A stretch of 64,000 nucleotides of DNA, taken from NCBI GenBank assembly GCA_964596255.1, contig CAZQTT010000001.1, positions 20,327-84,326 of the forward strand, read 5' to 3'. This document shows positions 1 through 64,000 of the stretch, piece after piece. How positions within the stretch are numbered: the first letter of the stretch is position 1; each line of letters starts with the position of its first letter. The translations under genes were made by a program, and so were the position numbers. The DNA is from an uncultured archaeon. GTDB lineage: Archaea; Halobacteriota; Archaeoglobi; Archaeoglobales; Archaeoglobaceae. The notes under the pieces were generated by a model. It had not been told where the DNA came from. It made no database searches and saw nothing but the letters and a program-made list of their open reading frames with translations.

Positions 1-2
1 GC

Positions 3-617
3 ACACCAAACCCCATACTTTTCATCAACCTGCCGGTTGGCTGTACAATGACCACGCTTAAGATGCTCTACGATATTACCGGCATTGAAATACCGCCCGG
101 AATCGCTGGTCTGATGCTCTCAGGTATCTTGAGCGATACTGTAAACTTCAAGTCAGTAACAACCACCGAGAAATGTAAGAAAATAGCCAAGGATCTGGCA
201 GATAAGGCTGGAGTGGATGACGTAGAGTCGTTCGCCATGGAAATGTTCAAGGCCAAATCAGATGTTGCCGGTAAATCCGCTGAAGAGCTGGTTTACAGGG
301 ACTACAAGGACTTCGACATGAACGGTAAGAAAGTTGGAGTAGGTCAGCTGGAGCTGGTCAGTCTGGACATGATCGAGGACAGAAAAGATGAACTCTACGA
401 CAAGATATCCAAGATCAAGAACGAAGGCGGGTATCACAGCATCTTCTTGATGTTGACAGACATCATGAAAGAAGGAACAGAACTCCTGGCAGTAACCGAC
501 GATGCCAGCGTTGTGGACAAAGCCTTTGGCAAACCACTGGAAGGAAAGTCGGTCTGGCTGGATGGAGTAATGTCCAGGAAGAAACAGGTGGTTCCACCAC
601 TGCAGAAAGCCTTTTAA
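3..617 (+). CDS. ppaC: Family II (Mn-dependent) inorganic pyrophosphatase, C-terminal part; 5' end lies outside the window
   Basis: The frame is open from nt 3 (..NLPVGCTMT..). The rest is a DHHA2-type C-terminal domain (SGILSDTVNFKS, VGVGQLE). Stop at 615-617. Confidence 0.8.
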   Translation, partial: TPNPILFINLPVGCTMTTLKMLYDITGIEIPPGIAGLMLSGILSDTVNFKSVTTTEKCKKIAKDLADKAGVDDVESFAMEMFKAKSDVAGKSAEELVYRDYKDFDMNGKKVGVGQLELVSLDMIEDRKDELYDKISKIKNEGGYHSIFLMLTDIMKEGTELLAVTDDASVVDKAFGKPLEGKSVWLDGVMSRKKQVVPPLQKAF

Positions 618-689
618 TATTCTATTTTAATTTATATTTTTATAACTATTATTTAAAATAAAAATTAGATTTGTTTTTTGCCAATGGGT

Positions 690-959
690 TCAAGAGCTGT
701 ACTTCTCGTTCTCATCGAATCCGTAGTTGATATCCTGAAGCATTTTTGAGGCTAATCCCATGAGGAGCTTGTCTTCGGCTACTATCTCCCTGATGAGCAT
801 AAGAGAAGCAGATTCTTTGAGTTCGTGGCTCCCCACTCCCTCAAGCAAATTCACCAGCTTTGAAGCCAGTCGATAAATTTCAGCTAACTTGAGTTCGTCC
901 TCTTCTTCCAGTTCTATATCTTCATCTAAAGCATCAATAATTTCCTCAAATCCAGACAT
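690..959 (-). CDS. Hypothetical small acidic protein (89 aa)
   Basis: Clean ORF in an otherwise empty gap, with an acidic helical sequence. No recognisable motif. Confidence 0.4.
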   Translation of the reverse strand: MSGFEEIIDALDEDIELEEEDELKLAEIYRLASKLVNLLEGVGSHELKESASLMLIREIVAEDKLLMGLASKMLQDINYGFDENEKYSS

Positions 960-1054
960 AATAATTCCTCTGTTCCGCGGGTTTATAAAACTTGACTTTT
1001 TCTATGTATATGTGAGTATTTAAATTTTATACCTTCAGGAAATATTTTGAGAGG

Positions 1055-1603
1055 TCAACCATTATCTACCGGGTCGTTTAATTCTTCCCTTATTGTTTGA
1101 TAGAACTTAACCAAAAAATTATGTTTTTCCTCTGCCAGTTTCCTGCCGGTTTCAGTCTTCATCTGATCTTTCAGGTGAAGTAGTTTGTTCTCGAAATGAT
1201 TTAAAGTATCTTCAATTGTTCTTCCCCTTTCTCCACTGTAGAGAAAAGTTCTGGCTACACCTACGGCACCCATAGCATCAAGTTTGTCGGCGTCACTTAA
1301 TGCCCAGACCTCAAGGGTTCGCGGTTCAATTCCGGAGGTGAAAGAATGGGATTGAATGCAGTGGACAACTTGTTCAACGAATTGATCCTCATATCCTTTG
1401 AGGACATTTTTTGCCATCTTTCCACCTTCAATCGCGTGGTTCGACTTGTTTCTGGCTATGTCATGAAGTTCAGCTGCCTTCCTTACCACTCGAACGTCTG
1501 CTCCTTCTTGCTGCGCTATCCAAACAGCAGTTCTGATAACTCTTCCAGTATGACCGTCGTCGTGGGAAGTCGGTTTTGAGGACATGATAAAACCACATAC
1601 CAC
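1055..1603 (-). CDS. HD-domain metal-dependent phosphohydrolase
   Basis: H..HD signature (HDDGH, ELHDIAR) followed by DADKLD. Size is about 180 aa. The start may be the internal M at 1585. Confidence 0.7.
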   Translation of the reverse strand: MVCGFIMSSKPTSHDDGHTGRVIRTAVWIAQQEGADVRVVRKAAELHDIARNKSNHAIEGGKMAKNVLKGYEDQFVEQVVHCIQSHSFTSGIEPRTLEVWALSDADKLDAMGAVGVARTFLYSGERGRTIEDTLNHFENKLLHLKDQMKTETGRKLAEEKHNFLVKFYQTIREELNDPVDNG

Positions 1604-1814
1604 TTCTTAACTCTTAAAACTCTACTTCTCGCTATATTAATAGATTATCCGGTTTTCACTTTGGTTTCACTTGCATTTGTTTGTTCTTGTAGTCAGGGAA
1701 CCAAATCGTTATATCTGTACTGATTTATAGCTAATTATGGGGTCTGCATAAGACTTTTATATCCATGAGAAAAATTATTTAATACGCATTCGATTGTAAT
1801 CAAGGAGTTAATAA

Positions 1815-1909
1815 CCCGCCTTAGCTCAGTGGCAGAGCGTGCGGCTGTAGTTTGTGACTTCTGCCATGCAGAAACCGCATGGTCCCCGGTTCAAATCCGG
1901 GAGGCGGGA
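1815..1909 (+). tRNA. tRNA-Tyr(GUA) with a 23-nt intron at the canonical 37/38 position
   Basis: Hand-folded cloverleaf. Acceptor stem CCCGCCT/AGGCGGG, with C1-G72, the archaeal Tyr identity pair. D stem GCTC/GAGC. Anticodon stem TGCGG/CCGCA with loop CTGTAG..A. T arm CCCGG-TTCAAAT-CCGGG. Discriminator A. Exons total 72 nt; the intron is 1851-1873. An oligo-T tract follows at 1910-1921. Confidence 0.85.
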
Positions 1910-2014
1910 TTGTTATTTTTTGTAAATCATAGAATATCTTTCTATCTTGAAGAATGAATAGGCGTCAAGCAAAATAAATAACTATAATAAAAAATAGAAA
2001 TAAATAGTGAGAAA

Positions 2015-2218
2015 CTACTGTTTAAGAGCCAGTTTAATGTCTTCAGCCTTGACTGTCTTCCTGCCTGAATGTCTTGCTATATCTACAGCCTTTCTGGCTA
2101 CTTCTTCAGTATAGTCTTCAAGTGCATCTACCATCTTTTTGCTTGCAGCTTCACTAACTCTTGCCGCTCCAGAGTTTCTCATCAACCTATCGATTGGTGC
2201 GGTTGGTATTACGGCCAT
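2015..2218 (-). CDS. Archaeal histone (HMf family)
   Basis: A 67-aa histone fold (IPTAPIDRLMR..RVSEAA..HSGRKTVKAEDIKLA). A strong SD sequence, AGGAGGTGAT (2224-2233 on the minus strand), lies 5 nt upstream of the ATG. Confidence 0.95.
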   Translation of the reverse strand: MAVIPTAPIDRLMRNSGAARVSEAASKKMVDALEDYTEEVARKAVDIARHSGRKTVKAEDIKLALKQ

Positions 2219-2542
2219 TTACAATCACCTCCTCTTATATCTAGACTAGTTATTTAAGATATATATAGTTTTTGATTAAAATTGCTCACAGCTGGTCTCA
2301 ATAGTTATGGGAACAGATAGAAACCTGATTTTGAGTTTAAGGATATTATTTTTGAAAAATAAATTTATTAGTTTTGAGTATATACAAAAATAACTGAAGA
2401 TTTACTTTAAGTGCAAATAAATTAAAGGATTCCGGCTGTTTTGACCATCGGACTGTTTCACCAACTGATCTTCAACCATTGGTCTAAAAATGCCACAGTA
2501 TCGAACAGCAAACCATAATAACTCCTTATTGAATGTAATTGT

Positions 2543-3520
2543 ATGGACATTTTGTGGGTTAATGGACAAGAAGTGGAAAGTTTACTTCTTATGGATGAAG
2601 TAGTTGAAAATGTTGAGAATGCTTTCCGTTACCATGGTCTGGGGCAAGTGGAGATGCCCTCCAAAATATACCTGTACTTCAAGGAGCATAACGGTGACCT
2701 GAGGGTTATGCCCACCTACATTCCCGATTTAGACAAAGCAGGAGTGAAAATTGTAAATGTACATCCCGATAACCGGCCGAAAGGGCTTCCTACTGTCATG
2801 GGTACTTACGTGCTGAACGACCCCTCAACAGGAGTTCCACTAGCCGTAATGAATGCCACATACCTTACCGATGTGCGGACAGGAGCTGCAGGAGGAATAG
2901 CTGCCAAATACCTCGCCAGAAAGGATTCCAAAGTTTTGGGGTTGGTCGGTACCGGACGGCAGGCTATGACTCAGCTTCTGGCCATATCTGAAGTTATTGA
3001 CCTTGAAAGAGTTCTGGTATACAGCAGGAGCTTTCAGCACTGTGAGAAGTTCAAAGAAAATATGCAGGAAAAGATCAATGCAGAAATAGAGATATGCAAA
3101 ACCTTAGAGGAAACATGCAAAGCTGATATAGTTACCACCACCACACCAGTAAGAGAGCCCATAATAGACAACCAGTGGATTGAGGAGGGCACACACATAA
3201 ACGCAATTGGTGCCGACGCTCCTCTCAAACAAGAGCTTGATGTGGAGATCCTTAAAAGGGGTAAAATTGTTGTAGATTCCTGGGAGCAGGCAAGTCACAG
3301 TGGAGAAATCAATGTTCCTGTATCAAAAGGTGAAATCTCAAGGAATGATGTGTATGGGGAACTGGGAGAATTCGTGGCCGGGAAGAAACCCGTTAAAAAG
3401 AATATAGAGGAGATTACTGTGTTCGATTCCACAGGTCTGGCGATCCAAGATGTGGTTACCGCTACATTGGTTTATAAAAAAGCAATAGGAGAGAGCATAG
3501 GGACTAAATTGGAGTTTTAA
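2543..3520 (+). CDS. Ornithine cyclodeaminase/mu-crystallin family enzyme (archaeal alanine dehydrogenase-like)
   Basis: 325 aa. Rossmann motif GLVGTGRQA. Family-typical LRVMP, GVKIVNVHPDN and INAIGAD segments. Confidence 0.8.
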   Translation: MDILWVNGQEVESLLLMDEVVENVENAFRYHGLGQVEMPSKIYLYFKEHNGDLRVMPTYIPDLDKAGVKIVNVHPDNRPKGLPTVMGTYVLNDPSTGVPLAVMNATYLTDVRTGAAGGIAAKYLARKDSKVLGLVGTGRQAMTQLLAISEVIDLERVLVYSRSFQHCEKFKENMQEKINAEIEICKTLEETCKADIVTTTTPVREPIIDNQWIEEGTHINAIGADAPLKQELDVEILKRGKIVVDSWEQASHSGEINVPVSKGEISRNDVYGELGEFVAGKKPVKKNIEEITVFDSTGLAIQDVVTATLVYKKAIGESIGTKLEF

Positions 3521-3589
3521 ACAGATAATTGGGGGAATCAGTAAAAAACTATTAAGAAAAAGGAGATTAACAAAAACCAGTGGGATTCC

Positions 3590-4585
3590 ATGAGTGCAAA
3601 AAATCCTAAAAAAGTGATACTGGACGTGGATACTGGAATAGATGACGCCCTGGCTATTCTAATGGCTGTTCGCTCTCCAGAGCTGGAAGTTACGGGGATA
3701 ACCACCGTGGGTGGGAATACTGGTATTGAAAACGTCATCAGAAACACTTTACAGGTGCTAGAGCTCGCTGGGAGTGATATTCCTGTGGCAAAAGGCTTGG
3801 GCGAGCCGATCAGCGGCCAAAAAGTTGTCACATACGTTCATAAAGATGGTGAAGTGGTGGATGGAGAGTACATCCACGGAAGTGATGGTCTGGCAGATTT
3901 GAGCGGCCAATTACCTGCCCCTTCCGTTAGACCTGTAGAAACTCACGCAGTGGACTTCATTATAGACAGTATTATGTCCAACCCCCAGGAGTTAACTCTG
4001 ATCACCACTGCTCCCCTAACAAATGTCGCCATGGCAGTTGAGAAGGAGCCTCAGATAACCCGTAGGATCAAAGAGCACATAATGATGGGAGGCGCTTTTG
4101 GCCTAACCGAATATGGCCACGGGAACGTGACTCCCGTCTCGGAGTTCAACGTGTGGCATGATCCCCTGGCAGCCAGTATAGTGCTCTCCATAATGCCAAC
4201 TATCGCCGTAGGTCTGGACGTTACCCATGAACCTTCAGTTGAGTTCAAGGAAGACACTCTGAAAAATTTTTCGCCCCAGAATGAATTTGAGGAGTTCGTC
4301 CACTCTTTAATCTCCTTTTACGTTAAAAGAGGGGAGAGAGTTGCCTATCCCCACGACCCTATTGCGGTCGCCGTAGCCATCGCACCAGAAATCTTTGAAT
4401 GGGATTATTATCCTGTAGAAGCAGAAACTGAAGGCAATTTAACCAGAGGGCAAACGATTGCGGACAGGAGACCTCAGCTACCGGTGGAAAGAAAAGGAGA
4501 AAGTAAACCAAAGATCAGGGTCTGCCACCAGATCGATGGGGAGAAGTTCATGGACCTATTTATCAAGAGACTATTAGAGGGTTGA
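3590..4585 (+). CDS. Nucleoside hydrolase (inosine/uridine-preferring family)
   Basis: N-terminal DVDTGIDDALAI (DxDxxxDD Ca-binding motif). 331 aa. TTAPLTNVA segment. Confidence 0.9.
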   Translation: MSAKNPKKVILDVDTGIDDALAILMAVRSPELEVTGITTVGGNTGIENVIRNTLQVLELAGSDIPVAKGLGEPISGQKVVTYVHKDGEVVDGEYIHGSDGLADLSGQLPAPSVRPVETHAVDFIIDSIMSNPQELTLITTAPLTNVAMAVEKEPQITRRIKEHIMMGGAFGLTEYGHGNVTPVSEFNVWHDPLAASIVLSIMPTIAVGLDVTHEPSVEFKEDTLKNFSPQNEFEEFVHSLISFYVKRGERVAYPHDPIAVAVAIAPEIFEWDYYPVEAETEGNLTRGQTIADRRPQLPVERKGESKPKIRVCHQIDGEKFMDLFIKRLLEG

Positions 4586-4612
4586 AAGGTTAGTTTCTCT
4601 AAAATATATAAT

Positions 4613-5530
4613 CTAAATTCCCAGCTCTTTTTTCAGATCTTCTACTTCCTCCCTAGTGGGTAAAGCCTCCTGAGCCCCTACTTTCGTTGTTGATAGCGCA
4701 CCTATTAGATTACCCAATCTAACTGCTCCCTGAATGTCTTCCCCTGAATCAAGAGCAGCAGACAAACCACCACAGAATGCATCTCCTGCTCCAGTGGTAT
4801 CTACTGCTTTAACTTCTATATCGGGAACAGTGATAGTATTAACAGTTCCATCCTTTGATACCAGCATAGAGCCTTCCTTCCCCAGGGTTACTACCACTGC
4901 CTGAGGCCCTTGCTCAATTACACTTTTAGCAGCCTCTTCTATTAAATCGCTCCCTGCCAGATCTTTGAGCTCTAGATCATTAAGAACAATCACATCGACC
5001 ATTTGAAGAAATTCATGAGAAAGTTTTCTGGCCGGTGCGAGGTTTAATATAGTTTTGACCCCTCTTTTAGAGGCTTTTTCCAGCCCTCCCATTATTATTT
5101 CGTCCGGCATCTCCAGTTGAGCCAGAAAAACTTTGGATTTTTCCAAAAGCTCATCTATCTGCTCTAAATCATCCAGAGTCAATGCTTCATCAGCCCCAGG
5201 TGCAACAGCTATTATATTATTCCCACTAGAGTCAACAATGATGGAAGCGGTGCCTGTGGGTTGGCTGCTAATCTTCAGATGATCGGTACCGATTTCTTCC
5301 TTCCTTAATCTCTCTTTTAGTATACCGCCGAAGTAATCGTCTCCAATACTGCCCAAGAATTCTACTTTACCTCCCAATCTGGATGCGGCTACGGCTTGGT
5401 TCATTCCCTTACCACCTGGAGACATGATAAACTCCCCGCCCCAAACAGTCTCTCCTAAACGGGGAATTCTCTCAGTCCTGGTAACCATGTCCATGTGCAG
5501 GCTGCCCAATACGGTTATCATAATTTTCAC
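4613..5530 (-). CDS. rbsK: Ribokinase (PfkB family)
   Basis: GGKGMNQAVAASRLGG and DTTGAGDAFCGG signatures. 305 aa. Convergent with the nucleoside hydrolase, which is consistent with nucleoside salvage. Confidence 0.85.
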   Translation of the reverse strand: MKIMITVLGSLHMDMVTRTERIPRLGETVWGGEFIMSPGGKGMNQAVAASRLGGKVEFLGSIGDDYFGGILKERLRKEEIGTDHLKISSQPTGTASIIVDSSGNNIIAVAPGADEALTLDDLEQIDELLEKSKVFLAQLEMPDEIIMGGLEKASKRGVKTILNLAPARKLSHEFLQMVDVIVLNDLELKDLAGSDLIEEAAKSVIEQGPQAVVVTLGKEGSMLVSKDGTVNTITVPDIEVKAVDTTGAGDAFCGGLSAALDSGEDIQGAVRLGNLIGALSTTKVGAQEALPTREEVEDLKKELGI

Positions 5531-5690
5531 CTTTTGCTCAATCCAACTGATTTGTTCCTCCCATAAACTTTCTCGTTATCACCAGTTGAAGTTGAACCAG
5601 CATAGAAGATAATATGGAAAGAATTAATAGCGTTATATAACAGCAGGGAAATCAGTTACAACTAAATATCTCCATTCCCCAGTTGTTAAT

Positions 5691-6038
5691 ATGCAAGTAG
5701 AGGGTTTCTCTTTCGGGAGGATAACCATCGATGGAAAAGAGTACACCAGTGATGTTATAGTGTCTAAAGACAGCATGATAAACTCCAGCTGGTGGAGAAA
5801 AGAGGGGCACAATGTGCATCCGGAGGATATTGGCGAAATAATCGATGCCAATCCAGAAATAGTCATTTTTGGAACGGGAGCAAATGGCTCAATGAAAGTG
5901 AGCAATGCTGTTAAAGAGCAGCTTCAGCAGAAAGGTATTGATGTCGACCAGATGTTGACCAGCAGAGCTAAAGAAAAGTTCAATGAGCTGGTAAGCGAAG
6001 GGAAAAAAGTTGTTCTCGCTGCCCACTTAACCTGTTGA
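5691..6038 (+). CDS. Mth938-domain protein
   Basis: 115 aa. FGRITIDGKEY..DVIV, IVIFGTGANG and C-terminal AAHLTC match the MTH938 fold family as I recall it. Confidence 0.7.
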   Translation: MQVEGFSFGRITIDGKEYTSDVIVSKDSMINSSWWRKEGHNVHPEDIGEIIDANPEIVIFGTGANGSMKVSNAVKEQLQQKGIDVDQMLTSRAKEKFNELVSEGKKVVLAAHLTC

Positions 6039-6063
6039 TCAGTAGAACATTATCCAATCCTTT

Positions 6064-7677
6064 CTAAATCTTTTTCGCCATGTATTCCTGGCTTTTCTCG
6101 TAACCCAGTTTCCTGTAGTAGTCCCTGACGCCCACGCCGCTGATTATGGCTATTTTATCGTATTTCTGTTTGGCTATCTCCTCAGCTCTGGCCAGCAAGT
6201 TCTTCCCTATGGATTTATGCTGGAATGCACCTTCATCTCTTGACCCTATAGGGAGGCTCTTACCATAAACGTGGAGCTCCCTTATTAGTGCTGCATCCTT
6301 AAGAGTTCCAATGAAGGGCTCATATGGAAATCTCAGACGGATAAAACCGGCAAGCGAGCCGTTGTGGGAAATCTCATAAGAGATAAAGTATTCTTCACCT
6401 CTTGAGGCATTATACTTCCTCACTACCGGCTCCACGTCTGCCTCTTCGATACCTCTGTGGCCCACTTCCCTGCACCTGATACAGTTGCAGTTATATCCGT
6501 ACTCTTTCAATTTCTGGTGGACCATCTGCCTGATATTCCCTTTATCCAGCCCCAGAGCGTTCTTTACAGGGATATCCCGCTGAATTCTCTGTACCCTAAC
6601 CCACGGAGGGAAGTGGCGTTTGGCCCTGGCTAGGAGGTCAATGACTTCATCGGTATTATACGGCCTGTACTCTCCGTTCTCCCACATCTGATGCAGCTCT
6701 GTCCCCTCAACTACAAGAGTGGGATATATTTTCAAATAATCCGGCTTAAAATCCTGGTTGGTAAACAGCTCCTTGAACATCTCTTCATCCTTTTGCATAT
6801 CGGCGTAGGGGAGACCAGGCATCACGTGGTATCCCACTTTAAAAGCCGAATCCTTAAGCAATCTGGTGGCCTCAATAGAGTCAACTACTCCGTGACCCCG
6901 GTTGATCTTCTGCAAGATGTTCTCATAAACTGTCTGGATCCCTAATTCTACTTTTGTTCCCCCGTATCCCAGCATCTCCTCAATCTGTGATCTTTTAGCG
7001 TAATCTGGCCTGGTCTCAAAAGTGATTCCCGTACACCTTACACTGGCCTTTTCGTTCTTTTCTTTGGCTTCTTCAAGAGTCAAGGCTTTTTCACCGTTCC
7101 GGAACGTGTTGAGGGCGTTGAAAATCCCCAGCATAAAATTTTGTCTGTAAGCTCTTTCTCTGGAAGGAAAAGTGCCTCCCATCACGATTATCTCTGCCTT
7201 ATCCACATCGTGGCCGATAGAAGCCAATTCCGCAAGCCTGCCCCTCACCTGATTGTAGGGGTCGTATTCATGCTGCCAGCCTCTCTGGGCAGCGGGCTCC
7301 AACCCTATATAGCTCTGAGGAGTGTTCTTCTCAACCCCGCCCGGACAGGGTAAACACTTACCATGAGGACAAGGAGCTGGAGAAGTCATTACGGAGATAA
7401 CAGCCACTCCTGAGATGGTCCTTACCGGTTTCACTCTCAAGGTTTTCCTCAATCTGTCGACCTCTTCCTCATTAGTGGAGTCGCTTACCTCCTGTAAACA
7501 GGATAGCACATCCGCATCACCCGGGATGCTGGCTAAGCTGTATTTTTTGCTAACTTTTTTCTTGATTTTGGCGATCTCTTCTTTTTTCTGGGGTTGAGAG
7601 GACAGGATAGCCTCAGCTATCTCCATACACGCCCTGGTATATTCCTGTGAGTATTCGCTTGAGGCAGAGTCCATCAT
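6064..7677 (-). CDS. elp3: Elp3-type radical SAM/GNAT tRNA U34 modification enzyme
   Basis: 537 aa. Cys cluster CPHGKCLPCPGG, a radical SAM core and a C-terminal GNAT domain (FQHKSIGKNLLARAE). Confidence 0.9.
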   Translation of the reverse strand: MMDSASSEYSQEYTRACMEIAEAILSSQPQKKEEIAKIKKKVSKKYSLASIPGDADVLSCLQEVSDSTNEEEVDRLRKTLRVKPVRTISGVAVISVMTSPAPCPHGKCLPCPGGVEKNTPQSYIGLEPAAQRGWQHEYDPYNQVRGRLAELASIGHDVDKAEIIVMGGTFPSRERAYRQNFMLGIFNALNTFRNGEKALTLEEAKEKNEKASVRCTGITFETRPDYAKRSQIEEMLGYGGTKVELGIQTVYENILQKINRGHGVVDSIEATRLLKDSAFKVGYHVMPGLPYADMQKDEEMFKELFTNQDFKPDYLKIYPTLVVEGTELHQMWENGEYRPYNTDEVIDLLARAKRHFPPWVRVQRIQRDIPVKNALGLDKGNIRQMVHQKLKEYGYNCNCIRCREVGHRGIEEADVEPVVRKYNASRGEEYFISYEISHNGSLAGFIRLRFPYEPFIGTLKDAALIRELHVYGKSLPIGSRDEGAFQHKSIGKNLLARAEEIAKQKYDKIAIISGVGVRDYYRKLGYEKSQEYMAKKI

Positions 7678-7755
7678 CCTAAGATTAATTACAGGTTAAA
7701 AATAATTTTTCCGGAGTATTTTGGGGAGTAGCAACTTGTGAATTGCGAGTTGAGT

Positions 7756-7804
7756 TTGTGGGTTGTGGGTTGTGGGTTGTGGGTTGTGGGTTGTGGGTTG
7801 TGAG
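7756..7804. repeat. Heptanucleotide microsatellite (TTGTGGG)x6 plus one degenerate unit
   Basis: Read directly. Six perfect TTGTGGG units at 7756-7797, then TTGTGAG. It lies in the divergent intergenic region between the elp3 and thiI-like genes. Confidence 0.95.
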
Positions 7805-7869
7805 GAAGACTTAATAGTTACCAAAATCGTAGGAAATAAGAAAATGTGAAAAAAAGAGAACAAGAAAAT

Positions 7870-8751
7870 ATGATACTGGTCAGATATGGTGAAATCGGAC
7901 TGAAAGGGAAACTTCGGAAAAAGTTCGAAAATTTGCTGATTTCAAATATTGAAAGAGTATTACAGATCAGAGGAATCCAGGAAGAAGTTTCCGCCGAATG
8001 GGGCAGGATCTATATTCACTCAAATAATGAAATTGTTGCCCAACTTGTTGCGGGTGTGTTTGGGGTCACTTCCACCAGCCTAACAGTTGAGACGGAGTCC
8101 AGGATGAGCAGCATAAGGTCCAAAGCACTAAAAATCGGAAGTGAACATATTGGCAAGGAAGATAGTTTTGCAGTTAAAGCCAGGAGAGCAGGTGAACATA
8201 ACTTCACTTCTATGGAAGTGCAAAAGTCTGTGGGAGCTGACCTTCAATCTCACACAGGAGCAAGAGTCGATTTGAGCTGTCCGGACGTAACAATATATAT
8301 AGAGATTAGAGAAGACAGTACCTACATTTACACCTCCATCATCCAGGGTTTTGGTGGGTTGCCTGTGGGGAGTCAAGAAAGAGTTCTGTCTGTAATCAAC
8401 GACAGTAAATCCCTTTTATCTACCTGGTACGCCTTAAGGAGAGGCTGTGACACAGATATCCTAATTTCAGAAGAAATGAGTGAGGTTGAACATGTTCTCC
8501 TCCCCTGGGCGAGCTACAGGAGTATCAGGATTTTTGAGGGCCCTAGAGACTTAAAAAGGTTGCTTTCCCACGCCTTTACTACCAGATACCCGGCAGTCTA
8601 CTGTTCTACCACCATGAACGAGATAGAGGGATTATTGCCGTTGTTTAGAGAAAGGAGTATGCCTGTCCTCACACCTCTGCTTCCTTTTGATGAGGATGAG
8701 ATCAAAAGAAAAATATCCATTATGGAAAATTATTTCAACTCAATTAATTGA
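7870..8751 (+). CDS. THUMP-domain ThiI-like protein with a degenerate PP-loop
   Basis: MILVRYGEIGLKGK is the typical ThiI N-terminus. A THUMP region follows. The position of the SGGxDS PP-loop reads VINDSKS. The track ORF starts at a GTG at 7846, but the ATG at 7870 fits the family N-terminus. Confidence 0.7.
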   Translation: MILVRYGEIGLKGKLRKKFENLLISNIERVLQIRGIQEEVSAEWGRIYIHSNNEIVAQLVAGVFGVTSTSLTVETESRMSSIRSKALKIGSEHIGKEDSFAVKARRAGEHNFTSMEVQKSVGADLQSHTGARVDLSCPDVTIYIEIREDSTYIYTSIIQGFGGLPVGSQERVLSVINDSKSLLSTWYALRRGCDTDILISEEMSEVEHVLLPWASYRSIRIFEGPRDLKRLLSHAFTTRYPAVYCSTTMNEIEGLLPLFRERSMPVLTPLLPFDEDEIKRKISIMENYFNSIN

Positions 8752-8764
8752 AGGAGCTTCCATA

Positions 8765-9262
8765 ATGAATCTTGTCGACATGGTGTCTGTTTTACCTTTC
8801 CTGGAGCTAAGGGTGGCTGTGGTTTCAGCTCTGCCCGTGTCAGAACTTAGAGGGGGGATACCGCTGGCCTTCTACTATGGTTTCGATCCCTTCAAGGCCT
8901 ATTTTGTCTCCGTTATAGGTAATCTGGTACCGGTTCCATTTCTACTTCTTTTTCTGGAACAGGTGAGGAAGCTGGCTCTAAGGTGGAATTGGACTTCGAC
9001 CATCTACCTGTTCTTCGAGAGGAGGGCCGAGAAGAGGAAGAGCGTCATTGAGAAATTCGGTTATCCCGGACTAATCTTTTTTGTAGCCATTCCTCTGCCA
9101 GTAACCGGCGCGTGGACAGGCTCGCTGGTCTCCTTTCTGTTGAGGCTGAAACCCATGAGATCTTTCTTTTTCATTGCCATAGGGGTGTTTATCGCCGGTT
9201 TAGTGGTGACCGCAGCCGTTATGGGTGTTTTTTCTATCGTATCACTTCTGAATCCTGTTTGA
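8765..9262 (+). CDS. Small membrane protein, putative small multidrug export family (COG2426-like)
   Basis: LRGGIPLA..GNLVPVPFLL motif and four predicted TM helices. The ATG at 8765 follows the stop of the upstream gene. The track extension from 8687 overlaps the upstream gene. Confidence 0.6.
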   Translation: MNLVDMVSVLPFLELRVAVVSALPVSELRGGIPLAFYYGFDPFKAYFVSVIGNLVPVPFLLLFLEQVRKLALRWNWTSTIYLFFERRAEKRKSVIEKFGYPGLIFFVAIPLPVTGAWTGSLVSFLLRLKPMRSFFFIAIGVFIAGLVVTAAVMGVFSIVSLLNPV

Positions 9263-9333
9263 AGTATAAAAAATAATTCTTATTTTTCGCATTCCTTTAA
9301 CCTTTTTTCCCCTAACAATTGAGAAATTTTAAG

Positions 9334-9355
9334 TAAGTTTGACCAGTCTAACTTA
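9334..9355. promoter_or_regulatory. Palindrome TAAGTT-N10-AACTTA upstream of the catalase gene (candidate operator)
   Basis: Perfect 6-bp arms read directly. It lies about 30-50 nt upstream of the katA ATG. Confidence 0.25.
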
Positions 9356-9385
9356 TCAGGATTTTAAGATATGGGGGTAAGCTAA

Positions 9386-10900
9386 ATGAAAAAGGATGAT
9401 AGAAAAAATTTAACCACAGCTTTTGGAGCGCCTGTTGGCGATGATCAGAACAGCTTAACGGCTGGAGAAAGAGGTCCCGTCCTCATGCAGGATGTACACC
9501 TTCTGGATAAGTTGTCTCATTTTGATAGGGAGCGCATTCCTGAGCGCGTAGTTCACGCTAAGGGAGCTGGCGCAGGTGGATATTTTGAGGTGACCAGAGA
9601 TGTTAGTAAGTATACTAAAGCAAAATTCCTGTCTGAGGTAGGGAAGAGAACTGAAGTGTTCGCCCGCTTCTCTACAGTGGGAGGAGAGCGAGGATCGGCT
9701 GATGCGGCTCGTGATCCGCGTGGGTTTGCTGTAAAGTTCTATACCGAAGATGGTAACTATGATTTTGTGGGAAACAATACTCCTGTCTTCTTTATACGTG
9801 ATCCCTTAAAATTCCCGGATTTCATACATACTCAGAAACGCAATCCTGCCACCAACTGCAAGGACCCCGACATGTTCTGGGACTTCCTTTCACTGACACC
9901 AGAATCGATCCATCAGGTGACCATTCTATTCTCTGATAGGGGTACTCCGGCCACCTACAGGAACATGAATGGATACAGCAGCCATACCTATAAATGGTAT
10001 AATGAGGATGGAGAGTATTTCTGGGTAAAGTACCACTTTAAGACTGATCAGGGGATTCAGAACCTCACCCGTAATGAAGCAGATGCCATGAGCGGCAAAG
10101 ACCCTGACCACGCTACCAGGGACCTCTACAATGCTATAGATAGAGGCGATTATCCATCATGGACTCTTCAGATGCAGATAATGACTCCAGAGGAAGCGGA
10201 AGATTATCGTTTTGACATCTTTGACATAACCAAGGTATGGCCCCATGGCGACTTCCCACCCATTGACGTGGGTAAACTGGTCCTCAACCGCAACCCGGAG
10301 AACTACTTTGCCGAAGTAGAGCAGGCCGCCTTCAACCCCAGCAACCTGGTCCCAGGCATTGGAGTTTCGCCAGATAAGATGCTCCAGGCCCGTCTCTTCT
10401 CCTACCACGACACTCACCTTCATCGACTTGGTCCCAATTACCATTTGATCCCGGTGAACAGACCCAAGAATGCTGAGAACAGCTACCAGCGTGATGGGTT
10501 CATGCGGGTCGACTCGAATGGGGGCAGCGGTCCGAATTACTGGCCCAACAGTTTCGGTGGACCAGAGCCGGACAAATCCGCAAAGGAGCCTCCTTTTGAA
10601 GTCTCGGGGAAGGCTGACAGATATCCATATACCCACCCCAACGATGACTTTGTTCAGCCCGGCAATCTGTATCGGGATGTTATGAGCGAGCAGGACCGCA
10701 AAAATCTGGTGGGCAATATCGTTGATCATCTAAGTAACGCCCAAAAAAGGATACAGCTCCGACAGACTGCACTGTTCTTCAAGGCAGACCCAGATTTTGG
10801 TCAGAGAGTGGCCGATGGACTCGGACTGGATGTGAAAGAAGTCGAGAAATTGGCCAGCATGTCACACGAGGAGAGGGCAAAGACTACATCCCAACCATAA
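9386..10900 (+). CDS. katA: Monofunctional heme catalase
   Basis: [18 protein letters not shown] (distal His) and RLFSYHDTH (proximal Tyr) motifs. 504 aa. Confidence 0.95.
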
Positions 10901-10954
10901 CAACCTTAAATAACGGATGGACTGATCCAATTATATAATAATCGTTACCCACCT

Positions 10955-11449
10955 TTAGACGACCACATCCAGAATATCTTGCCTGGCTACTATTCCTACC
11001 AGTTTATTTTCTCTATCTACTACAGGGAGTCTGTTAAAGTCTTTCTCGCTCATTATTCTGGAGGCTTCTGAAATGGACGCATCAGCTGATACAGTTACTG
11101 GTTGTCTGGACATTACATCTTTTACTGAACCGCTGAGTAGCGTATTGTATCTTTGTTTGATCTCATCCGGCATTTCTCTTACTTTTTTCCAGTAGTTGCG
11201 TATGTTCAAGAACACGAAGGGATTGAAGGGGTTAAATTCAATATAAGGTAGAGGGATGGTTGAAGTCAGGTTTATGATATCTGCTTCACTGATAATTCCT
11301 ACCACCTTGCCCTCTTCATCCACTACAGGTGCTCCACTTATTTTATTATCTCTGAAAGTTTCAATTACTTTCTGGACCTTATCATCTGACTTGAAAGAGA
11401 TAACGTTGGCGTTCATAACCTCTCTTACAGTTTTAGCTGGCATGCTCAA
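10955..11449 (-). CDS. CBS-domain pair protein
   Basis: Two CBS repeats (ISGAPVVDEEGKVVGIISEADI; NRLPVVDRENKLVGIVARQDI). Confidence 0.85.
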   Translation of the reverse strand: MSMPAKTVREVMNANVISFKSDDKVQKVIETFRDNKISGAPVVDEEGKVVGIISEADIINLTSTIPLPYIEFNPFNPFVFLNIRNYWKKVREMPDEIKQRYNTLLSGSVKDVMSRQPVTVSADASISEASRIMSEKDFNRLPVVDRENKLVGIVARQDILDVVV

Positions 11450-11910
11450 TCCTCCTGAAGCGAAGTCAATATATCTGCCCTGGTCACTATTCCCACCAGC
11501 TTTCCACTGTTATCAACAACTGGCAGCCGATTATATCCTGTAGAGTGCATAATTGACGCTGCATCATTAATTAGGTTGTCCGAATCTACGATCTGAGGGT
11601 GCTTTGACATTACTTCCTTGACCCTTGTCTCGCTCATCCTTTCGATGTCTTCCTGGATATCCTGTTCTTGCTCGTGGAGGTGAAGAATCCTATTCAAGGA
11701 GTGCCAGGGATGATCACCCAATACTTTAAGAACATCAGCCTCGCTGAGCACTCCCACCACATCGCCCTCTTCATTTAGGACTGGAGCACCGCTTACTTTT
11801 CTTTCCCGGATTATTTTTGCAGCTTCCATTAAAGTATGACTCTCCTTTACCGTAACCACGTCTCTGGTCATGATCTCTTCAACTTTTTCCATTGGAGTTC
11901 GATGATGCAT
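11446..11910 (-). CDS. CBS-domain pair protein
   Basis: Two CBS repeats (VSGAPVLNEEGDVVGVLSEADV; NRLPVVDNSGKLVGIVTRADI). It shares a 4-nt ATGA overlap with the downstream CBS gene. Confidence 0.85.
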   Translation of the reverse strand: MHHRTPMEKVEEIMTRDVVTVKESHTLMEAAKIIRERKVSGAPVLNEEGDVVGVLSEADVLKVLGDHPWHSLNRILHLHEQEQDIQEDIERMSETRVKEVMSKHPQIVDSDNLINDAASIMHSTGYNRLPVVDNSGKLVGIVTRADILTSLQED

Positions 11911-12104
11911 CCAGAACTTTAAGTTTTCTAAAAAAGTGGAAGAATAGAACGATTAAATATTTCACAACCAATGTCCAATGTCCTTGTGGTTATATATAAA
12001 CTCAAGGAAATCAGAATGTTTGAAAAAAGATCTGAGCGGGATTAAGGTTCAGAAAGAGGCAAGATCATATTGTCAGGAACTCTATTGGATTTAGGGGGCT
12101 TAAA

Positions 12105-13112
12105 TGGATTCTGACATTCCAAAGCAACTGAAACAACACTAAATTCTGCCGGGACCAGGTCTGTAGTGATGGCTGCTTTAATTGTTAATGCATCTATTAC
12201 TGTTTTAAAATTTATTGCTACTTGCTGACCTTAAGCCCGGCTATGCTCTCCGAACATACCATTCCATATCGGATACCGGCAACCAGGTCTTTCTGTTGAT
12301 AGGAATAGAATTCAGTCATAAAGGACCCAGCAGAATCCACCCCTTCGGATACGGGAAAGCTCAGTTCTTCTACAGCTTTCTGGTGAGCGTATTTCTCTTC
12401 GGTATTGCCGGGATCGAGAGCTTCAGGCACGGATTTAACCTATAATTCACATGAGAGCTCACTGGCGAGCGGTATGGTCCCAATTATGGGTTTCAATTTC
12501 CCGGCAGTGTTTGTGAATTATGGCTTCCTGTTGGGAGCCATACTATTCGAGGGATATGCTTTCTCCAAGGCTTACAAAGGCATGAAATCGGATATCGAGA
12601 AACATACAGTGGAGTGGATTTAGAGAGGTTTCAAGAAGACCAGCAATGTCAGCACACTGACGGCCTTCACTGAGGACTATTGCCATAATCGGAGATATTA
12701 TGGCTCTGGTAGGTATTTTGGTCACTCAACTGACGGGGAATCCATTTTTCGATGGTTTTTCCTGCTCTACTGATCGGGGGATTACGCTGATGTTCTTCGC
12801 CATGATGCTCGCATGGGAAAACCAGCGCCTGCTTATTGGGGAGAGCCTGCCGGCGAAGGAGGAGAAACAACTGCGAGACATCATCTTGAGTTTTGAGGAT
12901 GTGAAGGGAATAGTTGATTTCAGGACGGTTTACTTTGACCTGACAACATAATTGTTACCGCTGATGTGGCTATGGATCCAGATCTGAACACTGAAGAAGT
13001 GGATGAAACAATCTCCCGCATGGAAAAAGAGATGAGAGAGACAAATAAAGATATAAAGAAAGTGTATATTGAGCCGGAGACTTGGGAGTGGGGCTATGAG
13101 AGATTAAAATAA
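12105..13112 (+). pseudogene. Cation diffusion facilitator (CDF) family metal efflux transporter, disrupted by several stops and frameshifts
   Basis: CDF-like segments sit in four different frames. These are VVMAALIVNASITVLKFIA; HSISDTGNQVFLLIGIEFS..HPFGYGKAQFFYSFLVSVFLFGIAG; ESLPAKEEKQLRDIILSFEDVKGIVDFRTVYF; and VTADVAMDPDLNTEEVDETISRMEKEM..KKVYIEPE. Confidence 0.7.
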
Positions 13113-13186
13113 GTAAATGTTATGTATAAGTTTGTATTAAAACAAAATAAGTCTTTAAAATCTAATTTAGTTTTCAAGGGGTACAA

Positions 13187-14245
13187 ATGCTCAAAATGAT
13201 CAAGAAAAGATCCAAGAAAGCTGGCCTCCCTCCCGGGTCTCTGGTCTATGTGGGGGAGAAAAAAGCCGAAGAAGTAACAATCTCTATTATCGATTACGAT
13301 AAGAAAAATTTCGAGGAGAGGACAGTAGAAAACGTGGAAGATTGTTTTCCCTTCAAGGATACCTCTTCTGTTACATGGATAAATATTGTGGGTCTTCACG
13401 AGGTCAGTATTATCGACAGGATTGGCAAACAATTTGGTTTACACCCTTTGGTCCTAGAAGATATTCTAAACACCGAGCAGAGACCAAAGATAGAGGATTT
13501 TGACGATCATATTTTCATTGTTGCCAAGATGCTCTACTGTAAAGAGAATAAGATTGATTCAGAGCAGATAAGCATAATTCTGGGTCCCAATTACGTGTTA
13601 ACATTTCAGGAGAGGGAAGGAGATGTTTTTGACGCAGTAAGGAAGCGTATTAAGGAGAGTAAAGGGAAGATCAGGAAATTGGGGAGCGATTATCTCGCCT
13701 ATACTTTGATAGATGCTATTGTGGATAACTACTTCCTAATGCTGGAGAAAATAGGTGAAACCATTGAAAGGCTGGAAGAAGAGCTGCTGGAAGACCCCAC
13801 TCCGGAGACGCTGAACACCATCCACAGCTTAAAGCGAGAGCTGATATTCTTGAGAAAATCTGTGTGGCCCCTCAGGGAAGTAATAAACACTATCTACAAA
13901 GGAGAGTCAAAATTAATCAGTGATACAACCCAGATATACCTCAGGGACGTCTATGACCACACCATACAGGTAATTGACACCATTGAGACGTTCAGGGACA
14001 TGGTTTCGGGTATGCTGGAAGTATATTTATCAAGTGTCAGCAACAGGATGAACGAGGTAATGAAGGTCCTGACCATAATTGCTACCATTTTCATCCCCCT
14101 GACCTTCATCGCAGGGGTTTACGGCATGAACTTCCAGTATATGCCGGAGCTGGGGTTATGGTGGGCCTATCCTGCCGTATGGACGGTGATGCTGGCTACA
14201 GGTGTTACCATGCTCATATATTTCCGTAAAAAGAGATGGATATAA
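13187..14245 (+). CDS. corA: Magnesium/cobalt transporter CorA
   Basis: 352 aa. YGMNF motif followed by two C-terminal TM helices. Confidence 0.9.
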   Translation: MLKMIKKRSKKAGLPPGSLVYVGEKKAEEVTISIIDYDKKNFEERTVENVEDCFPFKDTSSVTWINIVGLHEVSIIDRIGKQFGLHPLVLEDILNTEQRPKIEDFDDHIFIVAKMLYCKENKIDSEQISIILGPNYVLTFQEREGDVFDAVRKRIKESKGKIRKLGSDYLAYTLIDAIVDNYFLMLEKIGETIERLEEELLEDPTPETLNTIHSLKRELIFLRKSVWPLREVINTIYKGESKLISDTTQIYLRDVYDHTIQVIDTIETFRDMVSGMLEVYLSSVSNRMNEVMKVLTIIATIFIPLTFIAGVYGMNFQYMPELGLWWAYPAVWTVMLATGVTMLIYFRKKRWI

Positions 14246-14347
14246 AGTTAGAAATGAGAAATGAGAATTGACCAATTTCTAATTATCTGATTTCTGATCA
14301 GGAGAGTTGAAAGATAGAAGATGGGGGATGTGATGGGAGATTTACGG

Positions 14348-14548
14348 TTATCTTCTCTTCTTTTTCATGATCTCTTCCAGCTTACCTTCCAGAGGTTCTT
14401 CATTGATATAAGAACATCTTAAATAATGATTTACAGCCATAGCAATTGCATCTTTTGTGGCATTTTCTCCCGTCTTCTTCTTCAGCTCGTTGAGAGACTC
14501 CTCCGCAAGAACGGTTTGGGCATGAACAATCTTGACCATTTTTATCAC
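14348..14548 (-). CDS. Hypothetical small protein, possibly ribbon-helix-helix-like
   Basis: 66-aa ORF. Beta-helix-helix style N-terminal part (KIVHAQTVLAEESLNELKKK..TKDAIAMAVNHYL). The similarity is only by eye. Confidence 0.35.
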   Translation of the reverse strand: MIKMVKIVHAQTVLAEESLNELKKKTGENATKDAIAMAVNHYLRCSYINEEPLEGKLEEIMKKKRR

Positions 14549-14890
14549 CTACATGAGCATAATGGCTCTTAATTACTTAAATGTCTTTATTTTCACAATG
14601 ATGTAAACATGATAATCTGCTCAGATGAAAAATCACATCATCATGAAGATAAGCGTTGGTTTTATTAAATTTCTCATTATTATTATTCCCTACCGGCGAA
14701 AGAAGGTAAAAAAATGCCCTCAGCTATCTGGAGAGCTAAAAAATCAGATACGCTCTAAATACGGGATTCACAGTGGCTCAACAAGAAGCTATCACCCAAT
14801 TCGAGTGTATATTCATAATAGACTTGAAAATGGGTTGATAGAAGCTCATGAATTGAAGATTATAAGATAAATTGTTAGGAGGTTGGACCA

Positions 14891-15274
14891 ATGTCGGAAA
14901 CTAAAATATTGGTTGTGGATGACGAACCCGCCATGAGAGAAGTAATAGGGCTTATACTGGATAAGTACCAGGTCCTGGAAGCTTCTAATGGTTACGAGGC
15001 TTTGGAGATTTGCGAAAGAGATGAACCGGATTTAGTACTAATGGATATCATGATGCCTCGAATGGACGGGATTGAAGCCACCAAGAAAATTCTGGAGAAA
15101 AACCCTAACACTAAGATCGTGGCTATTACTGCCTACAAGTCTCACAAGGGCAAGGAGATGATGGAGGCAGGTGCACTTGATATACTGGAGAAACCATTCA
15201 GGAGAAAAGAGCTGGAAGAGATGGTGGACACAACTGTTGATGGAGAAACAGTAAAATCAGGGCAAGCTGCCTGA
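14891..15274 (+). CDS. Stand-alone response regulator receiver (CheY-like)
   Basis: VVDDEP, LVLMDIMMPRMDG (phospho-acceptor Asp), VAITAY and K..GA..ILEKPF. AGGAGG lies upstream. Confidence 0.9.
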   Translation: MSETKILVVDDEPAMREVIGLILDKYQVLEASNGYEALEICERDEPDLVLMDIMMPRMDGIEATKKILEKNPNTKIVAITAYKSHKGKEMMEAGALDILEKPFRRKELEEMVDTTVDGETVKSGQAA

Positions 15275-15609
15275 ATAAAACCAGAAATGCGTTCTGGAGG
15301 GGAGAATCACAATGCTAACCTATCTTCTGATCTCCCCTCTACCTCTAAGGGGCAATGGTAGCTACTAGTGTGCAGGTTGATTCCCTCTAACCTTTTCCAA
15401 TAGATTTTTCTATAATCACTCATAAGATACAAAATAGCTGTTGATAAAAGGAAATAATCAATTTTGGTTCAACCTGTCTGCAGGTCGTCCACATAGCATC
15501 ACTTTTGGTATCACTTCATATAAAAAGAATATTCAGGCCAGGCTTTAGTTTCTGCTTGTTGACCTTAACGTTGTTTAGCAGAAATTCCAGGCTTTTAGTC
15601 TATGAGATG

Positions 15610-15653
15610 GTTAGTCACTTTCATAAGTTAGTCACTTTCATAAGTTAGTCACT
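15610..15653. repeat. Perfect 17-bp tandem repeat (GTTAGTCACTTTCATAA) x2.6
   Basis: Read directly. Copies at 15610-15626 and 15627-15643, plus a partial copy at 15644-15653. It lies inside a 466-bp gene-free gap. Confidence 0.95.
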
Positions 15654-15741
15654 ACCAAAATCATACTTACCTACCAGTTTCGGGACTTTCAACTATTATC
15701 TAAGTTACAGTTTGAATTCCAGTCACGTTACTTGATCTGAT

Positions 15742-17661
15742 TTATTCTTTAATTCTGGACCCTCCAGGTGGTAAGAACTTCATCACTTCATCGGGTTTGG
15801 CTATGCTCTTTACTAAGTGTTTCTCATCTTCCCTGGCCTTTTCCACGAGTTTAGCTGCGATCTCTACCGAAATTTCATTGTGAGATTTGTCTCCAATGTC
15901 GAGCTCCACAAGATAGTCGCAGTAGGTTTTAACAGCGGATAATGGCCCTCCCAGGACTCTTAAATTTTTGACCTCCACTCCTACCGCACACGAGACCGGG
16001 ACATCCATGAAGCTCCTCTTACCCTCGATGAGGAAACTCCCCTTGGCGAGATACTCTCCTGATTTGGCACTTCTTTTGACCTGATCCGGATTTACATGGT
16101 ATGCTGATCCGCTGTACTTTCCCTCTTTCCACAGCGCAGAATAAGTAGCAGCAAATTGAGCAGCCTCATAGATACTTCTCTCTCCTGCTTCTTTACCATT
16201 CTTCAACACTGTTGCGGGAGCACCCGGGCTCTGGGTATGGAAGAACAGATCATTGTTTTCCATGTATTTTGACACTATCTCCGAATTCATGGATGCACTC
16301 CTCCCTCCGATCACCAGAAAGTTTTCAGAGGTTACAAACCACCTGAACCTCTCGTACCACTCTCTCTTTCTGACCGCCCTCATCGGGCTGTCTGTATAGG
16401 TACTGACAACAGTATCTTCACTTTCCATTGACTTTTTGGTCTTTTCCATAGCCTTGAGCAGGCCATCTAACTTGGTCTTGACCTTCTTGGATTTTTGGTA
16501 GTAGTCATCTGCGATCTGGGGTATGGTCTTGCCAAGAGGGAGCTCCAGGCTCATATTGTCTATGGTGACGACCACTTTATTCTCTTTGGGATTCACTGAT
16601 TCTATAATAGAGATCAGCCCATTTTCGTTCTGCTTTTCTTTGACCGTTCTCTTTATTTCATCCCACGACATCTTCTCTCTGGCTTCTCTGAAGGCATTCA
16701 TAACCTGTTCTATGGTCTGATAATTCTCGTATAAAGCATCTCCAGCTTTTTTATAGTATTCTATTTCTCTTTCAAAATCCCTTTTGGCTTCTTCCTGCTG
16801 TTCAAGTCTTTTTCTCAACTTATGCATCTCTGTACTTTCTTCTAACTCAGTTTCAGTCATCTGGCGAGAATAAAACTCATCCAGGGCCTCGTTAAAGGTT
16901 TCGAAATATTCTTTGTCGTGTTGGGAATAGATTTCCAGCTCAAGAGGAAGAACATCCACCTCCTCTCCATTTTGAGAAACAATTTGGGGTTTGATGTTTC
17001 CTTCAAAGAGGGGCGAAAAAGTCTCCCTTATAGCATTTTCAAGACTTACTATTTCTTCTTCGCTCAAGTAATCGGCAGGTTTATACTTGTTAACATTGGC
17101 CCGCAAACATATTTCCTCTGCGAACAGACCGCCCAGTCCACCCTTAGTGGCCAGCAACCTCACTATATCAGAGCTGTCAATAATATCGCGGAAGTTCTCC
17201 AGGATATTATGGGGGTTGATTTTTATCTGAGGAAAAGTGTAATTCTGATTGGGTCTCAGTCTCTTTAATGCCATTATAACCTTGTAATCTTTATACGCCA
17301 GAATGACATTACCTTTGGAGAAGCACTCTCCAATCAACAGACTGGTTTTATCCCCTCTCTCAATTTCTATAATAACAATTCTATCAAAATCATACTGCTT
17401 TATTCTCCTTATTCTCCCTCCCTCTAAGTGTTTTCTCAACAGCATGGCAAAACTGGAGGGGAATCTTATCTCCCGAACATATCTGGTGAGGTGAACTCTC
17501 TTACCGGCTTCAATTATCAGATCATGCCTTTCACCTGCATGTACCTTTATTCTAATTTCGTCATTAGAATGGTATATCTTGTTTATTTTACCATTAACTA
17601 ATTTTTGAAGCTCTTCAACGCACACATTTATGTCAACTGCAGACATAGCTAAGGAAGTCAT
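15742..17661 (-). CDS. NFACT-family protein (archaeal Rqc2/RqcH homolog; FbpA N-terminal plus DUF814)
   Basis: 639 aa. N-terminal NFACT-N-like region, a central charged coiled coil, and a C-terminal NFACT-R-like region (FHTQSPGAPATVLKNG). Confidence 0.8.
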   Translation of the reverse strand: MTSLAMSAVDINVCVEELQKLVNGKINKIYHSNDEIRIKVHAGERHDLIIEAGKRVHLTRYVREIRFPSSFAMLLRKHLEGGRIRRIKQYDFDRIVIIEIERGDKTSLLIGECFSKGNVILAYKDYKVIMALKRLRPNQNYTFPQIKINPHNILENFRDIIDSSDIVRLLATKGGLGGLFAEEICLRANVNKYKPADYLSEEEIVSLENAIRETFSPLFEGNIKPQIVSQNGEEVDVLPLELEIYSQHDKEYFETFNEALDEFYSRQMTETELEESTEMHKLRKRLEQQEEAKRDFEREIEYYKKAGDALYENYQTIEQVMNAFREAREKMSWDEIKRTVKEKQNENGLISIIESVNPKENKVVVTIDNMSLELPLGKTIPQIADDYYQKSKKVKTKLDGLLKAMEKTKKSMESEDTVVSTYTDSPMRAVRKREWYERFRWFVTSENFLVIGGRSASMNSEIVSKYMENNDLFFHTQSPGAPATVLKNGKEAGERSIYEAAQFAATYSALWKEGKYSGSAYHVNPDQVKRSAKSGEYLAKGSFLIEGKRSFMDVPVSCAVGVEVKNLRVLGGPLSAVKTYCDYLVELDIGDKSHNEISVEIAAKLVEKAREDEKHLVKSIAKPDEVMKFLPPGGSRIKE

Positions 17662-17765
17662 ACATGGTCACCGTTTATAGAAAGGAAATCTTATATTAGG
17701 GTGATTGGTAATTACATAGTAATCCCATTTTAACCCCAGAAATAGGTTGATTTCAGGGTGATATT

Positions 17766-17895
17766 GTGAAGTCATACAAGGTACCTGAATCAGGAGGACA
17801 ATTAAAAGTTATCCTTCCGGCTGTGCTTGCTGAAAAGTATGGGGTTAAATAAAGGTGATCAAGTCATGTGGAGGATTGATGGGGAAACTCATTAA
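17766..17895 (+). pseudogene. Frameshifted AbrB/SpoVT-like small DNA-binding protein remnant
   Basis: VKSYKVPESGGQLKVILPAVLAEKYG continues as LNKGDQVMWRIDGETH only after a 1-nt shift at the GGGG run (about 17841). Confidence 0.4.
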
Positions 17896-18006
17896 CAACC
17901 TCATTCCTCCACTCATGAGATCAAGGTTACGTGGATATCTACATCAAGATTATTATAACCATGGATAAATAGTAATTTTTTTGGAGAATTAAACTAAAAT
18001 GAATAT

Positions 18007-18086
18007 GGGAGAGGCCACACCACCCCCAAGTATTACCCCACCCAAGACCCCCAACTCACCAAATTTTTATCATGCAGGCCTCTCCC
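18007..18086. other. Perfect 10-bp inverted repeat (GGGAGAGGCC/GGCCTCTCCC) enclosing a 60-nt C-tract-rich loop
   Basis: Read directly. The arms are at 18007-18016 and 18077-18086. The loop contains C5, C4, C3 and C5 tracts, which are G-tracts on the minus strand. Confidence 0.8.
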
Positions 18087-18181
18087 CATTACCCCCAAAA
18101 TCCCGTGATGAGGTATCTTGAGCTCAGCAGGGAAGAGAATAAAAGTGGAAGGTTGTGAGGAAGGGCACCTAAATCATATGG

Positions 18182-18931
18182 TTATGCGATGTCTTTAGAG
18201 GTATCTATCTTTATCCCCTCTTCTACTTTAAATTTGAAGGTCTCCTTTACGGGAGGTCTGTTTCTGATTTTTGGAATGGAAAGAACACTTTTTATTTGTG
18301 CTCCAACTTCTTCACTGCGGACATTAAAAACAACGTCACTGATCTCTATTACCATATTGATTATTTCTGTGGGGTGAACACCTTTCATCAGGTATATGTA
18401 AAATAGATTTTTGCTCTCTTTAGAGAGCAAGTAAATTTTGTTCAGCAGCCACTCTTTTAGAGCGAAATCTACATCTAATTTCATGAAAAAGGAAATAGAG
18501 TCAAATATTACATTGAAATCTTCTGGAGTGTGCAGGTCTTTCAATTGGTTGTTTAAAAAGCTAAATACTTCTTTCTTCTTCCATTTGCTGTCTATCAAAA
18601 ATTGTTCGAACTCTGTCTTACCATAATGAGAGAATACATCAATAAACTCTACATTTTCCACCGGAAAACCCATACTGGACATATTTTCCTGTATATACTG
18701 GACAGGGCGGAATGTGTTAAAATAGTAGGTCTTTCTTTCTGAGGACAGTTGGTACAGGAACGCTTCTGGCATACTAATGGGATCAGCATAGATACATACC
18801 AGACTATTTTCAGGTAATCCTCCTCCGAATTGTTTATCAAGCAATTCAATTCCTGTGGGTCTGTTACCTATTTTTTTGGTGGTTTTACTTATTTTGTCTA
18901 AGTGTTTTTGTAATTCAGAATTCACCATCAT
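18182..18931 (-). CDS. KaiC/RecA-fold protein lacking a Walker A P-loop (pseudo-ATPase)
   Basis: TGIELLDKQFGGGLPENSLVCIYADPISMPEAFLYQL aligns with the KaiC-like entry motif, but GxxGxGKT is replaced by ADPISMPE. 249 aa. Confidence 0.65.
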   Translation of the reverse strand: MMVNSELQKHLDKISKTTKKIGNRPTGIELLDKQFGGGLPENSLVCIYADPISMPEAFLYQLSSERKTYYFNTFRPVQYIQENMSSMGFPVENVEFIDVFSHYGKTEFEQFLIDSKWKKKEVFSFLNNQLKDLHTPEDFNVIFDSISFFMKLDVDFALKEWLLNKIYLLSKESKNLFYIYLMKGVHPTEIINMVIEISDVVFNVRSEEVGAQIKSVLSIPKIRNRPPVKETFKFKVEEGIKIDTSKDIA

Positions 18932-19220
18932 ACTGTAACAACCGTATAAAGCTAATAACCACTACAAAAAAAGGTTTACTCAAAAGCCATTATGAGAATA
19001 TGAAACCAAGATACCCCCAGAGAATTTTTTATGATAGTTTGCAGGCGTTTAAAGTTACATTTATTTGAAATACAAATGTGATTATGGATCCTATTTAATT
19101 CAAACATTTTATACCGGACATTGGGGCAGATGGCGACTGTAGAGTAGTAAAACTAAATCATAATGAGATAATAGCAAACTTAATAATTTCTAATAATTAT
19201 TATCATAAAGGTTAGCAATA

Positions 19221-22200
19221 ATGGTCTCTAACAAAACAGTACAAGATTCCCAGAAAGATGCTGAATCAGATATAAAAAAGTACAGTGAATATTTATTATA
19301 TAATCCGGAAGATATAGACGCTCATTTCAACTTGGGGATCATCTATTACGAGAAGGGAGATATAGAGAAGGCCATCAAGCAATTCGAGAAATTATTGAGT
19401 ATAAACTCAAAACATACAGAGGCTCGTTTCAACTTGGGACTTTTATATCAGGTAGAAGGAGAGTTCGATAAGGCTATAGAGCAATTCAATCAGATTCTAG
19501 AGATAAATAAAAAGGATGCTGATACTCACCTAAGCCTCGGCCTGGTCTATCTGGATAAAGGAGATCATCTTTCAGCTAAAGAAGAGGTTAAAAGAGCAAT
19601 CAAGATAGACAAAAATTATTCGGAAGCTTATTTCGCCTTGGGTAAGATTTATGAGAAGCTAAGAGAAAAGGACAAAGCTACCAAAGAATATTACAGGAGC
19701 CTAAAGATAAATCCAAAGAATACCAATGCCCTATTTAGAGTGGGGAAACTGTATGTAAATCAGGGTAACCTTAGCCAGGCCGTTGAGGAGTTTGAAAAAT
19801 ATATTAAGTGGAATCCCAGAGACTTTAGAGTTTATTACGAGCTGGGAAATATATACAACCAACTTGAGGATTACACCAAAGCCGTTCAAAAATTTGAAAA
19901 AGTCCTGAAACTGAACCCCCAAAACCTTGAAGCTCATTTTGAGCTAGGCAACGCATATTACAAATTAGAAAAGTACGATAAAGCCTCAGAAGAGTTTTAT
20001 GAGGTTTTAAAATTAGATTCACAGAATGTGGAAGCCCGATACCTCCTTGGAGTAGTATACAAAATAGTAGGATCCATCGATAAAGCTGTTGAAGAGTTTT
20101 TAGAGGTTATCAGAAGAGACCATGACCATACAGAAGCACACTACAATTTAGGAGAAGTTTATTATCTTCAGGGAGATTATTACAGTGCAATCACCGAATT
20201 TGAAAAAGTCCTGACCTCAAACCCGGAAGATACCAGAATCAACTATAAATTGGGTATCTCTTATAATGAGTTGAGGGAGTACGATAAAGCCATACAGGAG
20301 TTTGAGAAAGCTCTGAAAAATAGTTCACCAGATGCTGAGTTTCACTATCACTTGGGGGTGGCTTATTGGGGTAAATCACAGCCTGATTTGGCCTTTTCTG
20401 AGTTTGAGAAAGCCATACAGGAGGGTTTTACAGGTTCCGGTGTATACTTAAATTTAGGTTCAGTACATTATGAGAGAGGAGAGATTGATAAGGCTATTAA
20501 GAGGTATAATGAGGCTCTAAAATTAGATAATAACCTGATAGAGGCTAACATTAACCTGGGTATAATCTATTATGAGAACCACATGTATGAGAAGGCAGTT
20601 AGAGAGTTCAAAAGGATTCTGGCACTGAATCCCCATAACAATGGCATAAGGAACATGTTGGCTGTTTCTTACCTGGAACTGGGAGAACACGATTTGGCTA
20701 TACAGGAATTCAATCGAGTGTTAAAGAGGGAACCCAGAAACACTGAGGCCAGGTATAGACTAGGTCTCCTATATCTCCACAAAGAAGAGATTGAATTGGC
20801 TTTAACCGAATTTGAGGCGGTAGCGAAGGAAGGAGTAAGAGACTCTAACATACAATTTAATCTGGGATTGATATATTACAAACAGAACAGATGGGAAGAA
20901 GCAATTGAGCATTTTATACAGGTCTTGAGAATGGATCCTGCATACATTGAAGCGTACTATTATCTGGGATTGGCATACAGAAATAGAGGTGATAGGGGGC
21001 TGGCCATGAAGGAGTTTCTGGAAGTGATGAGAAGGGATCCCGATCACCTGAAGGCCCGTATTTACCTAGGAATAGATTATCTTCATCAGGAATTTTACCA
21101 CCAAGCAGTAGAGGAATTTAAAAAAGTTTTACAGTTAGACTGGAACCACATAGAAGCTTTTCTAAACTTGGGAATTGCCTACTACAAATTGAATGAAATT
21201 GATAAGGCTATAGATTGTTTTGAAGAAATACTTTGGATGGACCCCAACCACACCCAAGCCAGCTATTATCTGGGAGTTATCTACAAGGATAGAGATCCCG
21301 AAAAAGCAATTCAGGGCCTTAAAAAATTCTTAACAGAGTATCCTGACGATGCTAAGGCCCACTATGATTTGGGAACTATCTACATGGAGAAAAACGAGGT
21401 AGAGCTGGCCATAAAGGAGTTCACAAAATTCTTGGAAATAGAGGACAACCTTGAAGTGCACTATAAGTTAGGTGTAGCTTACAGCAAAAAAGAGGAAATC
21501 AAGAAAGCAATCGAGGAATTTGAAGAGATCTTGAATAGAGATGCAAACCATTTAGACGCTCAATATCAGCTGGCGCTGATCTACAAGGAGAAAGAAGACT
21601 TTGACCTTGCTATAGAGTATTTTGAGAAGATTGCAGGTAAACGCAATACCTCAAATCTTGAGATTCTTCTGGATTTGGGGCAACTCTACTATCAGAAAGG
21701 AGAGCACCAGGAAGCCATTCAAAAACTGAAGACAGTTTTGAGACTGGATCCCCACAACTCACAGGCCAGCTACACACTGGCTCAAATCTTACATGACCGG
21801 GGTGAACTGGACCAGTGTATTGAGGAATATAAGAAAATCCTGAAAGCCAATCCAGATGACACCGATACCAGGTACAAACTGGGTGTGGCGTATAGGGATG
21901 TGGGGGAGACAGATCTGGCTGCCAGAGAATTCCTGGAGGTCTTTAACAGAGATCCGAATTATTATGATGCACAACTTCAGCTAGGAGTGATCTATAAGGA
22001 CAAAGGAGACATAACTCTGGCGGCAAAAGAGTTCCAGGAAGTTCTCCATAACAATCCCCAAAATTTTGATGCACACTTCTACTTGGGGATGATCTACCAC
22101 CAGCAGGAATACGATAAAAAAGCTGCTGAAGAATTCTCTGAAATCGTTAAAGTAGATCCAGACAATATTAAGGCCTATTATGGTTCAGGATATATACACT

Positions 22201-23294
22201 TTCACCAGGGAGATTTTGAAAGAGCTGCTGAAGAATTTCAGGAAGTTCTGAACCGAGAACCCAATCATTCGGATGCCCGGGTTTATTTAGGAAAAATTTA
22301 TTACAAACTGAATGAAGTAGAAAGGGCTGTAGAGCAGTTCAAAGAGGTTTTGAGATTATATCCTAACCACATCGAGGCTAAATATAATTTAGGAGTTATT
22401 TATAAGGATACAGGAGACCTCAACAAAGCTGTCGATAACTTTAAAGAAGTGGTGGAAAAAATGCCAGATAATGTGGAAGCTCGATATGATTTGGGGTTAA
22501 TATATTACCGTATGGGGAATTTTAAGTCATCTATAGAAGAACTTGAAGAAGTGGTGCGTTGGGAGCCCCAACATGTAGACGGGCTATTAAATCTGGGATA
22601 TCTGTACTACGAGCAAAAAGAAGATGAAAAGGCAATTAGAATGTTTAATGAAGTTCTGAAACTTGATCCCCAGAATGTCAGGGCCAAATACACTTTGGGG
22701 ACTATTTATAAAAACAGGGGCGAGGATGAACAGGCCATTCAGGAGTTCAATAACATCCTGGAAAGCGCACCGGATTGTGCTGAGGCCCATCTCGATCTGG
22801 GGCTTATTTATAAAGAAAACAAAGAGGAGAAAAAGGCTATTAAAGAGCTTAAAGAAGTTTTAAGATTGAATCCCCAAAATGTAGATGCTTATTACCATCT
22901 GGGAACTATTTTACGCGACCAGGAAAAATTAGAACAAGCCATCGAAAATTATCTCCAAGTTTTGGATATCGATCCCCAACATATAGATGCTCGATTAAAC
23001 CTGGGGGCAGCATATTATTATCAGGAGAGATTTAATTTGGCCATTCAGGAGTTTAATGAAGCACTAAAACTTCAACCCCAAAATCCTGACGCTCATTTTA
23101 ATCTTGGGGTTGTCAACAAGGAAAAAGGGAATCATCAAAAGGCACTGGAACACTACAAGCTTTTCCTGGAGGTGGCTACAGCAGAGTACTCCCAATTTTT
23201 CGAAATGGTGAAGGAAACCATTGACGACATTTTGAAAGAGTGCGGTAAACCGCTGGAGATGTGGGACAGTATAAGGAATAGTATGAAAGTATAA
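19221..23294 (+). CDS. Giant tetratricopeptide-repeat protein (1357 aa, TPR units almost end to end)
   Basis: Continuous 34-aa periodicity (A.Y.LG..Y...G....AI..F...L..DP.N..A). No signal peptide is visible. Confidence 0.9.
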   Translation: MVSNKTVQDSQKDAESDIKKYSEYLLYNPEDIDAHFNLGIIYYEKGDIEKAIKQFEKLLSINSKHTEARFNLGLLYQVEGEFDKAIEQFNQILEINKKDADTHLSLGLVYLDKGDHLSAKEEVKRAIKIDKNYSEAYFALGKIYEKLREKDKATKEYYRSLKINPKNTNALFRVGKLYVNQGNLSQAVEEFEKYIKWNPRDFRVYYELGNIYNQLEDYTKAVQKFEKVLKLNPQNLEAHFELGNAYYKLEKYDKASEEFYEVLKLDSQNVEARYLLGVVYKIVGSIDKAVEEFLEVIRRDHDHTEAHYNLGEVYYLQGDYYSAITEFEKVLTSNPEDTRINYKLGISYNELREYDKAIQEFEKALKNSSPDAEFHYHLGVAYWGKSQPDLAFSEFEKAIQEGFTGSGVYLNLGSVHYERGEIDKAIKRYNEALKLDNNLIEANINLGIIYYENHMYEKAVREFKRILALNPHNNGIRNMLAVSYLELGEHDLAIQEFNRVLKREPRNTEARYRLGLLYLHKEEIELALTEFEAVAKEGVRDSNIQFNLGLIYYKQNRWEEAIEHFIQVLRMDPAYIEAYYYLGLAYRNRGDRGLAMKEFLEVMRRDPDHLKARIYLGIDYLHQEFYHQAVEEFKKVLQLDWNHIEAFLNLGIAYYKLNEIDKAIDCFEEILWMDPNHTQASYYLGVIYKDRDPEKAIQGLKKFLTEYPDDAKAHYDLGTIYMEKNEVELAIKEFTKFLEIEDNLEVHYKLGVAYSKKEEIKKAIEEFEEILNRDANHLDAQYQLALIYKEKEDFDLAIEYFEKIAGKRNTSNLEILLDLGQLYYQKGEHQEAIQKLKTVLRLDPHNSQASYTLAQILHDRGELDQCIEEYKKILKANPDDTDTRYKLGVAYRDVGETDLAAREFLEVFNRDPNYYDAQLQLGVIYKDKGDITLAAKEFQEVLHNNPQNFDAHFYLGMIYHQQEYDKKAAEEFSEIVKVDPDNIKAYYGSGYIHFHQGDFERAAEEFQEVLNREPNHSDARVYLGKIYYKLNEVERAVEQFKEVLRLYPNHIEAKYNLGVIYKDTGDLNKAVDNFKEVVEKMPDNVEARYDLGLIYYRMGNFKSSIEELEEVVRWEPQHVDGLLNLGYLYYEQKEDEKAIRMFNEVLKLDPQNVRAKYTLGTIYKNRGEDEQAIQEFNNILESAPDCAEAHLDLGLIYKENKEEKKAIKELKEVLRLNPQNVDAYYHLGTILRDQEKLEQAIENYLQVLDIDPQHIDARLNLGAAYYYQERFNLAIQEFNEALKLQPQNPDAHFNLGVVNKEKGNHQKALEHYKLFLEVATAEYSQFFEMVKETIDDILKECGKPLEMWDSIRNSMKV

Positions 23295-23329
23295 GAAAAG
23301 TATTATAAATCAAATTGTCAGAATCTGAA

Positions 23330-23917
23330 CTACCAGTCTTTTAGAAGTTTTTCTACTTTATCTCTAGTAATTAGCTCTTCCTCAGGCTCTTCATCAATTT
23401 CCTCTTCAAACTGGTTTAAGCTAAGTTCCTTTGAATTGGCGTCTTCTGACCCGCTATCAGTGTCTTTTTCCAGTTTTTTACCGTATTGCTCCATTATTAT
23501 CCCTGCAGCGATTTTGGCGATTCTTTGCTCGTCAATTGGGTTTTGAGTTTTACTTTCCTCTTGTTGTTCTTCTTGCTCCGTCTTATTTTGTTCCCGTTGG
23601 TCTTCGAAGTGTGAGCAGAATAAGCACATGTAGGGGTGTAGGGGTTTTGGCTTTTTACTGGCCTGGACTTTGACATCCCTATTACAATTTTCAACATCAC
23701 TGTATTTGCAGTTGTATAATCTTTCTTTGGCACAGTAATCTGCAATTTTTAAGAAATCATTTGCATTCCCAATTTCATCAATCTGAGGTTTTTTCCGCTT
23801 TAGAAAATACCATTCGAGGAGTAATTCAACTAGCTCTGATGGCTCCTTCTGTGTCTTCTTGCACTTCTCATCTAGAAGTTCTTCAACTTCTGAAGGGACA
23901 TCTACTGTAAGTTTCAT
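23330..23917 (-). CDS. RHH-like N-terminal domain protein with a Cys-rich centre and acidic tail (candidate ParR-like adaptor)
   Basis: KLTVDVPSEVEELLDEKCKK..PSELVELLLEWY fits a ribbon-helix-helix pattern. Cys pattern C-x6-C-x7-C ... C-x2-C, then a Glu/Asp-rich C-terminus. It starts 5 nt after the actin-like gene. Confidence 0.5.
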   Translation of the reverse strand: MKLTVDVPSEVEELLDEKCKKTQKEPSELVELLLEWYFLKRKKPQIDEIGNANDFLKIADYCAKERLYNCKYSDVENCNRDVKVQASKKPKPLHPYMCLFCSHFEDQREQNKTEQEEQQEESKTQNPIDEQRIAKIAAGIIMEQYGKKLEKDTDSGSEDANSKELSLNQFEEEIDEEPEEELITRDKVEKLLKDW

Positions 23918-23921
23918 TTAA

Positions 23922-24947
23922 CTAATTTTTTACTTCTATTTCTTCTTTTTTCTTTTCTTCCTTCTCTTTACCTTTGCCCTTTTGTTTAGTTTCCTTTACT
24001 GAGTCTTTTACTGTTTGAGAATCTTTATGTTTGAATAAAGATCTGGAGAGGTTGTAATACCCTTTGGCGTTACTGGAAACTGGTTCTTGTGGCCTCACTA
24101 CGTCAGCTATGTCCTGAAAATTCTTTTTGAATTCATCATAAACACCTGGCAAGAGTGACCCCCCACCAGCGAGTACTATTTGATCTACAATTTCCGTAGA
24201 CAGACCTTCTATAACTGACTTGGTTCTGCTTACTATTCTATCCAGCCATCTGTTTATTAGCCTGTCATACTCTGCCATGACTTCCTTATGAGATACTTTG
24301 ATGGTTTTACCGCTCCTTACTCTACCTATCTCATAGTTGGGGGTGGTCAGCAACCTGGTTATCTCTTCGGGAGTCACACCAATCCCATAATTCTTCCTGA
24401 TAATAACTTCCAGATTGTTGTGCAACCAATCCACTCCTTGCAAAAGCGTATCTCCTTTAACATACTCCAGTTGATGGAGAACAGCGATATCAGTCGTTCC
24501 GAACCCAATGTCCACACATACTCCTGTCTGGACACCCATATGGGCCAGTGTTCCTACAGGCTCAGGGTAAATAGCAACTTCAGCATTAAAATGCTTCTCT
24601 ATACCATTTTTAAGTTCTTCTCGCTCGTTTTTGGAAGATTTTACCGGCATTCCAGTTGCTATTACTTCCGGCTCAATATTCATTGTTTTAAAAGCGTGTT
24701 TTGCCAGTTCTATATACGACTGGCTTATAATTCGTCCTTCATGAAGTGGACGTTCTGCTTCAATATTTTCCATGTTCTGAACCATTGTTAGAGCTTCTTC
24801 TCCAACATAAGTATCCTTATTTTCCTCCTTAAAAGTCCAGTCTTTTTCGTCTTCATAAACAACTATACTGGGGAATTGAGTGACTTTTCCGCCATCCATT
24901 GTGGCTTTAGTATAGTTGGTTCCGATATCCAACCCTACTATCTTCAT
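23922..24947 (-). CDS. Actin-fold ATPase, ParM/Alp-like
   Basis: MKIVGLDIGTNYTK (phosphate 1), VCVDIGFGTTDIAV (phosphate 2) and IVLAGGGSLLPGV (adenosine). 341 aa with a Lys/Glu-rich tail. Confidence 0.75.
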   Translation of the reverse strand: MKIVGLDIGTNYTKATMDGGKVTQFPSIVVYEDEKDWTFKEENKDTYVGEEALTMVQNMENIEAERPLHEGRIISQSYIELAKHAFKTMNIEPEVIATGMPVKSSKNEREELKNGIEKHFNAEVAIYPEPVGTLAHMGVQTGVCVDIGFGTTDIAVLHQLEYVKGDTLLQGVDWLHNNLEVIIRKNYGIGVTPEEITRLLTTPNYEIGRVRSGKTIKVSHKEVMAEYDRLINRWLDRIVSRTKSVIEGLSTEIVDQIVLAGGGSLLPGVYDEFKKNFQDIADVVRPQEPVSSNAKGYYNLSRSLFKHKDSQTVKDSVKETKQKGKGKEKEEKKKEEIEVKN

Positions 24948-25052
24948 AATAATTATTGTAATTGTAAATTATATAATAATTTCCCTCAGGGTATTAGAGA
25001 TGTGATAATGCGACAAAGGGAAGTACCAAACATAAAAAAGAAAATCCCCTTC

Positions 25053-26384
25053 TTATATCCTGCAGGACTTTGGAGTGTCTAAGGAGTGAATACCCCTCGC
25101 CTTAACCACATTGAGATATCTATGGACCCCTGTTTCATCTTTTTTGAAGCTGAGTTCAATTACTGCCTGAACAAAACTCTCTTCCAGGCCGTTCTTTTCT
25201 GTGTGTTTATCCTTGACAAGCAGAACGGTACTGTCCAGATTCTCAGAATTTATTATCATTTTCCTGGCGATATCCCTGGCCCAGGGATGATTTAAAATCA
25301 GCAGTGTAGTGAAAGTATCTATAACCACTCTATTTGCCCCCACCTTCCTGATGTGCCCGTATAAATCATTCAAAATCCTTTCACAGTATTCTATAGGCGA
25401 AATATCTCCGTGGAACACCTTTTCTTTTAATTCTTCTACCTGGTGGGTCAGATCATACAGGTAGAGCAATTCACGGTCGATATAATCTCTAAGGTTGTAA
25501 TCGAGCATCTCAAAATCTTGAATAAGATGTTCTGGGTTCTGATCCGTTAAGATTAAGAGTGATTTTTCTCCTCTCCTGCAGCCTTCCAGTAAGAACCTTA
25601 TACCAAATGTAGTTTTCCCCGAACCCATATCCCCAGATAAAAGATAAACCCGGTTCTTTATGAGGCCTCCTCCCATAATCCTATCCAGCACAGGGATACC
25701 AGACGGGATGAGGTATTTTCTTTTCTCCAATAACTTATCGACAGCCTGTCTATCAAATATCTCTAATTCTCTACTTTCTGCATATTTTTTAGCTTCCTCA
25801 GATAAATTAGAGAGAGAAACGACCATGTAATCCAGTCCTATGTCATTTTCCTTTCCACAGAACTTTTTCACCTGGTTGGTGTCCACTTCCTTTCCTTCTG
25901 GTATCACATCGATAGCTGTGTCCTTCCCTTCATAGTTTGATGCAAATAAACTAATTGTGTATTTTGTTCCCGATTTCCCCACGACTTCTCCTTTTCTTAC
26001 AATGTTGCTGTATCCCTTACTTACCAGAAAGCTTTCTGCAAGTTCGAGTGACTGGTTCTCAATTTTATTGATGAGGTTTTCACAAACGTTACGGGCCATT
26101 TCAAAAGCATTATTCCACGCTGTATCCTTGTCTACCCCCTTTTTCATCTGTTCTTTTGCTTCTGTCTTTATACCGTGAAAAAGAAGCTCTTTGGTGAATC
26201 CAAACCCGTAGTCATCAATTTTTTCAATATAGTCGATAATCCTGTCTATAATTTCTTCTGATGGAGCATCCGTCTGTTTATTTGTATTCTGACGTATTTC
26301 ATTACCGACTATTGTCATCTCAATTAACTCCTGATTTAGTAACTGAAGGAGAGCCAGTTGTTTATGTGTTAATTTCCTGCACAC
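25053..26384 (-). CDS. Fusion protein: N-terminal region, Mrr-like (restriction endonuclease fold) domain and KaiC/RecA-like ATPase
   Basis: C-terminal domain has IPSGIPVLDRIMGGGL..LLSGDMGSGKTTF (Walker A) and RVVIDTF (Walker B). The middle part (LAESFLVSKGY...YMVVSLSNLSEEAKKYAESRELEIFD) resembles the Mrr catalytic-domain layout. The start could instead be the ATG at 26318, which has AGGAG upstream. Confidence 0.65.
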   Translation of the reverse strand: MCRKLTHKQLALLQLLNQELIEMTIVGNEIRQNTNKQTDAPSEEIIDRIIDYIEKIDDYGFGFTKELLFHGIKTEAKEQMKKGVDKDTAWNNAFEMARNVCENLINKIENQSLELAESFLVSKGYSNIVRKGEVVGKSGTKYTISLFASNYEGKDTAIDVIPEGKEVDTNQVKKFCGKENDIGLDYMVVSLSNLSEEAKKYAESRELEIFDRQAVDKLLEKRKYLIPSGIPVLDRIMGGGLIKNRVYLLSGDMGSGKTTFGIRFLLEGCRRGEKSLLILTDQNPEHLIQDFEMLDYNLRDYIDRELLYLYDLTHQVEELKEKVFHGDISPIEYCERILNDLYGHIRKVGANRVVIDTFTTLLILNHPWARDIARKMIINSENLDSTVLLVKDKHTEKNGLEESFVQAVIELSFKKDETGVHRYLNVVKARGIHSLDTPKSCRI

Positions 26385-26603
26385 CCCTCCAGGTACAGAA
26401 TACCTGTTTTTATTTCTCTCTAAATATTTCTTCTACTGTTTCTTATAAAAAAATTATTAGTAAAATACGATAATACTCATTATCACCAGAAACATGACTT
26501 TGAGACGAGACTGAGCTAATTCTTCATTATGTAGCGAGGGTAGAAGCTTAACGTTGAGTGGTAATAGTATCAATTTTAACCACAGGAAATTTTTTGTAGT
26601 AGT

Positions 26604-28205
26604 TTGATTATGATAATAATAATGAATATGCAAACGGGTACTATTACTGGCCAAAGTGTTCCTAGTCATTATAAAATCATAGAACAACTTTACGGTGAAC
26701 TGGATCACAATATCTTAAACAATAAAGAGCCTCCTGAAAATATAGAGGTCATAGACGATTACTGGGTTGTGCCTGGTTTCTCTAAAATACAGATCTGGAG
26801 AGATTATGTGGATAAATTCGAGTACAATTACGTTCTTATTGAACCGCCAATATCTGAAGAGGAATACTCTCTACTTAACTCTATCTACAATGATATGAGA
26901 CGCTCTCTGGTATTGAATGACTATTCTACAGATGAGAGCACCAAAACTACGGTAATAATGGAGGTTCTGGACGAATTGATAAAGGAATATGCTCTTGAAT
27001 TGGAACCAGAGCTAAAAATGAAAATCCTGTATTATCTATTGAGGAACTTCATAGGGTTTGGTACCATAGATTCCATCCTGAACGATAAGTATGTAGAAGA
27101 TATATCATGCGATGGATATGACATCCCCCTCTACATTTTTCATACCAAGCACGGAGGGATGCGAACAAACGTGAAGCTCAGCAGGAACAGACTCGATTCT
27201 CTGGTAACACTGCTCTGCCAGAAATCAGGTAAATACATCTCTTATGCAAATCCGCTTATAGATGCTTCCCTACCTGACGGAAGCAGACTTCATGCAAGTT
27301 ACGGAGAGGAGATAACTCCCAGAGGAAGTAGTTTTACCATAAGAAAGTTCAAGGAAGACCCTTATACTCCAATCGATTTGATGAATTTCGGCACTCTAAG
27401 TTCTGACATAATCGCTTATTTCTGGTTGCTTATGGAGCACAAAATGAACGTTATGGTTATAGGGGAGACTGCCAGCGGGAAGACCACCACACTAAATGCT
27501 TTAACTATGTTCATTCCTCCCGAATCAAAAATTGTGTCCATAGAAGATACCAGAGAGATTCAACTTAATCACGAAAACTGGATAGCTGAACTAACACGAA
27601 TCGGAATTGAAGGAAGTGGAGAAATCTCAATGTATGACCTGTTGAAGACCACTTTGAGGCAAAGGCCGGATTACATAATTGTGGGTGAGATCAGGGGAGT
27701 GGAAGGGCAAACCCTTTTCCAGGCCATGTCCACAGGCCACTCGTCGCACTCTACGCTACATGCAGGGGATATGAGTCAGCTTATTTACAGATTGGAGAAC
27801 GAGCCTTTAAAGATACCCAGGATCATGATACAGTTTCTTGATGCCGTTGTGGTGCAGAACATGTGGTCCGGAAAAGGTGTGAGGAAAAGGAGAGCCAATC
27901 AGGTGAGCGAGATATTTGGTATTGACCAGACAAATAAGGATTTGCTTTTGAACCCTATTTACAAGTGGAACTCGGCGAAAGACTCGTTTGCAATTCAATC
28001 TCAATCTAAAAAACTGAAGAAGATCTCAGAAGTTACCGGTGAGAGCGTCTCCATAATTCAAGAAGAGAAAAAAAGAAGAAAATTATTCCTGGAAAAAATG
28101 CAGAGAAGAGGTATAAGCAATTATAACGACTTTTCCCATTTCGTTAATATCTATTATAAAGATAGCCAAAAAGCTATGGAGAGGTTAGATGAGGGAACGG
28201 GTTAA
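26604..28205 (+). CDS. FlaI/ArlI-like type IV filament assembly ATPase (type II/IV secretion NTPase family)
   Basis: Walker A VIGETASGKTTTLNAL, Walker B PDYIIVGEIRG and His box GHSSHSTLHA. The start is ambiguous among several TTG/ATG codons at 26604-26631. Confidence 0.9.
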   Translation: MIMIIIMNMQTGTITGQSVPSHYKIIEQLYGELDHNILNNKEPPENIEVIDDYWVVPGFSKIQIWRDYVDKFEYNYVLIEPPISEEEYSLLNSIYNDMRRSLVLNDYSTDESTKTTVIMEVLDELIKEYALELEPELKMKILYYLLRNFIGFGTIDSILNDKYVEDISCDGYDIPLYIFHTKHGGMRTNVKLSRNRLDSLVTLLCQKSGKYISYANPLIDASLPDGSRLHASYGEEITPRGSSFTIRKFKEDPYTPIDLMNFGTLSSDIIAYFWLLMEHKMNVMVIGETASGKTTTLNALTMFIPPESKIVSIEDTREIQLNHENWIAELTRIGIEGSGEISMYDLLKTTLRQRPDYIIVGEIRGVEGQTLFQAMSTGHSSHSTLHAGDMSQLIYRLENEPLKIPRIMIQFLDAVVVQNMWSGKGVRKRRANQVSEIFGIDQTNKDLLLNPIYKWNSAKDSFAIQSQSKKLKKISEVTGESVSIIQEEKKRRKLFLEKMQRRGISNYNDFSHFVNIYYKDSQKAMERLDEGTG

Positions 28206-37020: not shown

Positions 37021-37776
37021 ATGACAGATGAAATAACTGTTACCAGGGCAATCACCCAAAAATATCACCAGAAATTCCTGGATTCTGTCGAATGTGACGT
37101 TGCTGTTGTTGGTGGTGGTCCTTCTGGACTGGTAGCCGCCTCCATTTTGGGCAAGGAGGGATTCAAGGTAACCCTATTCGAGAAAAAACTCTCCCTGGGC
37201 GGGGGGATCTGGGGAGGAGGAATGATGTTCAATCAGGTGGTGGTCCAGGAAGAGGCCACGGAAGTTCTGGACGAGTTCAACATAAATTATGAGAACTATG
37301 AAGGAAAATATTACACTCTGGATGCCGTGGAGATGGCGGGGGCTCTAATTTACCACGCGTCGAGGAGCTCCCGGGTGTTCAACTTAATAACCGTTGAGGA
37401 TGTCATGATCAAAAATGAGAAGATGGCCGGGCTGGTCCTGAACTGGAGTGCCGTAGAAATGGCCGAGCTCCACATTGATCCTCTGACCGTCTCCAGTAAG
37501 GCTGTAATTGATGCTACTGGCCATGATGCTTCAGTGTGCAACATTGTCGCAAAGAAAACGGAAAAATTCGATCTGTGGGGCGAAGGATATATGGATGCCG
37601 AGTCAGCTGATAAAGGGGTTGTGGAGAAGACCTCTGAAGTATTCCCCGGACTCTATGTTACCGGAATGTCTGTAGCCGCTTTTTACGGTCTTCCCAGGAT
37701 GGGGCCTATCTTTGGTGGAATGCTGTTGAGCGGTAAGAGAGTAGCTGAGCTGATAGTAAAGAATTTGAGAAGCTAA
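37021..37776 (+). CDS. thi4: Thiazole synthase Thi4 (archaeal type)
   Basis: DVAVVGGGPSGL, GGGMMFNQVVVQEEA and IDATGHDASV motifs. 251 aa. Confidence 0.9.
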   Translation: MTDEITVTRAITQKYHQKFLDSVECDVAVVGGGPSGLVAASILGKEGFKVTLFEKKLSLGGGIWGGGMMFNQVVVQEEATEVLDEFNINYENYEGKYYTLDAVEMAGALIYHASRSSRVFNLITVEDVMIKNEKMAGLVLNWSAVEMAELHIDPLTVSSKAVIDATGHDASVCNIVAKKTEKFDLWGEGYMDAESADKGVVEKTSEVFPGLYVTGMSVAAFYGLPRMGPIFGGMLLSGKRVAELIVKNLRS

Positions 37777-38633
37777 TGAGTTCCGTGAGAGGAGAAGCTT
37801 ACGCGACAGCGGCAGGAACTGTTGTAAATGGGCTTGCCACTGGAATAGGCTGCGCATTCGGACTTGACCTCGAGACTAAAGTGGAGGTTTCAATCGAAGA
37901 AGATCTGAAGAGTTGTATTCTTCTTATTGATGGTAAGGAAGTCTCTGATAGAATTGTTGACAGAGTAATGCGCTCCTTTGGCTTCAAAGGAGTTGTTAAA
38001 GTTGAGAGCTCTATTCCCCGGGGATGTGGTCTGGGGAGCAGCAGCGCATTTATGAACGCCATGCTGACCTCCATATTGAAGCTAAAGGAGGAAGTGCTGG
38101 ACGCAAATTATATTCTCACCACTAACGCCAGAACAGCCATGGAGATGGGAATAAGTTATACAGGAGCCATTGACGATGCCGGAGCATCCCTTTTGGGTGG
38201 GGTGGTTCTATCCAACAATGAGCACATGAGATTCTATCACCGGGACATCCTGGAGGTTGAAAACGCTCTAATTCTACTTCCTAAATGGGAGCGAGGGAAG
38301 GTCTCCATGGAGGAATTACGGAAAGAGCCCCAAGAGGTGGAGCAGGCAGCAAATTATGCTTTTAACTATGATTACAGGTCCGCCATGCTGTCCAACTCCC
38401 GGTATTACTGCAGGAAGCTGTGCTACTCTTTTGAGCCCGTGGAAAAAGCTGAAGAATTGGGTCTGCACGGTGGTCTCTCAGGAAATGGTCCTGCTTACGC
38501 AGCATTTGGTGAGTATGATAAGATCAGGGAATTGAAGGGATTATGGGAGAAATACGGTCAAGTAATTGAGACAGAACTGGTTAATGAACCCTGTGACGAT
38601 ATTAAAAATATAGACAATCTTTTTAGCTCTTGA
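37776..38633 (+). CDS. aroK: Archaeal GHMP-family shikimate kinase
   Basis: GHMP motif IPRGCGLGSSSAFMNAM. 285 aa. N-terminal GEAYATAAGTVVNG. Its start overlaps the thi4 stop. Confidence 0.75.
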   Translation: MSSVRGEAYATAAGTVVNGLATGIGCAFGLDLETKVEVSIEEDLKSCILLIDGKEVSDRIVDRVMRSFGFKGVVKVESSIPRGCGLGSSSAFMNAMLTSILKLKEEVLDANYILTTNARTAMEMGISYTGAIDDAGASLLGGVVLSNNEHMRFYHRDILEVENALILLPKWERGKVSMEELRKEPQEVEQAANYAFNYDYRSAMLSNSRYYCRKLCYSFEPVEKAEELGLHGGLSGNGPAYAAFGEYDKIRELKGLWEKYGQVIETELVNEPCDDIKNIDNLFSS

Positions 38634-38647
38634 TCACCTATCAAAGG

Positions 38648-39820
38648 TTAGAGGTTGCGCACGAAGTCTTCTATTCTATGTGCAGCTTCTTTGAGCTTTT
38701 CCATGTCAACAGCGTAGGCACACCTGATGTGGCCCTCTCCACACTCTCCAAATGCGTTACCAGGGACGACGGCCACGTTCTTTTCCATAAGCAGTCTTTC
38801 AGTGAACTCCTCACTCCCCAATCCTGTGGATTCTATGCTGGGGAAGGCGTAAAAAGCTCCTTCCGGCAGTTTGACATCAAGGACTCCTTCAAGTCTCTTG
38901 ACGAAATAATTCCTTCTTCTGATGTACTTGTTCCTCATCTCTTCCAGCTCTTCTTCAGTATTTTTGAGAGCTTCCAGAGCCCCCAGCTGGGCGGAGATAG
39001 GTGCACACAGCATGGAATACTGATGGATCTTTAGCATGGCATCCAGAAGGTCGGGGGGAGCAATGGCAAAACCCAATCGCAGACCGGTCATGGCGAACGC
39101 TTTGGAGAATCCGTTGAGCACTATGGTCCTGTCTTCCATACCGTTGAGAGAGGCGATAGAGACATGTTTATTGTTGTAGGATAGCTCTCCATATATTTCA
39201 TCCGATATGACCACCATGTCATTCTCTATTATTGCATCAGAAATGTCTTCTAATTCCTTTTTGGTATAACTTACTCCTGTGGGATTCCCCGGGTAATTGA
39301 GCACTATGGCCTTGGGCTTCATGTTCTTGTAATGGGAAATCCTCTCGTAGTTCAGCTTGAAGTCGGGGTTGGTGGGAACTGTAATCGCTTCTCCGCCTGC
39401 GAGTACTGTAAGAGGTCTATAAGAAACGTAGCAAGGCTCCGGAACCAGCACAGCATCTCCTGGGTCGACTATTGCCCTTAAAGCGATATCGAACCCCTCA
39501 CTTACCCCTGTGGTAATCATTACATCGTTGATGGAGGGGCTCAGCCCGAACTTCTGATAGTATTCAGCTAAGGCCTGCCTGAGCTCGGTCAGCCCGTAAT
39601 TTGAAGTGTATGAGGTAATACCTTTCTCCAGAGAATAGATCATCTCTTCTCTGATCCTCCAGGGGACGGCGAAATCCGGTTCTCCAACGCCCAGGCTGAT
39701 TATGTCCTTTCTTCCAATGACCAGGTCAAAGAATTTGCGGATACCTGACGGCTTGATGTCCTGGACCTTTTTATTTACCTTCTCACGGGGCAATGGCCAA
39801 CCTCCGGTCCTCTTCATCAT
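38648..39820 (-). CDS. Class I/II pyridoxal-phosphate aminotransferase (aspartate aminotransferase-like)
   Basis: SGIRKFFDL, NYPGNPTG and NGFSKAFAMTGLRLGF (PLP lysine). 390 aa. Confidence 0.85.
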   Translation of the reverse strand: MMKRTGGWPLPREKVNKKVQDIKPSGIRKFFDLVIGRKDIISLGVGEPDFAVPWRIREEMIYSLEKGITSYTSNYGLTELRQALAEYYQKFGLSPSINDVMITTGVSEGFDIALRAIVDPGDAVLVPEPCYVSYRPLTVLAGGEAITVPTNPDFKLNYERISHYKNMKPKAIVLNYPGNPTGVSYTKKELEDISDAIIENDMVVISDEIYGELSYNNKHVSIASLNGMEDRTIVLNGFSKAFAMTGLRLGFAIAPPDLLDAMLKIHQYSMLCAPISAQLGALEALKNTEEELEEMRNKYIRRRNYFVKRLEGVLDVKLPEGAFYAFPSIESTGLGSEEFTERLLMEKNVAVVPGNAFGECGEGHIRCAYAVDMEKLKEAAHRIEDFVRNL

Positions 39821-40274
39821 CGAACAACAATACGCCTTCTTCCTTATAGCTCCTGAGCAGGAAGTGGGTTACGGTATCCTGAACCTCAGGGATAGTGGAT
39901 ATCTTTTCCGCTACAAAGAAGGAGACCTCCTTAAGTGTCTTCCCGGAGACAACCACCTGAAAATCGTACTGCCCGCTGACCAGCCTGACCGCATGGACAC
40001 CGGGGAACTTGGCTACTCTCTTGGCGATCTCGTCATAACCTTTTTCTCTTGACAGAGTGACGTTAACATCGATGATGGCGAAAACCCGGTCCTCTCCGGT
40101 CTTTTCCCAGTTAATGAGAGTTTTGTACTTCAGAATAGTTCCGTTTTCCTCCTCCCTCTTAATTGTCTCTTTGATCTCTTCCACGGAGTAACCGGTCATT
40201 TGAGCGATTTCATCATATGTGAGCTTTGCGTTATCTGATATGATTTCTAATATTTGATGTGTCTTCTCATCCAT
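39783..40274 (-). CDS. Lrp/AsnC-family transcriptional regulator
   Basis: MDEKTHQILEIISDNAKLTYDEIAQMTGYS is the HTH. A RAM/ACT-like domain follows. The start at 40274 (MDEK) is preferred over the 40364 extension. It overlaps the aminotransferase start by 38 nt. Confidence 0.85.
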   Translation of the reverse strand: MDEKTHQILEIISDNAKLTYDEIAQMTGYSVEEIKETIKREEENGTILKYKTLINWEKTGEDRVFAIIDVNVTLSREKGYDEIAKRVAKFPGVHAVRLVSGQYDFQVVVSGKTLKEVSFFVAEKISTIPEVQDTVTHFLLRSYKEEGVLLFDDEEDRRLAIAP

Positions 40275-40421
40275 AAAATCCACCGATAGAGAAAACATAT
40301 TCGTGTTATTTAAATTATGTTGTCCAAACCTCCAAGATGACCTAAAAGTTACAATACAAATCAAAAGTTAATCAAAAGTTACCAATGCAAAATATTAAGT
40401 TTCCACCGTAGAGGTGACCTC

Positions 40422-41492
40422 ATGGGCAGGAAAGAGATTTTGAAAACTATAGATAATTATGGAAACGAAATCAAGATAGCCACTTTGGGCAGTCATTCTG
40501 CTCTCAACATTTTGAGGGGTGCAAAGGATGAAGGGTTCGAGACTGTGTGTATCTGCAGGGAGAAAGAAAGGATAATTTATGATTCCTTCCAAGTGGCTGA
40601 CGAAATAATCCCCATAAACGATTTTCCCGACCTCCTGGACGATAACCTCCAGAGGAGGCTCATAGATGATAACGTTATTCTCATTCCTCACGGCTCTTTC
40701 AACACCTATCTGGGAAGCATCGAGAAGCTAAAGATACCCGTTTTCGGCAATCGAGAGCTGATGTACTGGGAGACGGTCAGAGACATGCAGAGAAAATGGC
40801 TTAAAGATGCAGGTGTGAAGTTGCCTGATACCTACGAGAAGCCAGAAGATATTGATGGGCTGGTGATAGTCAAGTATCCCGGAGCCAGAGGCGGCAGAGG
40901 CTATTTCCTGGCGGCAAGCGAGGATGATTTCTACCGGAAGTCCCGGCAAATGGTGGAGCAGGGAATGATCACCGAGAGCGAGGTCGAGGAAGCACATATC
41001 CAGAAGTACATCACTGGAGCCAATGTCTACTTCGCCTTCTTCTACTCTCCCATAAAGAATAGAGTAGAGCTGATAGCGGTCGACCGCAGATACGAGTCAA
41101 CTGTGGATGGACTGGGTAAGATCCCTGCCAGCGAACAGCTTAAGGCAGAGCCCTTACTGAGCTACACTGTGGTAGGCAATTTCCCCGTTGTTTTGAGGGA
41201 GAGCCTCTTGGTCCAGGCCCTTAACGCCGCCCACAACGTGGTGGAGGAGTCCAAGAACATCGCAGAACCGGGGATGGTGGGTCCCTTCTGTTTAGAGGCT
41301 GTCTTTAACGAGAATGCAGAGATGACCGTGTTCGAGATATCTGCAAGAATTGTGGCAGGGACCAACGTTGGTGTGCCCACTTTTCCCTACTCCTACATAC
41401 TCTTCGGAGAGAACATGTACATGGGGCGCAGGATTGCCAGAGAGGTAAAGCTTGCCATAGACGAGGGGAAATTGAAAGAGATTATCTATTAA
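40422..41492 (+). CDS. purP: FAICAR synthetase PurP (ATP-grasp)
   Basis: IATLGSHSALNILRGAKDEGFETV is the typical PurP N-terminus. 356 aa. Confidence 0.9.
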   Translation: MGRKEILKTIDNYGNEIKIATLGSHSALNILRGAKDEGFETVCICREKERIIYDSFQVADEIIPINDFPDLLDDNLQRRLIDDNVILIPHGSFNTYLGSIEKLKIPVFGNRELMYWETVRDMQRKWLKDAGVKLPDTYEKPEDIDGLVIVKYPGARGGRGYFLAASEDDFYRKSRQMVEQGMITESEVEEAHIQKYITGANVYFAFFYSPIKNRVELIAVDRRYESTVDGLGKIPASEQLKAEPLLSYTVVGNFPVVLRESLLVQALNAAHNVVEESKNIAEPGMVGPFCLEAVFNENAEMTVFEISARIVAGTNVGVPTFPYSYILFGENMYMGRRIAREVKLAIDEGKLKEIIY

Positions 41493-41694
41493 GCTTATAA
41501 AAAAGGAGAACCATTCATATGTTCCTTATGTTATCATTGATAGAACAAGTTACAGCGCTGCCCTACTATGGCAGAGGCCTGCCATGACGCTGCCATTATG
41601 TTGATTATGGATTATGAATTAAAGTGAACAAGAAAAGATTGAAGGTTATAGTCTTGGACGAAACTTTTTTAACTTCTGAGAACATATTATTCGT

Positions 41695-42180
41695 ATGCCC
41701 CGAAAACCTGAGAAGGAACCGGTTAAGTGGTTAACAGTTGAGGAGTTAAATAAAGAGATTCAGAATAAGAAGGTGTGTGCTGAGATACTGAGAAGACTTG
41801 TTTTCGTAAAACAGCTCTATAAGGGGTGGAGTGTTCCTCAGGCAGCTGAGGAAGTGGGTGTTAGCAAGGTGATTGGTTATGAATGGCTTGAGAGGTGGAA
41901 TAAAAAGGGTTTAGATGGTTTGGAGCCCAACTACGGTGGTGGTAGGCCTCCTGACCTCTCTCTGGATGAGAAGGAGGAGCTTAAAGAGATCTTGAGTGAG
42001 AGGGATGATTGGAGCACTAAGGGTGTTAAGCACCTCATTAAAGAGGAGTTCGGAGTTGATTACTCTGAGAGGCATGTGAACAGATTGCTGAAGGAGTTTG
42101 GGTTGAAGCATGCCAAGCCCTATCAAAACGACTACAGGAAACCTGAGAACGCCGACGAAGACCTTAAAAAAACTTCATGA
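41695..42180 (+). CDS. IS630 transposase, N-terminal HTH part (orfA)
   Basis: Winged-helix/HTH segments (GWSVPQAAEEVGVSKVIGYEWLERW). It ends just after the A7 run at 42166-42172. Confidence 0.85.
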   Translation: MPRKPEKEPVKWLTVEELNKEIQNKKVCAEILRRLVFVKQLYKGWSVPQAAEEVGVSKVIGYEWLERWNKKGLDGLEPNYGGGRPPDLSLDEKEELKEILSERDDWSTKGVKHLIKEEFGVDYSERHVNRLLKEFGLKHAKPYQNDYRKPENADEDLKKTS

Positions 42181-42727
42181 GGGACTGAAAGAAGTCTTAC
42201 AGGAGAGTCCGCATTGCATAATTGGTTTCATGGATCAGACCTCACCTCAGCTCACAGCGAACACTCAGAGACTGTGGTCCTTCACCAAACCCAAAGTAAA
42301 GAAGAACACCACCAAGATCAAGGCTAACGCATTCGGCTTCTACACCATAAACGGAGAAAACGTGCTCGACTTCAAGGAGAACTCCAAGAAAGAGTGTGTC
42401 TGCGAATTCCTGGAGAAGATAAGGCTAAAGAATCCAAGTAAACCCATCATACTCATCCTAGATAATTTCAAGTCACACTGGGCCAAAGCCACCAGAGAGA
42501 AAGCCCAAGAACTGAACATCCACCTAGTGTTCCTACCACCATACTCCCCAGACCTGAACCCCATAGAATACATCTGGAAAAGCATAAAAAAAGAAATCTC
42601 ACCCAAACTCATCAAAACCCTGAATGAACTAAAAGACATTATCTCAAAGAACTTCTACAAATTCAGCCAGAAAATCAGCTTCGCCAGAAGATGGATCGAA
42701 AAAATCCTAGTTAGTTTAGTTAACTAA
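42110..42727 (+). CDS. IS630 transposase, DDE catalytic part (orfB, +1 frame)
   Basis: IGFMDQT, ILILDNFKSH and PPYSPDLNPIEYIWKSIKKE form a DDE triad of the Tc1/IS630 type. Confidence 0.85.
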   Translation: MPSPIKTTTGNLRTPTKTLKKLHEGLKEVLQESPHCIIGFMDQTSPQLTANTQRLWSFTKPKVKKNTTKIKANAFGFYTINGENVLDFKENSKKECVCEFLEKIRLKNPSKPIILILDNFKSHWAKATREKAQELNIHLVFLPPYSPDLNPIEYIWKSIKKEISPKLIKTLNELKDIISKNFYKFSQKISFARRWIEKILVSLVN

Positions 42728-42774
42728 GTTATGTCCGATACTATAAAATCAAATTAGATAGCCTATAAAATTAT

Positions 42775-43077
42775 TTATTCGCTCGCAAGTAGTTTTCCGT
42801 GCTTTTCTAGCCACTCAACCAATTCGTTTACTGCCTCTGTTTTATAGGAAAATCTTAATTCAATTTTTGCGCTATTCATAACACCTTCTCCTCCTTCATA
42901 GCTGGCAAGCACTTCTACTTGACCTCCTTTCCACTTAAAGACTCCAAATCTTCCGGCCCACCTAATCTTATGCTTACTGAGGATCTCCTTGAAACCGGCC
43001 TTATTATCCTGGTATACTTGACCATCCAAAACATAAACAACCTTCACACTATCCCTCCGGCAACTCCCATCACACAA
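42775..43077 (-). CDS. Hypothetical protein (100 aa)
   Basis: ORF only. No motif recognised. Confidence 0.35.
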   Translation of the reverse strand: MCDGSCRRDSVKVVYVLDGQVYQDNKAGFKEILSKHKIRWAGRFGVFKWKGGQVEVLASYEGGEGVMNSAKIELRFSYKTEAVNELVEWLEKHGKLLASE

Positions 43078-43324
43078 CCTTAACGGATAACATCATCCTG
43101 AATAGTGATGCTGACCAGATAAAATTAATCCCGAATATACATTATTATATTCTGGTTGCGAAGAAATAAAACACTTAACTCACTATCTTGGATAACAGAA
43201 CTTCGTTACTTAATTTAGTACCGTATTAAAGTTTCATATTGTTTTAAGTACATAAAATCTTATTCTTTTTAGGATCAAGGCGAAAGGAGGAATCATATGT
43301 TTATTCGGGTTTGGGTGGTTGAAA

Positions 43325-43909
43325 ATGAGGATTGAGATATTAGTTTTGGCTGTTTGTATTTTGTTCCTGGGTCTAACTTCAGTTATGGCAAATCCAACGC
43401 TGGACTGGTCTATTGAAACCATCGATTCTGATAGAAACGTAGGTGGGTTTACTTCAATTGCTCTGGATTCTTCTGGCTATCCTCACATAAGCTATCATAA
43501 CTGGAGTGATGGGTTGAAATATGCTAAGTAGAACGGTACCGGATGGGACATACAGACTGTCGACTCTGATGGAAATGTAGGTTTTACTTCAATTGCTCTG
43601 GAATCCTCCGGTGCTCCTCACATAAGCTATCATAACTATACTAATGGGGGTTTAGGATATGCTAAGTGGACAGGAGCTACATGGGACATACAGACTGTCG
43701 ACTCTGATGGAAATGTAGGTTTTACTTCAATTGCTCTGGATTCTTCTGGCTATCCTCACATAAGCTATCATAACGGTACTACTGGGAGTTTGAAATACGC
43801 AACATTAGCTTCTGCTCCTACTGAAGTACCGAACCTTACGCCAGTAGGACTAATAGCCCTGACGGGCTCACTTGGATTAGTTACTGTGATTATGCTAAGA
43901 AGACGTTAA
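43325..43909 (+). pseudogene. Secreted repeat protein with a VPxxxP-type C-terminal sorting signal, interrupted by an in-frame TAG
   Basis: Signal peptide MRIEILVLAVCILFLGLTSVMA. Three ~46-aa repeats (W.I.T.DSD.NVGFTSIALDSSGYPHISYHN). TAG at 43529-43531 sits where the next repeat has Trp (TGG). The C-terminus is VPNLTP, a TM helix and RRR. Confidence 0.7.
43544..43785. repeat. 138-bp-period tandem repeat inside the secreted repeat gene
   Basis: TGGGACATACAGACTGTCGACTCTGATGGAAATGTAGGTTTTACTTCAATTGCTCTGGA occurs identically at 43544 and 43682. Confidence 0.85.
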
Positions 43910-43992
43910 ATTATTTTTCTTTTTTTAATTTTATTATAATATGCTTATCAATCAATTCACAGTTAACAATCAAATACAAACAAATAAAGAGA

Positions 43993-44723
43993 TCAATAAC
44001 TTATTTGGAGTGTTTCCTTTGTCTCTCTGGAGGAGACGTTCACTTCTTTTAACAGCACTTTACCCTCCTCTATTTCCATGATATTGAATGAAGGGTATGA
44101 GTTCCCCTTCAACTCAAGGTGGTAGCTGTTCCGGCAGTGACGAGGTAAGTGTCTTCCAGCCTCCATATCCACGGTTTGTGCTTGTGACCGGAGAGGACGA
44201 AATCGATGTCCAGGTGCTTGCAGAGCTCCAGCACATCAACGGCATCGGTAGGGATATGCTACTCTCTTCCCGTTCCCGGAATGGGTATCAGGTGGTGGTG
44301 CAGCGTCAGTATCCTGAGCTTATCCTTGCTGTCAGCAGATTAACTTCTCTCTGATATAGGGTTAGTTCTCTCTCCCCACGTGCCCGTCATCTATATCGGC
44401 TCACTGGAATCGATGCCACAGATAGGCCACCATATCGTCTTCATAGGAAGGAAAGCAGGTGCAGAAGATCTCTTCGAATAGCTTATACCCTTCATTCCTG
44501 GTGTCGTGGTTCCCGGCAGAACTATTCGGTTATCAACCTCCAGCTTCTCAAAAAAGTCCTTTACAACCTCGTATTCATGCATGTAGCCATCGTGAGTGAG
44601 GTCGCCTGTGACCAGCAGAACATCAGGACCAAGCGAGCTAACTGCTGAGATCAGCTTCCCGCCCCATTCCGATTTATAACAGACGCTGGTCAAGTGTATA
44701 TCGGAGACGTGAACAACCCTCAT
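43993..44723 (-). pseudogene. Calcineurin-like metallophosphoesterase, multiply frameshifted
   Basis: Motifs are scattered over three frames: MRVVHVSDIHL, LLVTGDLTHDG, (PG)NHDTRNEGY, GIDSSEP, ILTLHHHLIPIPGTGRE and VLSGHKHKPW. At least four frame changes or stops occur in about 730 nt. Confidence 0.7.
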
Positions 44724-44842
44724 CAAATCTCCACCCCTCACCACTCAATTTTTCTGATCTTAGGTATTATACTTTTCTTTGCTTAGGCTTCCCGATAACA
44801 ATTCCGGGAAAGTTTAATAATTATAATCAATATTCAAAATTG

Positions 44843-45883
44843 ATGCAATCATTACTAACAAACATATTGATACTCTTTCTGGGGTTCATCGCTCTCATCA
44901 AGGGTTCAGACCTGTTCGTCAGGTCGGCATCCTCTATTGCCAAGAAGATGGGGGTTTCGGAGTTTGTCATTGGATTAACTCTGGTGGCCGTGGGAACATC
45001 AATTCCAGAACTGTTTTCCTCTGTCATGGCTTCTGTCAAGCAGCAGAGCGATATAGTTATTGGAAATGTTATGGGCTCCAACATTGCCAACATAGGTCTG
45101 ATCATTGGGGTTGCAGCTGCCATTTCTGTCATTAAGACCAGGGAAGAGATGTTGAAAAGGGACGGCTACATCATGCTGTTTGCAGCTGTGCTAGTCTATG
45201 TGTTCCTCATCAACGGGTTGCTCTCTCCATATGAGGCTTTATTGTTCTTGCTGCTCTATTTTGCTTATATAGCCTTTTTGTTTAGAGAAATGCATGGCTA
45301 TGAAGGTGAATACGGATTCAAGCAGTTCATCACCTACTTCTTCAAGCTGGGATACGTGAAAGAGGCCATAAAGACGGTTTCCAATAGAGCAGGTAACTCC
45401 AGTTCAAAAAGTAATGGAGTCGAAACAGAGAAATTGGGGAGGGATTTCATGGTGCTGGCTGCCAGTGGGGTGGCCATTGTGGCGGGAGCGAATTACCTCA
45501 TTGATGGGGCCATATTCTTTGCAGAAGCCGCCAACATCTCCAAGACGCTTATAGGTCTCACCCTGGTAGCAGTGGGGACTTCACTCCCCGAATTGAGCGT
45601 GTCCTTTACAGCAGCCAGAAAAGGGTTTGGGGATATCGCCGTGGCCAACATTATTGGCTCTAATATCGCCAACATCTTCCTTATACTGGGAGTTTCAGGA
45701 CTTATCTTCCCCATTTATGCTCAGAAGGCAACTTTAGATTATATAGCTCCGTTCGTGATATTTATGTCCGTCCTGCTGCTGGCGTTCATCAGAAGTCACT
45801 GGGAATTGAGGCGAATAGAGGGTGTAGCCTTCCTCATCCTGTACATGGGGTTTATGGCGTTCTTATTCACCTTTCAAGCATGA
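44843..45883 (+). CDS. Ca2+/cation antiporter (CaCA/NCX-YrbG family)
   Basis: Two alpha-repeats (GLTLVAVGTSIPEL..GNVMGSNIANIGL and GLTLVAVGTSLPEL..ANIIGSNIANIFL). About 10 TM helices. Confidence 0.9.
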   Translation: MQSLLTNILILFLGFIALIKGSDLFVRSASSIAKKMGVSEFVIGLTLVAVGTSIPELFSSVMASVKQQSDIVIGNVMGSNIANIGLIIGVAAAISVIKTREEMLKRDGYIMLFAAVLVYVFLINGLLSPYEALLFLLLYFAYIAFLFREMHGYEGEYGFKQFITYFFKLGYVKEAIKTVSNRAGNSSSKSNGVETEKLGRDFMVLAASGVAIVAGANYLIDGAIFFAEAANISKTLIGLTLVAVGTSLPELSVSFTAARKGFGDIAVANIIGSNIANIFLILGVSGLIFPIYAQKATLDYIAPFVIFMSVLLLAFIRSHWELRRIEGVAFLILYMGFMAFLFTFQA

Positions 45884-45937
45884 TTGAGAACTAATTCTTG
45901 TTAATAATATTTTTAAAGTATAAATCAAGTTGAGAAT

Positions 45938-48184
45938 GTGGGACAGCAAGATGTTAGTGTAAGCCTCAGCCGGGACCTCAATCTTTTTGATATTACTATG
46001 ATCGGCATCGCGGGAATGATCGGTGCCGGTATCTTCGCTCTCACTGGCATTGCTGCCGGTGTTGCAGGGCCTGCTGTCATGCTGGCATTCCTGCTTAACG
46101 GTATAATTGCCACTTTTACCGGGCTGGCTTATGCTGAGCTGGGTTCAGCTATTCCGGAGGCTGGCGGCAGCTATATCTGGGTCAAAGAGGCCATGGGCGA
46201 CCACTTTGGTTTTCTGGCAGGCTGGTGTGATTGGGCTGCTCACACCATAGCATGTTCTCTATATGCGGTCACTTTCGGGGCATTCCTCTCCGAATACATC
46301 GTGAAGATCGTGGGTTTCACCGCTATCCCCCAGATGACCCTCTTGAATATTTCAGCACTGTTTATCGTGTCCTTTTTGACATATGTAAATTATATGGGGG
46401 CCAAAGAGAGCGGAAAGCTGGGAGGTTTCGTTACCATATTCAAGGTAGCCATACTGATAGTCTTTGCAGCTTTCGGCATATACAAGACCTTTTTGAACCC
46501 CAACTGGATTACTGCCTACACCACACCATCTTTTATGCCCAACGAGCTCGCCGGCTTGCTGGCGGCCATGGGCCTGACCTTCATTGCGTTTGAAGGTTAT
46601 GAAATAATTGTTCAGAGCGGTGAGGAAGTGAAGAAACCCGACAGGAACATTCCCCGGGCAATAATCATTTCTCTGTGGGCAGCAGTAGCCATATACATCG
46701 TGGTGGCATTCTCATTGCTGGGTTCTGTTGAATCAGAAACTCCCAGCTGGATGTATTTGGGGACGCTGGGAGAGTTCAGCCTGATAAGGGTTGCAGACAA
46801 CATCATGCCCTTCGGAGCTCTCTTTATAATTGTAGGAGGACTGGTATCCACTGTGAGCGCCATGAACGCCACCATATATTCTTCTTCGAGAGTTTCTTTT
46901 GCTCTGGGTAGAATAGGTTATCTGCCTGCTAATTTAGCCAAGATCAATGAGAAGACCAGAACTCCCCACTACTCCATATTCTTCAGCTTCTTGATAATTG
47001 CTGCCATGACTCTTGCCCCTATAGAGGCTGTCGCCTCAGCAGCATCGATCATGTTCCTCATTTTATTCATAATGGTCAGCTACGTCCTTATCCTGCTCAG
47101 ATTCAGGAGACCCGACCTGAACAGGGCTTTCAAAATGCCTCTGGTTCCCTATCTCCCCTTCGTAGCCATTGTCACCCAAATAGTCATCGGATATTTCCTG
47201 GTGACAGAAGTCAAGCACGGTGAGCTGGCTTTGACGGTTGCGATCGGGTGGATAATCTTTGGAACTCTGGTCTATTTCTCCTATTCGGAAAAAGAGAAGA
47301 AAGAGAGAGTGGCGGAGGAGACCAGGACGGTTTATGGTCATGTTCCTGTAGAGAAGAGCGAATACACTATAATGGTCCTCGTAGCAAACCCCGAGTTCGC
47401 TGAAGAGCTGGCCAGTTTCGCCAACCTGCTTGCCAGAGAGAGGGGTGGGGAAGTTATGCTTCTCAACGTCATCAAATTGCCCAGACAAACCCCATACTCT
47501 GTTGCCTCCAATTACGTGGAGGATTCAAGAGAATTCATGAACAGGGTCAGGGAGAAACTGGATGTTCCTTCGGGCTGCTATATAAAGATCGGCCATGATG
47601 TTTCAGAGGCGATACTGAACGCGGTGGAAGAGATAGACCCTGACCTCATAGTTCTGGGTTGGAGAGGGAGGACCTACAGAAGAGACAGGGTCCTGGGAAG
47701 CACTATCGATCCCTTGATGCTCAAAGCAAATAGAGATACAGTAGTTATCAGGTTCGGGAAAGACTGGAAACAAAAGGAGAGAAAAGAGATCGACAGCATA
47801 CTCATCCCCACCTTAGGAGGGCCTCACGCTGCACTGGCCACAGAAATTGCAGGAGATATACACAGGCAGCAAAACTCAGCCATCACTTTGATGAATGTGG
47901 GGAAAAGAAAAGAGGATGAGAAAAAAGCTAATAAGGCCTTTGATGAGGCTAAAGAGATATTAGATGATATTGAATTCAACCGCAAATTCGTTGTGTCAAA
48001 CGATGTTGCTGGGGAGATCTCCAGGGAAGCTCCCAACCACGACCTAATCCTCATAGGCGCCACAGAAGAATCATTCCTCAGCACCTTCCTGAGAGGAGTA
48101 TTTCCAGAAAAAGTTGTTAAGAGGACCTCTAAATCGGTTGCCATGACCAGAAAATGGGTCAAAATAAGGGATTTCCTAAAGTGA
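45938..48184 (+). CDS. APC-superfamily amino acid/polyamine permease fused to two C-terminal universal stress protein domains
   Basis: GTG start. Twelve TM helices, with GAGIFALTG and AYAELGSAIPEAGGSY motifs. Two Usp-like modules follow (DLIVLGWRGRT; DLILIGATEES). Confidence 0.85.
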   Translation: MGQQDVSVSLSRDLNLFDITMIGIAGMIGAGIFALTGIAAGVAGPAVMLAFLLNGIIATFTGLAYAELGSAIPEAGGSYIWVKEAMGDHFGFLAGWCDWAAHTIACSLYAVTFGAFLSEYIVKIVGFTAIPQMTLLNISALFIVSFLTYVNYMGAKESGKLGGFVTIFKVAILIVFAAFGIYKTFLNPNWITAYTTPSFMPNELAGLLAAMGLTFIAFEGYEIIVQSGEEVKKPDRNIPRAIIISLWAAVAIYIVVAFSLLGSVESETPSWMYLGTLGEFSLIRVADNIMPFGALFIIVGGLVSTVSAMNATIYSSSRVSFALGRIGYLPANLAKINEKTRTPHYSIFFSFLIIAAMTLAPIEAVASAASIMFLILFIMVSYVLILLRFRRPDLNRAFKMPLVPYLPFVAIVTQIVIGYFLVTEVKHGELALTVAIGWIIFGTLVYFSYSEKEKKERVAEETRTVYGHVPVEKSEYTIMVLVANPEFAEELASFANLLARERGGEVMLLNVIKLPRQTPYSVASNYVEDSREFMNRVREKLDVPSGCYIKIGHDVSEAILNAVEEIDPDLIVLGWRGRTYRRDRVLGSTIDPLMLKANRDTVVIRFGKDWKQKERKEIDSILIPTLGGPHAALATEIAGDIHRQQNSAITLMNVGKRKEDEKKANKAFDEAKEILDDIEFNRKFVVSNDVAGEISREAPNHDLILIGATEESFLSTFLRGVFPEKVVKRTSKSVAMTRKWVKIRDFLK

Positions 48185-48943
48185 AGTATCCCTATTTCCG
48201 ATCTTTCCTCTGTGAATTATTCGAATAACTATTAGGCTGCCCTCGAAGAACAGGATCATGGGAAAGGCTATGATGGCCTGAGTAAATATATCTGGAGGAG
48301 TTATAGCTGCTCCCGTAACAAAAAACGCTACATAGATGTGTTTTCTGTAATAAGTGAGGCTGTGGTAGTTCACGGTGTTATTACCCACCAGAAAGGTCAT
48401 GATCAGGGGCATCTGGAATATCAGTCCGAATATAACCAGCATCAATACGGCAAAGTTAATGAACTCTGCTATTGAATAATAGGCCAGGACTCCCTGTACC
48501 GCCGCCATGGAATACAGATACTGGAGGAAAAATCTCAAGATATAATAACCATAGGTTATGCCGGCACTCAGCAGAATAATGGATATTGCAGCATACTTGA
48601 GAGCCGAGTTCTTCCGGATGTTGACCTCTCTAAGGATATCGGTCCGCTCCTTTAGTTTTCTGTAAACCAGAACTCCTACGTATGGCAAAGCAGCCACAAA
48701 ACCGAATATGACGGATATCTTTAATTTCAGGATTATACCTTTTAGAGGGCGGGTGTAGATCACATTAGCGCCCTGAGGCAATAGGTCAAGTGTCATCCGG
48801 GTTATCAGCGAGTCGGCAAAAAGAGCGAAACTCAGTCCCCACACTATCGCAATGATCAATACAATCTTGATCAGGCTCATTCTCAACGTTAACAGTATCT
48901 CAGCGACTTGAGTGGTGGTAAAATCCGTTGCAGTTTCTGCCAT
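48176..48943 (-). CDS. tatC: Twin-arginine translocase subunit TatC
   Basis: 255 aa, six TM helices, PPDIFTQ motif. The 3' ends overlap the permease gene convergently by 9 nt. Confidence 0.8.
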   Translation of the reverse strand: MAETATDFTTTQVAEILLTLRMSLIKIVLIIAIVWGLSFALFADSLITRMTLDLLPQGANVIYTRPLKGIILKLKISVIFGFVAALPYVGVLVYRKLKERTDILREVNIRKNSALKYAAISIILLSAGITYGYYILRFFLQYLYSMAAVQGVLAYYSIAEFINFAVLMLVIFGLIFQMPLIMTFLVGNNTVNYHSLTYYRKHIYVAFFVTGAAITPPDIFTQAIIAFPMILFFEGSLIVIRIIHRGKIGNRDTSL

Positions 48944-49013
48944 CTAAATAAAATAGTCCAATTGTGTATTTAAGGATTATCGAGCACTCATGAGATATTC
49001 CAGAAATGAGGGT

Positions 49014-49628
49014 TTACTGGCCAGGGCAGTACTCTTTGGCCAGGCACTCCTCGCACTTTTTATTCTTGCACAGCTCAAGATATATCTTTACCAGGTAGGG
49101 CTCCAGCTCTTTGATCTCTTCTTCATCCTCTATCCCCAGCTTTTGGGCCATCTTTTCACCGGGTGGAGATATCTTGGGCTTTGCATAGTCCCAAATGGGC
49201 CTCATCTCCCTCAGAAAAATGCTTACAGTGGTGGGTCCCACGCCCTTGAAGTCCTTTAACTTCTTTTCCAGATCCGTCTTGCTGGAAGCCTGCCTGTAAA
49301 GGTTTGCTATACTTCCATATCCTTCCTTAAGCTTCTTGGATAGCTCTATGAGGTTTGTGGCAGTGGATTCATCGTATCTGGTATAGCCTCCCTTGTCCAG
49401 AACTTCTACCAGCTTATCCCATCCGGCCTTTATTATGGAGTCCGGAGTAATAAGGCCCTCTTTGTCGAACTCTTTGTAAGTGTTCTTGGCTATCTTGGCG
49501 GAGATCCTCGCAGCGAACAATATGCTTGCCAGAAACCACTTGAACTGGTCTTCCTCCTTGTGAAGGTCAAGACCGAGTTCCTGGGGATAGGTCTCAAAGT
49601 CCCGCTCAAGTTTCTCCTTGATGGTCAT
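49014..49628 (-). CDS. HhH-GPD-superfamily base-excision-repair-like protein with a C-terminal four-Cys cluster
   Basis: Helix-hairpin-helix LKDFKGVGPTTVSIFL. C-terminal C-x4-C-x2-C-x5-C (CKNKKCEECLAKEYC) resembles the endonuclease III Fe-S loop. Confidence 0.55.
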   Translation of the reverse strand: MTIKEKLERDFETYPQELGLDLHKEEDQFKWFLASILFAARISAKIAKNTYKEFDKEGLITPDSIIKAGWDKLVEVLDKGGYTRYDESTATNLIELSKKLKEGYGSIANLYRQASSKTDLEKKLKDFKGVGPTTVSIFLREMRPIWDYAKPKISPPGEKMAQKLGIEDEEEIKELEPYLVKIYLELCKNKKCEECLAKEYCPGQ

Positions 49629-49726
49629 ACAGGTAATTGAACACCCTAATATATCACATTTATGAGACCAAATGCTTTGGCTCAGTTTATGCTATAACAT
49701 TTAAATTGGGGAGTTCAATGTAATGT

Positions 49727-50458
49727 GTGAAGTGCAGGAACTGTCAAAACGAGCTGAAGCATCCCGGAGATTATTGCCTTGTATGTGGGCAGTCCAACGT
49801 GGAGCTTTTAGTGGTTTACGTGGGAGAAAAAGTGCATCTTTTCTGCTTTTACGGTAAGGAATACGTTGGCCAGGAGACCATCAGAGTAATGGGTAGTGAG
49901 AAAGAAGGTGATAGAGGTGAGCAAATCGCCTACAGGAACACCCTGGACCTCATATCGGAGGCCGTACATAGAAAGAGACCTCAAACTGTAATAACCTCCG
50001 GAATCGATCCTCAAGCGATCCTGAAGCTGTGGGACTGTGAAATCCTTTACACCCAGGATTTCGATAGCCCTAACGAGTTCAAAAAGGCTGTTGGAGAGTA
50101 TTTGCATGAGAAAAGGATGGAGAAAGTAGATATCCGGCCGGAGAAGAAGGTCAGTGGAAGACATTATACAGTGATCGGGGGACGGAACGGGCAGAGGACC
50201 CTCAGGGAGATAAGTTTTTCTCCTTACGTCAAGAAGATCGTTCCCGGACCGATTGAGGTCTCCAGAAAGAGTCAGGGCGGGTTCAGCTATAAAATCCAGA
50301 AAACTGACACCAGAGGGAATTTGAGATTGCGGCTCAGAGAGGGGTCAACAGTTCAGGAGATCCGGCTGGTGAGCATTGCATACAATGAAGATAGTGCTCA
50401 AAAAGTTGTAGATGACCTAAACAATAGATTGAATACCTCGACAAAGATCAGGGATTAA
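49727..50458 (+). CDS. Hypothetical protein with an N-terminal zinc ribbon
   Basis: GTG start. CRNC..x..CLVCG is a zinc ribbon. 243 aa. No other motif recognised. Confidence 0.5.
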   Translation: MKCRNCQNELKHPGDYCLVCGQSNVELLVVYVGEKVHLFCFYGKEYVGQETIRVMGSEKEGDRGEQIAYRNTLDLISEAVHRKRPQTVITSGIDPQAILKLWDCEILYTQDFDSPNEFKKAVGEYLHEKRMEKVDIRPEKKVSGRHYTVIGGRNGQRTLREISFSPYVKKIVPGPIEVSRKSQGGFSYKIQKTDTRGNLRLRLREGSTVQEIRLVSIAYNEDSAQKVVDDLNNRLNTSTKIRD

Positions 50459-51618
50459 GGATTAAGTTTGATCCTCTGGAAATACAGCTCCTTACACGTC
50501 TTTTCTATGCTCAACAGATTTTCGAATGCCTCATTGAAGTCCTCCTTTCCTACAGTAAAGAGGCCGTGTCCGTAAACAATGGCTCCTCTCCTGACCTTGA
50601 TGGCGGGAGGCATGGTATTGCAAAGACCATACTTACCGGTTCCCACTTCGCCGGGGACAATGGGGACATCGTTAACAAATCTCTTATGGGGGCATTTTAT
50701 GTGGCATACATCTCGATATTCACAACCCTTCTCTCTCCGGTCGCAGTACATAGAGAGTATGACAGCGAATTTGGGGTGCCCATGCAAAACCGCCTTGTTG
50801 TCGGTATCCATTACTATCTGACGGTGAGCCGATAGCTCGCTGGAGGCAGTGATTCCGGCACACGATGAATTATCCAGTGGGCAGGGGTCGATATGACCGC
50901 TCAATTCATCCAGAGAGCTTGCTGTCTGGCTTATGTAAAGGGTGTTTCCCATCCTGTAGGAAACGTTGCCGAAGTAGGAGTCCACCAGATTATAATCTAC
51001 AGTCAGCTTCCCTGCCTCTTCCATTGCACGGTAAACATCTTCTTCCGAGAAGGGGGTCCTCATAAGTGGTGGGAAGGACTGGGGATAGCTCTTCAGATTG
51101 GGCACTATTGCTTTGAAGGCCTGTTCCATATAATCAGGAACCTTGTTCTTTTTGAAGTAATTGAGGTAATCTGAGAAGAACTTGACGAAGCAGGCGAAAC
51201 ACACGGAGCTGAAGGTCACGAACGCCTGCTCAGGAGTAACAGTCCCCATAGTCATGACCCCTTCCGGGGTGATGGCGCTCTTCCTTCTCTTCAATATCCG
51301 GGATATAGAGTCGGGCTCAAATTTTGGAGCGATGGGGAGGTCGTGGAGGAATGTTCGGGTTTCACAATCTGTAGGATAGATAACACCATTCGAATTGTTC
51401 ATCAAATATTCTATTATGCTCCTGTAGGGCTCTGCAGGCCGTGCGAGAAGCAGTGAATTGATGTTCAGGGAGTCAAAGATCTTTTCCAGCTCATTGCATT
51501 TTTGGTCCTGGGTGTTCCAGGTTATCTCTGTTTCTTTGGCACCGAAAAGAATTGTTTTCTTATCCGCCAGCTCCTGTTCGACCAGTTTTTGAGAGTATTT
51601 ATCTATTAGCTCTTCCAT
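50455..51618 (-). CDS. Class II aldolase/adducin-domain protein
   Basis: The C-terminal half has GNVSYR..LYISQTASS, SSELSAHRQI, VLHGHPKF and IVYGHGLFTVG, in the order seen in class II aldolase folds. Confidence 0.55.
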   Translation of the reverse strand: MEELIDKYSQKLVEQELADKKTILFGAKETEITWNTQDQKCNELEKIFDSLNINSLLLARPAEPYRSIIEYLMNNSNGVIYPTDCETRTFLHDLPIAPKFEPDSISRILKRRKSAITPEGVMTMGTVTPEQAFVTFSSVCFACFVKFFSDYLNYFKKNKVPDYMEQAFKAIVPNLKSYPQSFPPLMRTPFSEEDVYRAMEEAGKLTVDYNLVDSYFGNVSYRMGNTLYISQTASSLDELSGHIDPCPLDNSSCAGITASSELSAHRQIVMDTDNKAVLHGHPKFAVILSMYCDRREKGCEYRDVCHIKCPHKRFVNDVPIVPGEVGTGKYGLCNTMPPAIKVRRGAIVYGHGLFTVGKEDFNEAFENLLSIEKTCKELYFQRIKLNP

Positions 51619-53357
51619 TCCAGTTCCAGCTCCCGGGCTTTTTGTTGTAAAGGCAGACCATTATCATCCAGTCCCCTGATCTTGTAATATCTTGCTCGTG
51701 CTTCACAAAATTCTTTCCTGTCAATGGGTGGGATATCGATGTTGTTGCCGCTGCTCCCCGGCTCACAAAAAAATCTGGTGGGCAGGTCATCGTCTTGGGC
51801 GGTGAAGCCGTTGATGTAATTCATTATTCTCTCGTTATAATAGATTCTCTCCCCAGCTCTTAACAGGTCCTGAGCAGATGATGGAACGCCGGTTACAGCG
51901 GTGTATGCCCGGGAGAACTCCTCCAGGGTAGCACCGAAAAACAGGAACTTGCAGGCAGTAAGGGAATCGATGACCGCGTTCATATCCTCGTTGATCTTGA
52001 CTATCCTGGCCTTTCCGCTGAAAGTGAACCTGTCAGTAGCTACGGGTTTTCTCAAAATCTCATGACTTATGGGGTAAGCTCGCAAATGACAGGCACCTCT
52101 GGTGGACGTGGCATATGCTAATGCCATTCCGTAGGCTCCTCTGGGGTCGTATGCTGACATTTCCTGTTTTTTTACGGTCATGGCACTCTCAGATTTTCCC
52201 CTGGATTGTGCATATCGGTAGGCACCACTGGCGAGCTCTCTACCTTCACTTCTGCCCCACATAGTTTCCTGCAGAAGAGTAAGGATCTCATTGGGAGAAA
52301 GTTTTTTCTCCCTGACCTCAGCGTAACACGCCAGGGTCGCTCCTGCGGAAATGGTATCCATCCCGGCTTCATTGCATATCCTGTTGGCCTCTTTGACCGT
52401 ATCAATATCTGAATTTTCCAGCAACGCGCTGAAGTGTGACATCGTCTCGAATTCCGGTATTCTCTGCCCATCTTTCATCCGCCGCTTGCACAGGATATGA
52501 CATCCTTTGCAGCCGGTTTTTTTAGGCTGATATTTTTGGTTGAACGCATAAGCGTTCATAGAAGATGCGGGAGGGAAATGGGTTTTCCTGAAATTATCGG
52601 TGGGCATCATCCTCCTGGTGTGCATGAGATCATAGAGTGCACCTGTCCCGAATTTGGAGAGGCCGAGCTCGCCCATAAGCGCGGGTGAAGCAGCTGCCAG
52701 CCGGAATATTTCTTCTCTTGCAGCCTTTAATTCCTGGGGGTCATATAACTCTGTTTTCTCTTCACCCTGAACAGTCAAATACTTCAGGTTCTTGGAGGCT
52801 ATCGATAAGCCCAGACCATTCCTGCCGGCGAAAAAGTGGCCGTCAACCACTATTCCCGAATATAGGACTCCCTGTTCTGCGGCGGGTCCGGTAACGGCAG
52901 TAGAGCCTTTAACGTTCAATGCCTGGTTGACCTGGCTCACAGTCTTGCTTTTTAGAGAGCTCGCGTCTGTGAAATGGATTTCATTGCCATTTATTTCGAT
53001 ACCGCAGGGAGAGGGGCTTTTACCTGTGATGATAATACCATCCCAACCCGCTTTCTTTATAGAGTTGGCAAGGCTGCCTCCCACTGAAGAATCTCCTACT
53101 GTTCCCGTGAGAGGGGAACGGGACATCACGGTCATCCTCCCGGAAGTGGGCGATGAAGTATTGTTAAGGGGTCCTGTAAAGAACAGGACGGGCATCTGGG
53201 GGTCATCCCAGTCTAAGGTAATCTTATCTCTAAGATAATATCCCGCCAGCCCCCTGCCGCCAATGAATTTGTGGTATATTTCAGGTTCTGGTTCAATAAT
53301 AGAGGATTTCTGGTGAGTTAAATCAATTTTCAGTACCTTCCCACGCCAGCCGTACAT
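51606..53357 (-). CDS. aor: Tungsten-type aldehyde:ferredoxin oxidoreductase (AOR family)
   Basis: MYGWRGKVLKIDLT is the family N-terminus, and the start at 53357 is chosen on that basis. Cys motifs CKGCHILC and ACHLRAY. It overlaps the downstream gene by 13 nt. Confidence 0.85.
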   Translation of the reverse strand: MYGWRGKVLKIDLTHQKSSIIEPEPEIYHKFIGGRGLAGYYLRDKITLDWDDPQMPVLFFTGPLNNTSSPTSGRMTVMSRSPLTGTVGDSSVGGSLANSIKKAGWDGIIITGKSPSPCGIEINGNEIHFTDASSLKSKTVSQVNQALNVKGSTAVTGPAAEQGVLYSGIVVDGHFFAGRNGLGLSIASKNLKYLTVQGEEKTELYDPQELKAAREEIFRLAAASPALMGELGLSKFGTGALYDLMHTRRMMPTDNFRKTHFPPASSMNAYAFNQKYQPKKTGCKGCHILCKRRMKDGQRIPEFETMSHFSALLENSDIDTVKEANRICNEAGMDTISAGATLACYAEVREKKLSPNEILTLLQETMWGRSEGRELASGAYRYAQSRGKSESAMTVKKQEMSAYDPRGAYGMALAYATSTRGACHLRAYPISHEILRKPVATDRFTFSGKARIVKINEDMNAVIDSLTACKFLFFGATLEEFSRAYTAVTGVPSSAQDLLRAGERIYYNERIMNYINGFTAQDDDLPTRFFCEPGSSGNNIDIPPIDRKEFCEARARYYKIRGLDDNGLPLQQKARELELEWKS

Positions 53358-53554
53358 TTTCTCCTTTATCTCTGGGTTAAAACTATTTAATGTTTCTTTT
53401 AGTTCGGTTTGGTTCAACCCCGTGAAATTTAACCTCATTTGCTATACTCAACTTCTCCAAAATATTAAGTAGATAGATTCCAAATTAATATTAGGATGTT
53501 CGCAACCTTTTGGGTCCAGATGCTGAGGAATATCTCCATGAAGAGGTCGCCGCC

Positions 53555-54664
53555 ATGTCAGAGTCATTAGATCAGTCTTCAATACTGGTGATGCTGAAGG
53601 AGAACCCTCATGACCACGTACTTTTTAAAGCAAGGCTGGAAGAGCTTGAGGAAGTAGCCAAGGCTGTGGGATACGACGTGAAAAATAGTATGGTTCAGAC
53701 CCGGATCAAGCCGGACCCCAGATACTTCATTGGTAGCGGGAAGGTAGATGAGATCGCCGAGATGGCCGAAAAAGAGGGGATTTCTCATTTGATCTTCTGG
53801 AATATAATCTCTTCCCGACAAAAATACGATGTCGAAGCTGCTACGGGGATGAGTGTAAAAGATAGGTCCGATCTCATTCTGGAGCTCTTTTCCCAGAATG
53901 CTCACACCACCGAAGCGAAACTACAGATCGAGCTGGCAAAGATGAAGAAGTTGTTCCCTTATGAGCGCTACAAAGCGTGGATAAAGCTGCAGAGAGAGCG
54001 GCCAGGTTTCCAGTCTTCTGGTGAGTATGCCTACCACAGCAGAGTGAAACAGCTTCAGAATACCATCAAGAACACCGAGAGGAAGCTGGAAGACATTATG
54101 AGAAGAAAAAGGAATGAGATAAAGAACCGTAAAGAGATAGGGAAGCTGGTCACCATTACAGGATTCTATAACGCTGGTAAAACCACCCTGTTCAACCTGT
54201 TGACAGAAGAATCCAAACCCGTGAGCAACGTTCCCTTCACCACCCTCGCATCAAAGGTGTCTCAGGCAAAAGGAGTGCTCATTACAGATACAATTGGATT
54301 CGTACAGGATATGGACGGTCTCAAAGAGTTTATAAATTCCTTTAAACCCACTTTAGAGGACATAAGGATGGCCGACCTAATCTTGTGCATGATAGACATC
54401 TCTGACGACCCCATCATCCTGGAAAGGAAGCTGAAAGAAGCTATCAAAATCCTGGGAGAGCTGGAGGTCTCGCCCCACAGAATCCTCATACTGTTGAACA
54501 AAATCGATTTCCTAAATGAACAAGAAGTGGAAGAGCGCCTAGAAGTGGTAAAAAAATACGGTTATAACTTCCGGCTAATCTCAGCCCACACAAAAGAGGG
54601 TATCGAGGAGCTATCCCATACCTTAGAAGAACTGGGCAAAATCACAGAAAAAGTGGAGAGCTGA
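53555..54664 (+). CDS. hflX: GTPase HflX
   Basis: HflX N-terminal domain (FIGSGKVDEI, LIFWN..S..Q). G1 motif GFYNAGKTTLFNLL, then DTIGF and LNKID. The start at 53555 is preferred over the upstream alternative start. Confidence 0.85.
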   Translation: MSESLDQSSILVMLKENPHDHVLFKARLEELEEVAKAVGYDVKNSMVQTRIKPDPRYFIGSGKVDEIAEMAEKEGISHLIFWNIISSRQKYDVEAATGMSVKDRSDLILELFSQNAHTTEAKLQIELAKMKKLFPYERYKAWIKLQRERPGFQSSGEYAYHSRVKQLQNTIKNTERKLEDIMRRKRNEIKNRKEIGKLVTITGFYNAGKTTLFNLLTEESKPVSNVPFTTLASKVSQAKGVLITDTIGFVQDMDGLKEFINSFKPTLEDIRMADLILCMIDISDDPIILERKLKEAIKILGELEVSPHRILILLNKIDFLNEQEVEERLEVVKKYGYNFRLISAHTKEGIEELSHTLEELGKITEKVES

Positions 54665-54783
54665 CCGCTCCACAGTCCTGCACAGGTTACAAATAAAGAC
54701 CTGCCACCATGGTATACTTTACTCGCAATTACCAACCATGTACTATCTACCATCATCTACCATAAATTTTAAATACAATATAC

Positions 54784-54815
54784 ACTAACTTTTTGTTAGT
54801 AACTAAAAAGTAACA
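54784..54815. promoter_or_regulatory. Palindromic A/T-spacer element upstream of hsp20 (candidate heat-shock operator)
   Basis: ACTAAC-TTTTT-GTTAGT followed by AACTAAAAAGTAAC. It lies about 65-95 nt upstream of the ATG. Confidence 0.3.
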
Positions 54816-54877
54816 GGTGAACTGGTCAGGATCATATTGAATATTAATCCTGAATAAAAGTGTGGAGGTGATACTTC

Positions 54878-55450
54878 ATGGACTGTAATGATGATAAATG
54901 TAACCCCTGGAAAAGAAAAGACAAAGATAAGTTCGATGAGTTATTCGGTGGAGGCATTGACCTGGACGAGATGGTAAAGAGAATGTTCGGGGATTTCGAT
55001 GAGCTGTTTGGAAGAGAAGGACCGACTGATGGGCAACCTTATATCAAAGGATTCTCCATAAGAATGGGTCCGGAAGGTGAACCAGAAATAAGAGAGTTTG
55101 GAAATACAGGCGGCATATGCGGAACAGGTGGTTTCGAAGGACATAGAGTGCCTGAGGAGCAAGAACAGGAGACTTTGATAGACGTAATGAAGGATGACGA
55201 AGAAGTACACGTGATTGCTGATATGCCAGGTGTCAACAAGGAAGATATTGACGTCAACGCTTCAACAACTTCAGTTAATATCACAGCGGAAGGAGAGAGC
55301 AGAGAATATTCAGAAAATGTGGACTTGGGATGTGAGGTTTATCCCGACTCATCTAAAGCCAGATACAATAACGGAGTCCTGGAAGTTACGTTGAAGAGAA
55401 AAGAGCCACAAGAAGAAGAGAAAGAACAGACTAAAGTTGAAGTGGAGTAA
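54878..55450 (+). CDS. Small heat-shock protein (Hsp20/alpha-crystallin) with an N-terminal extension
   Basis: Alpha-crystallin core DVMKDDEEVHVIADMPGVNKEDIDV...ARYNNGVLEVTLKRK. GGAGGTGAT SD sequence upstream. Confidence 0.85.
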   Translation: MDCNDDKCNPWKRKDKDKFDELFGGGIDLDEMVKRMFGDFDELFGREGPTDGQPYIKGFSIRMGPEGEPEIREFGNTGGICGTGGFEGHRVPEEQEQETLIDVMKDDEEVHVIADMPGVNKEDIDVNASTTSVNITAEGESREYSENVDLGCEVYPDSSKARYNNGVLEVTLKRKEPQEEEKEQTKVEVE

Positions 55451-55579
55451 TCCACTATTACCAGTACCCTTAACATCAGTTACTTCTTTTTTTTCTTTTT
55501 TAATTTGGTTTCAGATTTCAGACCGAAATATATAAAAAGAAAATAGAAAATAGAATAGAGATTTTTTAAAATCAGTTTT

Positions 55580-55837
55580 TCAGGTCTGGTCTCTATTATT
55601 GTATTTTTCCAAGACGGCGTTGAACAGTTTCTCTCTTGCTTCTTTTGATATGGGGTGGAAGATGTCCCTGTAGGTGTCGTTCTTGCGGTCATATCTGCTG
55701 GGCATAGCCACCCAAAGACCATCATTCCCTTCCATAACCTTCAGGCCATGAATAGCGTATTCGTCATCCAAAACTACGTCTGCAAAAGCTTTTTGCTGTC
55801 CAGATCCACCAGATCCACTAAATTCAAATATTCTCAC
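55580..55837 (-). CDS. spoVG: SpoVG-family protein
   Basis: KAFADVVLDDEYAIHGLKVMEGNDGLWVAMPSR...YRDIFHPISKEAREKLFNAVLEKY aligns along its length with bacterial SpoVG as I recall it (..[35 protein letters not shown]..Y). Confidence 0.7.
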   Translation of the reverse strand: MRIFEFSGSGGSGQQKAFADVVLDDEYAIHGLKVMEGNDGLWVAMPSRYDRKNDTYRDIFHPISKEAREKLFNAVLEKYNNRDQT

Positions 55838-55891
55838 ATATTACCATATTTTTTAAAAAATTTTAAATACTATGCTAATTAATATTATATT

Positions 55892-56470
55892 ATGAGGAAA
55901 AAAGGAGGAAAGGAAAAGAGTTTAAAAGCACAGAAGACCAGTGAAGGCAAGTATAAGTATAAGATGGTTGGTGTTTTAACAGAAAACGGAGAGAAAGGAA
56001 TATGGAAGACGGAGGCTGAAAAAGAGGGCGTACCTTTATCGGAGTTTGTGAGAGATGCGGTAAATGCCAGAATAATGGACATAAGACCAGCCAAAGATAC
56101 ATTGACAGATACAGGAGAGTTAGATAGATTAAAGCAGGAAAATCAAAGGCTTGAGAAAGAGAAAAGAGAACTAAGCGAAGAAGTTGAGAAGCTAAAACAG
56201 GAGCTTTCTATTCTCAGGGATGCTTACACCAGCAAAACCGGGGATTGGTTAGATAAGATATTGGCAGTCATTCCAGAGGATGGATACAAGAAGCCACGAG
56301 ACATTTTGATTGATGCTGGATTAATCAAGGAATGGTCAAGTGATGAAGAGTGGTATGAAGCTCAACAGCGATTTCAAGATGAGATTAGAGAGTTTAGTGA
56401 GAAGTGCGAGAAAGAGGGAAAGCCATTCCCGTTAATCTATACGGAGGGTCGAGGATGGAAGCACAAGTAA
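55892..56470 (+). CDS. Hypothetical protein with an RHH-like segment and a coiled coil
   Basis: GVPLSEFVRDAVNARIMD is CopG-like. A leucine-zipper-like stretch ELDRLKQENQRLEKEKRELSEEVEKLKQEL follows. Confidence 0.5.
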   Translation: MRKKGGKEKSLKAQKTSEGKYKYKMVGVLTENGEKGIWKTEAEKEGVPLSEFVRDAVNARIMDIRPAKDTLTDTGELDRLKQENQRLEKEKRELSEEVEKLKQELSILRDAYTSKTGDWLDKILAVIPEDGYKKPRDILIDAGLIKEWSSDEEWYEAQQRFQDEIREFSEKCEKEGKPFPLIYTEGRGWKHK

Positions 56471-57315
56471 TGGTAAAGGATTATATAGATAGATTGGAGG
56501 AAGTAGGGAAGGCAGAAACTACTATTAACACTTACGGGCAAACATTATCAAGTTTCATTAAGTTCCTCGATGGAAAACCTTTGGATGAGGTCAAAGAGCG
56601 AGATATTCGAAGGTTCTTGAAGAAAGATGGTGAGTTAAAGCCGAGAACTAAGAAAAGCTATTGCATACGGATTTTTAGATTTTATGAGTGGGTGATAGAA
56701 GAGGAAGAGTTGAATATTAAGAACCCAGCTAAGAAAATCAGAGAGGAAATTAACGGTAGCAATGGACATGAAGAAGAGAAAGAGGTTCTATCAGTCGAGG
56801 AAGTAAGGAAACTAATCCAGTCAATAGAGAGTCCGAGAAAAAAGGCAATGCTCTTGGTTCTTTATAAATCTGGTATGAGATGTATGGAGTTAAAGAACCT
56901 GGATAAATCTGATGTGGATTTTGACACAGGGAAAATAATAATAAAGCGAAGGAAAGGCGGTAAGAGAGGGTATGTTTTTGTGGACGACGAGGCTCTTAAA
57001 TGGCTTAAGTTTTATCTCTCAACGAGATGGGACGACCATGAAGCATTGTTCACATGCAGTAAGGGAAGGATAACCAGACACAATTTGAGCAAGACAATTA
57101 TAGAAACGTTAAAAAAAGCAGGTTACGAAGGTTTAACGGCTCATGACTGGAGACACATATTCACAACGCACATGAGGCAAGCTGGATGTGACCTTGAAGT
57201 GATTAGAGTATTGAGGGGCGATTCTCCAGGAAACATGACTGAATACTATACGCATTACAGTGAGGAGGACATCAGGACAGAGTATTTGAGATGTGTCCCC
57301 CGCTTATACGTCTGA
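56455..57315 (+). CDS. Tyrosine recombinase/integrase (XerC/D-phage integrase family)
   Basis: SAM-like N-terminal domain. Catalytic residues lie in SGMRCMEL (Arg), HDWRHIF (His-x-x-Arg) and the YYTHY region (Tyr). The start is 56455 or 56470 (TAATG overlap). Confidence 0.85.
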   Translation: MEAQVMVKDYIDRLEEVGKAETTINTYGQTLSSFIKFLDGKPLDEVKERDIRRFLKKDGELKPRTKKSYCIRIFRFYEWVIEEEELNIKNPAKKIREEINGSNGHEEEKEVLSVEEVRKLIQSIESPRKKAMLLVLYKSGMRCMELKNLDKSDVDFDTGKIIIKRRKGGKRGYVFVDDEALKWLKFYLSTRWDDHEALFTCSKGRITRHNLSKTIIETLKKAGYEGLTAHDWRHIFTTHMRQAGCDLEVIRVLRGDSPGNMTEYYTHYSEEDIRTEYLRCVPRLYV

Positions 57316-57483
57316 ACTAAATTTTTTTCTTGCTCCTATTAATATAATTAAATTCACTATCCTGTTTCATTTAGTAGTTATGTAAACTATTATTTTATAG
57401 TAAATCGAGAAAACTATATATTAGCAAATTTATTATTATTATGGGCAAAGGTAAAGCACCTAAGCCCGAAAGAGGTGATAAAA

Positions 57484-57912
57484 ATGGCGGAAGAAAAGAA
57501 CAAGCAGGAAGTAGATGTGTTTGAGGTTGTGGATGGTGTAGAGGATGTTGGAACCCTCAAAGAGCTCCAGCAGTTAATTAATGGCAAGATTGACGAGTTG
57601 AGGAAAGCCAACGCGAAACCCTGGAAGAAGGCATCGTTTAAAATGTTCTGGAACAAAACAAGCGAGGATGTCCAGCGATTAGTGCTTCAATTGGCAGAGA
57701 ATGGTGGTAGTGCTTACAAGGAAGACTTACTCGAAAAAATGGATTGGGAACAGATGAAGTTAACCGGTATGTTGGCTGGTGTCAGTAACAAAGCAAGGAA
57801 CATGGGTTATAAAGACATAGTAACCAGAGAGAACGTCAAGGACGAAGATGGTAACTGGCATGTTCAATATAAACTTGATGAAGACATCCAGAAGTTTATT
57901 AAGGAACTATAA
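57484..57912 (+). CDS. Hypothetical protein
   Basis: ORF with AGAGG 8 nt upstream of the ATG at 57484. No motif recognised. Confidence 0.5.
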   Translation: MAEEKNKQEVDVFEVVDGVEDVGTLKELQQLINGKIDELRKANAKPWKKASFKMFWNKTSEDVQRLVLQLAENGGSAYKEDLLEKMDWEQMKLTGMLAGVSNKARNMGYKDIVTRENVKDEDGNWHVQYKLDEDIQKFIKEL

Positions 57913-57941
57913 GTCCTTTATTTCTTTTTTTGGTGGTTGAG

Positions 57942-58082
57942 ATGGGAAAGTGCTTGTGGTGTGGTAAAGAGACTGATTACGATTGGTGCTGTGAAGAACA
58001 TAGACGCTGTTTAAAGTGTGGCAATAAACTTGAGCCTGAAGACGACATTTACTGTATTCTGTGTTCTATGGGGGTAAAATAA
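57942..58082 (+). CDS. Zinc-ribbon mini-protein (46 aa)
   Basis: Found by hand translation, below the track cutoff. MGKCLWCGKE..CCEEHRRCLKCGNK..YCILC. The stop overlaps the next ATG (TAATG). Confidence 0.55.
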   Translation: MGKCLWCGKETDYDWCCEEHRRCLKCGNKLEPEDDIYCILCSMGVK

Positions 58083-58207
58083 TGTATTGCTGCCAAGAAT
58101 GCGGTTATAGATTTAATACGATTGAAGAAGCCATAGAAGCTTTTCACTCAGATGAGGGTTGTCCAGAGTGCGGGAGCACAGATATTGATTTATGTGAGGA
58201 ACCATGA
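58082..58207 (+). CDS. Zinc-ribbon mini-protein (41 aa)
   Basis: Found by hand translation. MYCCQECGYRF...GCPECGSTD. The stop overlaps the next ATG (ATGA). Confidence 0.55.
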   Translation: MYCCQECGYRFNTIEEAIEAFHSDEGCPECGSTDIDLCEEP

Positions 58208-58317
58208 ATAAAAGACGTTGGATATGCCGGAAGTGTGGTAAAGTAATCTTGAGCTCCGAGAAACCAAACGAACGTTGCAGGAAAGGACATATGTGTGAAT
58301 TTGAACGAGAGTTCTAA
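58204..58317 (+). CDS. Zinc-ribbon mini-protein (37 aa)
   Basis: Found by hand translation. MNKRRWICRKCGK...ERCRKGHMC. Confidence 0.5.
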   Translation: MNKRRWICRKCGKVILSSEKPNERCRKGHMCEFEREF

Positions 58318-58650
58318 ATTTTTTTCTCGAATCGGCGTATACCAAATTTTAAACCGGTATGATAAGTTTCGGTTCAACGATATATTGTTGGTCATCTTTA
58401 TCGTAAATCTTCGATAGGAACCAGCATTACATTGGTGCCTTTTTATGGTGATGAGTCAGCATGGGGGGGTTCGAGGACTCGAAAATGATGAGTGATTAAA
58501 AGAACGATATCCTTCAATAACTCAAAATTTTATTTTGTTTCCTTCGATTAGGAAGTCAAATATAAGCTGTCCTTCAATAACTTATAGGCGACAACCAAAT
58601 ATTTATACTTCTATTAACATAATATTTATAATAATAAAGAGGTTGCTATA

Positions 58651-58845
58651 ATGAAGTGCAAAAAGTGTGGTTACGAATGGCAGAACAGGGTTCCGAATCC
58701 AAAGCAGTGTCCTGCTTGTAAGAATCCACTGAAGAAGTCAAAGAAGCCTAAACCAGATACCAACTGTAAATTCTGTAATCATAAGTGGAAAAAGCGAGTG
58801 AATTCGCCGAAACAATGCCCGAGTTGTCATCGTTATTTGAGATAA
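58651..58845 (+). CDS. Double zinc-ribbon protein (64 aa)
   Basis: Two internal repeats: CKKCGYEWQNRVPNPKQCPACKN and CKFCNHKWKKRVNSPKQCPSCHR. Confidence 0.65.
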   Translation: MKCKKCGYEWQNRVPNPKQCPACKNPLKKSKKPKPDTNCKFCNHKWKKRVNSPKQCPSCHRYLR

Positions 58846-58863
58846 GTATTGGAGATGTAAAAA

Positions 58864-59046
58864 ATGAAGGAATTTAATATAGATATAAGAGAAGGTGAGA
58901 AGCTCATTTACACGATAGAAGTTAAAGTGCATTATAATGACGAAGAGCCCGAGTTTAGTGATGTCTTTGAGAAAATGGCTGAGTTTCTGAACATAGGATT
59001 TCAAGACAACGGTGTACAGCGAGAGTTCAGCATGGAAGTAGCATGA
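58864..59046 (+). CDS. Hypothetical protein (60 aa)
   Basis: ORF tightly packed between neighbours, with a 4-nt overlap with the next gene. Confidence 0.45.
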   Translation: MKEFNIDIREGEKLIYTIEVKVHYNDEEPEFSDVFEKMAEFLNIGFQDNGVQREFSMEVA

Positions 59047-59639
59047 CTTCTGAAGTGCTTGAGCAAATTATTGAGGTTCTTAGAGAAGAGGAACCACTCG
59101 GAAGTCCACAGATAGCGGAGAAGATAGGAGTACCAACGCAATGCGTAGCACAAGTGGTTAGACATGGTAGTGGAGTTCATCAATATAAGGGGATGTATTT
59201 CGCCAGTGAGCGTAACTTGCAAATTTACAAGATAAAGGAGATCCTAAAGAAGGAAGAACCATTGAAAGCTCGTGAGATTGCTGAGAGGCTTGGAAGAGAA
59301 ACTAATTCCGTATCAAAGATAATACGTCACCACGGAGAGGGTATTAAAAGTCGTAAAGGTAAGTATGCTCTCAACCCCGATAAATTGCCGGAGGAAGGCG
59401 ATAAATACGAGTGTCCTTACTGTTATGAGATTGTAGAAGATTTTAGGGGTTTTGTAAAACACATTAATAAGAACCACAACCATGGTACGTGCCCTGTTTG
59501 TGGAAAGAAGTGCAGAGAACTGGAAATACACGCAGTAAAGAAGTCAGAACGCTGTGAGGAACATTATTTGTATTATGGTTTGATTAGTAGAACAGACCAG
59601 GAGGCAAGGCAGTATGCAGAGGAATATTGTCGGTGCTAG
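59043..59639 (+). CDS. Putative DNA-binding protein: two winged-helix-like repeats plus a C2H2/C4 zinc finger
   Basis: Duplicated segment (EEPLGSPQIAEKIGVPTQCVAQVVRHG / EEPLKAREIAERLGRETNSVSKIIRHHG). Then CPYC..H..H and CPVCGKKC. Confidence 0.6.
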   Translation: MTSEVLEQIIEVLREEEPLGSPQIAEKIGVPTQCVAQVVRHGSGVHQYKGMYFASERNLQIYKIKEILKKEEPLKAREIAERLGRETNSVSKIIRHHGEGIKSRKGKYALNPDKLPEEGDKYECPYCYEIVEDFRGFVKHINKNHNHGTCPVCGKKCRELEIHAVKKSERCEEHYLYYGLISRTDQEARQYAEEYCRC

Positions 59640-59646
59640 AAATTAT

Positions 59647-59736
59647 ATGTGCCCATATTGTCGCTATACGTGGCAGGATAGGGCAGAGCCGATGGAATGC
59701 CCCAATTGTGGTGGTAAGTTCAAGAAATCACGATGA
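59647..59736 (+). CDS. Zinc-ribbon mini-protein (29 aa)
   Basis: Found by hand translation. MCPYCRYTWQDRAEPMECPNCGG resembles the repeats of the 64-aa protein. Confidence 0.45.
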   Translation: MCPYCRYTWQDRAEPMECPNCGGKFKKSR

Positions 59737-59990
59737 AAAAACCTCCTATTGCCGGAGCCGGGTTTTTTCACCTCCACCCTTTTTTCCCCGGCAATGATGG
59801 TTGGAGTCCAGATATTCTTTAAATAAAACTTTTTTCTTTATCTGAAAGAAGACTGATATGTTTCTTTTTAATCACTCGTTGAAGGACAGTGAATATTTTG
59901 TTCTGGTGAAAAATTGGTCTCCACTCGACAAAAACCTTCTAATAATCAAACTAACAATTTTATATTAACAGATATAAAGGATGGTGAAAA

Positions 59991-60332
59991 ATGAAGACGA
60001 GAAGTGGTAAATTCGAAAAGAAACTCCAATCAATGCCAGTAGGGAACTATGATTATTACTTCATTCATGTTCCACAAGGTTGGAGGAGAAGATTAGATTT
60101 GGGTCAAGGAAGTCTCGTAGGATTCGATATGAAGGAACGTAAAATCATTGTCAAACCTGAGATAAATAAGAACCTAGAAATCAAGAAATTACAGATGAGG
60201 GGAAATCAGGGATACATTTTTTTGCCAATCAAGTGGTGCAGAGAGAACAATTTGAAGAAAGGAGACATTATGACCACAGAATTTTCGGAGGACTCTGATG
60301 ACTTGATTATTGAGATTGATAAACAGGAGTGA
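59991..60332 (+). CDS. Tandem AbrB/SpoVT-like domain protein
   Basis: Two swapped-hairpin-like halves: YYFIHVPQGWRRRLDLGQGSLVGFD and GYIFLPIKWCRENNLKKGDIMTTEF. Confidence 0.55.
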   Translation: MKTRSGKFEKKLQSMPVGNYDYYFIHVPQGWRRRLDLGQGSLVGFDMKERKIIVKPEINKNLEIKKLQMRGNQGYIFLPIKWCRENNLKKGDIMTTEFSEDSDDLIIEIDKQE

Positions 60333-60337
60333 TTACA

Positions 60338-60739
60338 ATGAGTGAAGTGGAAATTCCAGTGGAAGCCAAAGAATACGTTGAGTACTATGTTGATATCTTG
60401 GTTGAGAGAGGATTCGATAGAGAAGCTATTATGGGAGAAATATACACTATTGCTGAGCATCCAAAAATAAAGGAGTCATTCAGTTCGAGTAAAGGAGCTT
60501 GGGAATACGCGACACGACTTGTCTGGAACAGAAATTTGAGGACCTGTAAGGAGTGTAAATTTGCAGTTCGAAATAGAGAACTTGAGAAGGGAGGAGAGAT
60601 ATACTGCTGGGTTTCACAGACCCAAGAAAATTACTATACTGCGCCTAAGTGCTTTTATTACTTCAATAAAGACAATGTGGATGAGAACACGATTAAAAGA
60701 GCATTATACGAACTGATTAAAGCACGGAGGAAGAGATGA
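60338..60739 (+). CDS. Hypothetical protein with a CxxC...C motif
   Basis: ORF with AGGAG 8 nt upstream of the ATG at 60338. The track start at 60329 is a GTG. Confidence 0.5.
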   Translation: MSEVEIPVEAKEYVEYYVDILVERGFDREAIMGEIYTIAEHPKIKESFSSSKGAWEYATRLVWNRNLRTCKECKFAVRNRELEKGGEIYCWVSQTQENYYTAPKCFYYFNKDNVDENTIKRALYELIKARRKR

Positions 60740-62043
60740 GTGAAGAAGTAGATGACGTTGATAAGTTTATTGATGGAGTAAACGATGATGAAAACCTAGT
60801 TGACGAGATAGAGAACGAGTTAATAGACAAAAAAATATCCAGGAACCGCAAATATGCCAGACTCGCAGCACTCCATTTAGTTGCTGTTTATACTCCAAAT
60901 TTAGTGGTCGTTACTACTTATGGACCTTTAAAAACCAATATCTACGTAATTTACATAGGACCGAGTAGAATTGGAATGAAATCTGTCGTAATAAACTTCA
61001 TAAGAGAATTACTCAAAATGGACGAATATGATAGGAAAATAAAGAAGAGAATACCACCAAGCGGTTCACTTGAGGGAATTACAATGTATATGAACTGGGA
61101 CCATCCAGATGGAACAGCTTTTGGTTCTATGCTTAAGGATGAATGCTCTCTGATGTTCGAGCAATTGAAGAAGACATATTCTTCTGATTTTATGGAGACT
61201 TTCTCATTGATGTATGACGGTCATATAGAGGGTAAAGTCACGAGAAGTTATAAATTAGAAGAAGTAGAAAATTGTCATGTATCCTTTTTTGGAGCCAGCA
61301 CAAAGACTTTTTACCGGAAAATGCCGATTGACTATTTTGACCAGGGGATTGGAAATAGACCCTTCTATTGTTTATGGAACGGAAAGACACCAAAGTTTGA
61401 TAATCCAGAAGAAGCTTTTAGAAGTCGACAGGCGTGGACTAATAGAGTATACGATATTATCAAAAAATTACGAGAATGTGAGAAGTTTACAGAGGCTGGA
61501 ATAGCACATGAAGCTATGGAATTATGGTGGGAGTACCATGAAGAAGAAATGAAGGAAGCAGAGAAACTATATCACAGCAGTGAACCACTAACAGATTATT
61601 ATTCATCATATAGAGGGGGTAATCCTGAGAGAGTTTTAAAGGTGGCAATGCTTAGGAGTGTTGGAGATAACTATAAAAAAGACTTAGATACCATAATTAT
61701 CGAAAAGGAACATATAGAGTACGCTATTAAAGTGGTGAACGAATACTATGAAGAATACAAACAAATGGTGAGAGATTGGATTAAAGTATCTCAAGAGAAA
61801 GTAGAGCCAATAGAGAACATCCAACCAGCAGAAAGTAATGTATTGTCTGCTATAGAGAGGAATGCTGATTCTTTTGGTTGGTCTAAGCGTGGAGACGTTA
61901 TGAGAGTTGTTGGTGGTACAGCAAAGAATTTTGATAACATTATTGAGACGTTGAAAGAGAAAGAATTCATAGTAGAATGTGATGATTCTTACTTTGGTCA
62001 AACAAAACCAGGTCCTAAGACCACATACTACAAGTGTCTCTAA
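60736..62043 (+). CDS. DUF3987-like protein (candidate replication/helicase-type protein of the element)
   Basis: The layout IYIGPSRIGMKSVV...SLEGITMYM...MLKDECSLMF...LMYDGHIEGKVTRS...VSFFGAST...GIGNRPFY resembles the DUF3987 order of motifs. The P-loop-like site is non-canonical. Confidence 0.45.
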   Translation: MSEEVDDVDKFIDGVNDDENLVDEIENELIDKKISRNRKYARLAALHLVAVYTPNLVVVTTYGPLKTNIYVIYIGPSRIGMKSVVINFIRELLKMDEYDRKIKKRIPPSGSLEGITMYMNWDHPDGTAFGSMLKDECSLMFEQLKKTYSSDFMETFSLMYDGHIEGKVTRSYKLEEVENCHVSFFGASTKTFYRKMPIDYFDQGIGNRPFYCLWNGKTPKFDNPEEAFRSRQAWTNRVYDIIKKLRECEKFTEAGIAHEAMELWWEYHEEEMKEAEKLYHSSEPLTDYYSSYRGGNPERVLKVAMLRSVGDNYKKDLDTIIIEKEHIEYAIKVVNEYYEEYKQMVRDWIKVSQEKVEPIENIQPAESNVLSAIERNADSFGWSKRGDVMRVVGGTAKNFDNIIETLKEKEFIVECDDSYFGQTKPGPKTTYYKCL

Positions 62044-63958
62044 TTTTTTTATTTTATGCAAATCTAATTATTGGGGATTCCCAACAATTATCCAATATTT
62101 ATGAAGAAGTATGAGACTTCTATTCCGTAAACCAAGCTCTATAGAACCTTAAACTAATTATTTGTTGGGAAGTCCATACTCAAACCCAACAATTCTTTTC
62201 TACTCTTATTAATTATTTTTATATTATTTATCTAATTATTGGATATATTTTCCAATAACCAACAAACAATTAGAAAAAGGAAGGAGATTTAGTAAATTTC
62301 TTTTTTAAGACAGGACAGAACTTGAGATTGTTGAGAATGTCTTCAATAATTATTACGAAGGATTCATTACTGAGCATCACCGAATTACTCAACGTATTCT
62401 TATTATAATTTTAATCCAATACCTCACCTAATTGTATCTTACGAGAGTTGGTAGCAGACTCCATATAATGAAATCTGTCGTAATAAACTTCATAAGAGAA
62501 TTACTCAAAATGGACGAATATGATAGGAAAATAAAGAAGAGAATACCACCAAGCGGTTCACTTGAGGGAATTACAATGTATATGAACTGGGACCATCCAG
62601 ATGGAACAGCTTTTGGTTCTATGCTTAAGGATGAATGCTCTCTGATGTTCGAGCAATTGAAGAAGACATATTCTTCTGATTTTATGGAGACTTTCTCATT
62701 GATGTATGACGGTCATATAGAGGGTAAAGTCACGAGAAGTTATAAATTAGAAGAAGTAGAAAATTGTCATGTATCCTTTTTTGGAGCCAGCACAAAGACT
62801 TTTTACCGGAAAATGCCGATTGACTATTTTGACCAGGGGATTGGAAATAGACCCTTCTATTGTTTATGGAACGGAAAGACACCAAAGTTTGATAATCCAG
62901 AAGAAGCTTTTAGAAGTCGACAGGCGTGGACTAATAGAGTATACGATATTATCAAAAAATTACGAGAATGTGAGAAGTTTACAGAGGCTGGAATAGCACA
63001 TGAAGCTATGGAATTATGGTGGGAGTACCATGAAGAAGAAATGAAGGAAGCAGAGAAACTATATCACAGCAGTGAACCACTAACAGATTATTATTCATCA
63101 TATAGAGGGGGTAATCCTGAGAGAGTTTTAAAGGTGGCAATGCTTAGGAGTGTTGGAGATAACTATAAAAAAGACTTAGATACCATAATTATCGAAAAGG
63201 AACATATAGAGTACGCTATTAAAGTGGTGAACGAATACTATGAAGAATACAAACAAATGGTGAGAGATTGGATTAAAGTATCTCAAGAGAAAGTAGAGCC
63301 AATAGAGAACATCCAACCAGCAGAAAGTAATGTATTGTCTGCTATAGAGAGGAATGCTGATTCTTTTGGTTGGTCTAAGCGTGGAGACGTTATGAGAGTT
63401 GTTGGTGGTACAGCAAAGAATTTTGATAACATTATTGAGACGTTGAAAGAGAAAGAATTCATAGTAGAATGTGATGATTCTTACTTTGGTCAAACAAAAC
63501 CAGGTCCTAAGACCACATACTACAAGTGTCTCTAATTTTTTTATTTTATGCAAATCTAATTATTGGGGATTCCCAACAATTATCCAATATTTATGAAGAA
63601 GTATGAGACTTCTATTCCGTAAACCAAGCTCTATAGAACCTTAAACTAATTATTTGTTGGGAAGTCCATACTCAAACCCAACAATTCTTTTCTACTCTTA
63701 TTAATTATTTTTATATTATTTATCTAATTATTGGATATATTTTCCAATAACCAACAAACAATTAGAAAAAGGAAGGAGATTTAGTAAATTTCTTTTTTAA
63801 GACAGGACAGAACTTGAGATTGTTGAGAATGTCTTCAATAATTATTACGAAGGATTCATTACTGAGCATCACCGAATTACTCAACGTATTCTTATTATAA
63901 TTTTAATCCAATACCTCACCTAATTGTATCTTACGAGAGTTGGTAGCAGACTCCATAT
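60975..63958. repeat. Perfect tandem direct duplication, 2 x 1,492 bp
   Basis: Copy 1 is 60975-62466 and copy 2 is 62467-63958. Identical ORF translations recur at a +1492 offset (61277/62769 and 61684/63176). The non-coding parts are identical by eye. The trinucleotide AAT is present at the start of copy 1, at the junction and after copy 2. Confidence 0.9.
62467..63535 (+). pseudogene. 5'-truncated duplicate of the DUF3987-like gene
   Basis: Identical to codons about 81-435 of the 60736-62043 gene. The track ORF (62432) gains 12 unrelated N-terminal residues from the upstream non-coding DNA. Confidence 0.7.
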
Positions 63959-64000
63959 AATAATATCTTACCGCATACATCGGATGAGAAAAGCAAAAAA

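What the first reader, a model, noticed from the sequence alone, without database searches (positions are those of the whole stretch)
23330..24947. ParM-like actin plus RHH adaptor (ParMR-style cassette) embedded in a chromosomal pilus-type locus
The 341-aa protein has all three actin-fold nucleotide motifs (DIGTNYTK, DIGFGTTDIAV, LAGGGSLLPGV) in ParM/Alp order. The gene starting 5 nt downstream encodes a protein whose N-terminus fits a ribbon-helix-helix. Gene order and domain type match parM-parR plasmid segregation modules. Here the RHH protein carries extra features: a Cys-rich centre (C-x6-C-x7-C ... C-x2-C) and a long acidic tail. The pair also sits between KaiC and FlaI genes on what looks like a chromosome. 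The actin-fold protein could alternatively be a functional analogue of bacterial PilM.
Basis: partly seen in the sequence, partly recalled or inferred. Interest (0 to 1): 0.65.

Follow-up and report, generated by a model that had tools for sequence, protein, structure and literature searches.

The report
Archaeal actin with ribbon-helix-helix partner
This is a real two-gene unit, an actin-like filament protein plus a small DNA-binding-type partner, that turns out to be conserved across the archaeal class Archaeoglobi and has not been described, so it gives a testable candidate for an actin-based positioning or DNA-segregation system in archaea.

Summary
Both genes exist as described. A 341-aa actin-fold ATPase lies at 23922-24947 (-). 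A 195-aa protein starts 4 nt downstream, at 23330-23917 (-).

The pair is not peculiar to this locus. In 46 of 58 Archaeoglobi loci the actin gene is followed directly by a homologue of the small protein, and 29 of those overlap by 4 nt.

The partner has four parts:
- an N-terminal CopG-type ribbon-helix-helix (RHH);
- four invariant Cys (C-x7-C-x19-C-x2-C);
- a variable charged linker;
- an invariant C-terminal ...KLLxxW.

The partner family has no Pfam family, is found only in Archaeoglobi and is annotated "hypothetical".

The actin is not a ParM/StbA member. It lies between MreB/MamK and plasmid actin-like proteins (ALPs). No parC-like repeat array is present. The locus is chromosomal and the cassette appears vertically inherited.

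The pilus/KaiC/TPR setting occurs only in one young clade (the window plus three related species). Those genomes also carry a second cassette elsewhere and a lone third actin. Only the pilus-linked partners are strongly acidic (pI 4.6-4.7).

Verdict: a ParMR-like architecture (filament former plus RHH adaptor), but a new archaeal variant rather than a ParMRC member. The PilM reading is not supported. Mechanism and cargo are inferred, not shown.

The parts
23922..24947 (-). Actin-like (ALP) ATPase, 341 aa, with a K/E-rich C-terminal tail (aa ~306-341).
   Evidence: The ORF is. Profile hits are Pfam MreB_Mbl 74.1 bits, ALP_N 43.2 and Actin 30.7, and phrog_691 'partition protein' 103.8 bits. There are 270 homologues, essentially all from Archaeoglobi. 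The nucleotide-binding motifs are invariant.
23330..23917 (-). Cognate partner ('adaptor') protein, 195 aa, starting 4 nt after the actin stop codon.
   Evidence: The ORF is. A homologue lies directly downstream of the actin gene in 46 of 58 Archaeoglobi loci, with a 4-nt overlap in 29. It has no Pfam, NCBIfam or PDB sequence hit. The family is confined to Archaeoglobi.
23798..23917 (-). Partner aa 1-40: CopG-type ribbon-helix-helix domain (MKLTVDVPSEVEELLDEKCKKTQKEPSELVELLLEWYF).
   Evidence: Pfam RHH_1 gives E=0.022 with aa 3-35 aligned to model positions 2-34 of 39. The family profile hits P0174, a genuine RHH_1 protein. The AF2 model has helices at 9-22 and 26-40. Eight of the 13 Foldseek PDB matches, including the top two, are small RHH regulators: AmrZ, CopG, Arc, AvtR and CdbA, with target-normalised TM-score (TMt) 0.34-0.80 and rmsd 0.9-2.6 A.
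23468..23764 (-). Partner aa 52-150: helical domain with four invariant Cys (C70, C78, C98, C101, i.e. C-x7-C-x19-C-x2-C) and a conserved small-xxx-small helix (A134, A138). Predicted to bind a metal, probably Zn.
   Evidence: Invariant columns are. In the AF2 model with a 46-sequence alignment, 10-residue blocks in this region have mean pLDDT 65-91. It has no structural match in the PDB. Metal binding is inferred, not shown.
23372..23467 (-). Partner aa 151-182: disordered, strongly acidic linker, expanded in this paralogue clade.
   Evidence: pLDDT is below 50 for aa 156-182. Linker length and charge vary across the family. Net protein charge is -16 to -24 only in the window, L005, L006 and L012.
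23333..23371 (-). Partner aa 183-195: conserved C-terminal helix-peptide ITRDKVEKLLKDW-COOH. Candidate actin-docking tail.
   Evidence: The terminal W is present in 48 of 48 distinct sequences, within the motif h-x-K-L-L-x-x-W. The model has a helix at 185-193. Docking is inferred by analogy with the ParR, CorR and arcadin-2 tails.
24948..24985 (-). Conserved promoter-proximal block directly upstream of the actin ATG. It holds a BRE/TATA-like element (TTATATAA at 24969-24976, about 25 nt before the ATG, suggesting a leaderless mRNA), two ACAAT repeats, and the imperfect inverted repeat AATTATTATA-N11-TACAATAATT.
   Evidence: The sequence is. The block is near-identical in the window, L005, L006 and L012 while the rest of the spacer diverges. 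The inverted repeat was reported in L005. A role as promoter or operator is inferred.
25034..25044 (-). Oligo-T tract just after the KaiC-like gene stop codon (25053-25055). Probable archaeal terminator that separates the KaiC-like gene from the actin operon.
   Evidence: The sequence is. The function is inferred from the known oligo-T termination signal of archaeal RNA polymerase.
25053..26384 (-). Context: KaiC-like ATPase, 443 aa, with an N-terminal extension and a weak Mrr_cat-like region.
   Evidence: Pfam KaiC 139 bits; Mrr_cat 20.4 bits. It is co-conserved with the cassette only in L005, L006 and L012.
19221..23294 (+). Context: 1357-aa TPR protein, convergent with the cassette.
   Evidence: The ORF is. 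It is 60-76% identical and syntenic in L005, L006 and L012.
26604..32288 (+). Context: divergently transcribed archaeal type IV pilus operon, made up of a FlaI/PilB3-like ATPase, a FlaJ/PilC-like membrane protein and a 734-aa pilin-like protein with Big_1 domains.
   Evidence: Hits are T2SSE 124 bits, PilB3_C, T2SSF 98 bits, Big_1, and Pilin_N (weak). The operon is syntenic in L005 and L006.

Best explanation
The two genes form a self-contained, chromosomally inherited operon specific to Archaeoglobi. It encodes an actin-like ATPase that probably forms filaments, and a cognate adaptor.

**Adaptor layout.** An N-terminal CopG-type RHH (a dimeric DNA-binding fold) is followed by a Cys4, probably Zn-binding, helical domain. 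Then comes a flexible charged linker and an invariant C-terminal ...KLLxxW peptide.

**Most likely mechanism (inferred).**
- The ATPase polymerises in a nucleotide-dependent way.
- The adaptor's C-terminal peptide docks on the actin.
- The RHH/Cys4 part binds the cargo, most probably DNA. This would include the conserved promoter-proximal element, giving autoregulation.
- In architecture and logic this is a ParMR-type module (filament plus RHH adaptor). It lacks a recognisable parC array, and its actin is not a ParM.

**The window copy.** It is one of two recently duplicated cassettes in one Archaeoglobaceae lineage. It sits, with its own promoter, between a KaiC-like ATPase gene and a giant TPR gene, beside a PilB3/PilC-type pilus operon. 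Its adaptor has lost the basic segment after CLFC and has become strongly acidic. This suggests a changed partner or cargo (neofunctionalisation).

**Shown versus inferred.**
- Shown: the genes, the family, pair conservation and co-duplication, the domain layout, the absence of iterons, and the chromosomal setting.
- Inferred: polymerisation, peptide docking, DNA and metal binding, and biological role.
For: **Actin-fold protein of the polymerising type**
- Profile hits are phrog_691 'partition protein' at 103.8 bits over the full length, MreB_Mbl at 74 bits, ALP_N at 43 bits and Actin at 31 bits, each above its Pfam cut-off.
- All 16 members tested match MreB_Mbl, ALP_N and MreB-like_C.
- The family profile against the PDB gives MamK 51 bits, MreB 47, actin 31 and Ta0583 29.5.
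- The phosphate-1, phosphate-2 and adenosine motifs are invariant.

**The pair is a unit**
- The partner lies immediately downstream in 46 of 58 Archaeoglobi loci, and 29 have a 4-nt stop/start overlap.
- The same pair occurs in A. veneficus and A. profundus in unrelated housekeeping neighbourhoods.
- The partner tree mirrors the actin tree, including the duplication that gave the window clade and its sister clade. The correlation of the distance matrices is r=0.88.

**Adaptor architecture**
- There are 4 invariant Cys, and a C-terminal W in 48 of 48 sequences.
- In the AF2 model the low-confidence stretches (pLDDT below 50) are the short connector after the RHH (aa 42-49), the linker (aa 156-182) and the last three residues.

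**Precedents**
- Plasmid and phage ALP partition genes have the same order, with an overlapping small downstream gene.
- Chromosomal ParMR without parC exists in bacteria: CorMR (bioRxiv 10.1101/2025.06.27.661541) and the chromosome-encoded ParMs, cParMs (PMC12270681).

**Own promoter**
- A conserved 38-nt block with a TATA element precedes the ATG, and an oligo-T tract follows the KaiC-like gene.

**The acidity is paralogue-specific, not proteome-wide**
- L005 (pI 4.7) and L007 (pI 7.5) come from the same MAG (metagenome-assembled genome).
Against: - No experiment or complex model links the two proteins physically.
Filament-forming features and the ParM-type closed beta-barrel are therefore untested.
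- About ten loci in three clades have the actin with no partner within 6 kb. The actin can evidently work alone, or with a partner encoded elsewhere.
- No repeated DNA motif that could serve as a centromere was found next to the cassette or elsewhere in the window.
- RHH statistics are individually weak: Pfam is below its cut-off, and Foldseek E-values are 3.5-8 because the domain is tiny.
- The strongly acidic window-clade partner is atypical for a DNA-binding adaptor.
Confidence: 0.5

Rival explanations
1. The small protein is only a transcription factor. It would be an RHH autorepressor, perhaps metal- or redox-sensing through its Cys4 domain, that controls expression of an MreB-like actin. 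There would be no physical adaptor role.
For: - An RHH N-terminus is typical of small repressors.
- A conserved promoter-proximal block with short direct and inverted repeats lies upstream of the operon in the window clade.
- No centromere-like array is present.
- Some actins lack the partner.
Against: - A plain autorepressor does not explain the invariant extreme C-terminal ...KLLxxW peptide held on a variable disordered linker in 48 of 48 sequences.
- It does not explain the tight translational coupling downstream of the structural gene.
- It does not explain strict co-duplication with the actin.
- No upstream motif is shared across the family beyond BRE/TATA.
Confidence: 0.2
2. It is a CorMR- or MreB-like cortical cytoskeleton. 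The filaments would act in cell shape, envelope or division-site organisation, and the partner would tether them to the membrane or to another structure rather than to DNA.
For: - The best curated Pfam match is MreB_Mbl, and the closest solved relatives are MamK and MreB.
- The chromosomal ParMR of Anabaena lacks parC and controls shape rather than DNA segregation.
- The actin has a conserved polybasic C-terminal end that could bind anionic lipids.
- MamK uses an acidic adaptor, MamJ, which is cited in the reference list of PMC10746226. The window partner is acidic.
Against: - No amphipathic membrane-targeting helix or transmembrane segment was identified in the partner. This is only a reading of the sequence and the AF2 secondary structure; no dedicated membrane-helix prediction was run.
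- The RHH DNA-contact strand (K/R2, T4) is kept even in the acidic paralogue.
- No mreC, mreD or rodA-type neighbours were seen in the loci inspected.
- From my own knowledge, not tested here: Archaeoglobi are irregular cocci without a sacculus.
Confidence: 0.15
3. The window copy is a PilM-like cytoplasmic component or regulator of the adjacent type IV pilus machinery. It would have been recruited after duplication and may work with the KaiC-like ATPase and the TPR protein.
For: - The arrangement KaiC - actin - partner - TPR, next to FlaI, FlaJ and the pilin gene, is conserved in L005 and L006. In L012 the contig starts inside the KaiC-like gene, so only KaiC, actin, partner and TPR are seen there.
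- The partner in exactly this clade has diverged: it is acidic, has lost the basic patch and has a longer linker.
- KaiC-like ATPases are known associates of archaeal pilus loci (PMC4858521).
Against: - PilM models score 15-17 bits against cut-offs of 27 and 133.
- The cassette has its own promoter and follows a terminator-like tract.
- 54 of 58 family loci have no pilus genes nearby.
- The census of archaeal type IV pili lists no actin-like component.
- Adjacency in four closely related species may simply reflect the site of insertion.
Confidence: 0.1
4. It is an integrated plasmid or virus ParMRC partition cassette, that is, a remnant of a mobile element.
For: - phrog_691 'partition protein' is the highest-scoring profile.
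- The ALP_N plus MreB-like_C domain pattern is shared with plasmid ParM/StbA-annotated proteins.
- The gene order is the same as in phage IEBH and a Delftia plasmid.
Against: - The family is confined to Archaeoglobi.
- The actin and partner trees are congruent with each other. Vertical inheritance is inferred from that and from the restriction to one class; no species tree was compared.
- It sits in housekeeping contexts.
- Identity to phage and plasmid relatives is at most 29%.
- There are no iterons.
- No integrase or replication genes are adjacent.
Confidence: 0.03

Closest known systems
ParMRC type II plasmid partition systems (R1 ParM/ParR/parC; Firmicute Alp7A, AlfA and BtParM modules)
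   Same: - An actin-fold ATPase gene is followed directly by a small gene, often overlapping, whose product starts with an RHH and ends in a short conserved tail.
- ALP_N is above the Pfam cut-off.
- A phage/plasmid 'partition protein' profile is the best hit.
   Different: - It is not a ParM/StbA family member by curated models.
- There is no parC-like iteron array.
- It is chromosomal and, by inference, vertically inherited within one archaeal class.
- The partner carries an extra Cys4 domain and has no detectable homology to a phage ParR-like protein.
CorMR (chromosomal ParMR of Anabaena) and bacterial chromosome-encoded ParMs (cParMs)
   Same: - A chromosomal actin-plus-RHH-adaptor pair without parC repeats.
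- It appears to be inherited vertically within a clade.
- The adaptor has an intrinsically disordered segment before a short C-terminal helix (PMC12270681).
   Different: - Those are bacterial and belong to the ParM clade.
- CorR tethers filaments to the membrane by an amphipathic helix.
- Here the actin is MreB/MamK-like, the host is archaeal, the partner has a Cys4 domain, and no membrane-binding element was identified.
MreB / MamK
   Same: These are the closest solved relatives by sequence profile: MamK 51 bits, MreB 47 bits. The full-length Pfam MreB_Mbl match is 74 bits. NCBI annotates family members as 'rod shape-determining protein'.
   Different: - It scores far below the curated NCBIfam cut-offs: MreB 70.7 against 293, MamK 54 against 400.
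- There are no mreCD, rodA or magnetosome genes nearby.
- It is paired with an RHH protein, which MreB and MamK are not.
Salactin and volactin (haloarchaeal actins) and Ta0583 (Thermoplasma)
   Same: - These are archaeal, chromosomal actin homologues of the MreB/MamK/ALP neighbourhood.
- Salactin is reported as nearest to MamK, with relatives in Archaeoglobi, and is proposed to partition DNA (PMC10746226).
- The ALP_N plus MreB-like_C pattern is also found in a Nitrososphaerota actin-like protein and in plasmid ParM/StbA-annotated proteins. I expect it in Ta0583 too, because PF21522 is named for the archaeal actin homologue, but this was not scanned here.
   Different: - The Salactin and Volactin models are not met: PF25229 13.8 bits against 27.1, NF053533 16 against 400, PF25216 22 against 35. 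Only 3-4 of 16 members hit them weakly.
- The salactin paper names no partner protein. It found synteny around salactin poorly conserved and mentions no adaptor.
Crenactin with arcadin-2
   Same: An archaeal actin with a neighbouring small protein whose C-terminal peptide binds the actin. This is from my own knowledge of the published crenactin-arcadin-2 work and was not checked here.
   Different: - No sequence similarity was detected: crenactin is absent from the PDB hit lists shown (all 50 hits; best 60 of 88).
- Arcadin-2 is not an RHH protein.
- The phylum is different.

Membership tests
ParMRC (type II partition) | The ATPase belongs to the ParM/StbA family under curated models. | tested here: not met
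   There is no Pfam StbA hit at E<=0.1. The NCBIfam ParM model PRK13917 scores 40.6 bits against a cut-off of 417 and aligns only aa 113-308. No ParM appears among all 50 PDB hits of the single-sequence search or the best 60 of 88 shown for the family profile. ALP_N (43 bits, cut-off 26.3) is met but is shared by many ALP families.
ParMRC (type II partition) | A small RHH adaptor gene lies immediately downstream of the ATPase gene. | tested here: met
   The gap is 4 nt in the window. The partner is downstream in 46 of 58 loci, and 29 overlap by 4 nt.
ParMRC (type II partition) | A centromere (parC) made of multiple iterons lies next to the operon. | tested here: not met
   No multi-copy direct repeats occur in 24948-25052 or the flanks. 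There is no conserved upstream repeat across 49 loci. The promoter-proximal 17-mer occurs once in the 64-kb window.
ParMRC (type II partition) | The adaptor's C-terminal helix binds the ATPase. | not testable with these tools
   Only an invariant C-terminal ...KLLxxW peptide on a disordered linker is seen. No complex prediction or experiment was available.
ParMRC (type II partition) | The closed beta-barrel domain that distinguishes ParMs within the actin superfamily (PMC12270681). | not tested
ParMRC (type II partition) | Located on a plasmid or other mobile element. | tested here: not met
   The window carries housekeeping genes. Orthologues in complete A. veneficus and A. profundus chromosomes lie in housekeeping contexts.
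MreB | Scores above curated family thresholds. | tested here: inconclusive
   Pfam MreB_Mbl scores 74.1 bits against a cut-off of 27, so it is met. NCBIfam PRK13927 scores 70.7 against 293 and TIGR00904 scores 57.8 against 365.75, so they are not met.
MreB | Association with the elongasome genes mreC, mreD, rodA or pbp2. | tested here: not met
   None is present in the window, L001, L003 or L007. True MreB loci retrieved as distant hits do have such neighbours.
MamK | NCBIfam MamK model NF040964. | tested here: not met
   It scores 54.1 bits against a cut-off of 400, although MamK is the best PDB profile hit at 51 bits.
Salactin / Volactin | The Pfam and NCBIfam family models. | tested here: not met
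   Salactin PF25229 scores 13.8 against 27.1. NF053533 scores 16.2 against 400. Volactin PF25216 scores 22 against 35. Only 3 and 4 of 16 members hit them weakly.
PilM (type IV pilus actin-like protein) | The PilM family models. | tested here: not met
   PF11104 scores 15 bits against 27 and matches only aa 252-291. TIGR01175 scores 17.2 against 133.
Ribbon-helix-helix superfamily (CopG/Arc/MetJ), for the partner's N-terminus | Sequence match to an RHH family model. | tested here: inconclusive
   RHH_1 scores 15.2 bits against a cut-off of 20.5, with E=0.022 and an in-register alignment. The family profile reaches P0174 at E=9e-4 in 1.84 billion proteins, and P0174 is RHH_1 at 3.8e-9.
Ribbon-helix-helix superfamily (CopG/Arc/MetJ), for the partner's N-terminus | A strand-helix-helix fold of about 40 residues. 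| tested here: met
   In the AF2 model aa 1-8 are extended and helices span 9-22 and 26-40, with block-mean pLDDT 73-88 for aa 1-30 and 72 for aa 31-40. Eight of the 13 Foldseek matches, including the top two, are AmrZ, CopG, Arc, AvtR or CdbA. TMt is 0.64-0.80 for AmrZ, CopG and Arc and lower (0.34-0.61) for AvtR and CdbA. Rmsd is 0.9-2.6 A. E-values are not significant because of the domain's size.

The most novel reading that the evidence does not exclude
Archaeoglobi use a dedicated actin-based cytomotive system to segregate or position chromosomal DNA. It would consist of an MreB/MamK-like filament former and an RHH-Cys4 adaptor that couples filament ends to DNA through a ...KLLxxW tail. 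That would make it an archaeal, chromosomal counterpart of type II partition that arose independently of ParM. In one lineage a duplicated copy, with an acidified adaptor, has been rewired to a KaiC/TPR-regulated type IV pilus locus.
Probability: 0.2. Interest if true: 0.8.

Novelty: new variant of a known kind. Interest (0 to 1): 0.6.

Why it matters
**Open question.** How euryarchaea move and partition DNA is largely unknown. Known archaeal systems are ParA-type (SegAB). The only archaeal actin linked to DNA partitioning, salactin, has no known adaptor or centromere.

**What this adds.** This is a class-wide actin gene locked to an RHH-type partner. It offers a concrete, biochemically tractable pair for asking whether archaea have an actin-driven segregation or positioning machine. 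Thermostable orthologues exist in cultured A. veneficus, A. profundus and Geoglobus.

**Other consequences**
- It defines a protein family with no Pfam match and only 'hypothetical' annotations (RHH, Cys4 domain and W-terminal peptide).
- It corrects the 'rod shape-determining protein MreB' annotation.
- It provides a natural experiment: three paralogues, of which one is pilus-linked with an acidified adaptor and one lacks a partner.

Tried and rejected
1. **First structure job.** The single-sequence AF2 run on the partner gave an unusable model (pLDDT 49.7) and cost one of the two jobs. No actin model or Foldseek comparison with ParM, MreB or crenactin could therefore be made.

2. **Centromere search.** All of these gave no iteron array:
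   - direct, inverted and tandem repeats in 23200-26700 and 17000-34000;
   - upstream regions of 49 loci by eye;
   - repeats in ten loci;
   - a search for the promoter-proximal 17-mer across the window.

   Short tandem repeats upstream of the second paralogue differ between two species and were set aside.

3. **Relatives of the partner outside Archaeoglobi.** A word-indexed search with a 19-sequence profile and a full HMM scan of 1.84 billion representatives found none, apart from fragments and one ordinary RHH protein.

4. **Phage ParR-like protein.** hhalign of the partner family against phage IEBH gp75, which also ends in DW, found no homology. The shared terminal Trp is noted only as a coincidence or possible convergence.

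5. **Hidden partner in 'partner-less' loci.** A six-frame HMM search found none.

6. **Discriminating actin positions.** Comparing partner-bearing with partner-less actins found only Y176F and L200I. This gives no support for or against a docking site.

7. **Defence-island reading.** PADLOC had no hit for the actin, the partner or the 249-aa KaiC-like protein. The 443-aa KaiC-like protein gave only two weak hits (mad8, GajB; 13-16 bits). The TPR protein matched only through its TPR repeats.

8. **ncRNA reading.** There were no Rfam matches in 17000-34000.

9. **Literature.** Searches found no paper describing this Archaeoglobi pair or any actin in archaeal pilus loci. The library is limited to open-access text.


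Full report
**1.

- The window has a 341-aa ORF at 23922-24947 (-) and a 195-aa ORF at 23330-23917 (-). They are separated by 4 nt (TAG TTAA ATG).
- The three quoted actin motifs are present. Their core residues are invariant in an alignment of 16 family members.
- The small protein has Cys at positions 19, 62, 70, 78, 98 and 101, giving C-x7-C-x7-C ...
- The small protein has net charge -16 and pI 4.7.
- A KaiC-like ATPase gene lies upstream at 25053-26384 on the same strand.
- Diverging from it are a FlaI/PilB3-like ATPase, a FlaJ/PilC-like membrane protein and a 734-aa pilin-like protein with Big_1 domains.
- Converging on the cassette is a 1357-aa TPR gene, followed by a second small KaiC/ArlH-like gene.
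- The window is chromosomal. It holds NFACT/RqcH, ELP3, catalase, CorA, an aminotransferase, AFOR and a tRNA-Thr.

**2. What the first protein is**

It is an actin-fold ATPase of the filament-forming kind, not a sugar kinase or Hsp70.

- Pfam MreB_Mbl scores 74 bits, ALP_N 43 bits and Actin 31 bits, each above its cut-off. HSP70 scores 12 bits.
- The highest-scoring profile anywhere is PHROGs phrog_691, 'partition protein', at 104 bits over the full length.
- A profile of the family against PDB sequences ranks MamK (51 bits) and MreB (44-47 bits) first, then eukaryotic actins (about 30) and Ta0583 (29.5). No ParM appears among the best 60, or in the single-sequence search.
- Curated NCBIfam cut-offs for MreB, MamK, ParM, salactin and PilM are all missed by a wide margin.
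- Scored with the family HMM, a Nitrososphaerota ALP (68 bits), a plasmid 'ParM/StbA' protein (64), a Njordarchaeota ALP (62) and a true MreB (60) are about equally distant.
- The family shares the ALP_N plus MreB-like_C Pfam pattern with plasmid ParM/StbA-annotated proteins.

It is therefore an orphan actin-like family lying between MreB/MamK and the plasmid ALPs. 'ParM-like' is acceptable as a loose description but fails as a statement of membership.

**3. The family and its partner**

- The protein has 270 homologues. Named ones are Archaeoglobus veneficus, A. profundus, A. sulfaticallidus, A. neptunius, Geoglobus and Ferroglobus. Where they carry a name it is mostly 'rod shape-determining protein (MreB)'.
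- In the complete genomes of A. veneficus and A. profundus the gene is followed directly by an unannotated 170-aa or 165-aa ORF. This ORF is plainly homologous to the window's small protein. The neighbouring genes are unrelated housekeeping genes and not pilus genes.
- Among 58 Archaeoglobi loci fetched from species-representative genomes, 46 have the partner immediately downstream. In 29 the stop and start codons overlap by 4 nt.
- Twelve loci lack it. Two of these run off their contig. The other ten fall in three clades of the actin tree and have no partner within 6 kb, even in a six-frame HMM search.
- The partner tree reproduces the actin tree, with a correlation of distance matrices of r=0.88.

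**4. Anatomy of the partner**

| Region (aa) | Feature | Basis |
|---|---|---|
| 1-40 | CopG-type RHH | |
| about 52-150 | Helical module with four invariant Cys (C70, C78, C98, C101); C70 and C78 lie in short beta elements and C98 in a short helix, with C101 just after it; followed by a conserved helix with invariant A134 and A138; block-mean pLDDT 65-91 | |
| about 151-182 | Linker of variable length and charge, pLDDT below 50 for aa 156-182 | |
| 183-195 | C-terminal helix-peptide | |

- *RHH evidence.* Pfam RHH_1 aligns in register at E=0.022, below its cut-off. The family profile, scanned against 1.84 billion representatives, reaches only its own family plus P0174, a genuine RHH_1 protein.
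- *Fold evidence.* The alignment-based AF2 model has mean pLDDT 71.5. Eight of its 13 Foldseek PDB matches, including the top two, are small RHH regulators: AmrZ, CopG, Arc, AvtR and CdbA. Target-normalised TM-score (TMt) is 0.64-0.80 for AmrZ, CopG and Arc and 0.34-0.61 for AvtR and CdbA. Rmsd is 0.9-2.6 A. E-values are not significant because the domain is tiny.
- *Cys4 module.* It has no structural match in the PDB. A Zn site is the obvious inference, but it is not shown.
- *C-terminal peptide.* All 48 distinct sequences end in Trp, within the motif h-x-K-L-L-x-x-W-COOH.
- *Annotation status.* The family has no Pfam or NCBIfam model, only 'hypothetical protein' names, and no relatives outside Archaeoglobi.

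**5. What is special about the window copy**

- The KaiC - actin - partner - TPR arrangement beside the pilus operon is found only in the window and in L005, L006 and L012, the last being partial. These four form one clade.
- The same metagenome-assembled genomes (MAGs) carry a second cassette (L007, L062, L008). It is 72-73% identical in the actin and sits between an amino-acid ABC transporter and leuC/thiC-like genes.
- They also carry a third, partner-less actin (L060, L024, L037).
- The window copy is therefore a recent duplicate that came to lie in a pilus/KaiC/TPR locus.
- Only this clade's partners are strongly acidic: pI 4.6-4.7 and net charge -16 to -24. The rest of the family has pI 5.3-8.9. 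The second cassette in the same genomes has pI 6.1-7.5. The acidity is therefore not a proteome-wide trait.
- In this clade the basic stretch after CLFC has become acidic and the linker is longer.
- The cassette has its own promoter. A 38-nt block directly upstream of the ATG is almost identical in all four species, while the rest of the spacer diverges. The block holds TTATATAA about 25 nt before the ATG, two ACAAT repeats and an imperfect inverted repeat.
- An oligo-T tract follows the KaiC-like gene stop codon.

**6. Centromere test**

- No multi-copy repeat array lies in the 105-bp spacer, the flanks, or 17-34 kb of the window.
- No shared upstream motif beyond BRE/TATA appears across 49 loci.
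- The conserved promoter-proximal 17-mer is unique in the window.
- The parC criterion of ParMRC is therefore not met. The chromosomal CorMR system of Anabaena also lacks parC.

**7. Interpretation**

The best-supported reading is a ParMR-like two-component module, a filament former plus an RHH adaptor. It is chromosomal, Archaeoglobi-specific and apparently vertically inherited.

Three features argue for a physical adaptor rather than a mere repressor:
- the invariant extreme C-terminal peptide on a disordered linker;
- the translational coupling of the two genes;
- their strict co-duplication.

This is the architecture of ParR and CorR and, from my own knowledge, of arcadin-2. Plasmid and phage ALP modules show the same gene order with an overlapping small gene.

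Polymerisation, docking, DNA binding and metal binding are all inferred. The cargo is uncertain. DNA is favoured by the RHH, but a CorMR-like non-DNA role is a serious rival. For the window paralogue, a link to the pilus/KaiC/TPR genes cannot be excluded. The PilM reading has no sequence support (15-17 bits). A census of archaeal type IV pili lists KaiC-like ATPases, but no actin, among associated genes.

**8. Novelty**

- Open-access literature searches found no description of this pair.
- The salactin paper states that salactin relatives exist in Archaeoglobi and are nearest to MamK. It reports poorly conserved synteny and names no partner.
- The present family fails the Salactin models. I could not determine whether that paper's Archaeoglobi sequence belongs to this family.
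- I rate this a new variant of a known kind: actin plus RHH-adaptor modules. It is of moderate-to-high interest because it gives archaeal cell biologists a defined, thermostable protein pair to test.

**9. Limits**

- There is no complex prediction.
- The RHH statistics are individually weak.
- Ten loci lack the partner.
- The locus set comes from MAG-dominated species representatives.

Noticed in passing
window 25053-26384 (-): The KaiC-like ATPase has about 110 aa of unassigned N-terminus and a weak Mrr_cat (restriction-endonuclease-like) region at aa 114-218 (20.4 bits against a cut-off of 21) before the KaiC domain. It is followed by an oligo-T tract at 25034-25044.
   Followed up: partly
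window 19221-23294 (+): A 1357-aa protein made almost entirely of TPR repeats converges on the cassette. It is co-conserved with the cassette (60-76% identity) in L005, L006 and L012. TPR domains often bind C-terminal peptides, so a link to the partner's ...KLLKDW tail is conceivable but purely speculative.
   Followed up: no
window 30084-32288 (+) and 32410-34239 (+): A 734-aa pilin-like protein has a class III signal-peptide-like N-terminus and Big_1 domains. It is followed by a triple-PAS plus DUF835 signalling protein.
   Followed up: no
L005/L007/L060; L006/L062/L024; L012/L008/L037: Three MAGs of the window's lineage each carry three actin paralogues: one pilus-linked cassette, a second cassette in a housekeeping context, and a third actin. 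For the third, L060 and L024 have no partner within the flank, while L037 ends 2 nt after the actin, so its status is unknown.
   Followed up: yes
L068 2971-3297 (Bacillus phage IEBH gp75): The small gene overlapping the phage's actin-like 'partition protein' encodes a protein with an RHH-like N-terminus, an acidic linker and a C-terminus ...NGFNDW. It ends in Trp like all 48 Archaeoglobi partners. hhalign finds no homology.
   Followed up: partly
L007 5883-5910; L062 5813-5832 and 5856-5881: Short tandem repeats lie upstream of the second-paralogue cassette: TTTCAGT x4 in L007, and a 13-mer x2 and a 10-mer x2 in L062. They differ between the two species.
   Followed up: partly
window about 54000-64000: G+C falls to 0.33-0.40 with strongly positive GC skew, and a DUF3987-like protein is encoded at 60736-62043. 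This may be an integrated mobile element.
   Followed up: no
window 1815-1909 (+): The tRNA-Thr(TGT) call is 95 nt long, which suggests an intron-containing archaeal tRNA.
   Followed up: no
window 23922-24020 (-), actin aa ~306-341, and all orthologues: Every family member carries a low-complexity K/E-rich C-terminal tail, in most of them ending in a polybasic cluster (...KKKK). It could bind DNA, anionic lipid or the partner's acidic linker.
   Followed up: no

What the first reader, a model, noticed from the sequence alone, without database searches (positions are those of the whole stretch)
25053..26384. Fusion of an Mrr-like nuclease-fold domain to a KaiC/RecA-type ATPase
The C-terminal 220 aa form a canonical single-domain KaiC-like ATPase (GDMGSGKTTF, VVIDTF). 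The preceding ~110 aa follow the layout of the Mrr catalytic domain. They have a helix ending in GY, a central beta segment, and a C-terminal xVVSLSNLSEEAKKYA..ELEIFD block resembling the ..VTTs.FT..A..yA....i.LiD end of that family. I cannot locate a clean D...(D/E)xK triad by eye, so the domain may be a DNA-binding rather than a cleaving module. A nuclease-fold-RecA-fold fusion next to a pilus ATPase suggests DNA handling (uptake, defence or repair) or a sensor head for a KaiC signalling hub.
Basis: partly seen in the sequence, partly recalled or inferred. Interest (0 to 1): 0.6.

Follow-up and report, generated by a model that had tools for sequence, protein, structure and literature searches.

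The report
Dead nuclease domain fused to KaiC ATPase
An archaeal gene beside a pilus-assembly operon joins a restriction-enzyme-like domain, which has lost its cutting residues, to a KaiC-type ATPase; it is most likely a regulator of a cell-surface filament rather than a DNA-cutting enzyme, and the same dead-nuclease domain turns up repeatedly on pilus proteins of other microbes.

Summary
Window 25053-26318 (-) encodes a 421-aa protein; the true start is probably ATG 26318, not GTG 26384. It has three parts:
- a clade-specific three-helix N-terminus (res 1-90);
- an Mrr-type PD-(D/E)xK fold (res 91-202);
- one KaiC/RecA ATPase domain (res 203-421), with Walker A and B intact.

The fold is supported by Pfam Mrr_cat (20.4 bits, cut-off 21), an AF2 model (pLDDT 88.8), and Foldseek top hits to AF1548 (Mrr-like), NucS/EndoMS, Can2 and Card1.

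The catalytic triad is gone. Aligned to AF1548, D...ExK reads S123...D137-V-I139.

The domain belongs to a family of at least 274 representative proteins. Only 9 of 182 domain copies keep a canonical triad. The family sits on REC-TackOD1 proteins and MshEN-PilB pilus ATPases, and occurs as stand-alone tandem proteins. These are encoded in type IV pilus operons or beside GT2 polysaccharide synthases.

The KaiC fusion is rare: one Archaeoglobaceae genus (4 of 5 genomes) plus one distant archaeal homologue. There is no PADLOC defence hit.

Best reading: a KaiC-type regulator of the adjacent FlaI/FlaJ-like pilus system, with the dead nuclease domain as its docking or sensing head. This is a new variant of a known kind, of moderate interest.

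The parts
25053..26318 (-). Gene for the 421-aa fusion protein.
   Evidence: ORF. Orthologues of 403-421 aa start at the equivalent Met. GGAG lies 9 nt upstream of ATG 26318.
26049..26318 (-). N-terminal region, res 1-90. Res 1-16 are disordered, followed by three helices (21-37, 43-59, 64-100); the last helix runs into the nuclease-fold core. Specific to the close clade.
   Evidence: AF2 model. The profile search found this part only in the close family. It is absent from the distant homologue P0008. dN/dS is about 0.05.
25713..26048 (-). Degenerate Mrr-type PD-(D/E)xK (restriction endonuclease-like) domain, res 91-202.
   Evidence: Pfam Mrr_cat 20.4 bits. Foldseek hits to AF1548, NucS, Can2 and Card1. 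Profile hit to 1y88 at E=0.0025, with residue mapping.
25941..25979 (-). GKSGTKYTISLFA, res 114-126: the beta1-beta2 hairpin with the family signature GxSG..H.FD..A. Here the family His is Tyr120 and the catalytic (metal-binding) Asp is Ser123.
   Evidence: Column statistics: D at this column in 152 of 182 family copies, S in 8 of 9 of the KaiC-fused clade. It aligns to the D of IDVVA in AF1548.
25896..25916 (-). AIDVIPE, res 135-141: beta3, where (D/E)xK should be. D137 takes the place of Glu and I139 the place of Lys. D137 and E141 are invariant in the clade.
   Evidence: Alignment to ECK of AF1548. Controls with ECK or QCK fall on the same columns. Invariant columns.
25842..25868 (-). KKFCGKEND, res 151-159: the helix after beta3, carrying K156 and D159, the most conserved family-specific residues (D in 97% of copies).
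25056..25712 (-). Single KaiC/RecA-type ATPase domain, res 203-421.
   Evidence: Pfam PF06745 E=1.6e-40. PDB KaiC hits at E=6e-25. Foldseek hits to KaiC CI, PH0284 and PH0186.
25611..25634 (-). Walker A, GDMGSGKT (res 229-236).
   Evidence: Read directly from the sequence; invariant in the clade.
25311..25331 (-). Walker B strand, RVVIDTF (res 330-336).
   Evidence: Read directly from the sequence; aligned to KaiC.
25530..25556 (-). LILTDQNPE (res 255-263). The pair of catalytic glutamates of KaiC (fEE) reads D259-Q260 here.
   Evidence: Alignment to KaiC chains. Paralogues in the same genome also have Asp at the first position.
26319..26603 (.). AT-rich divergent intergenic region shared with the pilus ATPase operon. 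Presumed to hold both promoters, with a TATA-like TTTTTATAAG about 125 nt upstream of the ATG.
   Evidence: Sequence. The promoter assignment is inferred, not tested.
26604..28205 (+). FlaI-like type IV pilus / secretion ATPase, transcribed divergently.
   Evidence: Pfam T2SSE E=5.6e-36 and PilB3_C. The NCBIfam FlaI model scores 393 bits, below its 550-bit cut-off.
28189..30072 (+). TadC/FlaJ-like platform membrane protein.
   Evidence: Pfam T2SSF E=4e-28.
30084..32288 (+). 734-aa protein with a prepilin-type N-terminus and Big_1 domains; the likely substrate of the system.
   Evidence: Pfam Big_1 E=2.6e-16; Pilin_N weak.
23922..24947 (-). Actin/MreB-like gene 105 nt downstream. Possibly a separate transcription unit.
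   Evidence: Pfam MreB_Mbl E=1e-20. A T-run follows the stop of the fusion gene, then an AT-rich spacer.

Best explanation
The gene encodes a cytoplasmic regulator built from three parts: a clade-specific helical N-terminus, a catalytically dead Mrr-type restriction-endonuclease-fold domain, and one KaiC/RecA-type ATPase domain.

Shown here:
- the fold of each part;
- loss of the canonical D...(D/E)xK triad (S123 / D137 / I139);
- intact Walker A and B motifs;
- purifying selection on all three parts;
- membership of the middle domain in a large family of mostly triad-less domains. These are attached to response regulators (REC-TackOD1), to MshEN-PilB pilus ATPases, or encoded as stand-alone tandem proteins at the head of type IV pilus operons or beside GT2 polysaccharide synthase genes.

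Inferred:
- The KaiC domain forms the usual ring and cycles ATP (and possibly autophosphorylation) as a switch.
- The dead-nuclease domain is the head that docks on a component of the divergently transcribed FlaI/FlaJ-like pilus system, or senses a ligand for it. It probably pairs with a neighbour's copy, because elsewhere the domain mostly occurs as a tandem pair.
- The protein thereby controls assembly or expression of that surface filament. The precedents are KaiC-like ArlH and CirA at archaellum loci, and the KaiC arCOGs found in archaeal pilus loci.

It is not expected to cut DNA.
For: Architecture:
- KaiC PF06745 at E=1.6e-40 and Mrr_cat at 20.4 bits.
- AF2 models with pLDDT 80.7 (full length) and 88.8 (N-terminal part).
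- Foldseek hits to KaiC for the C-terminal part, and to AF1548, NucS, Can2 and Card1 for the middle part.

Dead active site:
- The family profile aligns to AF1548, placing its D / E-x-K on S123 / D137-V-I139.
- Only 9 of 182 family domain copies keep a canonical triad. Canonical Mrr_cat controls from other Archaeoglobi put ECK or QCK on the same columns.

Family links to signalling and pili:
- Among 145 top profile hits, TackOD1 occurs in 59, REC in 15, MshEN in 9 and T2SSE in 6.
- Tandem domain-MshEN-T2SSE fusions exist, one followed by T2SSF.
- A stand-alone tandem protein is the first gene of a T2SSE-T2SSF-pilin-PilM operon.
- Of 126 genes flanking 79 metagenomic TackOD1-type loci, 39 carry N_methyl pilin motifs and 33 are prepilin peptidases.
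- TackOD1 proteins (arCOG06883) are reported in thaumarchaeal pilus loci (PMC5847659, PMC4858521).

Locus and conservation:
- The gene is divergent from T2SSE/T2SSF/pilin-like genes. The 11-gene block is syntenic in two further genomes of the genus; a third, on a short contig, keeps the actin/TPR side.
- dN/dS is well below 1 in all three segments.

Precedents: KaiC ATPases are known in archaeal pilus loci (PMC4858521). Divergently transcribed KaiC-like CirA represses arlI/arlJ (PMC10983859).
Against: - There is no experimental or co-folding evidence for contact with the pilus ATPase or platform protein.
- Synteny is seen only among close relatives (74-90% identity), so it carries little independent weight.
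- The one distant homologue (P0008, 49% identity) is not next to pilus genes. It is translationally coupled to a GT2 cellulose-synthase-like gene. The common theme may therefore be 'surface structure' rather than pili specifically.
- The 79 metagenomic loci belong to one subfamily and are not independent observations.
- The pocket residues S116, D137, E141, K156 and D159 are invariant in the clade, so a non-canonical catalytic or ligand-binding activity cannot be excluded.
- The KaiC catalytic Glu pair reads Asp-Gln, so the ATPase may be slow or may only bind nucleotide.
Confidence: 0.55

Rival explanations
1. The dead-nuclease domain is a non-cleaving DNA-binding module. The protein would then be a KaiC-driven transcription regulator that binds the 285-bp divergent promoter region between itself and the pilus ATPase operon. 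This resembles the transcriptional effect of CirA, but by direct DNA contact.
For: - PD-(D/E)xK folds are DNA binders by ancestry. The best structural matches are DNA enzymes.
- In relatives the tandem domain is the C-terminal part of response regulators, where a DNA-binding output is usual, or a stand-alone first gene of an operon.
- CirA affects arl transcription (PMC10983859).
- The gene has a divergent promoter arrangement.
Against: - The domain is acidic (pI 5.3; family median 5.6; only 18% of copies have pI above 8).
- The same domain is fused directly to PilB-type motor ATPases, which fits protein- or ligand-level control better.
- Some relatives carry separate wHTH domains as well.
Confidence: 0.2
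2. It is an active ATP-dependent nuclease for repair, defence or DNA uptake: a RecA-fold motor coupled to a nuclease, in the spirit of NucS or of ATPase-nuclease defence proteins.
For: - The nuclease fold is real.
- D137, E141 and K156 are invariant and could in principle form a rearranged site.
- The pilus neighbourhood could suggest DNA uptake.
Against: - The canonical metal-binding Asp is Ser, and the beta3 Lys is Ile, Leu or Thr across the clade.
- No PADLOC match for the domain or the neighbours; the full-length protein gives only a marginal mad8 hit (E=0.0016, 16 bits) within its KaiC part.
- The relatives' partners are REC, Zn-ribbon, MshEN and PilB, not helicases, methylases or repair proteins.
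- NCBIfam RadA, RadB and RecA scores are far below their cut-offs.
Confidence: 0.07
3. It works with the downstream actin-like/RHH pair, for example as a loader or regulator of an actin-type filament, and its position next to the pilus operon is incidental.
For: - Same strand, only 105 nt upstream of the actin-like gene.
- The arrangement is kept in all four genomes of the genus that carry the gene.
Against: - A T-run directly follows the stop codon, and an AT-rich spacer with a TATA-like box precedes the actin gene. This suggests separate transcription.
- The distant homologue P0008 has no actin neighbour.
- The domain family's recurring partners are pilus and GT2 genes.
Confidence: 0.1

Closest known systems
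Single-domain archaeal KaiC-like ATPases associated with type IV pilus and archaellum loci (ArlH/FlaH; CirA of Haloferax volcanii; arCOG01171-01175)
   Same: - One RecA/KaiC-type domain with Walker A and B motifs.
- Encoded beside, and here divergently from, a FlaI/FlaJ-type ATPase and platform pair, exactly as cirA is relative to arlI/arlJ (PMC10983859).
- Proposed regulatory role (PMC4858521).
   Different: - It carries about 200 extra N-terminal residues (helical region plus dead nuclease fold) that none of these have.
- NCBIfam scores for ArlH (43.5 vs 215) and the KaiC_arch models (86.9 vs 249) are far below their cut-offs.
- The nearest KaiC domain elsewhere in the class is only about 30% identical.
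- The catalytic EE pair reads DQ.
Mrr_cat (PF04471) restriction-endonuclease domains, e.g. AF1548 (PDB 1y88) and E. coli Mrr
   Same: - Same alpha-beta-beta-beta-alpha-beta core.
- Same G-Y end of helix 1.
- Same GxSG..H.(I/F)D hairpin as an archaeal Mrr_cat subgroup.
- Same ..S.EA..YA...I C-terminal block.
   Different: - The catalytic D...(E/Q)xK is replaced by S...D-x-I.
- It scores just under the Pfam cut-off.
- No DNA-recognition domain is attached.
Triad-less Mrr-like domains of REC-TackOD1 response regulators (arCOG06883-type), MshEN-PilB ATPases and stand-alone tandem proteins. This family is unnamed. Some members also match NA-iREase1 (PF22722).
   Same: - Homologous domain: profile E-values down to 1e-31.
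- Shared signature G-Y, GxSG, K..D and A...A.
- Lack of the beta3 Lys.
- Genomic link to type IV pilus or surface-polymer genes.
   Different: - Those proteins usually carry the domain in tandem (2-3 copies). They pair it with REC, Zn-ribbon or PilB modules, never with KaiC (0 of 145).
- They mostly keep His120 and Asp123, which the KaiC-fused clade has changed: D123 to S in 8 of 9 members, H120 to Y in the window protein only.
NucS/EndoMS
   Same: The nuclease-fold domain superposes on it (Foldseek E about 1e-4), and both are archaeal.
   Different: NucS has an N-terminal DNA-binding domain, an intact D-E-K site and no ATPase. None of its defining residues are kept here.

Membership tests
PD-(D/E)xK / Mrr_cat (PF04471) | alpha-beta-beta-beta-alpha-beta core fold | tested here: met
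   In the AF2 model (pLDDT 88.8) the secondary-structure order is H64-100, E104-113, E119-127, E133-139, H147-160, E163-168. Foldseek top hits are 1y88, 2vld, 5gkj, Can2 and Card1.
PD-(D/E)xK / Mrr_cat (PF04471) | Profile match above Pfam's gathering score | tested here: inconclusive
   The window protein scores 20.4 bits against a cut-off of 21. 52 of 71 and 26 of 74 domain relatives match Mrr_cat. The family profile hits 1y88 at E=0.0025.
PD-(D/E)xK / Mrr_cat (PF04471) | Catalytic D ... (D/E/Q)xK triad | tested here: not met
   The triad positions read S123, D137 and I139. Lys is absent at this column across the clade, and a canonical triad is found in only 9 of 182 family copies. Controls align correctly.
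KaiC/RecA-superfamily ATPase domain (PF06745) | Profile match and fold | tested here: met
   139.4 bits against a cut-off of 26.6. PDB KaiC hits at E=6e-25. Foldseek TM-score up to 0.81 on the target to KaiC CI and PH0186.
KaiC/RecA-superfamily ATPase domain (PF06745) | Walker A GxxGxGK(T/S) and Walker B hhhhD | tested here: met
   GDMGSGKT (res 229-236) and RVVID (res 330-334), invariant in the clade.
KaiC/RecA-superfamily ATPase domain (PF06745) | Pair of catalytic glutamates after beta2 (EE in KaiC CI and CII) | tested here: not met
   Aligned positions read D259-Q260. Asp at the first position is also seen in other KaiC-like paralogues of this genome, so catalysis may persist. This was not tested.
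Circadian KaiC proper | Two tandem KaiC domains, CII phosphosites, KaiB/KaiA partners | tested here: not met
   It has a single domain. NCBIfam circ_KaiC scores 42.9 bits against 546, and PRK09302 scores 89.6 against 408.
ArlH/FlaH | NCBIfam equivalog score; location inside an arl operon | tested here: not met
   43.5 bits against a cut-off of 215. The neighbouring ATPase scores below the FlaI cut-off (393 vs 550), and no archaellins were seen.
KaiC-like hexameric switch (functional class) | Ring formation, ATP hydrolysis, autophosphorylation | not testable with these tools
   Needs biochemistry or multimer modelling.
Known anti-phage defence systems (PADLOC) | Match of the protein or its neighbours to a defence model | tested here: not met
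   Only a marginal mad8 hit in the P-loop region (E=0.0016, 16 bits). Nothing for the nuclease-fold domain or the neighbours.
Pilus-associated triad-less Mrr-like domain family (unnamed) | Signature G-Y / GxSG / H..D / K..D / A...A, and a genomic link to type IV pilus or GT2 genes | tested here: met
   Profile E-values down to 1e-31 to family members. The signature is kept except H120Y and D123S. The gene is adjacent to T2SSE/T2SSF.

The most novel reading that the evidence does not exclude
The triad-less Mrr-like domain defines a widespread, so far undescribed regulatory module of type IV pilus and exopolysaccharide systems in both bacteria and archaea. It has been recruited independently onto PilB motors, REC-TackOD1 response regulators and, here, a KaiC switch. 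Its conserved former active-site pocket (GxSG, H/D, K..D) would bind a common partner or small ligand that tells the cell when to build surface filaments.
Probability: 0.35. Interest if true: 0.65.

Novelty: new variant of a known kind. Interest (0 to 1): 0.45.

Why it matters
KaiC-like ATPases are proposed to be the main signalling hubs of archaea, but how they receive inputs or reach targets is mostly unknown. This protein shows a KaiC switch physically joined to a domain that recurs on pilus motors, on pilus-locus response regulators, and beside polysaccharide synthases in other organisms. That gives a concrete, testable handle on one input or output of a KaiC hub.

It also points to a sizeable family of dead restriction-enzyme folds (at least 274 clusters at 50% identity) that the held literature does not describe as pilus-associated. 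The TackOD1 paper does not mention the Mrr-like repeats that follow that domain.

For annotation, it warns against calling such genes restriction endonucleases.

Tried and rejected
- **PDB sequence search with the N-terminal profile (A2).** It gave only a chance malate dehydrogenase hit. The narrower domain profile was needed.
- **Foldseek with the full-length model.** It was swamped by KaiC hits. A separate model of res 1-205 was needed.
- **The key KaiC-hub paper (mBio 2017, PMC5717392).** It is not held, so I could not check whether this fusion is listed there.
- **Literature searches.** Searches for KaiC+Mrr and for inactive restriction endonuclease + type IV pili found nothing relevant.
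- **Metagenome scan with the broad domain alignment.** A narrower subfamily alignment had to be used, so that sample covers one subfamily only.
- **Frames of about 420 aa with a domain hit in other Archaeoglobi genera (L098-L100).** They looked like further fusions but are canonical Mrr_cat proteins without KaiC.
- **Reading the DQ replacement of the catalytic EE pair as proof of an inactive ATPase.** Rejected, because paralogues in the same genome also carry Asp there.
- **The c-di-GMP sensor idea for this organism.** Rejected, because the genome has no GGDEF domain, although it has one DAC cyclase.
Full report
**The gene and its start.**
The ORF listed at 25053-26384 (-) is real. Six orthologues from metagenome-assembled Archaeoglobaceae genomes are 403-421 aa. 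They begin at the Met that corresponds to ATG 26318. A GGAG lies 9 nt upstream of that ATG.

**C-terminal half: KaiC domain.**
- Pfam KaiC PF06745 matches at E=1.6e-40.
- PDB sequence hits to KaiC reach E=6e-25, and there are hits to the single-domain archaeal proteins PH0284, PH0186 and SSO2452.
- Foldseek on the full-length AF2 model (pLDDT 80.7) returns only KaiC-type chains.
- Walker A (GDMGSGKT, res 229-236) and Walker B (RVVID, res 330-334) are intact and invariant.
- The two catalytic glutamates of KaiC align to D259-Q260. Other KaiC-like paralogues of this genome also have Asp at the first position, so I do not read this as proof of inactivity.
- NCBIfam scores for circadian KaiC, the archaeal KaiC equivalogs, ArlH, RadA and RadB are all far below their cut-offs.

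The domain is therefore a KaiC-superfamily ATPase, but not a member of any curated subfamily.

**Middle part: a real but degenerate Mrr-type nuclease fold.**
- Pfam Mrr_cat matches res 92-196 over nearly its whole profile, at 20.4 bits against a cut-off of 21.
- An AF2 model of res 1-205, built with an alignment of 32 sequences, reaches pLDDT 88.8. It shows three helices followed by a beta-beta-beta-alpha-beta-alpha-beta arrangement.
- Foldseek against the PDB puts AF1548 (1y88, an Mrr-like protein of Archaeoglobus fulgidus) first, at E=9e-6 and rmsd 2.4 A over 131 columns. NucS/EndoMS, VC1899, Cdn1, Can2, Card1, MspJI and Bax1 follow. All are PD-(D/E)xK folds.
- A profile of the domain family hits 1y88 by sequence at E=0.0025. 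That alignment places AF1548's catalytic Asp (IDVVA) on S123 and its E-C-K on D137-V138-I139.
- In the nine sequences of the KaiC-fused clade, the Asp column is Ser in eight and the Lys column is Ile, Leu or Thr.
- As a control, three canonical Mrr_cat proteins from other Archaeoglobi genera align with ECK or QCK exactly on these columns.

**The domain belongs to a large, mostly triad-less family tied to signalling and pili.**
A profile of the N-terminal 202 residues was searched against 1.8 billion representative proteins. It found 274 proteins at E<=1e-3. All matches outside the close clade cover only res 96-197, so the first 90 residues are clade-specific.

Family features:
- Many hits carry the domain twice or three times in tandem.
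- The family signature is G-Y, GxSG, H..D, K..D, A...A.
- Only 9 of 182 domain copies have a canonical D...(D/E/Q)xK.

Pfam content of the 145 best hits:

| Pfam family | Proteins |
|---|---|
| TackOD1 | 59 |
| Mrr_cat | 78 |
| NA-iREase1 | 18 |
| REC | 15 |
| MshEN | 9 |
| T2SSE | 6 |
| wHTH types | a few |
| KaiC | 0 |

Individual architectures and contexts:
- Tandem domain-MshEN-T2SSE proteins (PilB-type motors) exist. One of them is followed by T2SSF in a bacterial contig.
- A stand-alone tandem protein is the first gene of a T2SSE-T2SSF-pilin-PilM operon.
- A REC-TackOD1-tandem protein is followed by a GT2 chitin/cellulose-synthase-like gene and sugar-nucleotide enzymes.

A metagenome scan with one subfamily returned 394 relatives. 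For the 79 loci analysed, 126 flanking genes were scanned: 39 have the N_methyl pilin motif, 33 are prepilin peptidases and 3 are T2SSE. These loci are one subfamily, so they count as one strong case rather than 79.

The literature reports TackOD1 proteins (arCOG06883) in thaumarchaeal type IV pilus loci (PMC5847659, PMC4858521). The words Mrr and endonuclease do not occur in the TackOD1 paper.

**Context of the window gene.**
- It is transcribed divergently from three genes, across 285 bp of AT-rich DNA: a FlaI-like ATPase (T2SSE), a FlaJ/TadC-like platform protein (T2SSF) and a 734-aa prepilin-type Big_1 protein.
- Downstream on the same strand lie an actin/MreB-like gene and a 195-aa acidic protein. 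A T-run directly after the stop codon and an AT-rich 105-nt spacer suggest separate transcription.
- The whole 11-gene block is syntenic in two further genomes of the genus; a third, on a 10-kb contig, keeps the fusion, actin-like, acidic and TPR genes. These are close relatives.
- The one distant homologue (P0008, 49% identity) lacks the helical N-terminus. Its contig carries archaeal ribosomal protein genes. It overlaps a GT2 cellulose-synthase-like gene by 4 nt and is surrounded by further KaiC-like and REC-KaiC genes.

**Distribution.**
- Of 96 genomes of the class, the fusion occurs only in the window's own genus, in 4 of 5 genomes.
- Elsewhere in the class, the best match to its KaiC part is about 30% identical.
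- A pattern scan of all GTDB species representatives found four loci.
- The own genome has a single copy of the domain.
- All three segments are under purifying selection: dN/dS is about 0.05, 0.1 and 0.02. dS is saturated, so these values are rough.

**Weighing the functions.**
- Nuclease, repair or defence role: disfavoured. The triad is lost. There is no PADLOC match beyond a marginal mad8 hit in the KaiC part. The family's partners are signalling and pilus proteins.
- Pure DNA-binding role: possible, but weakened. The domain's pI is about 5.3 and the family median is 5.6. The domain is also fused directly to PilB motors.
- c-di-GMP sensing: excluded for this organism, because the genome has no GGDEF domain. 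It does have one DAC cyclase.
- Regulation of the adjacent pilus-type system: the best fit. KaiC-like ATPases are established residents of archaeal pilus and archaellum loci (PMC4858521). The KaiC-like CirA, divergently transcribed from arlI/arlJ, represses those genes and motility in Haloferax volcanii (PMC10983859).

I therefore read the protein as a KaiC-type switch that controls the adjacent pilus-type system. The dead nuclease fold would serve as its docking or sensing head. Because the domain is usually tandem elsewhere, copies from neighbouring subunits of a KaiC ring may pair; this is inference only. The invariant pocket residues (S116, D137, E141, K156, D159) show that the former active-site region still matters, for binding or for an unrecognised chemistry.

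**Verdict.**
- Observation: confirmed.
- Interpretation: partly supported. The sensor-head reading holds; the DNA-handling reading does not.
- Novelty: KaiC regulators at pilus loci are a known kind. The fusion to a dead Mrr-like domain is a new, narrowly distributed variant.
- Wider point of interest: the recurrent link between this domain family and pilus or polysaccharide machinery.

Noticed in passing
L011:9001-9804 and downstream; L009:8001-11300; L010:9001-11253; L012-L091: Outside the KaiC clade, the triad-less Mrr-like domain occurs in three forms. It heads a bacterial T2SSE-T2SSF-pilin-PilM operon as a stand-alone tandem protein. It is fused N-terminally to MshEN-PilB ATPases. It follows TackOD1 in proteins flanked by pilins and prepilin peptidase. 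The TackOD1 paper held here does not use the words Mrr or endonuclease.
   Followed up: partly
L002:10001-12654 and L010:9001-12786: Two unrelated architectures carrying the domain (Mrr-like-KaiC, and REC-TackOD1-tandem) are each followed directly by a GT2 cellulose/chitin-synthase-like gene. This suggests a second recurring partner besides pili.
   Followed up: no
L098:730-1989, L100:592-1866, L099:784-2055: Other Archaeoglobi genera encode proteins of about 420 aa with canonical Mrr_cat domains (intact D...ECK or QCK) that share the GxSG..HEID hairpin. These are likely the active ancestors of the degenerate family. One has N- and C-terminal Zn-ribbon-like CxxC pairs.
   Followed up: partly
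window 24948-25052: A T-run (TTTTCTTTTTT) directly follows the stop of the fusion gene. An AT-rich spacer with a TATA-like TTATATAA precedes the actin-like gene, so the actin/RHH pair may be its own transcription unit.
   Followed up: no
window 26604-26640: The listed TTG start of the FlaI-like ATPase gives an odd MIMIIIMNMQ N-terminus. The orthologue in L001 was called 10 residues shorter, so the true start is probably a few codons downstream.
   Followed up: no
genome G000, contig C9:35318-35689: The genome has a DAC (c-di-AMP cyclase) domain gene but no GGDEF domain.
   Followed up: partly
window 18182-35736: The locus holds several more KaiC-fold genes (18182-18931, 34253-35056, 34900-35736) and a PAS sensor (32410-34239). 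All are syntenic in two further genomes of the genus (a third contig ends before that side). The fusion protein may be one node of a multi-KaiC circuit.
   Followed up: partly

What the first reader, a model, noticed from the sequence alone, without database searches (positions are those of the whole stretch)
55838..64000. Lower-GC integrated plasmid- or virus-like element rich in zinc-ribbon mini-proteins
From about 55.6-55.9 kb onward the sequence changes character. My hand counts of single 60-nt lines gave 32-35% GC inside the element, against about 52% in two chromosomal genes. All genes point the same way. They encode a tyrosine integrase and RHH-, AbrB- and winged-helix-type regulators. 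At least six proteins are built around CxxC zinc ribbons, and there is a DUF3987-like protein that is typically found with primase/helicase functions of mobile elements. No capsid, terminase or conjugation genes are recognisable in the visible 8 kb, so the type (provirus, integrative plasmid or satellite) is open. Most ORFs have no recognisable family.
Basis: partly seen in the sequence, partly recalled or inferred. Interest (0 to 1): 0.7.

Follow-up and report, generated by a model that had tools for sequence, protein, structure and literature searches.

The report
Integrated mobile element in an Archaeoglobaceae genome
The last 8 kb of the window is the left part of a foreign DNA element inserted into the start of the host's spoVG gene in an uncultured Archaeoglobaceae archaeon. 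It carries an integrase, a replication helicase and many tiny zinc-binding proteins, which makes it a new but fairly ordinary member of the archaeal "integrated plasmid or virus" class.

Summary
The finding holds. Five related Archaeoglobaceae genomes are collinear with the window up to position 55837-55839. All five stop matching there, inside codon 6/7 of the host spoVG gene. From 55838 on, all genes lie on the + strand:
- an RHH/coiled-coil protein;
- an intact XerA-like tyrosine integrase;
- seven CxxC proteins, with a CxxC density 14 times that of the host genes;
- a 2x wHTH plus Zn-finger protein and an AbrB protein;
- a 435-aa stand-alone DUF3987-type AAA+ helicase. Its structure model has pLDDT 90 and resembles MCM subunits and phage DUF3987 primase-helicases.

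One chromosomal stretch reaches 38.1%.

It is absent from an independent assembly of the same population.

The right end lies beyond the window and beyond a further 918 nt that I recovered. The att repeats and the virus-versus-plasmid question therefore stay open. No close relatives exist in IMG/VR, JGI metagenomes, GTDB representative genomes, GenBank phages or PLSDB. One distant element family shares two genes with it.

Verdict: a real integrated mobile element, a new member of a known kind, of modest interest.

The parts
55580..55837 (-). Host spoVG, the flank and integration target. It lacks its first 6 codons and its own promoter, and can only start at GTG.
   Evidence: Pfam SpoVG 2e-25. 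Relatives begin MAEVTDVRIFEF; the window begins (GTG)RIFEF. Similarity to five relatives ends after ...ATTCTCAC.
55838..55891 (+). Left end of the element (attL side). It is AT-rich and replaces the spoVG start and promoter.
   Evidence: Alignment A3. The displaced spoVG 5' end, GTAACTTCAGCCAT, is absent from the window and from L001.
55892..56470 (+). 192-aa protein: weak RHH N-terminus, a coiled coil and a conserved C-terminal domain. It overlaps the start of the integrase gene. It is a candidate regulator or recombination directionality factor (inferred).
   Evidence: RHH_1 E 0.085, PHROG Arc-like repressor 3e-4, coiled-coil hits. The C-terminal half is 36% identical (E 8e-16) to a 194-aa protein next to the DUF3987 helicase in L017-19.
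56455..57315 (+). Intact XerA/XerCD-like tyrosine integrase (286 aa as annotated; the ORF opens at 56404).
   Evidence: Pfam Phage_integrase 1e-29 plus SAM-like N-terminal domains. PHROG integrase 4.5e-45. NCBIfam XerA_Arch 192 bits, below the cut-off of 220. The R, K, HxxR and Y residues are conserved; Asp replaces the usual His before the Tyr.
57475..57912 (+). 145-aa acidic protein, function unknown.
   Evidence: Only sub-threshold hits: DUF7343 wHTH at E 0.019.
57930..58317 (+). Three overlapping zinc-ribbon mini-ORFs of 50, 48 and 37 aa (57930-58082, 58061-58207, 58204-58317).
   Evidence: CxxC counts of 3, 2 and 1. Zn_ribbon_8 4e-5 and Zn_Ribbon_1 3e-3. The 37-aa ORF appears.
58651..58845 (+). 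64-aa double zinc-ribbon protein.
   Evidence: 4 CxxC. DUF4379 treble clef 2e-5, two stretches.
58864..59046 (+). 60-aa protein, unknown; its stop and the next start overlap.
   Evidence: no family found.
59043..59639 (+). 198-aa protein with two wHTH domains and a C-terminal C2H2/CxxC zinc finger; a DNA-binding regulator.
   Evidence: PF0610-like_N 7e-8 (two stretches), zf-Di19 2e-6, HTH_11, TrmB, MarR. PHROG DNA-binding protein 3e-7.
59614..59736 (+). 40-aa zinc-ribbon mini-protein.
   Evidence: 2 CxxC; weak hits to many Zn-ribbon families.
59991..60332 (+). 113-aa protein with two SpoVT/AbrB domains.
   Evidence: Pfam MazE_antitoxin 5e-9, two stretches. NCBIfam AbrB 2e-6.
60329..60739 (+). 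136-aa protein with one CxxC, translationally coupled to the helicase gene; function unknown.
   Evidence: No family found. The single-sequence AF2 model has pLDDT 60 and is unusable.
60736..62043 (+). 435-aa stand-alone DUF3987-type AAA+ (SF6, MCM-like) helicase with a C-terminal winged helix; the element's replication protein.
   Evidence: 280 homologues, the best at 31% identity. 35 of 40 hit Pfam DUF3987. Walker A GPSxxxxK[ST] and Walker B DE are invariant. AF2 pLDDT 90. Foldseek finds MCM at E 6e-8 and phage DUF3987 primase-helicases at E 8e-19.
62044..62466 (.). AT-rich intergenic region with short repeated motifs; a candidate replication origin (weak inference).
   Evidence: 29-34% GC. 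TCTAATTATTGG x2 and CCCAACAATT x2, plus inverted TTGTTGGG. Both exact motifs occur nowhere else in the window; chance expectation is 0.66 for the first (counted with up to 1 mismatch) and 0.28 for the second.
62467..63958 (+). Second, perfect copy of 60975-62466 (a 1492-bp tandem duplication with an AAT microhomology at the junction). It holds a 5'-truncated helicase ORF and a second copy of the intergenic region.
   Evidence: The single-copy form is found in Logan contig L001, which is otherwise 100% identical.
63959..64000 (+). The element continues. L001 adds 918 nt beyond the window, holding a 63-aa AbrB-like gene and a minus-strand ORF of at least 133 aa.

Best explanation
This is the left part of a site-specifically integrated mobile genetic element in the chromosome of an uncultured Archaeoglobaceae archaeon. 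It is more than 7.5 kb long once the duplicate copy is counted only once.

Shown:
- The block is an insertion relative to five related genomes.
- It starts inside the first codons of spoVG.
- It carries an intact tyrosine integrase about 0.6 kb from the junction.
- It carries a DUF3987/MCM-like AAA+ helicase with intact Walker motifs.
- It carries a set of DNA-binding and zinc-ribbon mini-proteins found nowhere else in the window.

Inferred mechanism:
- The XerA-like integrase recombined an attP next to its own gene with an attB that overlaps the spoVG 5' end. The RHH/coiled-coil protein overlapping the int gene may help or regulate this step.
- After excision, the circular form would replicate from an origin near the helicase gene. 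The candidate is the AT-rich repeat region at 62044-62466.
- The DUF3987 helicase would unwind the DNA and recruit host primase and polymerase, since no primase is seen in the visible part.
- The RHH, AbrB, wHTH and Zn-ribbon proteins would act as the switch between integrated and replicating states.

With no virion, packaging or conjugation genes in the visible part, the element fits best the class of 'cryptic integrated elements' (integrative plasmid-like). A provirus whose structural genes lie further right is not excluded.
For: - Collinearity with L005, L006, L007, L020 and L021 stops at 55837-55839. The relatives have an uninterrupted spoVG with its promoter, and four of them also have the 133-145 aa neighbour.
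- The junction is present in independent Logan assemblies of two runs, one 100% identical over 1844 nt.
- Integrase domains and catalytic residues are present. The only homologues among 5.8 billion protein clusters are at 84%, 77%, 47% and 29% identity, and none comes from the related genomes.
- Helicase evidence. DUF3987 has been shown experimentally to be a 5'-3' helicase that replicates a mobile element (PMC11724360), and was predicted to be a mobile-element helicase (PMC5862659).
- Homologues of the helicase sit in virus-like contigs with PolB, RFC and ERCC4, and in small elements.
- A second gene (the C-terminal domain of the 192-aa protein) is shared with the L017-19 elements.
- The element is the lowest-GC 6.6 kb of the window, with strong purine skew and a 14-fold CxxC enrichment.
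Against: - The right end, attR and the direct repeats were not seen.
- There is no evidence of an excised or empty-site form in the same population.
- No primase or recognisable initiator was found.
- The GC drop is modest and nearly matched by a chromosomal stretch at 17.5-24 kb.
- The integrase's best family match is the chromosomal XerA model, although below its cut-off.
- Integration at a gene's 5' end that truncates the gene is unusual for site-specific integrases. It could instead reflect a later deletion.
- The origin assignment rests only on short repeats.
Confidence: 0.78

Rival explanations
1. It is a provirus. The visible 8 kb would be the integration, regulation and replication module of a temperate archaeal virus whose structural genes lie to the right of the window. 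Candidates are an AvPV1-like pleomorphic virus or a tailed virus.
For: - The only described viruses of Archaeoglobi are integrated pleomorphic viruses of about 18 kb. They have the integrase next to one att site and carry RHH, wHTH and Zn-finger genes (PMC10919331).
- The nearest relatives of the helicase include genes in 48-110 kb virus-like contigs.
- The best structural matches are phage proteins.
- Gene orientation flips after the replication module, in the L001 extension. This is common at module borders.
Against: - No virion gene is found in 8 kb plus 0.9 kb.
- tblastn of the helicase against GenBank phage records gives nothing. The integrase gives only matches below 31% identity, chiefly to bacterial phage and chromosomal records.
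- There is no relative in IMG/VR.
- AvPV1-type viruses use tRNA genes as targets, and Geoglobus ones use rolling-circle Rep proteins, not DUF3987.
Confidence: 0.25
2. It is a decayed, no longer mobile remnant (a 'dark-matter island'). An old insertion would have lost its ends through deletion, which would explain the truncated spoVG and the missing 133-aa neighbour.
For: - spoVG has lost 6 codons and its promoter rather than being restored by an att core.
- The locus downstream of spoVG is rearranged differently in every relative. L006 has tRNA-Arg, L007 has tRNA-Phe, and L005 has another recombinase plus Orc1.
- The integrase carries Asp at a normally His/Trp catalytic-pocket position.
Against: - All 13 ORFs are intact and tightly packed, with overlapping stop and start codons.
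- The integrase and helicase motifs are intact, and the His-to-Asp change is conserved down to 47% identity. That points to selection, not decay.
Confidence: 0.15
3. It is a helper-dependent satellite, PICI- or P4-like. Such small islands hold an integrase, regulators and a primase/helicase, and hijack a helper virus.
For: The order integrase - small regulators - DUF3987 helicase mirrors bacterial satellites and islands, in which DUF3987 and related helicases are typical (own knowledge; PMC5862659).
Against: No archaeal satellite of this type has been described. No capsid-remodelling or packaging gene is seen. The size of the element is unknown.
Confidence: 0.05
4. It is an assembly or binning artefact: a free plasmid or virus contig wrongly joined to a chromosomal contig.
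For: The window comes from a metagenome-assembled genome. A perfect 1.49-kb tandem duplicate near its end shows that the assembler had trouble here.
Against: Independent single-run assemblies from SRR7048220 and SRR7048218 contain hsp20-spoVG-RHH(-int) on one contig. One is identical to window 54748-56591.
Confidence: 0.02

Closest known systems
Cryptic integrated elements (CIE) of archaea, as defined for Thaumarchaeota (Krupovic et al. 2019, PMC6563490)
   Same: Both have an integrase as the hallmark gene, a mobile-element-type replication protein, RHH/wHTH/Zn-finger small proteins, mostly orphan genes and no virion or conjugation genes. In CIE the replication protein is MCM, a Cch-like AAA+ helicase or a primpol-S3H fusion. 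CIE range from 2.6 to 98 kb with a median of 17 kb, and some integrate into protein-coding genes.
   Different: The host lineage is Archaeoglobaceae. The replication protein is a stand-alone DUF3987 helicase. The target is the 5' end of a gene, whereas the thaumarchaeal cases target 3'-distal regions. att sites were not seen here.
AvPV1-like pleomorphic proviruses of Archaeoglobi (PMC10919331)
   Same: Same host class. Both are integrated by a tyrosine integrase that lies next to one att site, and both carry RHH, wHTH and Zn-finger genes.
   Different: No VP4-like fusogen or other morphogenetic gene is seen in the visible part. No sequence similarity to any phage record was detected. The AvPV1 target is a tRNA gene, not spoVG. 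A DUF3987 helicase was not among the replication genes quoted in the passages I read.
PriCT-DUF3987 helicase AgaPH and DUF3987 domains of phage/plasmid primase-helicases (PMC11724360, PMC5862659)
   Same: The ATPase fold and the Walker A and B motifs are shared. Like them, it is encoded on an integrase-bearing mobile element and has a presumed replicative role.
   Different: The window protein has no PriCT or primase domain, and no adjacent primase gene is seen. It has a C-terminal winged helix. Its Walker A has one extra residue (GPSxxxxK[ST]). Its sequence is below the Pfam cut-off.
Uncultured elements L017-L019 (ENA ERZ23495238; Logan SRR10312496, SRR10312500)
   Same: They share two genes with the window. 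One is the DUF3987-like helicase (29% identity, E 1e-40). The other is the C-terminal domain of the 192/194-aa DNA-binding coiled-coil protein (36% identity, E 8e-16). Small ORFs, including an RHH-like protein and a Cys-rich protein, lie upstream of the helicase.
   Different: No integrase is visible on those short contigs. The 194-aa gene is divergently oriented and appears to have a wHTH-like rather than an RHH N-terminus (judged by eye, not tested). The other ORFs are not detectably related.

Membership tests
Integrated mobile genetic element (site-specific, tyrosine-recombinase type) | Present in one genome and absent at the same locus in close relatives (occupied versus empty site) | tested here: met
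   Five relatives are collinear up to 55837-55839. All five keep an intact spoVG 5' end and promoter, and four also have the 133-145 aa neighbour.
Integrated mobile genetic element (site-specific, tyrosine-recombinase type) | Encodes a tyrosine recombinase with the catalytic R..K..HxxR..[H/W]..Y residues | tested here: met
   Pfam 1e-29. R, K, H, R and Y align as invariant columns. The [H/W] position is Asp in this clade of four sequences.
Integrated mobile genetic element (site-specific, tyrosine-recombinase type) | Flanked by direct att repeats | not testable with these tools
   The right end lies outside the window and outside the 918-nt L001 extension. The 89,782-bp NCBI contig could not be fetched.
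Cryptic integrated element / integrative plasmid (no virion or conjugation genes) | No capsid, packaging, fusogen or conjugation genes anywhere in the element | tested here: inconclusive
   None in the visible 13 ORFs plus the 2 in L001. The rest of the element is unseen.
SSV-type (type I) archaeal integrase elements | The integrase gene is split into int(N) and int(C) by integration, because attP lies inside the gene | tested here: not met
   The integrase ORF is intact with both domains. The Pfam archaeal Phage_integr_3 model scores only 18.8 bits, below its cut-off of 27.
Chromosomal XerA (dif resolvase) | Scores above the NCBIfam NF040815 equivalog cut-off and is conserved in related genomes | tested here: not met
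   192 bits against a cut-off of 220. No orthologue from the L005, L006 or L007 genomes appears among the hits; only four homologues exist in all.
Pfam PF13148 DUF3987 helicases | Matches the family profile; has P-loop Walker A and B motifs; has the DUF3987 fold | tested here: met
   Its own score is 25.9 bits, below the gathering score of 27, so it is borderline. However, 35 of 40 homologues match (best 4e-21). Walker A Ser/Lys and Walker B DE are invariant. The top Foldseek BFVD hits are DUF3987 proteins at E 8e-19.
Pleolipovirus-like proviruses of Archaeoglobi (AvPV1 group) | VP4-like fusogen and a pleolipovirus morphogenetic module | tested here: inconclusive
   Absent from the visible part. 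The remainder is unseen. There is no tblastn similarity to GenBank phage records for the helicase.
Pleolipovirus-like proviruses of Archaeoglobi (AvPV1 group) | Integration into a tRNA gene with an att repeat of about 27 nt | tested here: not met
   The only tRNA in the window is at 1815-1909. The left junction lies in spoVG and contains no tRNA fragment.

The most novel reading that the evidence does not exclude
The element may be the founding member of an undescribed family of Archaeoglobaceae replicons, either a plasmid or a virus. Its features would be:
- it replicates with a stand-alone, MCM-like DUF3987 helicase that has a winged-helix tail;
- it integrates into the 5' end of a protein-coding gene (spoVG), replacing the gene's start and promoter with its own AT-rich end, so that host spoVG expression comes under element control;
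- the 1492-bp back-junction may reflect a small circular or amplified derivative that contains the origin, rather than an assembly error.
Probability: 0.2. Interest if true: 0.55.

Novelty: new member of a known kind. Interest (0 to 1): 0.32.

Why it matters
Very few mobile elements are known for Archaeoglobi. The literature I found describes only the pleomorphic AvPV1-like viruses, reported in 2024 as the first virus of the class. This element adds the following:
- an integrase-plus-helicase element with almost entirely orphan genes;
- a small integrase clade with an unusual Asp in the catalytic pocket;
- a stand-alone DUF3987 helicase family of about 280 clusters. Its members turn up in virus-like contigs that carry archaeal-type replication genes, and in small elements.

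It also gives a clean example of integration at the 5' end of a protein-coding gene. None of this overturns current ideas. It is useful as a catalogue entry and as a starting point if the full contig and the reads are examined.

Tried and rejected
Attempts to reach the right end or find close relatives:
- The helicase gave nothing in GTDB representative genomes, IMG/VR or JGI metagenomes.
- The integrase and the 198-aa protein gave nothing in IMG/VR.
- The integrase in JGI metagenomes gave only generic recombinases of about 30% identity.
- tblastn of the helicase against GenBank phages and PLSDB gave no match. The integrase gave only XerC/D-like hits below 31% identity.
- Exact-protein look-ups returned only short Logan contigs. 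The 89,782-bp NCBI contig is not retrievable.

Search for attR through the expected right-hand neighbour, the 133-145 aa gene:
- Its homologues come from other populations or from unretrievable contigs.
- The displaced spoVG 5' end is not in the window or in L001.

Other dead ends:
- A profile of the helicase family against PDB sequences matched only the winged-helix tail weakly.
- An alignment-based locus search failed because no stretch was conserved enough.
- PADLOC found no defence-system match.
- The bacterial promoter and terminator scan was no better than shuffles (28 against 25.6; 3 against 4.5) and does not apply to archaea.
- Rfam found only the tRNA.
- The single-sequence AF2 model of the 136-aa protein had pLDDT 60, so no fold search was run.
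- I suspected that the 136-aa protein and the 63-aa Cys-rich protein upstream of the L017 helicase are homologous. BLASTP does not support this (E 0.24).
- The SRA study could not be traced in the literature.

Full report

- *Composition.* The unique part of the block (55838-62466) has 37.6% GC. The two neighbouring chromosomal genes, AOR and HflX, have 48.6% and 46.0%. The 37-55 kb flank has 45.8%, and positions 1-55500 have 42.9%.
- *Limits of the GC signal.* No 6.6-kb stretch of the host part is as low as the element. One comes close, at 38.1% starting at 17.5 kb, and it holds ordinary chromosomal genes: a TPR giant protein, KaiC-like and MreB-like proteins, and a PilB/T2SSF locus. GC alone would therefore not carry the claim.
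- *Orientation.* All ORFs of the block lie on the + strand, which is 60% purine there against 51% in the host part.

**Boundary and empty-site test.**

- *Host.* The host is an uncultured Archaeoglobaceae archaeon. Its HflX is 95% identical to that of MAG contig CAZHOR010000013 (L005) and 90% identical to two Archaeoglobaceae MAGs (L006, L007).
- *Collinearity.* blastn collinearity between the window and L005, L006, L007 and two Logan contigs of further relatives (L020, L021) runs through AOR-hflX-hsp20-spoVG. It stops at window 55837-55839 in all five.
- *Where the break lies.* In the multiple alignment, every relative continues from ...ATTCTCAC with ATC/GTC-AGTAACTTCAGCCAT, which is the first six codons of spoVG (MAEVTD). 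A conserved promoter region follows. The window continues instead with unrelated AT-rich DNA.
- *Neighbouring genes.* In four relatives the next gene is a conserved 133-145 aa ORF. In the window it is the integrase block. spoVG itself is therefore chromosomal, not part of the element. It has lost its start and promoter and can only begin at a GTG.
- *Not a mis-join.* Logan assemblies of single runs SRR7048220 (L002, 100% identical to window 54748-56591) and SRR7048218 (L004) carry hsp20, spoVG and the first element gene on one contig; L002 also reaches the start of the integrase gene.

**Gene content**.

- *192-aa protein.* It has a weak RHH N-terminus, a coiled coil and a C-terminal domain, and it overlaps the integrase start.
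- *Integrase.* It is an intact tyrosine recombinase with SAM-like N-terminal domains.
  - Its best family match is archaeal XerA, but below the equivalog cut-off (192 against 220 bits).
  - Among 5.8 billion protein clusters it has only four homologues (84%, 77%, 47% and 29% identity), and none comes from the related MAGs. It is therefore not the host's conserved XerA.
  - The catalytic R, K, HxxR and Y residues are present. The usual His/Trp before the Tyr is Asp in the four closest sequences.
- *Middle of the block.* In order: a 145-aa orphan; three overlapping Zn-ribbon mini-ORFs (50, 48 and 37 aa); a 64-aa double Zn ribbon; a 60-aa orphan; a 198-aa protein with two wHTH domains and a Zn finger; a 40-aa Zn ribbon; a two-domain AbrB protein; and a 136-aa orphan with one CxxC.
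- *CxxC density.* It is 8.3 per 1000 aa against 0.59 in 33 host ORFs, so the zinc-ribbon richness is real.
- *What is absent.* Nothing resembles a capsid, terminase, fusogen or conjugation protein. Nothing matches PADLOC defence models.

**The helicase.** The last gene (60736-62043, 435 aa) scores 25.9 bits on Pfam DUF3987, whose cut-off is 27.

- *Homologues.* An exhaustive HMMER search finds 280 homologous clusters, the best at 31% identity. They are nearly all stand-alone proteins of 400-470 aa. 35 of the 40 best match DUF3987, down to 4e-21.
- *Motifs.* The alignment shows an invariant Walker A-like GPSxxxxK[ST] (GPSRIGMKS in the window), a Walker B DE pair and a conserved GNR.
- *Structure.* The AlphaFold model is confident (pLDDT 90). 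In the PDB it resembles MCM subunits, AAA+ core plus winged helix (E 6e-8). Among viral models it resembles DUF3987 proteins and primase-helicases of tailed phages (E 8e-19).
- *Literature.* A PriCT-DUF3987 protein of an integrase-bearing bacterial element has been shown to be a 5'-3' helicase. It works with the element's primase-polymerase and is classed in superfamily 6 (PMC11724360). DUF3987 had earlier been predicted to be a mobile-element helicase (PMC5862659).
- *Genomic contexts of homologues.* These are 48-110 kb virus-like contigs with PolB (with an intein), an RFC-like clamp loader, an ERCC4 nuclease and methyltransferases, and small elements (L017-19).
- *A related element family.* The L017-19 elements also share the C-terminal domain of the 192-aa protein (36% identity, E 8e-16). 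The window element thus has a distant relative family with at least two genes in common.
- *No primase.* No primase is visible in the window.

**Mechanism.**

- *Shown:* the insertion polymorphism; the intact integrase next to the left end; the intact helicase; the dense set of DNA-binding and Zn proteins.
- *Inferred:* integrase-mediated recombination between an attP near the int gene and an attB overlapping the spoVG 5' end; replication of the excised circle driven by the DUF3987 helicase with host primase and polymerase; control by the RHH, AbrB, wHTH and Zn proteins.
- *Candidate origin.* The AT-rich region downstream of the helicase (62044-62466) carries TCTAATTATTGG twice and CCCAACAATT twice, with an inverted TTGTTGGG. 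As exact copies, these motifs are found nowhere else in the window. This makes it a candidate origin, but the evidence is thin.
- *Effect on spoVG.* The element's AT-rich end places TATA-like sequence about 12-30 nt upstream of the GTG of the truncated spoVG. It might now drive that gene; this is read from the sequence only and is untested.

**What could not be settled.**

- *Right end.* It is outside the window. The NCBI contig is 89,782 bp long but could not be fetched. Logan contig L001 adds 918 nt, holding a 63-aa AbrB-like gene and a minus-strand ORF of at least 133 aa with no family.
- *Consequence.* attR, the att core, the element's size and the presence of virion genes remain unknown.
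- *Best fit.* The 'cryptic integrated elements' defined for Thaumarchaeota. These have an integrase plus diverse replication proteins and mostly orphan genes, with a median size of 17 kb (PMC6563490).
- *Main rival.* A provirus. The only described Archaeoglobi viruses are integrated pleomorphic viruses with similar accessory gene types, but they have tRNA targets and a VP4-like fusogen (PMC10919331).
- *Unusual target.* Integration into the 5' end of a gene is unusual. The thaumarchaeal protein-gene targets are 3'-distal.

**Tandem duplication.**

- Positions 60975-62466 are repeated perfectly at 62467-63958, with an AAT microhomology at the junction.
- The second copy starts inside the Walker A codons. 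It therefore encodes a truncated helicase, and it repeats the candidate origin.
- L001 was assembled independently from SRR7048220 and is otherwise 100% identical. It has a single copy and runs straight through both branch points.
- Three readings remain: an assembler loop artefact, a subpopulation with a real duplication, or a 1.49-kb circular derivative. Only read mapping can tell them apart.

**Verdict.** It is a new member of a known kind. Its sequences are orphan-rich and rare in public data, but its architecture is conventional. Interest is modest.

Noticed in passing
window 60975-62466 and 62467-63958: A perfect 1492-bp tandem duplication with a 3-nt (AAT) junction microhomology. It covers five-sixths of the helicase gene plus the downstream AT-rich region. 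An independent Logan assembly of SRR7048220 (L001), otherwise 100% identical, has a single copy. It could be an artefact, real heterogeneity or a small circular derivative.
   Followed up: partly
window 55580-55880 (- strand): Host spoVG has lost its first six codons (MAEVTD) and its conserved promoter to the insertion, and can only start at GTG. The element's AT-rich end supplies TATA-like sequence about 12-30 nt upstream, which might now drive the gene.
   Followed up: partly
window 57220-57250 (integrase residues about 246-252 of P0160): The integrase and its three closest homologues (down to 47% identity) have 'RGD' where XerC/D-type recombinases have 'LGH'. An Asp thus replaces the conserved His/Trp of the catalytic pocket, and this is conserved within the small clade.
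   Followed up: partly
L005 12459-16543; L006 12004-12075; L007 13359-13432: The locus downstream of spoVG differs in every relative. L005 has the 145-aa gene, then a 390-aa tyrosine recombinase with a C-terminal zinc ribbon, then Orc1/Cdc6 and RadA. L006 has tRNA-Arg directly upstream of spoVG. L007 has tRNA-Phe 0.5 kb past the 133-aa gene. This looks like a rearrangement or integration hotspot, possibly near a replication origin.
   Followed up: partly
L017 4401-7294 (also L018, L019): An uncultured element shares two genes with the window element. One is the DUF3987-like helicase. The other is the C-terminal domain of a 194-aa coiled-coil protein, which here appears to have a wHTH-like rather than an RHH N-terminus (by eye). 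Small ORFs, including an RHH-like protein and a Cys-rich protein, lie directly upstream of the helicase.
   Followed up: partly
L012, L013-L016: Homologues of the helicase lie in 48-110 kb single-orientation contigs. These carry PolB (with an intein), an RFC-like clamp loader, an ERCC4/HhH nuclease, methyltransferases and glycosyltransferases. They are probably large archaeal viruses and do not appear to have been characterised.
   Followed up: no
window 17500-31000: A second low-GC stretch (38-39%) that is chromosomal. It holds a 1357-aa all-TPR protein, two KaiC-like ATPases, an MreB/actin-like protein, a PilB-type ATPase with a T2SSF membrane protein (type IV pilus or archaellum-like locus) and a Big_1-domain protein.
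   Followed up: partly
window 1815-1909: tRNA-Thr(UGU) is 95 nt long, which is longer than a standard tRNA and probably means an intron. It is the only RNA gene that Rfam and ARAGORN find in the 64 kb.
   Followed up: no
window 43422-43797 and 7756-7802: A 138-nt tandem repeat (2.7 copies, 82% matches) lies in a stretch without long ORFs. A perfect TTGTGGG x 6.7 microsatellite lies at the second site.
   Followed up: no

What the first reader, a model, noticed from the sequence alone, without database searches (positions are those of the whole stretch)
60975..63961. Perfect 1,492-bp tandem duplication that starts inside the P-loop-like site of the DUF3987-like gene
Copy 1 (60975-62466) and copy 2 (62467-63958) appear identical. 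Translations of forward and reverse ORFs recur at exactly +1492, and the 423-bp non-coding tail matches by eye. The duplicated unit runs from the codons for ..IG/MKSVV.. of the 435-aa gene to 423 bp past its stop. Copy 2 therefore carries a 5'-truncated gene, which still reads as a 367-aa ORF because of a chance upstream ATG, plus a second copy of the iteron-rich region. The same trinucleotide AAT is present at the start of copy 1, at the junction and after copy 2. That microhomology is consistent with replication slippage or illegitimate recombination. Zero divergence implies a very recent event, an amplification under selection (for example origin or copy-number effects), or an assembly artefact.
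Basis: seen in the sequence. Interest (0 to 1): 0.65.

Follow-up and report, generated by a model that had tools for sequence, protein, structure and literature searches.

The report
Recent tandem duplication in archaeal mobile element
A 1.5-kb stretch (most of a replication-helicase gene plus the repeat-rich DNA after it) is present twice, head to tail and letter-perfect, inside a mobile element integrated in an uncultured Archaeoglobaceae genome; the junction is backed by one independent per-run assembly and missing from another, so it looks like an ordinary, very young structural variant rather than a pure assembly error.

Summary
Window 60975-62466 and 62467-63958 are identical (0/1492 mismatches), and AAT recurs at the start, at the junction and at the end.

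The unit starts between G80 and M81 of a 435-aa DUF3987-like, MCM-like AAA+ helicase. That point lies inside the family's Walker-A-like motif IGPSxxxxKS. The unit ends 423 bp past the stop, in an AT-rich region of about 800 bp that carries a cluster of an 11-nt motif.

Two independent Logan (k=31) assemblies of sibling runs give new evidence:
- **SRR7048220:** a contig runs straight through with one copy.
- **SRR7048218:** I predicted, then found, a 1,495-bp contig identical to 60975-62469. In my simulation, that piece appeared only in the scenarios where an end-to-start junction coexists with the flanks.

The junction is therefore most likely real in the reads and differs between samples. Whether there are exactly two chromosomal copies, more copies, or one copy plus a free 1,492-bp circle cannot be told without read coverage or long reads.

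None of 64 related loci shows such a repeat. This is a microhomology-mediated short-junction duplication, which is a known kind of event. No benefit or function was shown for it. Interest is low to moderate.

The parts
60975..62466 (+). Copy 1 of the 1,492-bp unit. It holds codons 81-435 of the helicase gene plus the 423-bp non-coding tail.
   Evidence: It is identical to 62467-63958. Logan contig L009 from SRR7048218 equals 60975-62469 exactly.
62467..63958 (+). Copy 2 of the unit.
   Evidence: 0 mismatches over 1492 against copy 1. It is missing from Logan contig L001 (SRR7048220), which goes from 62469 straight to 63962.
62467..62469 (.). Junction microhomology AAT. It also occurs at 60975-60977 and 63959-63961. 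The extended homeology is AATGAAATCT against AATAATATCT (8 of 10).
   Evidence: Read directly from the sequence. BLAST extends the repeat to 1502 nt with 2 mismatches.
60736..62043 (+). Intact 435-aa DUF3987-like, MCM-like AAA+ helicase with a C-terminal winged-helix domain. It is the presumed replication protein of the element.
   Evidence: Pfam DUF3987 scores 25.9 bits, just under the cutoff of 27, and 28 of 30 relatives match it. phrog_3022 'DNA primase', C-terminal part, gives 3.8e-12. phmmer finds 280 relatives, mostly about 410-490 aa among the 150 listed. The AF2 model has pLDDT 88 and Foldseek's top hits are MCM subunits.
60955..60984 (+). Walker-A-like motif IGPSRIGMKS (residues 74-83). 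The duplication breakpoint lies between G80 and M81.
   Evidence: Alignment A1 gives the consensus IGPSGxAxKS, with S77 and K82 invariant. In the model, beta-strand 70-74 is followed by the loop and then helix 82-100.
62468..63535 (+). 5'-truncated helicase copy (residues 81-435, 355 aa). The ORF can be read from TTG at 62432 (367 aa). The database gene call runs from M95 at 62510 (341 aa). It lacks the N-terminal helices, beta1 and the GPS part of the P-loop.
62044..62466 (.). Non-coding AT-rich tail, copy 1. It holds a cluster of the motif CTAATTATTGG (7 sites with up to 2 mismatches, both orientations, 62064-62353). It is a candidate protein-binding or origin region, untested.
   Evidence: There are 7 sites in 290 bp against 22 in the other roughly 61 kb. 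GC is 0.33 for window 62001-64000. Repeats are listed.
63536..63958 (.). Non-coding tail, copy 2, with the motif cluster at 63556-63845.
55840..64000 (+). Integrated mobile element that contains the duplication. The left end is at about 55,840, just upstream of spoVG. The right end lies beyond the window. Contents: an Arc/RHH-like protein (192 aa), a tyrosine integrase (56404-57315), wHTH and zinc-finger proteins, an AbrB/MazE-like protein (59991-60332), a 136-aa ORF and the helicase.
   Evidence: Pfam and PHROG hits. Synteny with three related Archaeoglobaceae MAGs stops at 55837-55839, and none of them encodes the element's proteins.

Best explanation
This is a genuine, very recent, microhomology-mediated ('short-junction') tandem duplication. 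It arose inside the replication module of a mobile element integrated in an uncultured Archaeoglobaceae chromosome.

The likely mechanism is inferred from the junction anatomy. A nascent strand or a broken end at ...CCATAT-AAT(A)A(T)ATCT, in the non-coding region after the helicase gene, re-paired 1,492 bp upstream at ...TTGG-AAT(G)A(A)ATCT inside the helicase gene. This could be replication slippage, template switching, or unequal sister-chromatid joining. That segment was then copied a second time.

The intact 435-aa gene survives. The event adds a promoter-less, P-loop-less 5'-truncated copy and a second copy of the repeat-rich tail. The variant is carried by the population sampled in run SRR7048218 and is absent or rare in sibling run SRR7048220. 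The 'two copies' in the contig are the minimal way for an assembler to traverse the resulting loop, so the true copy number is at least 2 but has not been measured.

No function or benefit was shown for the duplication. The default reading is a transient variant that homologous recombination between the perfect repeats will remove again.
For: Shown:
- The repeat is exact and AAT recurs at the start, the junction and the end. The homeology extends to 8 of 10.
- Logan contig SRR7048220_65050 (L001) is 100% identical to the window, holds one copy and runs through both boundaries.
- I predicted that a run whose reads hold the junction would give a k=31 graph piece equal to 60975-62469, with a 355-aa edge gene starting MKSVV. 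The look-up found exactly that in SRR7048218 (L009, 1,495 bp, identical).
- The simulation gives the 1,495-bp piece in the three scenarios tested where an end-to-start junction coexists with the flanks. One copy alone gives a single contig, a deletion variant gives 1,549 bp, and a lone circle gives 1,522 bp.
- In Logan contigs every 31-mer occurs once, and Minia3 applies SPAdes-like clean-up (PMC12424806).
- The gene is continuous and family-typical across the left boundary, so the unit is not an insertion.
- None of 64 related loci has such a repeat.

Inferred: the slippage or template-switch mechanism, transience, and lack of selection.
Against: - No read coverage, read pairs or long reads were available. 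Two copies on one DNA molecule is therefore not demonstrated.
- The same assembly graph arises from one chromosomal copy plus a free 1,492-bp circle (scenario 4).
- The organism appears to be at low coverage in both runs, judging from Logan contigs of only 1.5-3.4 kb. The missing junction in SRR7048220 could therefore be a drop-out. My rough estimate is a few percent chance of this if the duplication were fixed there.
- The window's source contig (89,782 bp) may have been built from the same reads as L009. The two assemblies are then independent in method but not necessarily in data.
- A spontaneous neutral duplication reaching assemblable frequency in a natural population is somewhat unexpected. 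That leaves room for selection or a clonal bloom.
Confidence: 0.62

Rival explanations
1. There is one integrated copy plus a free 1,492-bp circle made of the unit. The circle could be a recombination 'pop-out' product or a small replicon carrying the repeat-rich tail and the truncated helicase gene. The tandem arrangement in the contig would then come from the assembler walking the loop, not from a chromosomal structure.
For: Simulation scenario 4 gives exactly the same graph pieces as a tandem duplication, including the 1,495-bp piece. The unit holds the motif cluster next to the replication gene, the usual place for an origin. Relatives of the helicase occur on small circular elements; for example, L026 is about 7.24 kb with 123-bp terminal overlap.
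Against: A circle joined at a 3-bp microhomology needs a prior illegitimate event anyway. Origin activity of the tail is unproven, and a long gap after the helicase gene is not conserved in the family (median 89 bp). The truncated helicase lacks beta1 and half of the P-loop, so replication would depend on the intact copy acting in trans. A non-replicating pop-out circle would be far too rare to be assembled.
Confidence: 0.12
2. The duplication is an amplification kept by selection. Extra copies of the origin or binding-site cluster, or of a truncated and possibly dominant-negative helicase, would change the element's replication, copy number or incompatibility. The true copy number may exceed two.
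For: The variant reached a frequency high enough to shape the assembly graph of one run. The unit contains the motif cluster. It also has an ORF retaining the M81 ATG, the Walker-B-like DE and the winged helix.
Against: There is no coverage data and no evidence that copy 2 is expressed. It loses the translational coupling of the native gene, whose ATG overlaps the upstream ORF at 60736-60739. The duplication is absent from the sibling run and from 64 related loci. Zero divergence is equally expected for a neutral variant that is days to years old.
Confidence: 0.14
3. The junction is artefactual. Chimeric library molecules (for example from whole-genome amplification or PCR template switching at the AAT...ATCT patch), or a mis-join, created the junction, and both assemblers inherited it from the same reads.
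For: The single-copy contig in SRR7048220. The source contig and L009 may share their reads. The variant is not seen anywhere else.
Against: Logan discards k-mers seen only once and removes weak connections. Even so, the graph of SRR7048218 stays split at both boundaries to the base. Random chimeras do not recur at one junction. A de Bruijn assembler cannot invent a junction from a 3-bp overlap.
Confidence: 0.1

Closest known systems
RecA-independent 'short-junction' tandem duplications in prokaryotes (microhomology-mediated; replication slippage or template switching; the duplication-amplification literature on Salmonella and E. coli). This comparison rests on general knowledge; no paper was consulted here.
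   Same: Head-to-tail copies, a junction with only a few bases of homology (AAT; 8 of 10 when extended), no divergence between copies, presence in only part of the population, and expected instability through recombination between the copies.
   Different: It sits in an integrated mobile element of an uncultured archaeon. One breakpoint cuts the Walker-A site of the element's helicase gene. Copy number and frequency have not been measured.
Loops in short-read assembly graphs (a repeat unit shared by two paths, traversed a minimal number of times by the assembler)
   Same: The per-run Logan graph shows the unit as a separate 1,495-bp piece bounded by branches. 'Two copies' is the smallest traversal that uses the junction.
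   Different: The junction itself is not produced by the assembler. It has to be present in the reads.
DUF3987 (PF13148) P-loop proteins of plasmids, phages and integrated elements. These are often the C-terminal helicase part of primase-helicase fusions (phrog_3022).
   Same: Walker-A-like and Walker-B-like motifs and a similar length. 28 of 30 closest relatives match PF13148. phrog_3022 gives 3.8e-12.
   Different: This protein scores 25.9 bits, just below Pfam's cutoff of 27. No primase domain is fused to it or recognised nearby. The closest relative is only 31% identical.
MCM-type AAA+ replicative helicases
   Same: The predicted fold (pLDDT 88) matches the MCM ATPase core plus a C-terminal winged helix (Foldseek E down to 2e-7, probability 1.0).
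   Different: TM-score is only about 0.45 relative to the query. There is no MCM N-terminal OB-fold or zinc domain, and no sequence-level match to any PDB chain. This is a resemblance, not family membership.
Iteron-type plasmid origins placed next to the rep gene
   Same: An AT-rich non-coding stretch directly after the replication gene, with a repeated short motif.
   Different: The motif is 11 nt long, occurs in both orientations and is irregularly spaced, unlike 17-22-bp direct repeats in phase. No replication data exist. The arrangement is not conserved among relatives.

Membership tests
Tandem duplication (real, in the DNA) | Two adjacent head-to-tail copies in the sequence | tested here: met
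   60975-62466 equals 62467-63958, with 0 mismatches over 1492.
Tandem duplication (real, in the DNA) | The end-to-start junction is supported by data or an assembly other than the contig itself | tested here: met
   I predicted a 1,495-bp graph piece and found it in SRR7048218 (L009 = 60975-62469). In the simulation this piece appeared only in the scenarios with the junction present alongside the flanks. Caveat: the reads may be shared with the source assembly.
Tandem duplication (real, in the DNA) | Both copies lie on one molecule between the same flanks, shown by spanning long reads, PCR or a 2x coverage ratio | not testable with these tools
   No reads or coverage values were available. 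A free circle plus a single copy gives the same graph.
Short-junction (microhomology-mediated) duplication | Only a few bases of identity at the two parental breakpoints, and no long repeat or IS element there | tested here: met
   AAT is shared, or 8 of 10 when extended. No other repeat of significance lies at the breakpoints.
Assembly artefact (junction absent from real DNA) | Independent assemblies lack the junction and run through with one copy | tested here: inconclusive
   This holds for SRR7048220 (L001) but not for SRR7048218, where the graph is split at both boundaries.
Transposable element or insertion (3-bp AAT as target-site duplication) | The unit interrupts otherwise continuous host sequence | tested here: not met
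   The helicase reading frame and its homology to 30 relatives run uninterrupted across the left boundary at residues 80/81. The unit encodes no transposase.
DUF3987 (PF13148) | Score at or above Pfam's gathering threshold | tested here: not met
   25.9 bits against a cutoff of 27, E = 7e-6. However, 28 of 30 aligned relatives match the family, best E = 8.3e-18, so it is best described as a divergent relative.
DUF3987 (PF13148) | P-loop NTPase motifs (Walker A lysine/serine and Walker B acidic pair) | tested here: met
   K82 and S83, and D135 and E136, fall in conserved columns; K82, D135 and E136 are invariant in A1. In the model they sit on the beta1-loop-helix and on strand 129-135.
MCM family | N-terminal OB-fold/zinc domain plus an AAA+ core with sequence-level homology | tested here: not met
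   Only the AAA+ core and the winged helix align structurally (TMq about 0.45). A profile search against PDB sequences finds nothing.
Iteron-type replication origin | Three or more direct repeats of about 17-22 bp in regular phase | tested here: not met
   The motif is 11 nt, has 7 sites in mixed orientation and is irregularly spaced.
Iteron-type replication origin | Supports replication, or is bound by the Rep protein | not testable with these tools
   This needs an ARS/plasmid-maintenance assay or an EMSA.

The most novel reading that the evidence does not exclude
The 1,492-bp unit is not just a chromosomal duplicate. It would be a self-contained module (binding-site/origin cluster plus a P-loop-less helicase) that is amplified, or excised as a mini-circle, from the integrated element. 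It would then act on the element's replication, for example as an origin decoy (incompatibility determinant), as a dominant-negative helicase limiting or blocking replication of the element or related invaders, or as a defective-interfering mini-replicon using the intact helicase in trans. Its rise in one sample and absence in a sibling sample would then reflect selection.
Probability: 0.08. Interest if true: 0.6.

Novelty: new member of a known kind. Interest (0 to 1): 0.25.

Why it matters
As it stands, the main value is practical. The doubled segment in this contig should not be read as two fixed genes. The second 'gene' (341-367 aa) is a truncated by-product, and the contig's copy number is an assembler choice.

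The finding also catches a microhomology-mediated duplication 'in the act' in a natural population of an uncultured thermophile-lineage archaeon. It further flags a poorly known family of MCM-like DUF3987 helicases carried by small integrative archaeal elements.

It would matter more if coverage or long reads showed amplification, or a free mini-circle carrying the candidate origin. That would give a handle on how such elements control replication.

Tried and rejected
- **Tandem Repeats Finder:** no result, because its longest period is 500.
- **Searches for the same or related sequence with the 435-aa protein:** IMG/VR, JGI metagenome contigs and GTDB genome contigs gave nothing. tblastn against annotated plasmids and phages gave no match. 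The word-indexed protein search returned only the window's own second copy.
- **Exact look-ups of the copy-2 products:** neither the 341-aa P0001 nor the 367-aa ORF is on record elsewhere.
- **Look-up of the downstream 63-aa gene (P0151):** I hoped to catch the predicted downstream contig of SRR7048218 starting at 63932. Only L001 was returned.
- **Paper searches:** SRR7048220, SRP141376 and the prefix SRR70482 returned nothing, so the sample context stays unknown.
- **Rfam:** nothing in the region.
- **PDB sequence profile search:** nothing.
- **Hypothesis: the unit is a transposon with an AAT target-site duplication.** Rejected, because the gene and its family homology are continuous across the left boundary.
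- **Hypothesis: L009 reflects a deletion variant or a lone circle.** Rejected by simulation, which gives 1,549 bp and 1,522 bp against the observed 1,495 bp.
- **Hypothesis: duplication at this gene is a family trait.** Rejected, 0 of 64 related loci.
- **Hypothesis: a long AT-rich gap after the helicase is a conserved origin position.** Not supported: the median gap is 89 bp and only 6 of 45 reach 300 bp.
- **Sigma-70 promoter and terminator scan:** uninformative for an archaeon.
- **Failed or empty calls:** one search printed nothing. One search failed because alignment A1 was too diverse for a metagenome scan; I repeated it with A2.
Full report
**1. The observation**

Window 60975-62466 and 62467-63958 are identical at all 1,492 positions. 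The period-1,492 match cannot be extended to the left of 60975. It runs 3 nt (AAT) further on the right, to 63961. The flanks read ...GAATTGG|AAT|GAAATC at the left boundary...CCATAT|AAT|GAAATC at the junction and ...CCATAT|AAT|AATATC at the right boundary. AAT is therefore shared by both parental breakpoints, and the next seven bases match at five positions (AATGAAATCT against AATAATATCT).

A self-comparison of the whole window finds no other long repeat except a diverged 138-bp array at 43422-43797. Tandem Repeats Finder missed the duplication only because its longest period is 500.

**2. What is duplicated**

The unit lies in a block of genes that starts at about 55,840 and runs past the end of the window. 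The block contains:
- an Arc/RHH-like protein (192 aa);
- a tyrosine integrase (56404-57315; Phage_integrase, 1e-29);
- winged-helix and zinc-finger proteins;
- an AbrB/MazE-like protein;
- a 136-aa ORF;
- a 435-aa protein at 60736-62043.

The chromosome to the left (HflX, Hsp20, SpoVG) is 81-84% identical in DNA to three Archaeoglobaceae MAG contigs. Their similarity to the window stops at 55837-55839, and none of them encodes the block's proteins. This is therefore an integrated mobile element in an uncultured Archaeoglobaceae genome.

The 435-aa protein scores just under Pfam's threshold for DUF3987 (25.9 against 27 bits). It matches the C-terminal part of phrog_3022, annotated 'DNA primase' (3.8e-12). 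A full HMMER scan of 1.8 billion representative proteins finds 280 relatives. The closest is 31% identical, and most of the 150 listed are about 410-490 aa long. 28 of the 30 best match DUF3987.

The alignment shows a Walker-A-like motif IGPSGxAxKS (S77 and K82 invariant) and a Walker-B-like RDE (D135 and E136 invariant). An AlphaFold model (pLDDT 88) places strand 70-74, the loop and helix 82-100 as a classical beta1/P-loop/alpha1. It also shows a C-terminal winged helix. Foldseek's best PDB matches are MCM subunits (E down to 2e-7, TM about 0.45 on the query). A sequence-profile search of the PDB finds nothing.

A relative (P0018) sits on a 7,367-bp metagenome contig with identical 123-bp ends, meaning a circular element of about 7.24 kb. 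That element also encodes a tyrosine recombinase. Taken together, the protein is most likely the replication helicase or initiator of small integrative archaeal elements. This is an inference from homology and fold.

The right breakpoint lies 423 nt after the stop codon. In the single-copy contig L001, the non-coding region there is about 800 bp long and AT-rich, and it ends at a 63-aa AbrB-like gene.

The duplicated part of that region carries seven sites of the 11-nt motif CTAATTATTGG (up to 2 mismatches, both orientations) within 290 bp. The other roughly 61 kb of the window holds 22 such sites. This is a real cluster of probable protein-binding sites. It is not a classical iteron array, and a long gap after the helicase gene is not conserved in relatives (median 89 bp; 300 bp or more in 6 of 45).

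Copy 2 encodes residues 81-435. The M81 ATG (62468-62470) straddles the junction. The gene call in the database for the source contig starts at M95 and gives 341 aa (P0001). This copy lacks the N-terminal helices, beta1 and the GPS half of the P-loop. It also loses the translational coupling of the native gene to the upstream ORF. It is probably inactive as an ATPase, which is an inference.

**3. Real or artefact?**

Logan assemblies of two sibling sequencing runs contain the same strain at 100% identity.

In SRR7048220, contig 65050 (L001, 3,415 bp) equals window 60012-62469. It then continues directly with 63962-64000 and 918 further bases. That is one copy, running straight through both boundaries.

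Logan contigs come from a k=31 de Bruijn graph in which every 31-mer occurs once. K-mers seen only once are discarded, and Minia3 performs SPAdes-like simplification (PMC12424806). From this I predicted the following. If the reads of a run contain the end-to-start junction, the unit must appear as a separate piece equal to the shared stretch 60975-62469, and its edge gene product must be the 355-aa peptide starting at MKSVV.

Looking up that peptide returned exactly one contig, SRR7048218_44689. It is 1,495 bp long and identical to 60975-62469.

A simulation of the k=31 graph gave these results:
- The 1,495-bp piece arises for a tandem duplication, for a mixture of one-copy and two-copy genomes, and for one copy plus a free circle of the unit.
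- One copy alone gives a single contig.
- A deletion variant gives a 1,549-bp piece.
- A lone circle gives 1,522 bp.

The junction is therefore present in the reads of SRR7048218 and absent or rare in SRR7048220.

Two caveats apply. The window's contig may have been assembled from the same reads. Coverage also looks low (Logan contigs of 1.5-3.4 kb), so a chance drop-out of the junction in SRR7048220 cannot be excluded. My rough estimate for that is a few percent.

**4. Mechanism**

The anatomy is that of a RecA-independent, short-junction duplication: head-to-tail copies, 3 bp of identity within an 8-of-10 patch, and no mobile-element ends. Slippage, template switching during replication, or unequal joining of sister chromatids would all fit.

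The unit is not an insertion with an AAT target duplication. The helicase frame and its homology to relatives are continuous across the left boundary.

Zero divergence and the difference between sibling runs both indicate a very young variant. Perfect 1.5-kb direct repeats are expected to be lost again through homologous recombination. In a short-read graph, 'two copies' is simply the minimal traversal of the loop, so the true copy number is unknown.

None of the 64 related loci from metagenomes and IMG/VR has a repeat of 80 bp or more at this gene. The duplication is therefore not a feature of the family.

**5. Rivals**

- **One copy plus a free 1,492-bp circle (0.12).** This gives an identical graph.
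- **Selected amplification of the binding-site cluster or a dominant-negative helicase (0.14).** No evidence favours it beyond the variant's frequency in one run.
- **A chimeric-read artefact (0.10).** It is disfavoured because the split survives Logan's error removal at both boundaries to the base.

Read mapping, the Logan header abundances and links, or long reads would settle all three.

**6. Comparison and verdict**

This is a known kind of event, a microhomology-mediated tandem duplication that is polymorphic in a population. The setting is little studied: the replication module of an integrated element in an uncultured Archaeoglobaceae archaeon, which encodes a divergent DUF3987/MCM-like helicase.

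- Its interpretation is partly supported and can be narrowed to 'recent and most likely real, with copy number unresolved'.
- Its wording on 'iterons' and the 'upstream ATG' needs correction.
- Interest is low to moderate (0.25).
- The most novel reading not excluded is an origin-plus-truncated-helicase module acting as a decoy or mini-replicon. I put its probability at about 0.08.

Noticed in passing
window 43422-43797: A diverged 138-bp tandem repeat, 2.7 copies at 82% match. It would encode 46-aa units (…DSDxNVGGFTSIALDSSGYPHISYHN…), but the longest ORF over it is only 70 aa (43319-43531), so the reading frame may be broken. This could be a decayed repeat-protein gene. A 205-aa ORF lies upstream at 42110-42727; by eye it looks like a DDE/IS630-type transposase, but I ran no family search.
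   Followed up: partly
window 60369-60384 and 62386-62401 (also 63878-63893): A 16-nt exact inverted repeat. AAGAATACGTTGAGTA lies inside the 136-aa gene upstream of the helicase. Its complement lies in the duplicated non-coding tail, just before a TATA-like TTATTATAATTTTAA. My rough estimate of the chance expectation in 10 kb is about 0.01. It may be a shared operator or binding site (pairs I3/I4).
   Followed up: no
window 55837-55891; L004 12333-14248: Three related Archaeoglobaceae MAG contigs lose similarity to the window at the 5' end of spoVG and lack the element. One of them (L004) has a different 390-aa integrase-like gene (judged by eye; no family search was run) within about 1 kb of the same point. 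The region upstream of spoVG may be an integration hot spot with no tRNA gene nearby.
   Followed up: partly
L026 1-7367 (Ga0180300_10003588): A metagenome contig with identical 123-bp ends, meaning a circular element of about 7.24 kb. It encodes a 408-aa relative of the helicase (P0018), a 182-aa tyrosine recombinase (judged by eye; no family search was run), a small zinc-finger-like protein and several ORFs of unknown function. It may be a small archaeal virus or plasmid of the same replication-protein family.
   Followed up: partly
window 1815-1909: The tRNA-Thr(TGT) gene is 95 nt long, although the Rfam tRNA match covers the full 71-position model. It probably contains an intron, as is common in archaea.
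   Followed up: no
window 60736-62043: The DUF3987-like protein models with high confidence (pLDDT 88) as an MCM-like AAA+ core plus a C-terminal winged helix. It has no sequence-level hit in the PDB. The DUF3987 family may thus be a stand-alone, OB-fold-less MCM-like helicase of mobile elements.
   Followed up: partly
window 62429-62442 and 63958-63971: An imperfect 14-nt direct repeat (TAATTGTATCTTAC and TAATAATATCTTAC, 37 bp apart in the single-copy sequence) lies at the right breakpoint. It adds local self-similarity that could favour misalignment (family D4).
   Followed up: no
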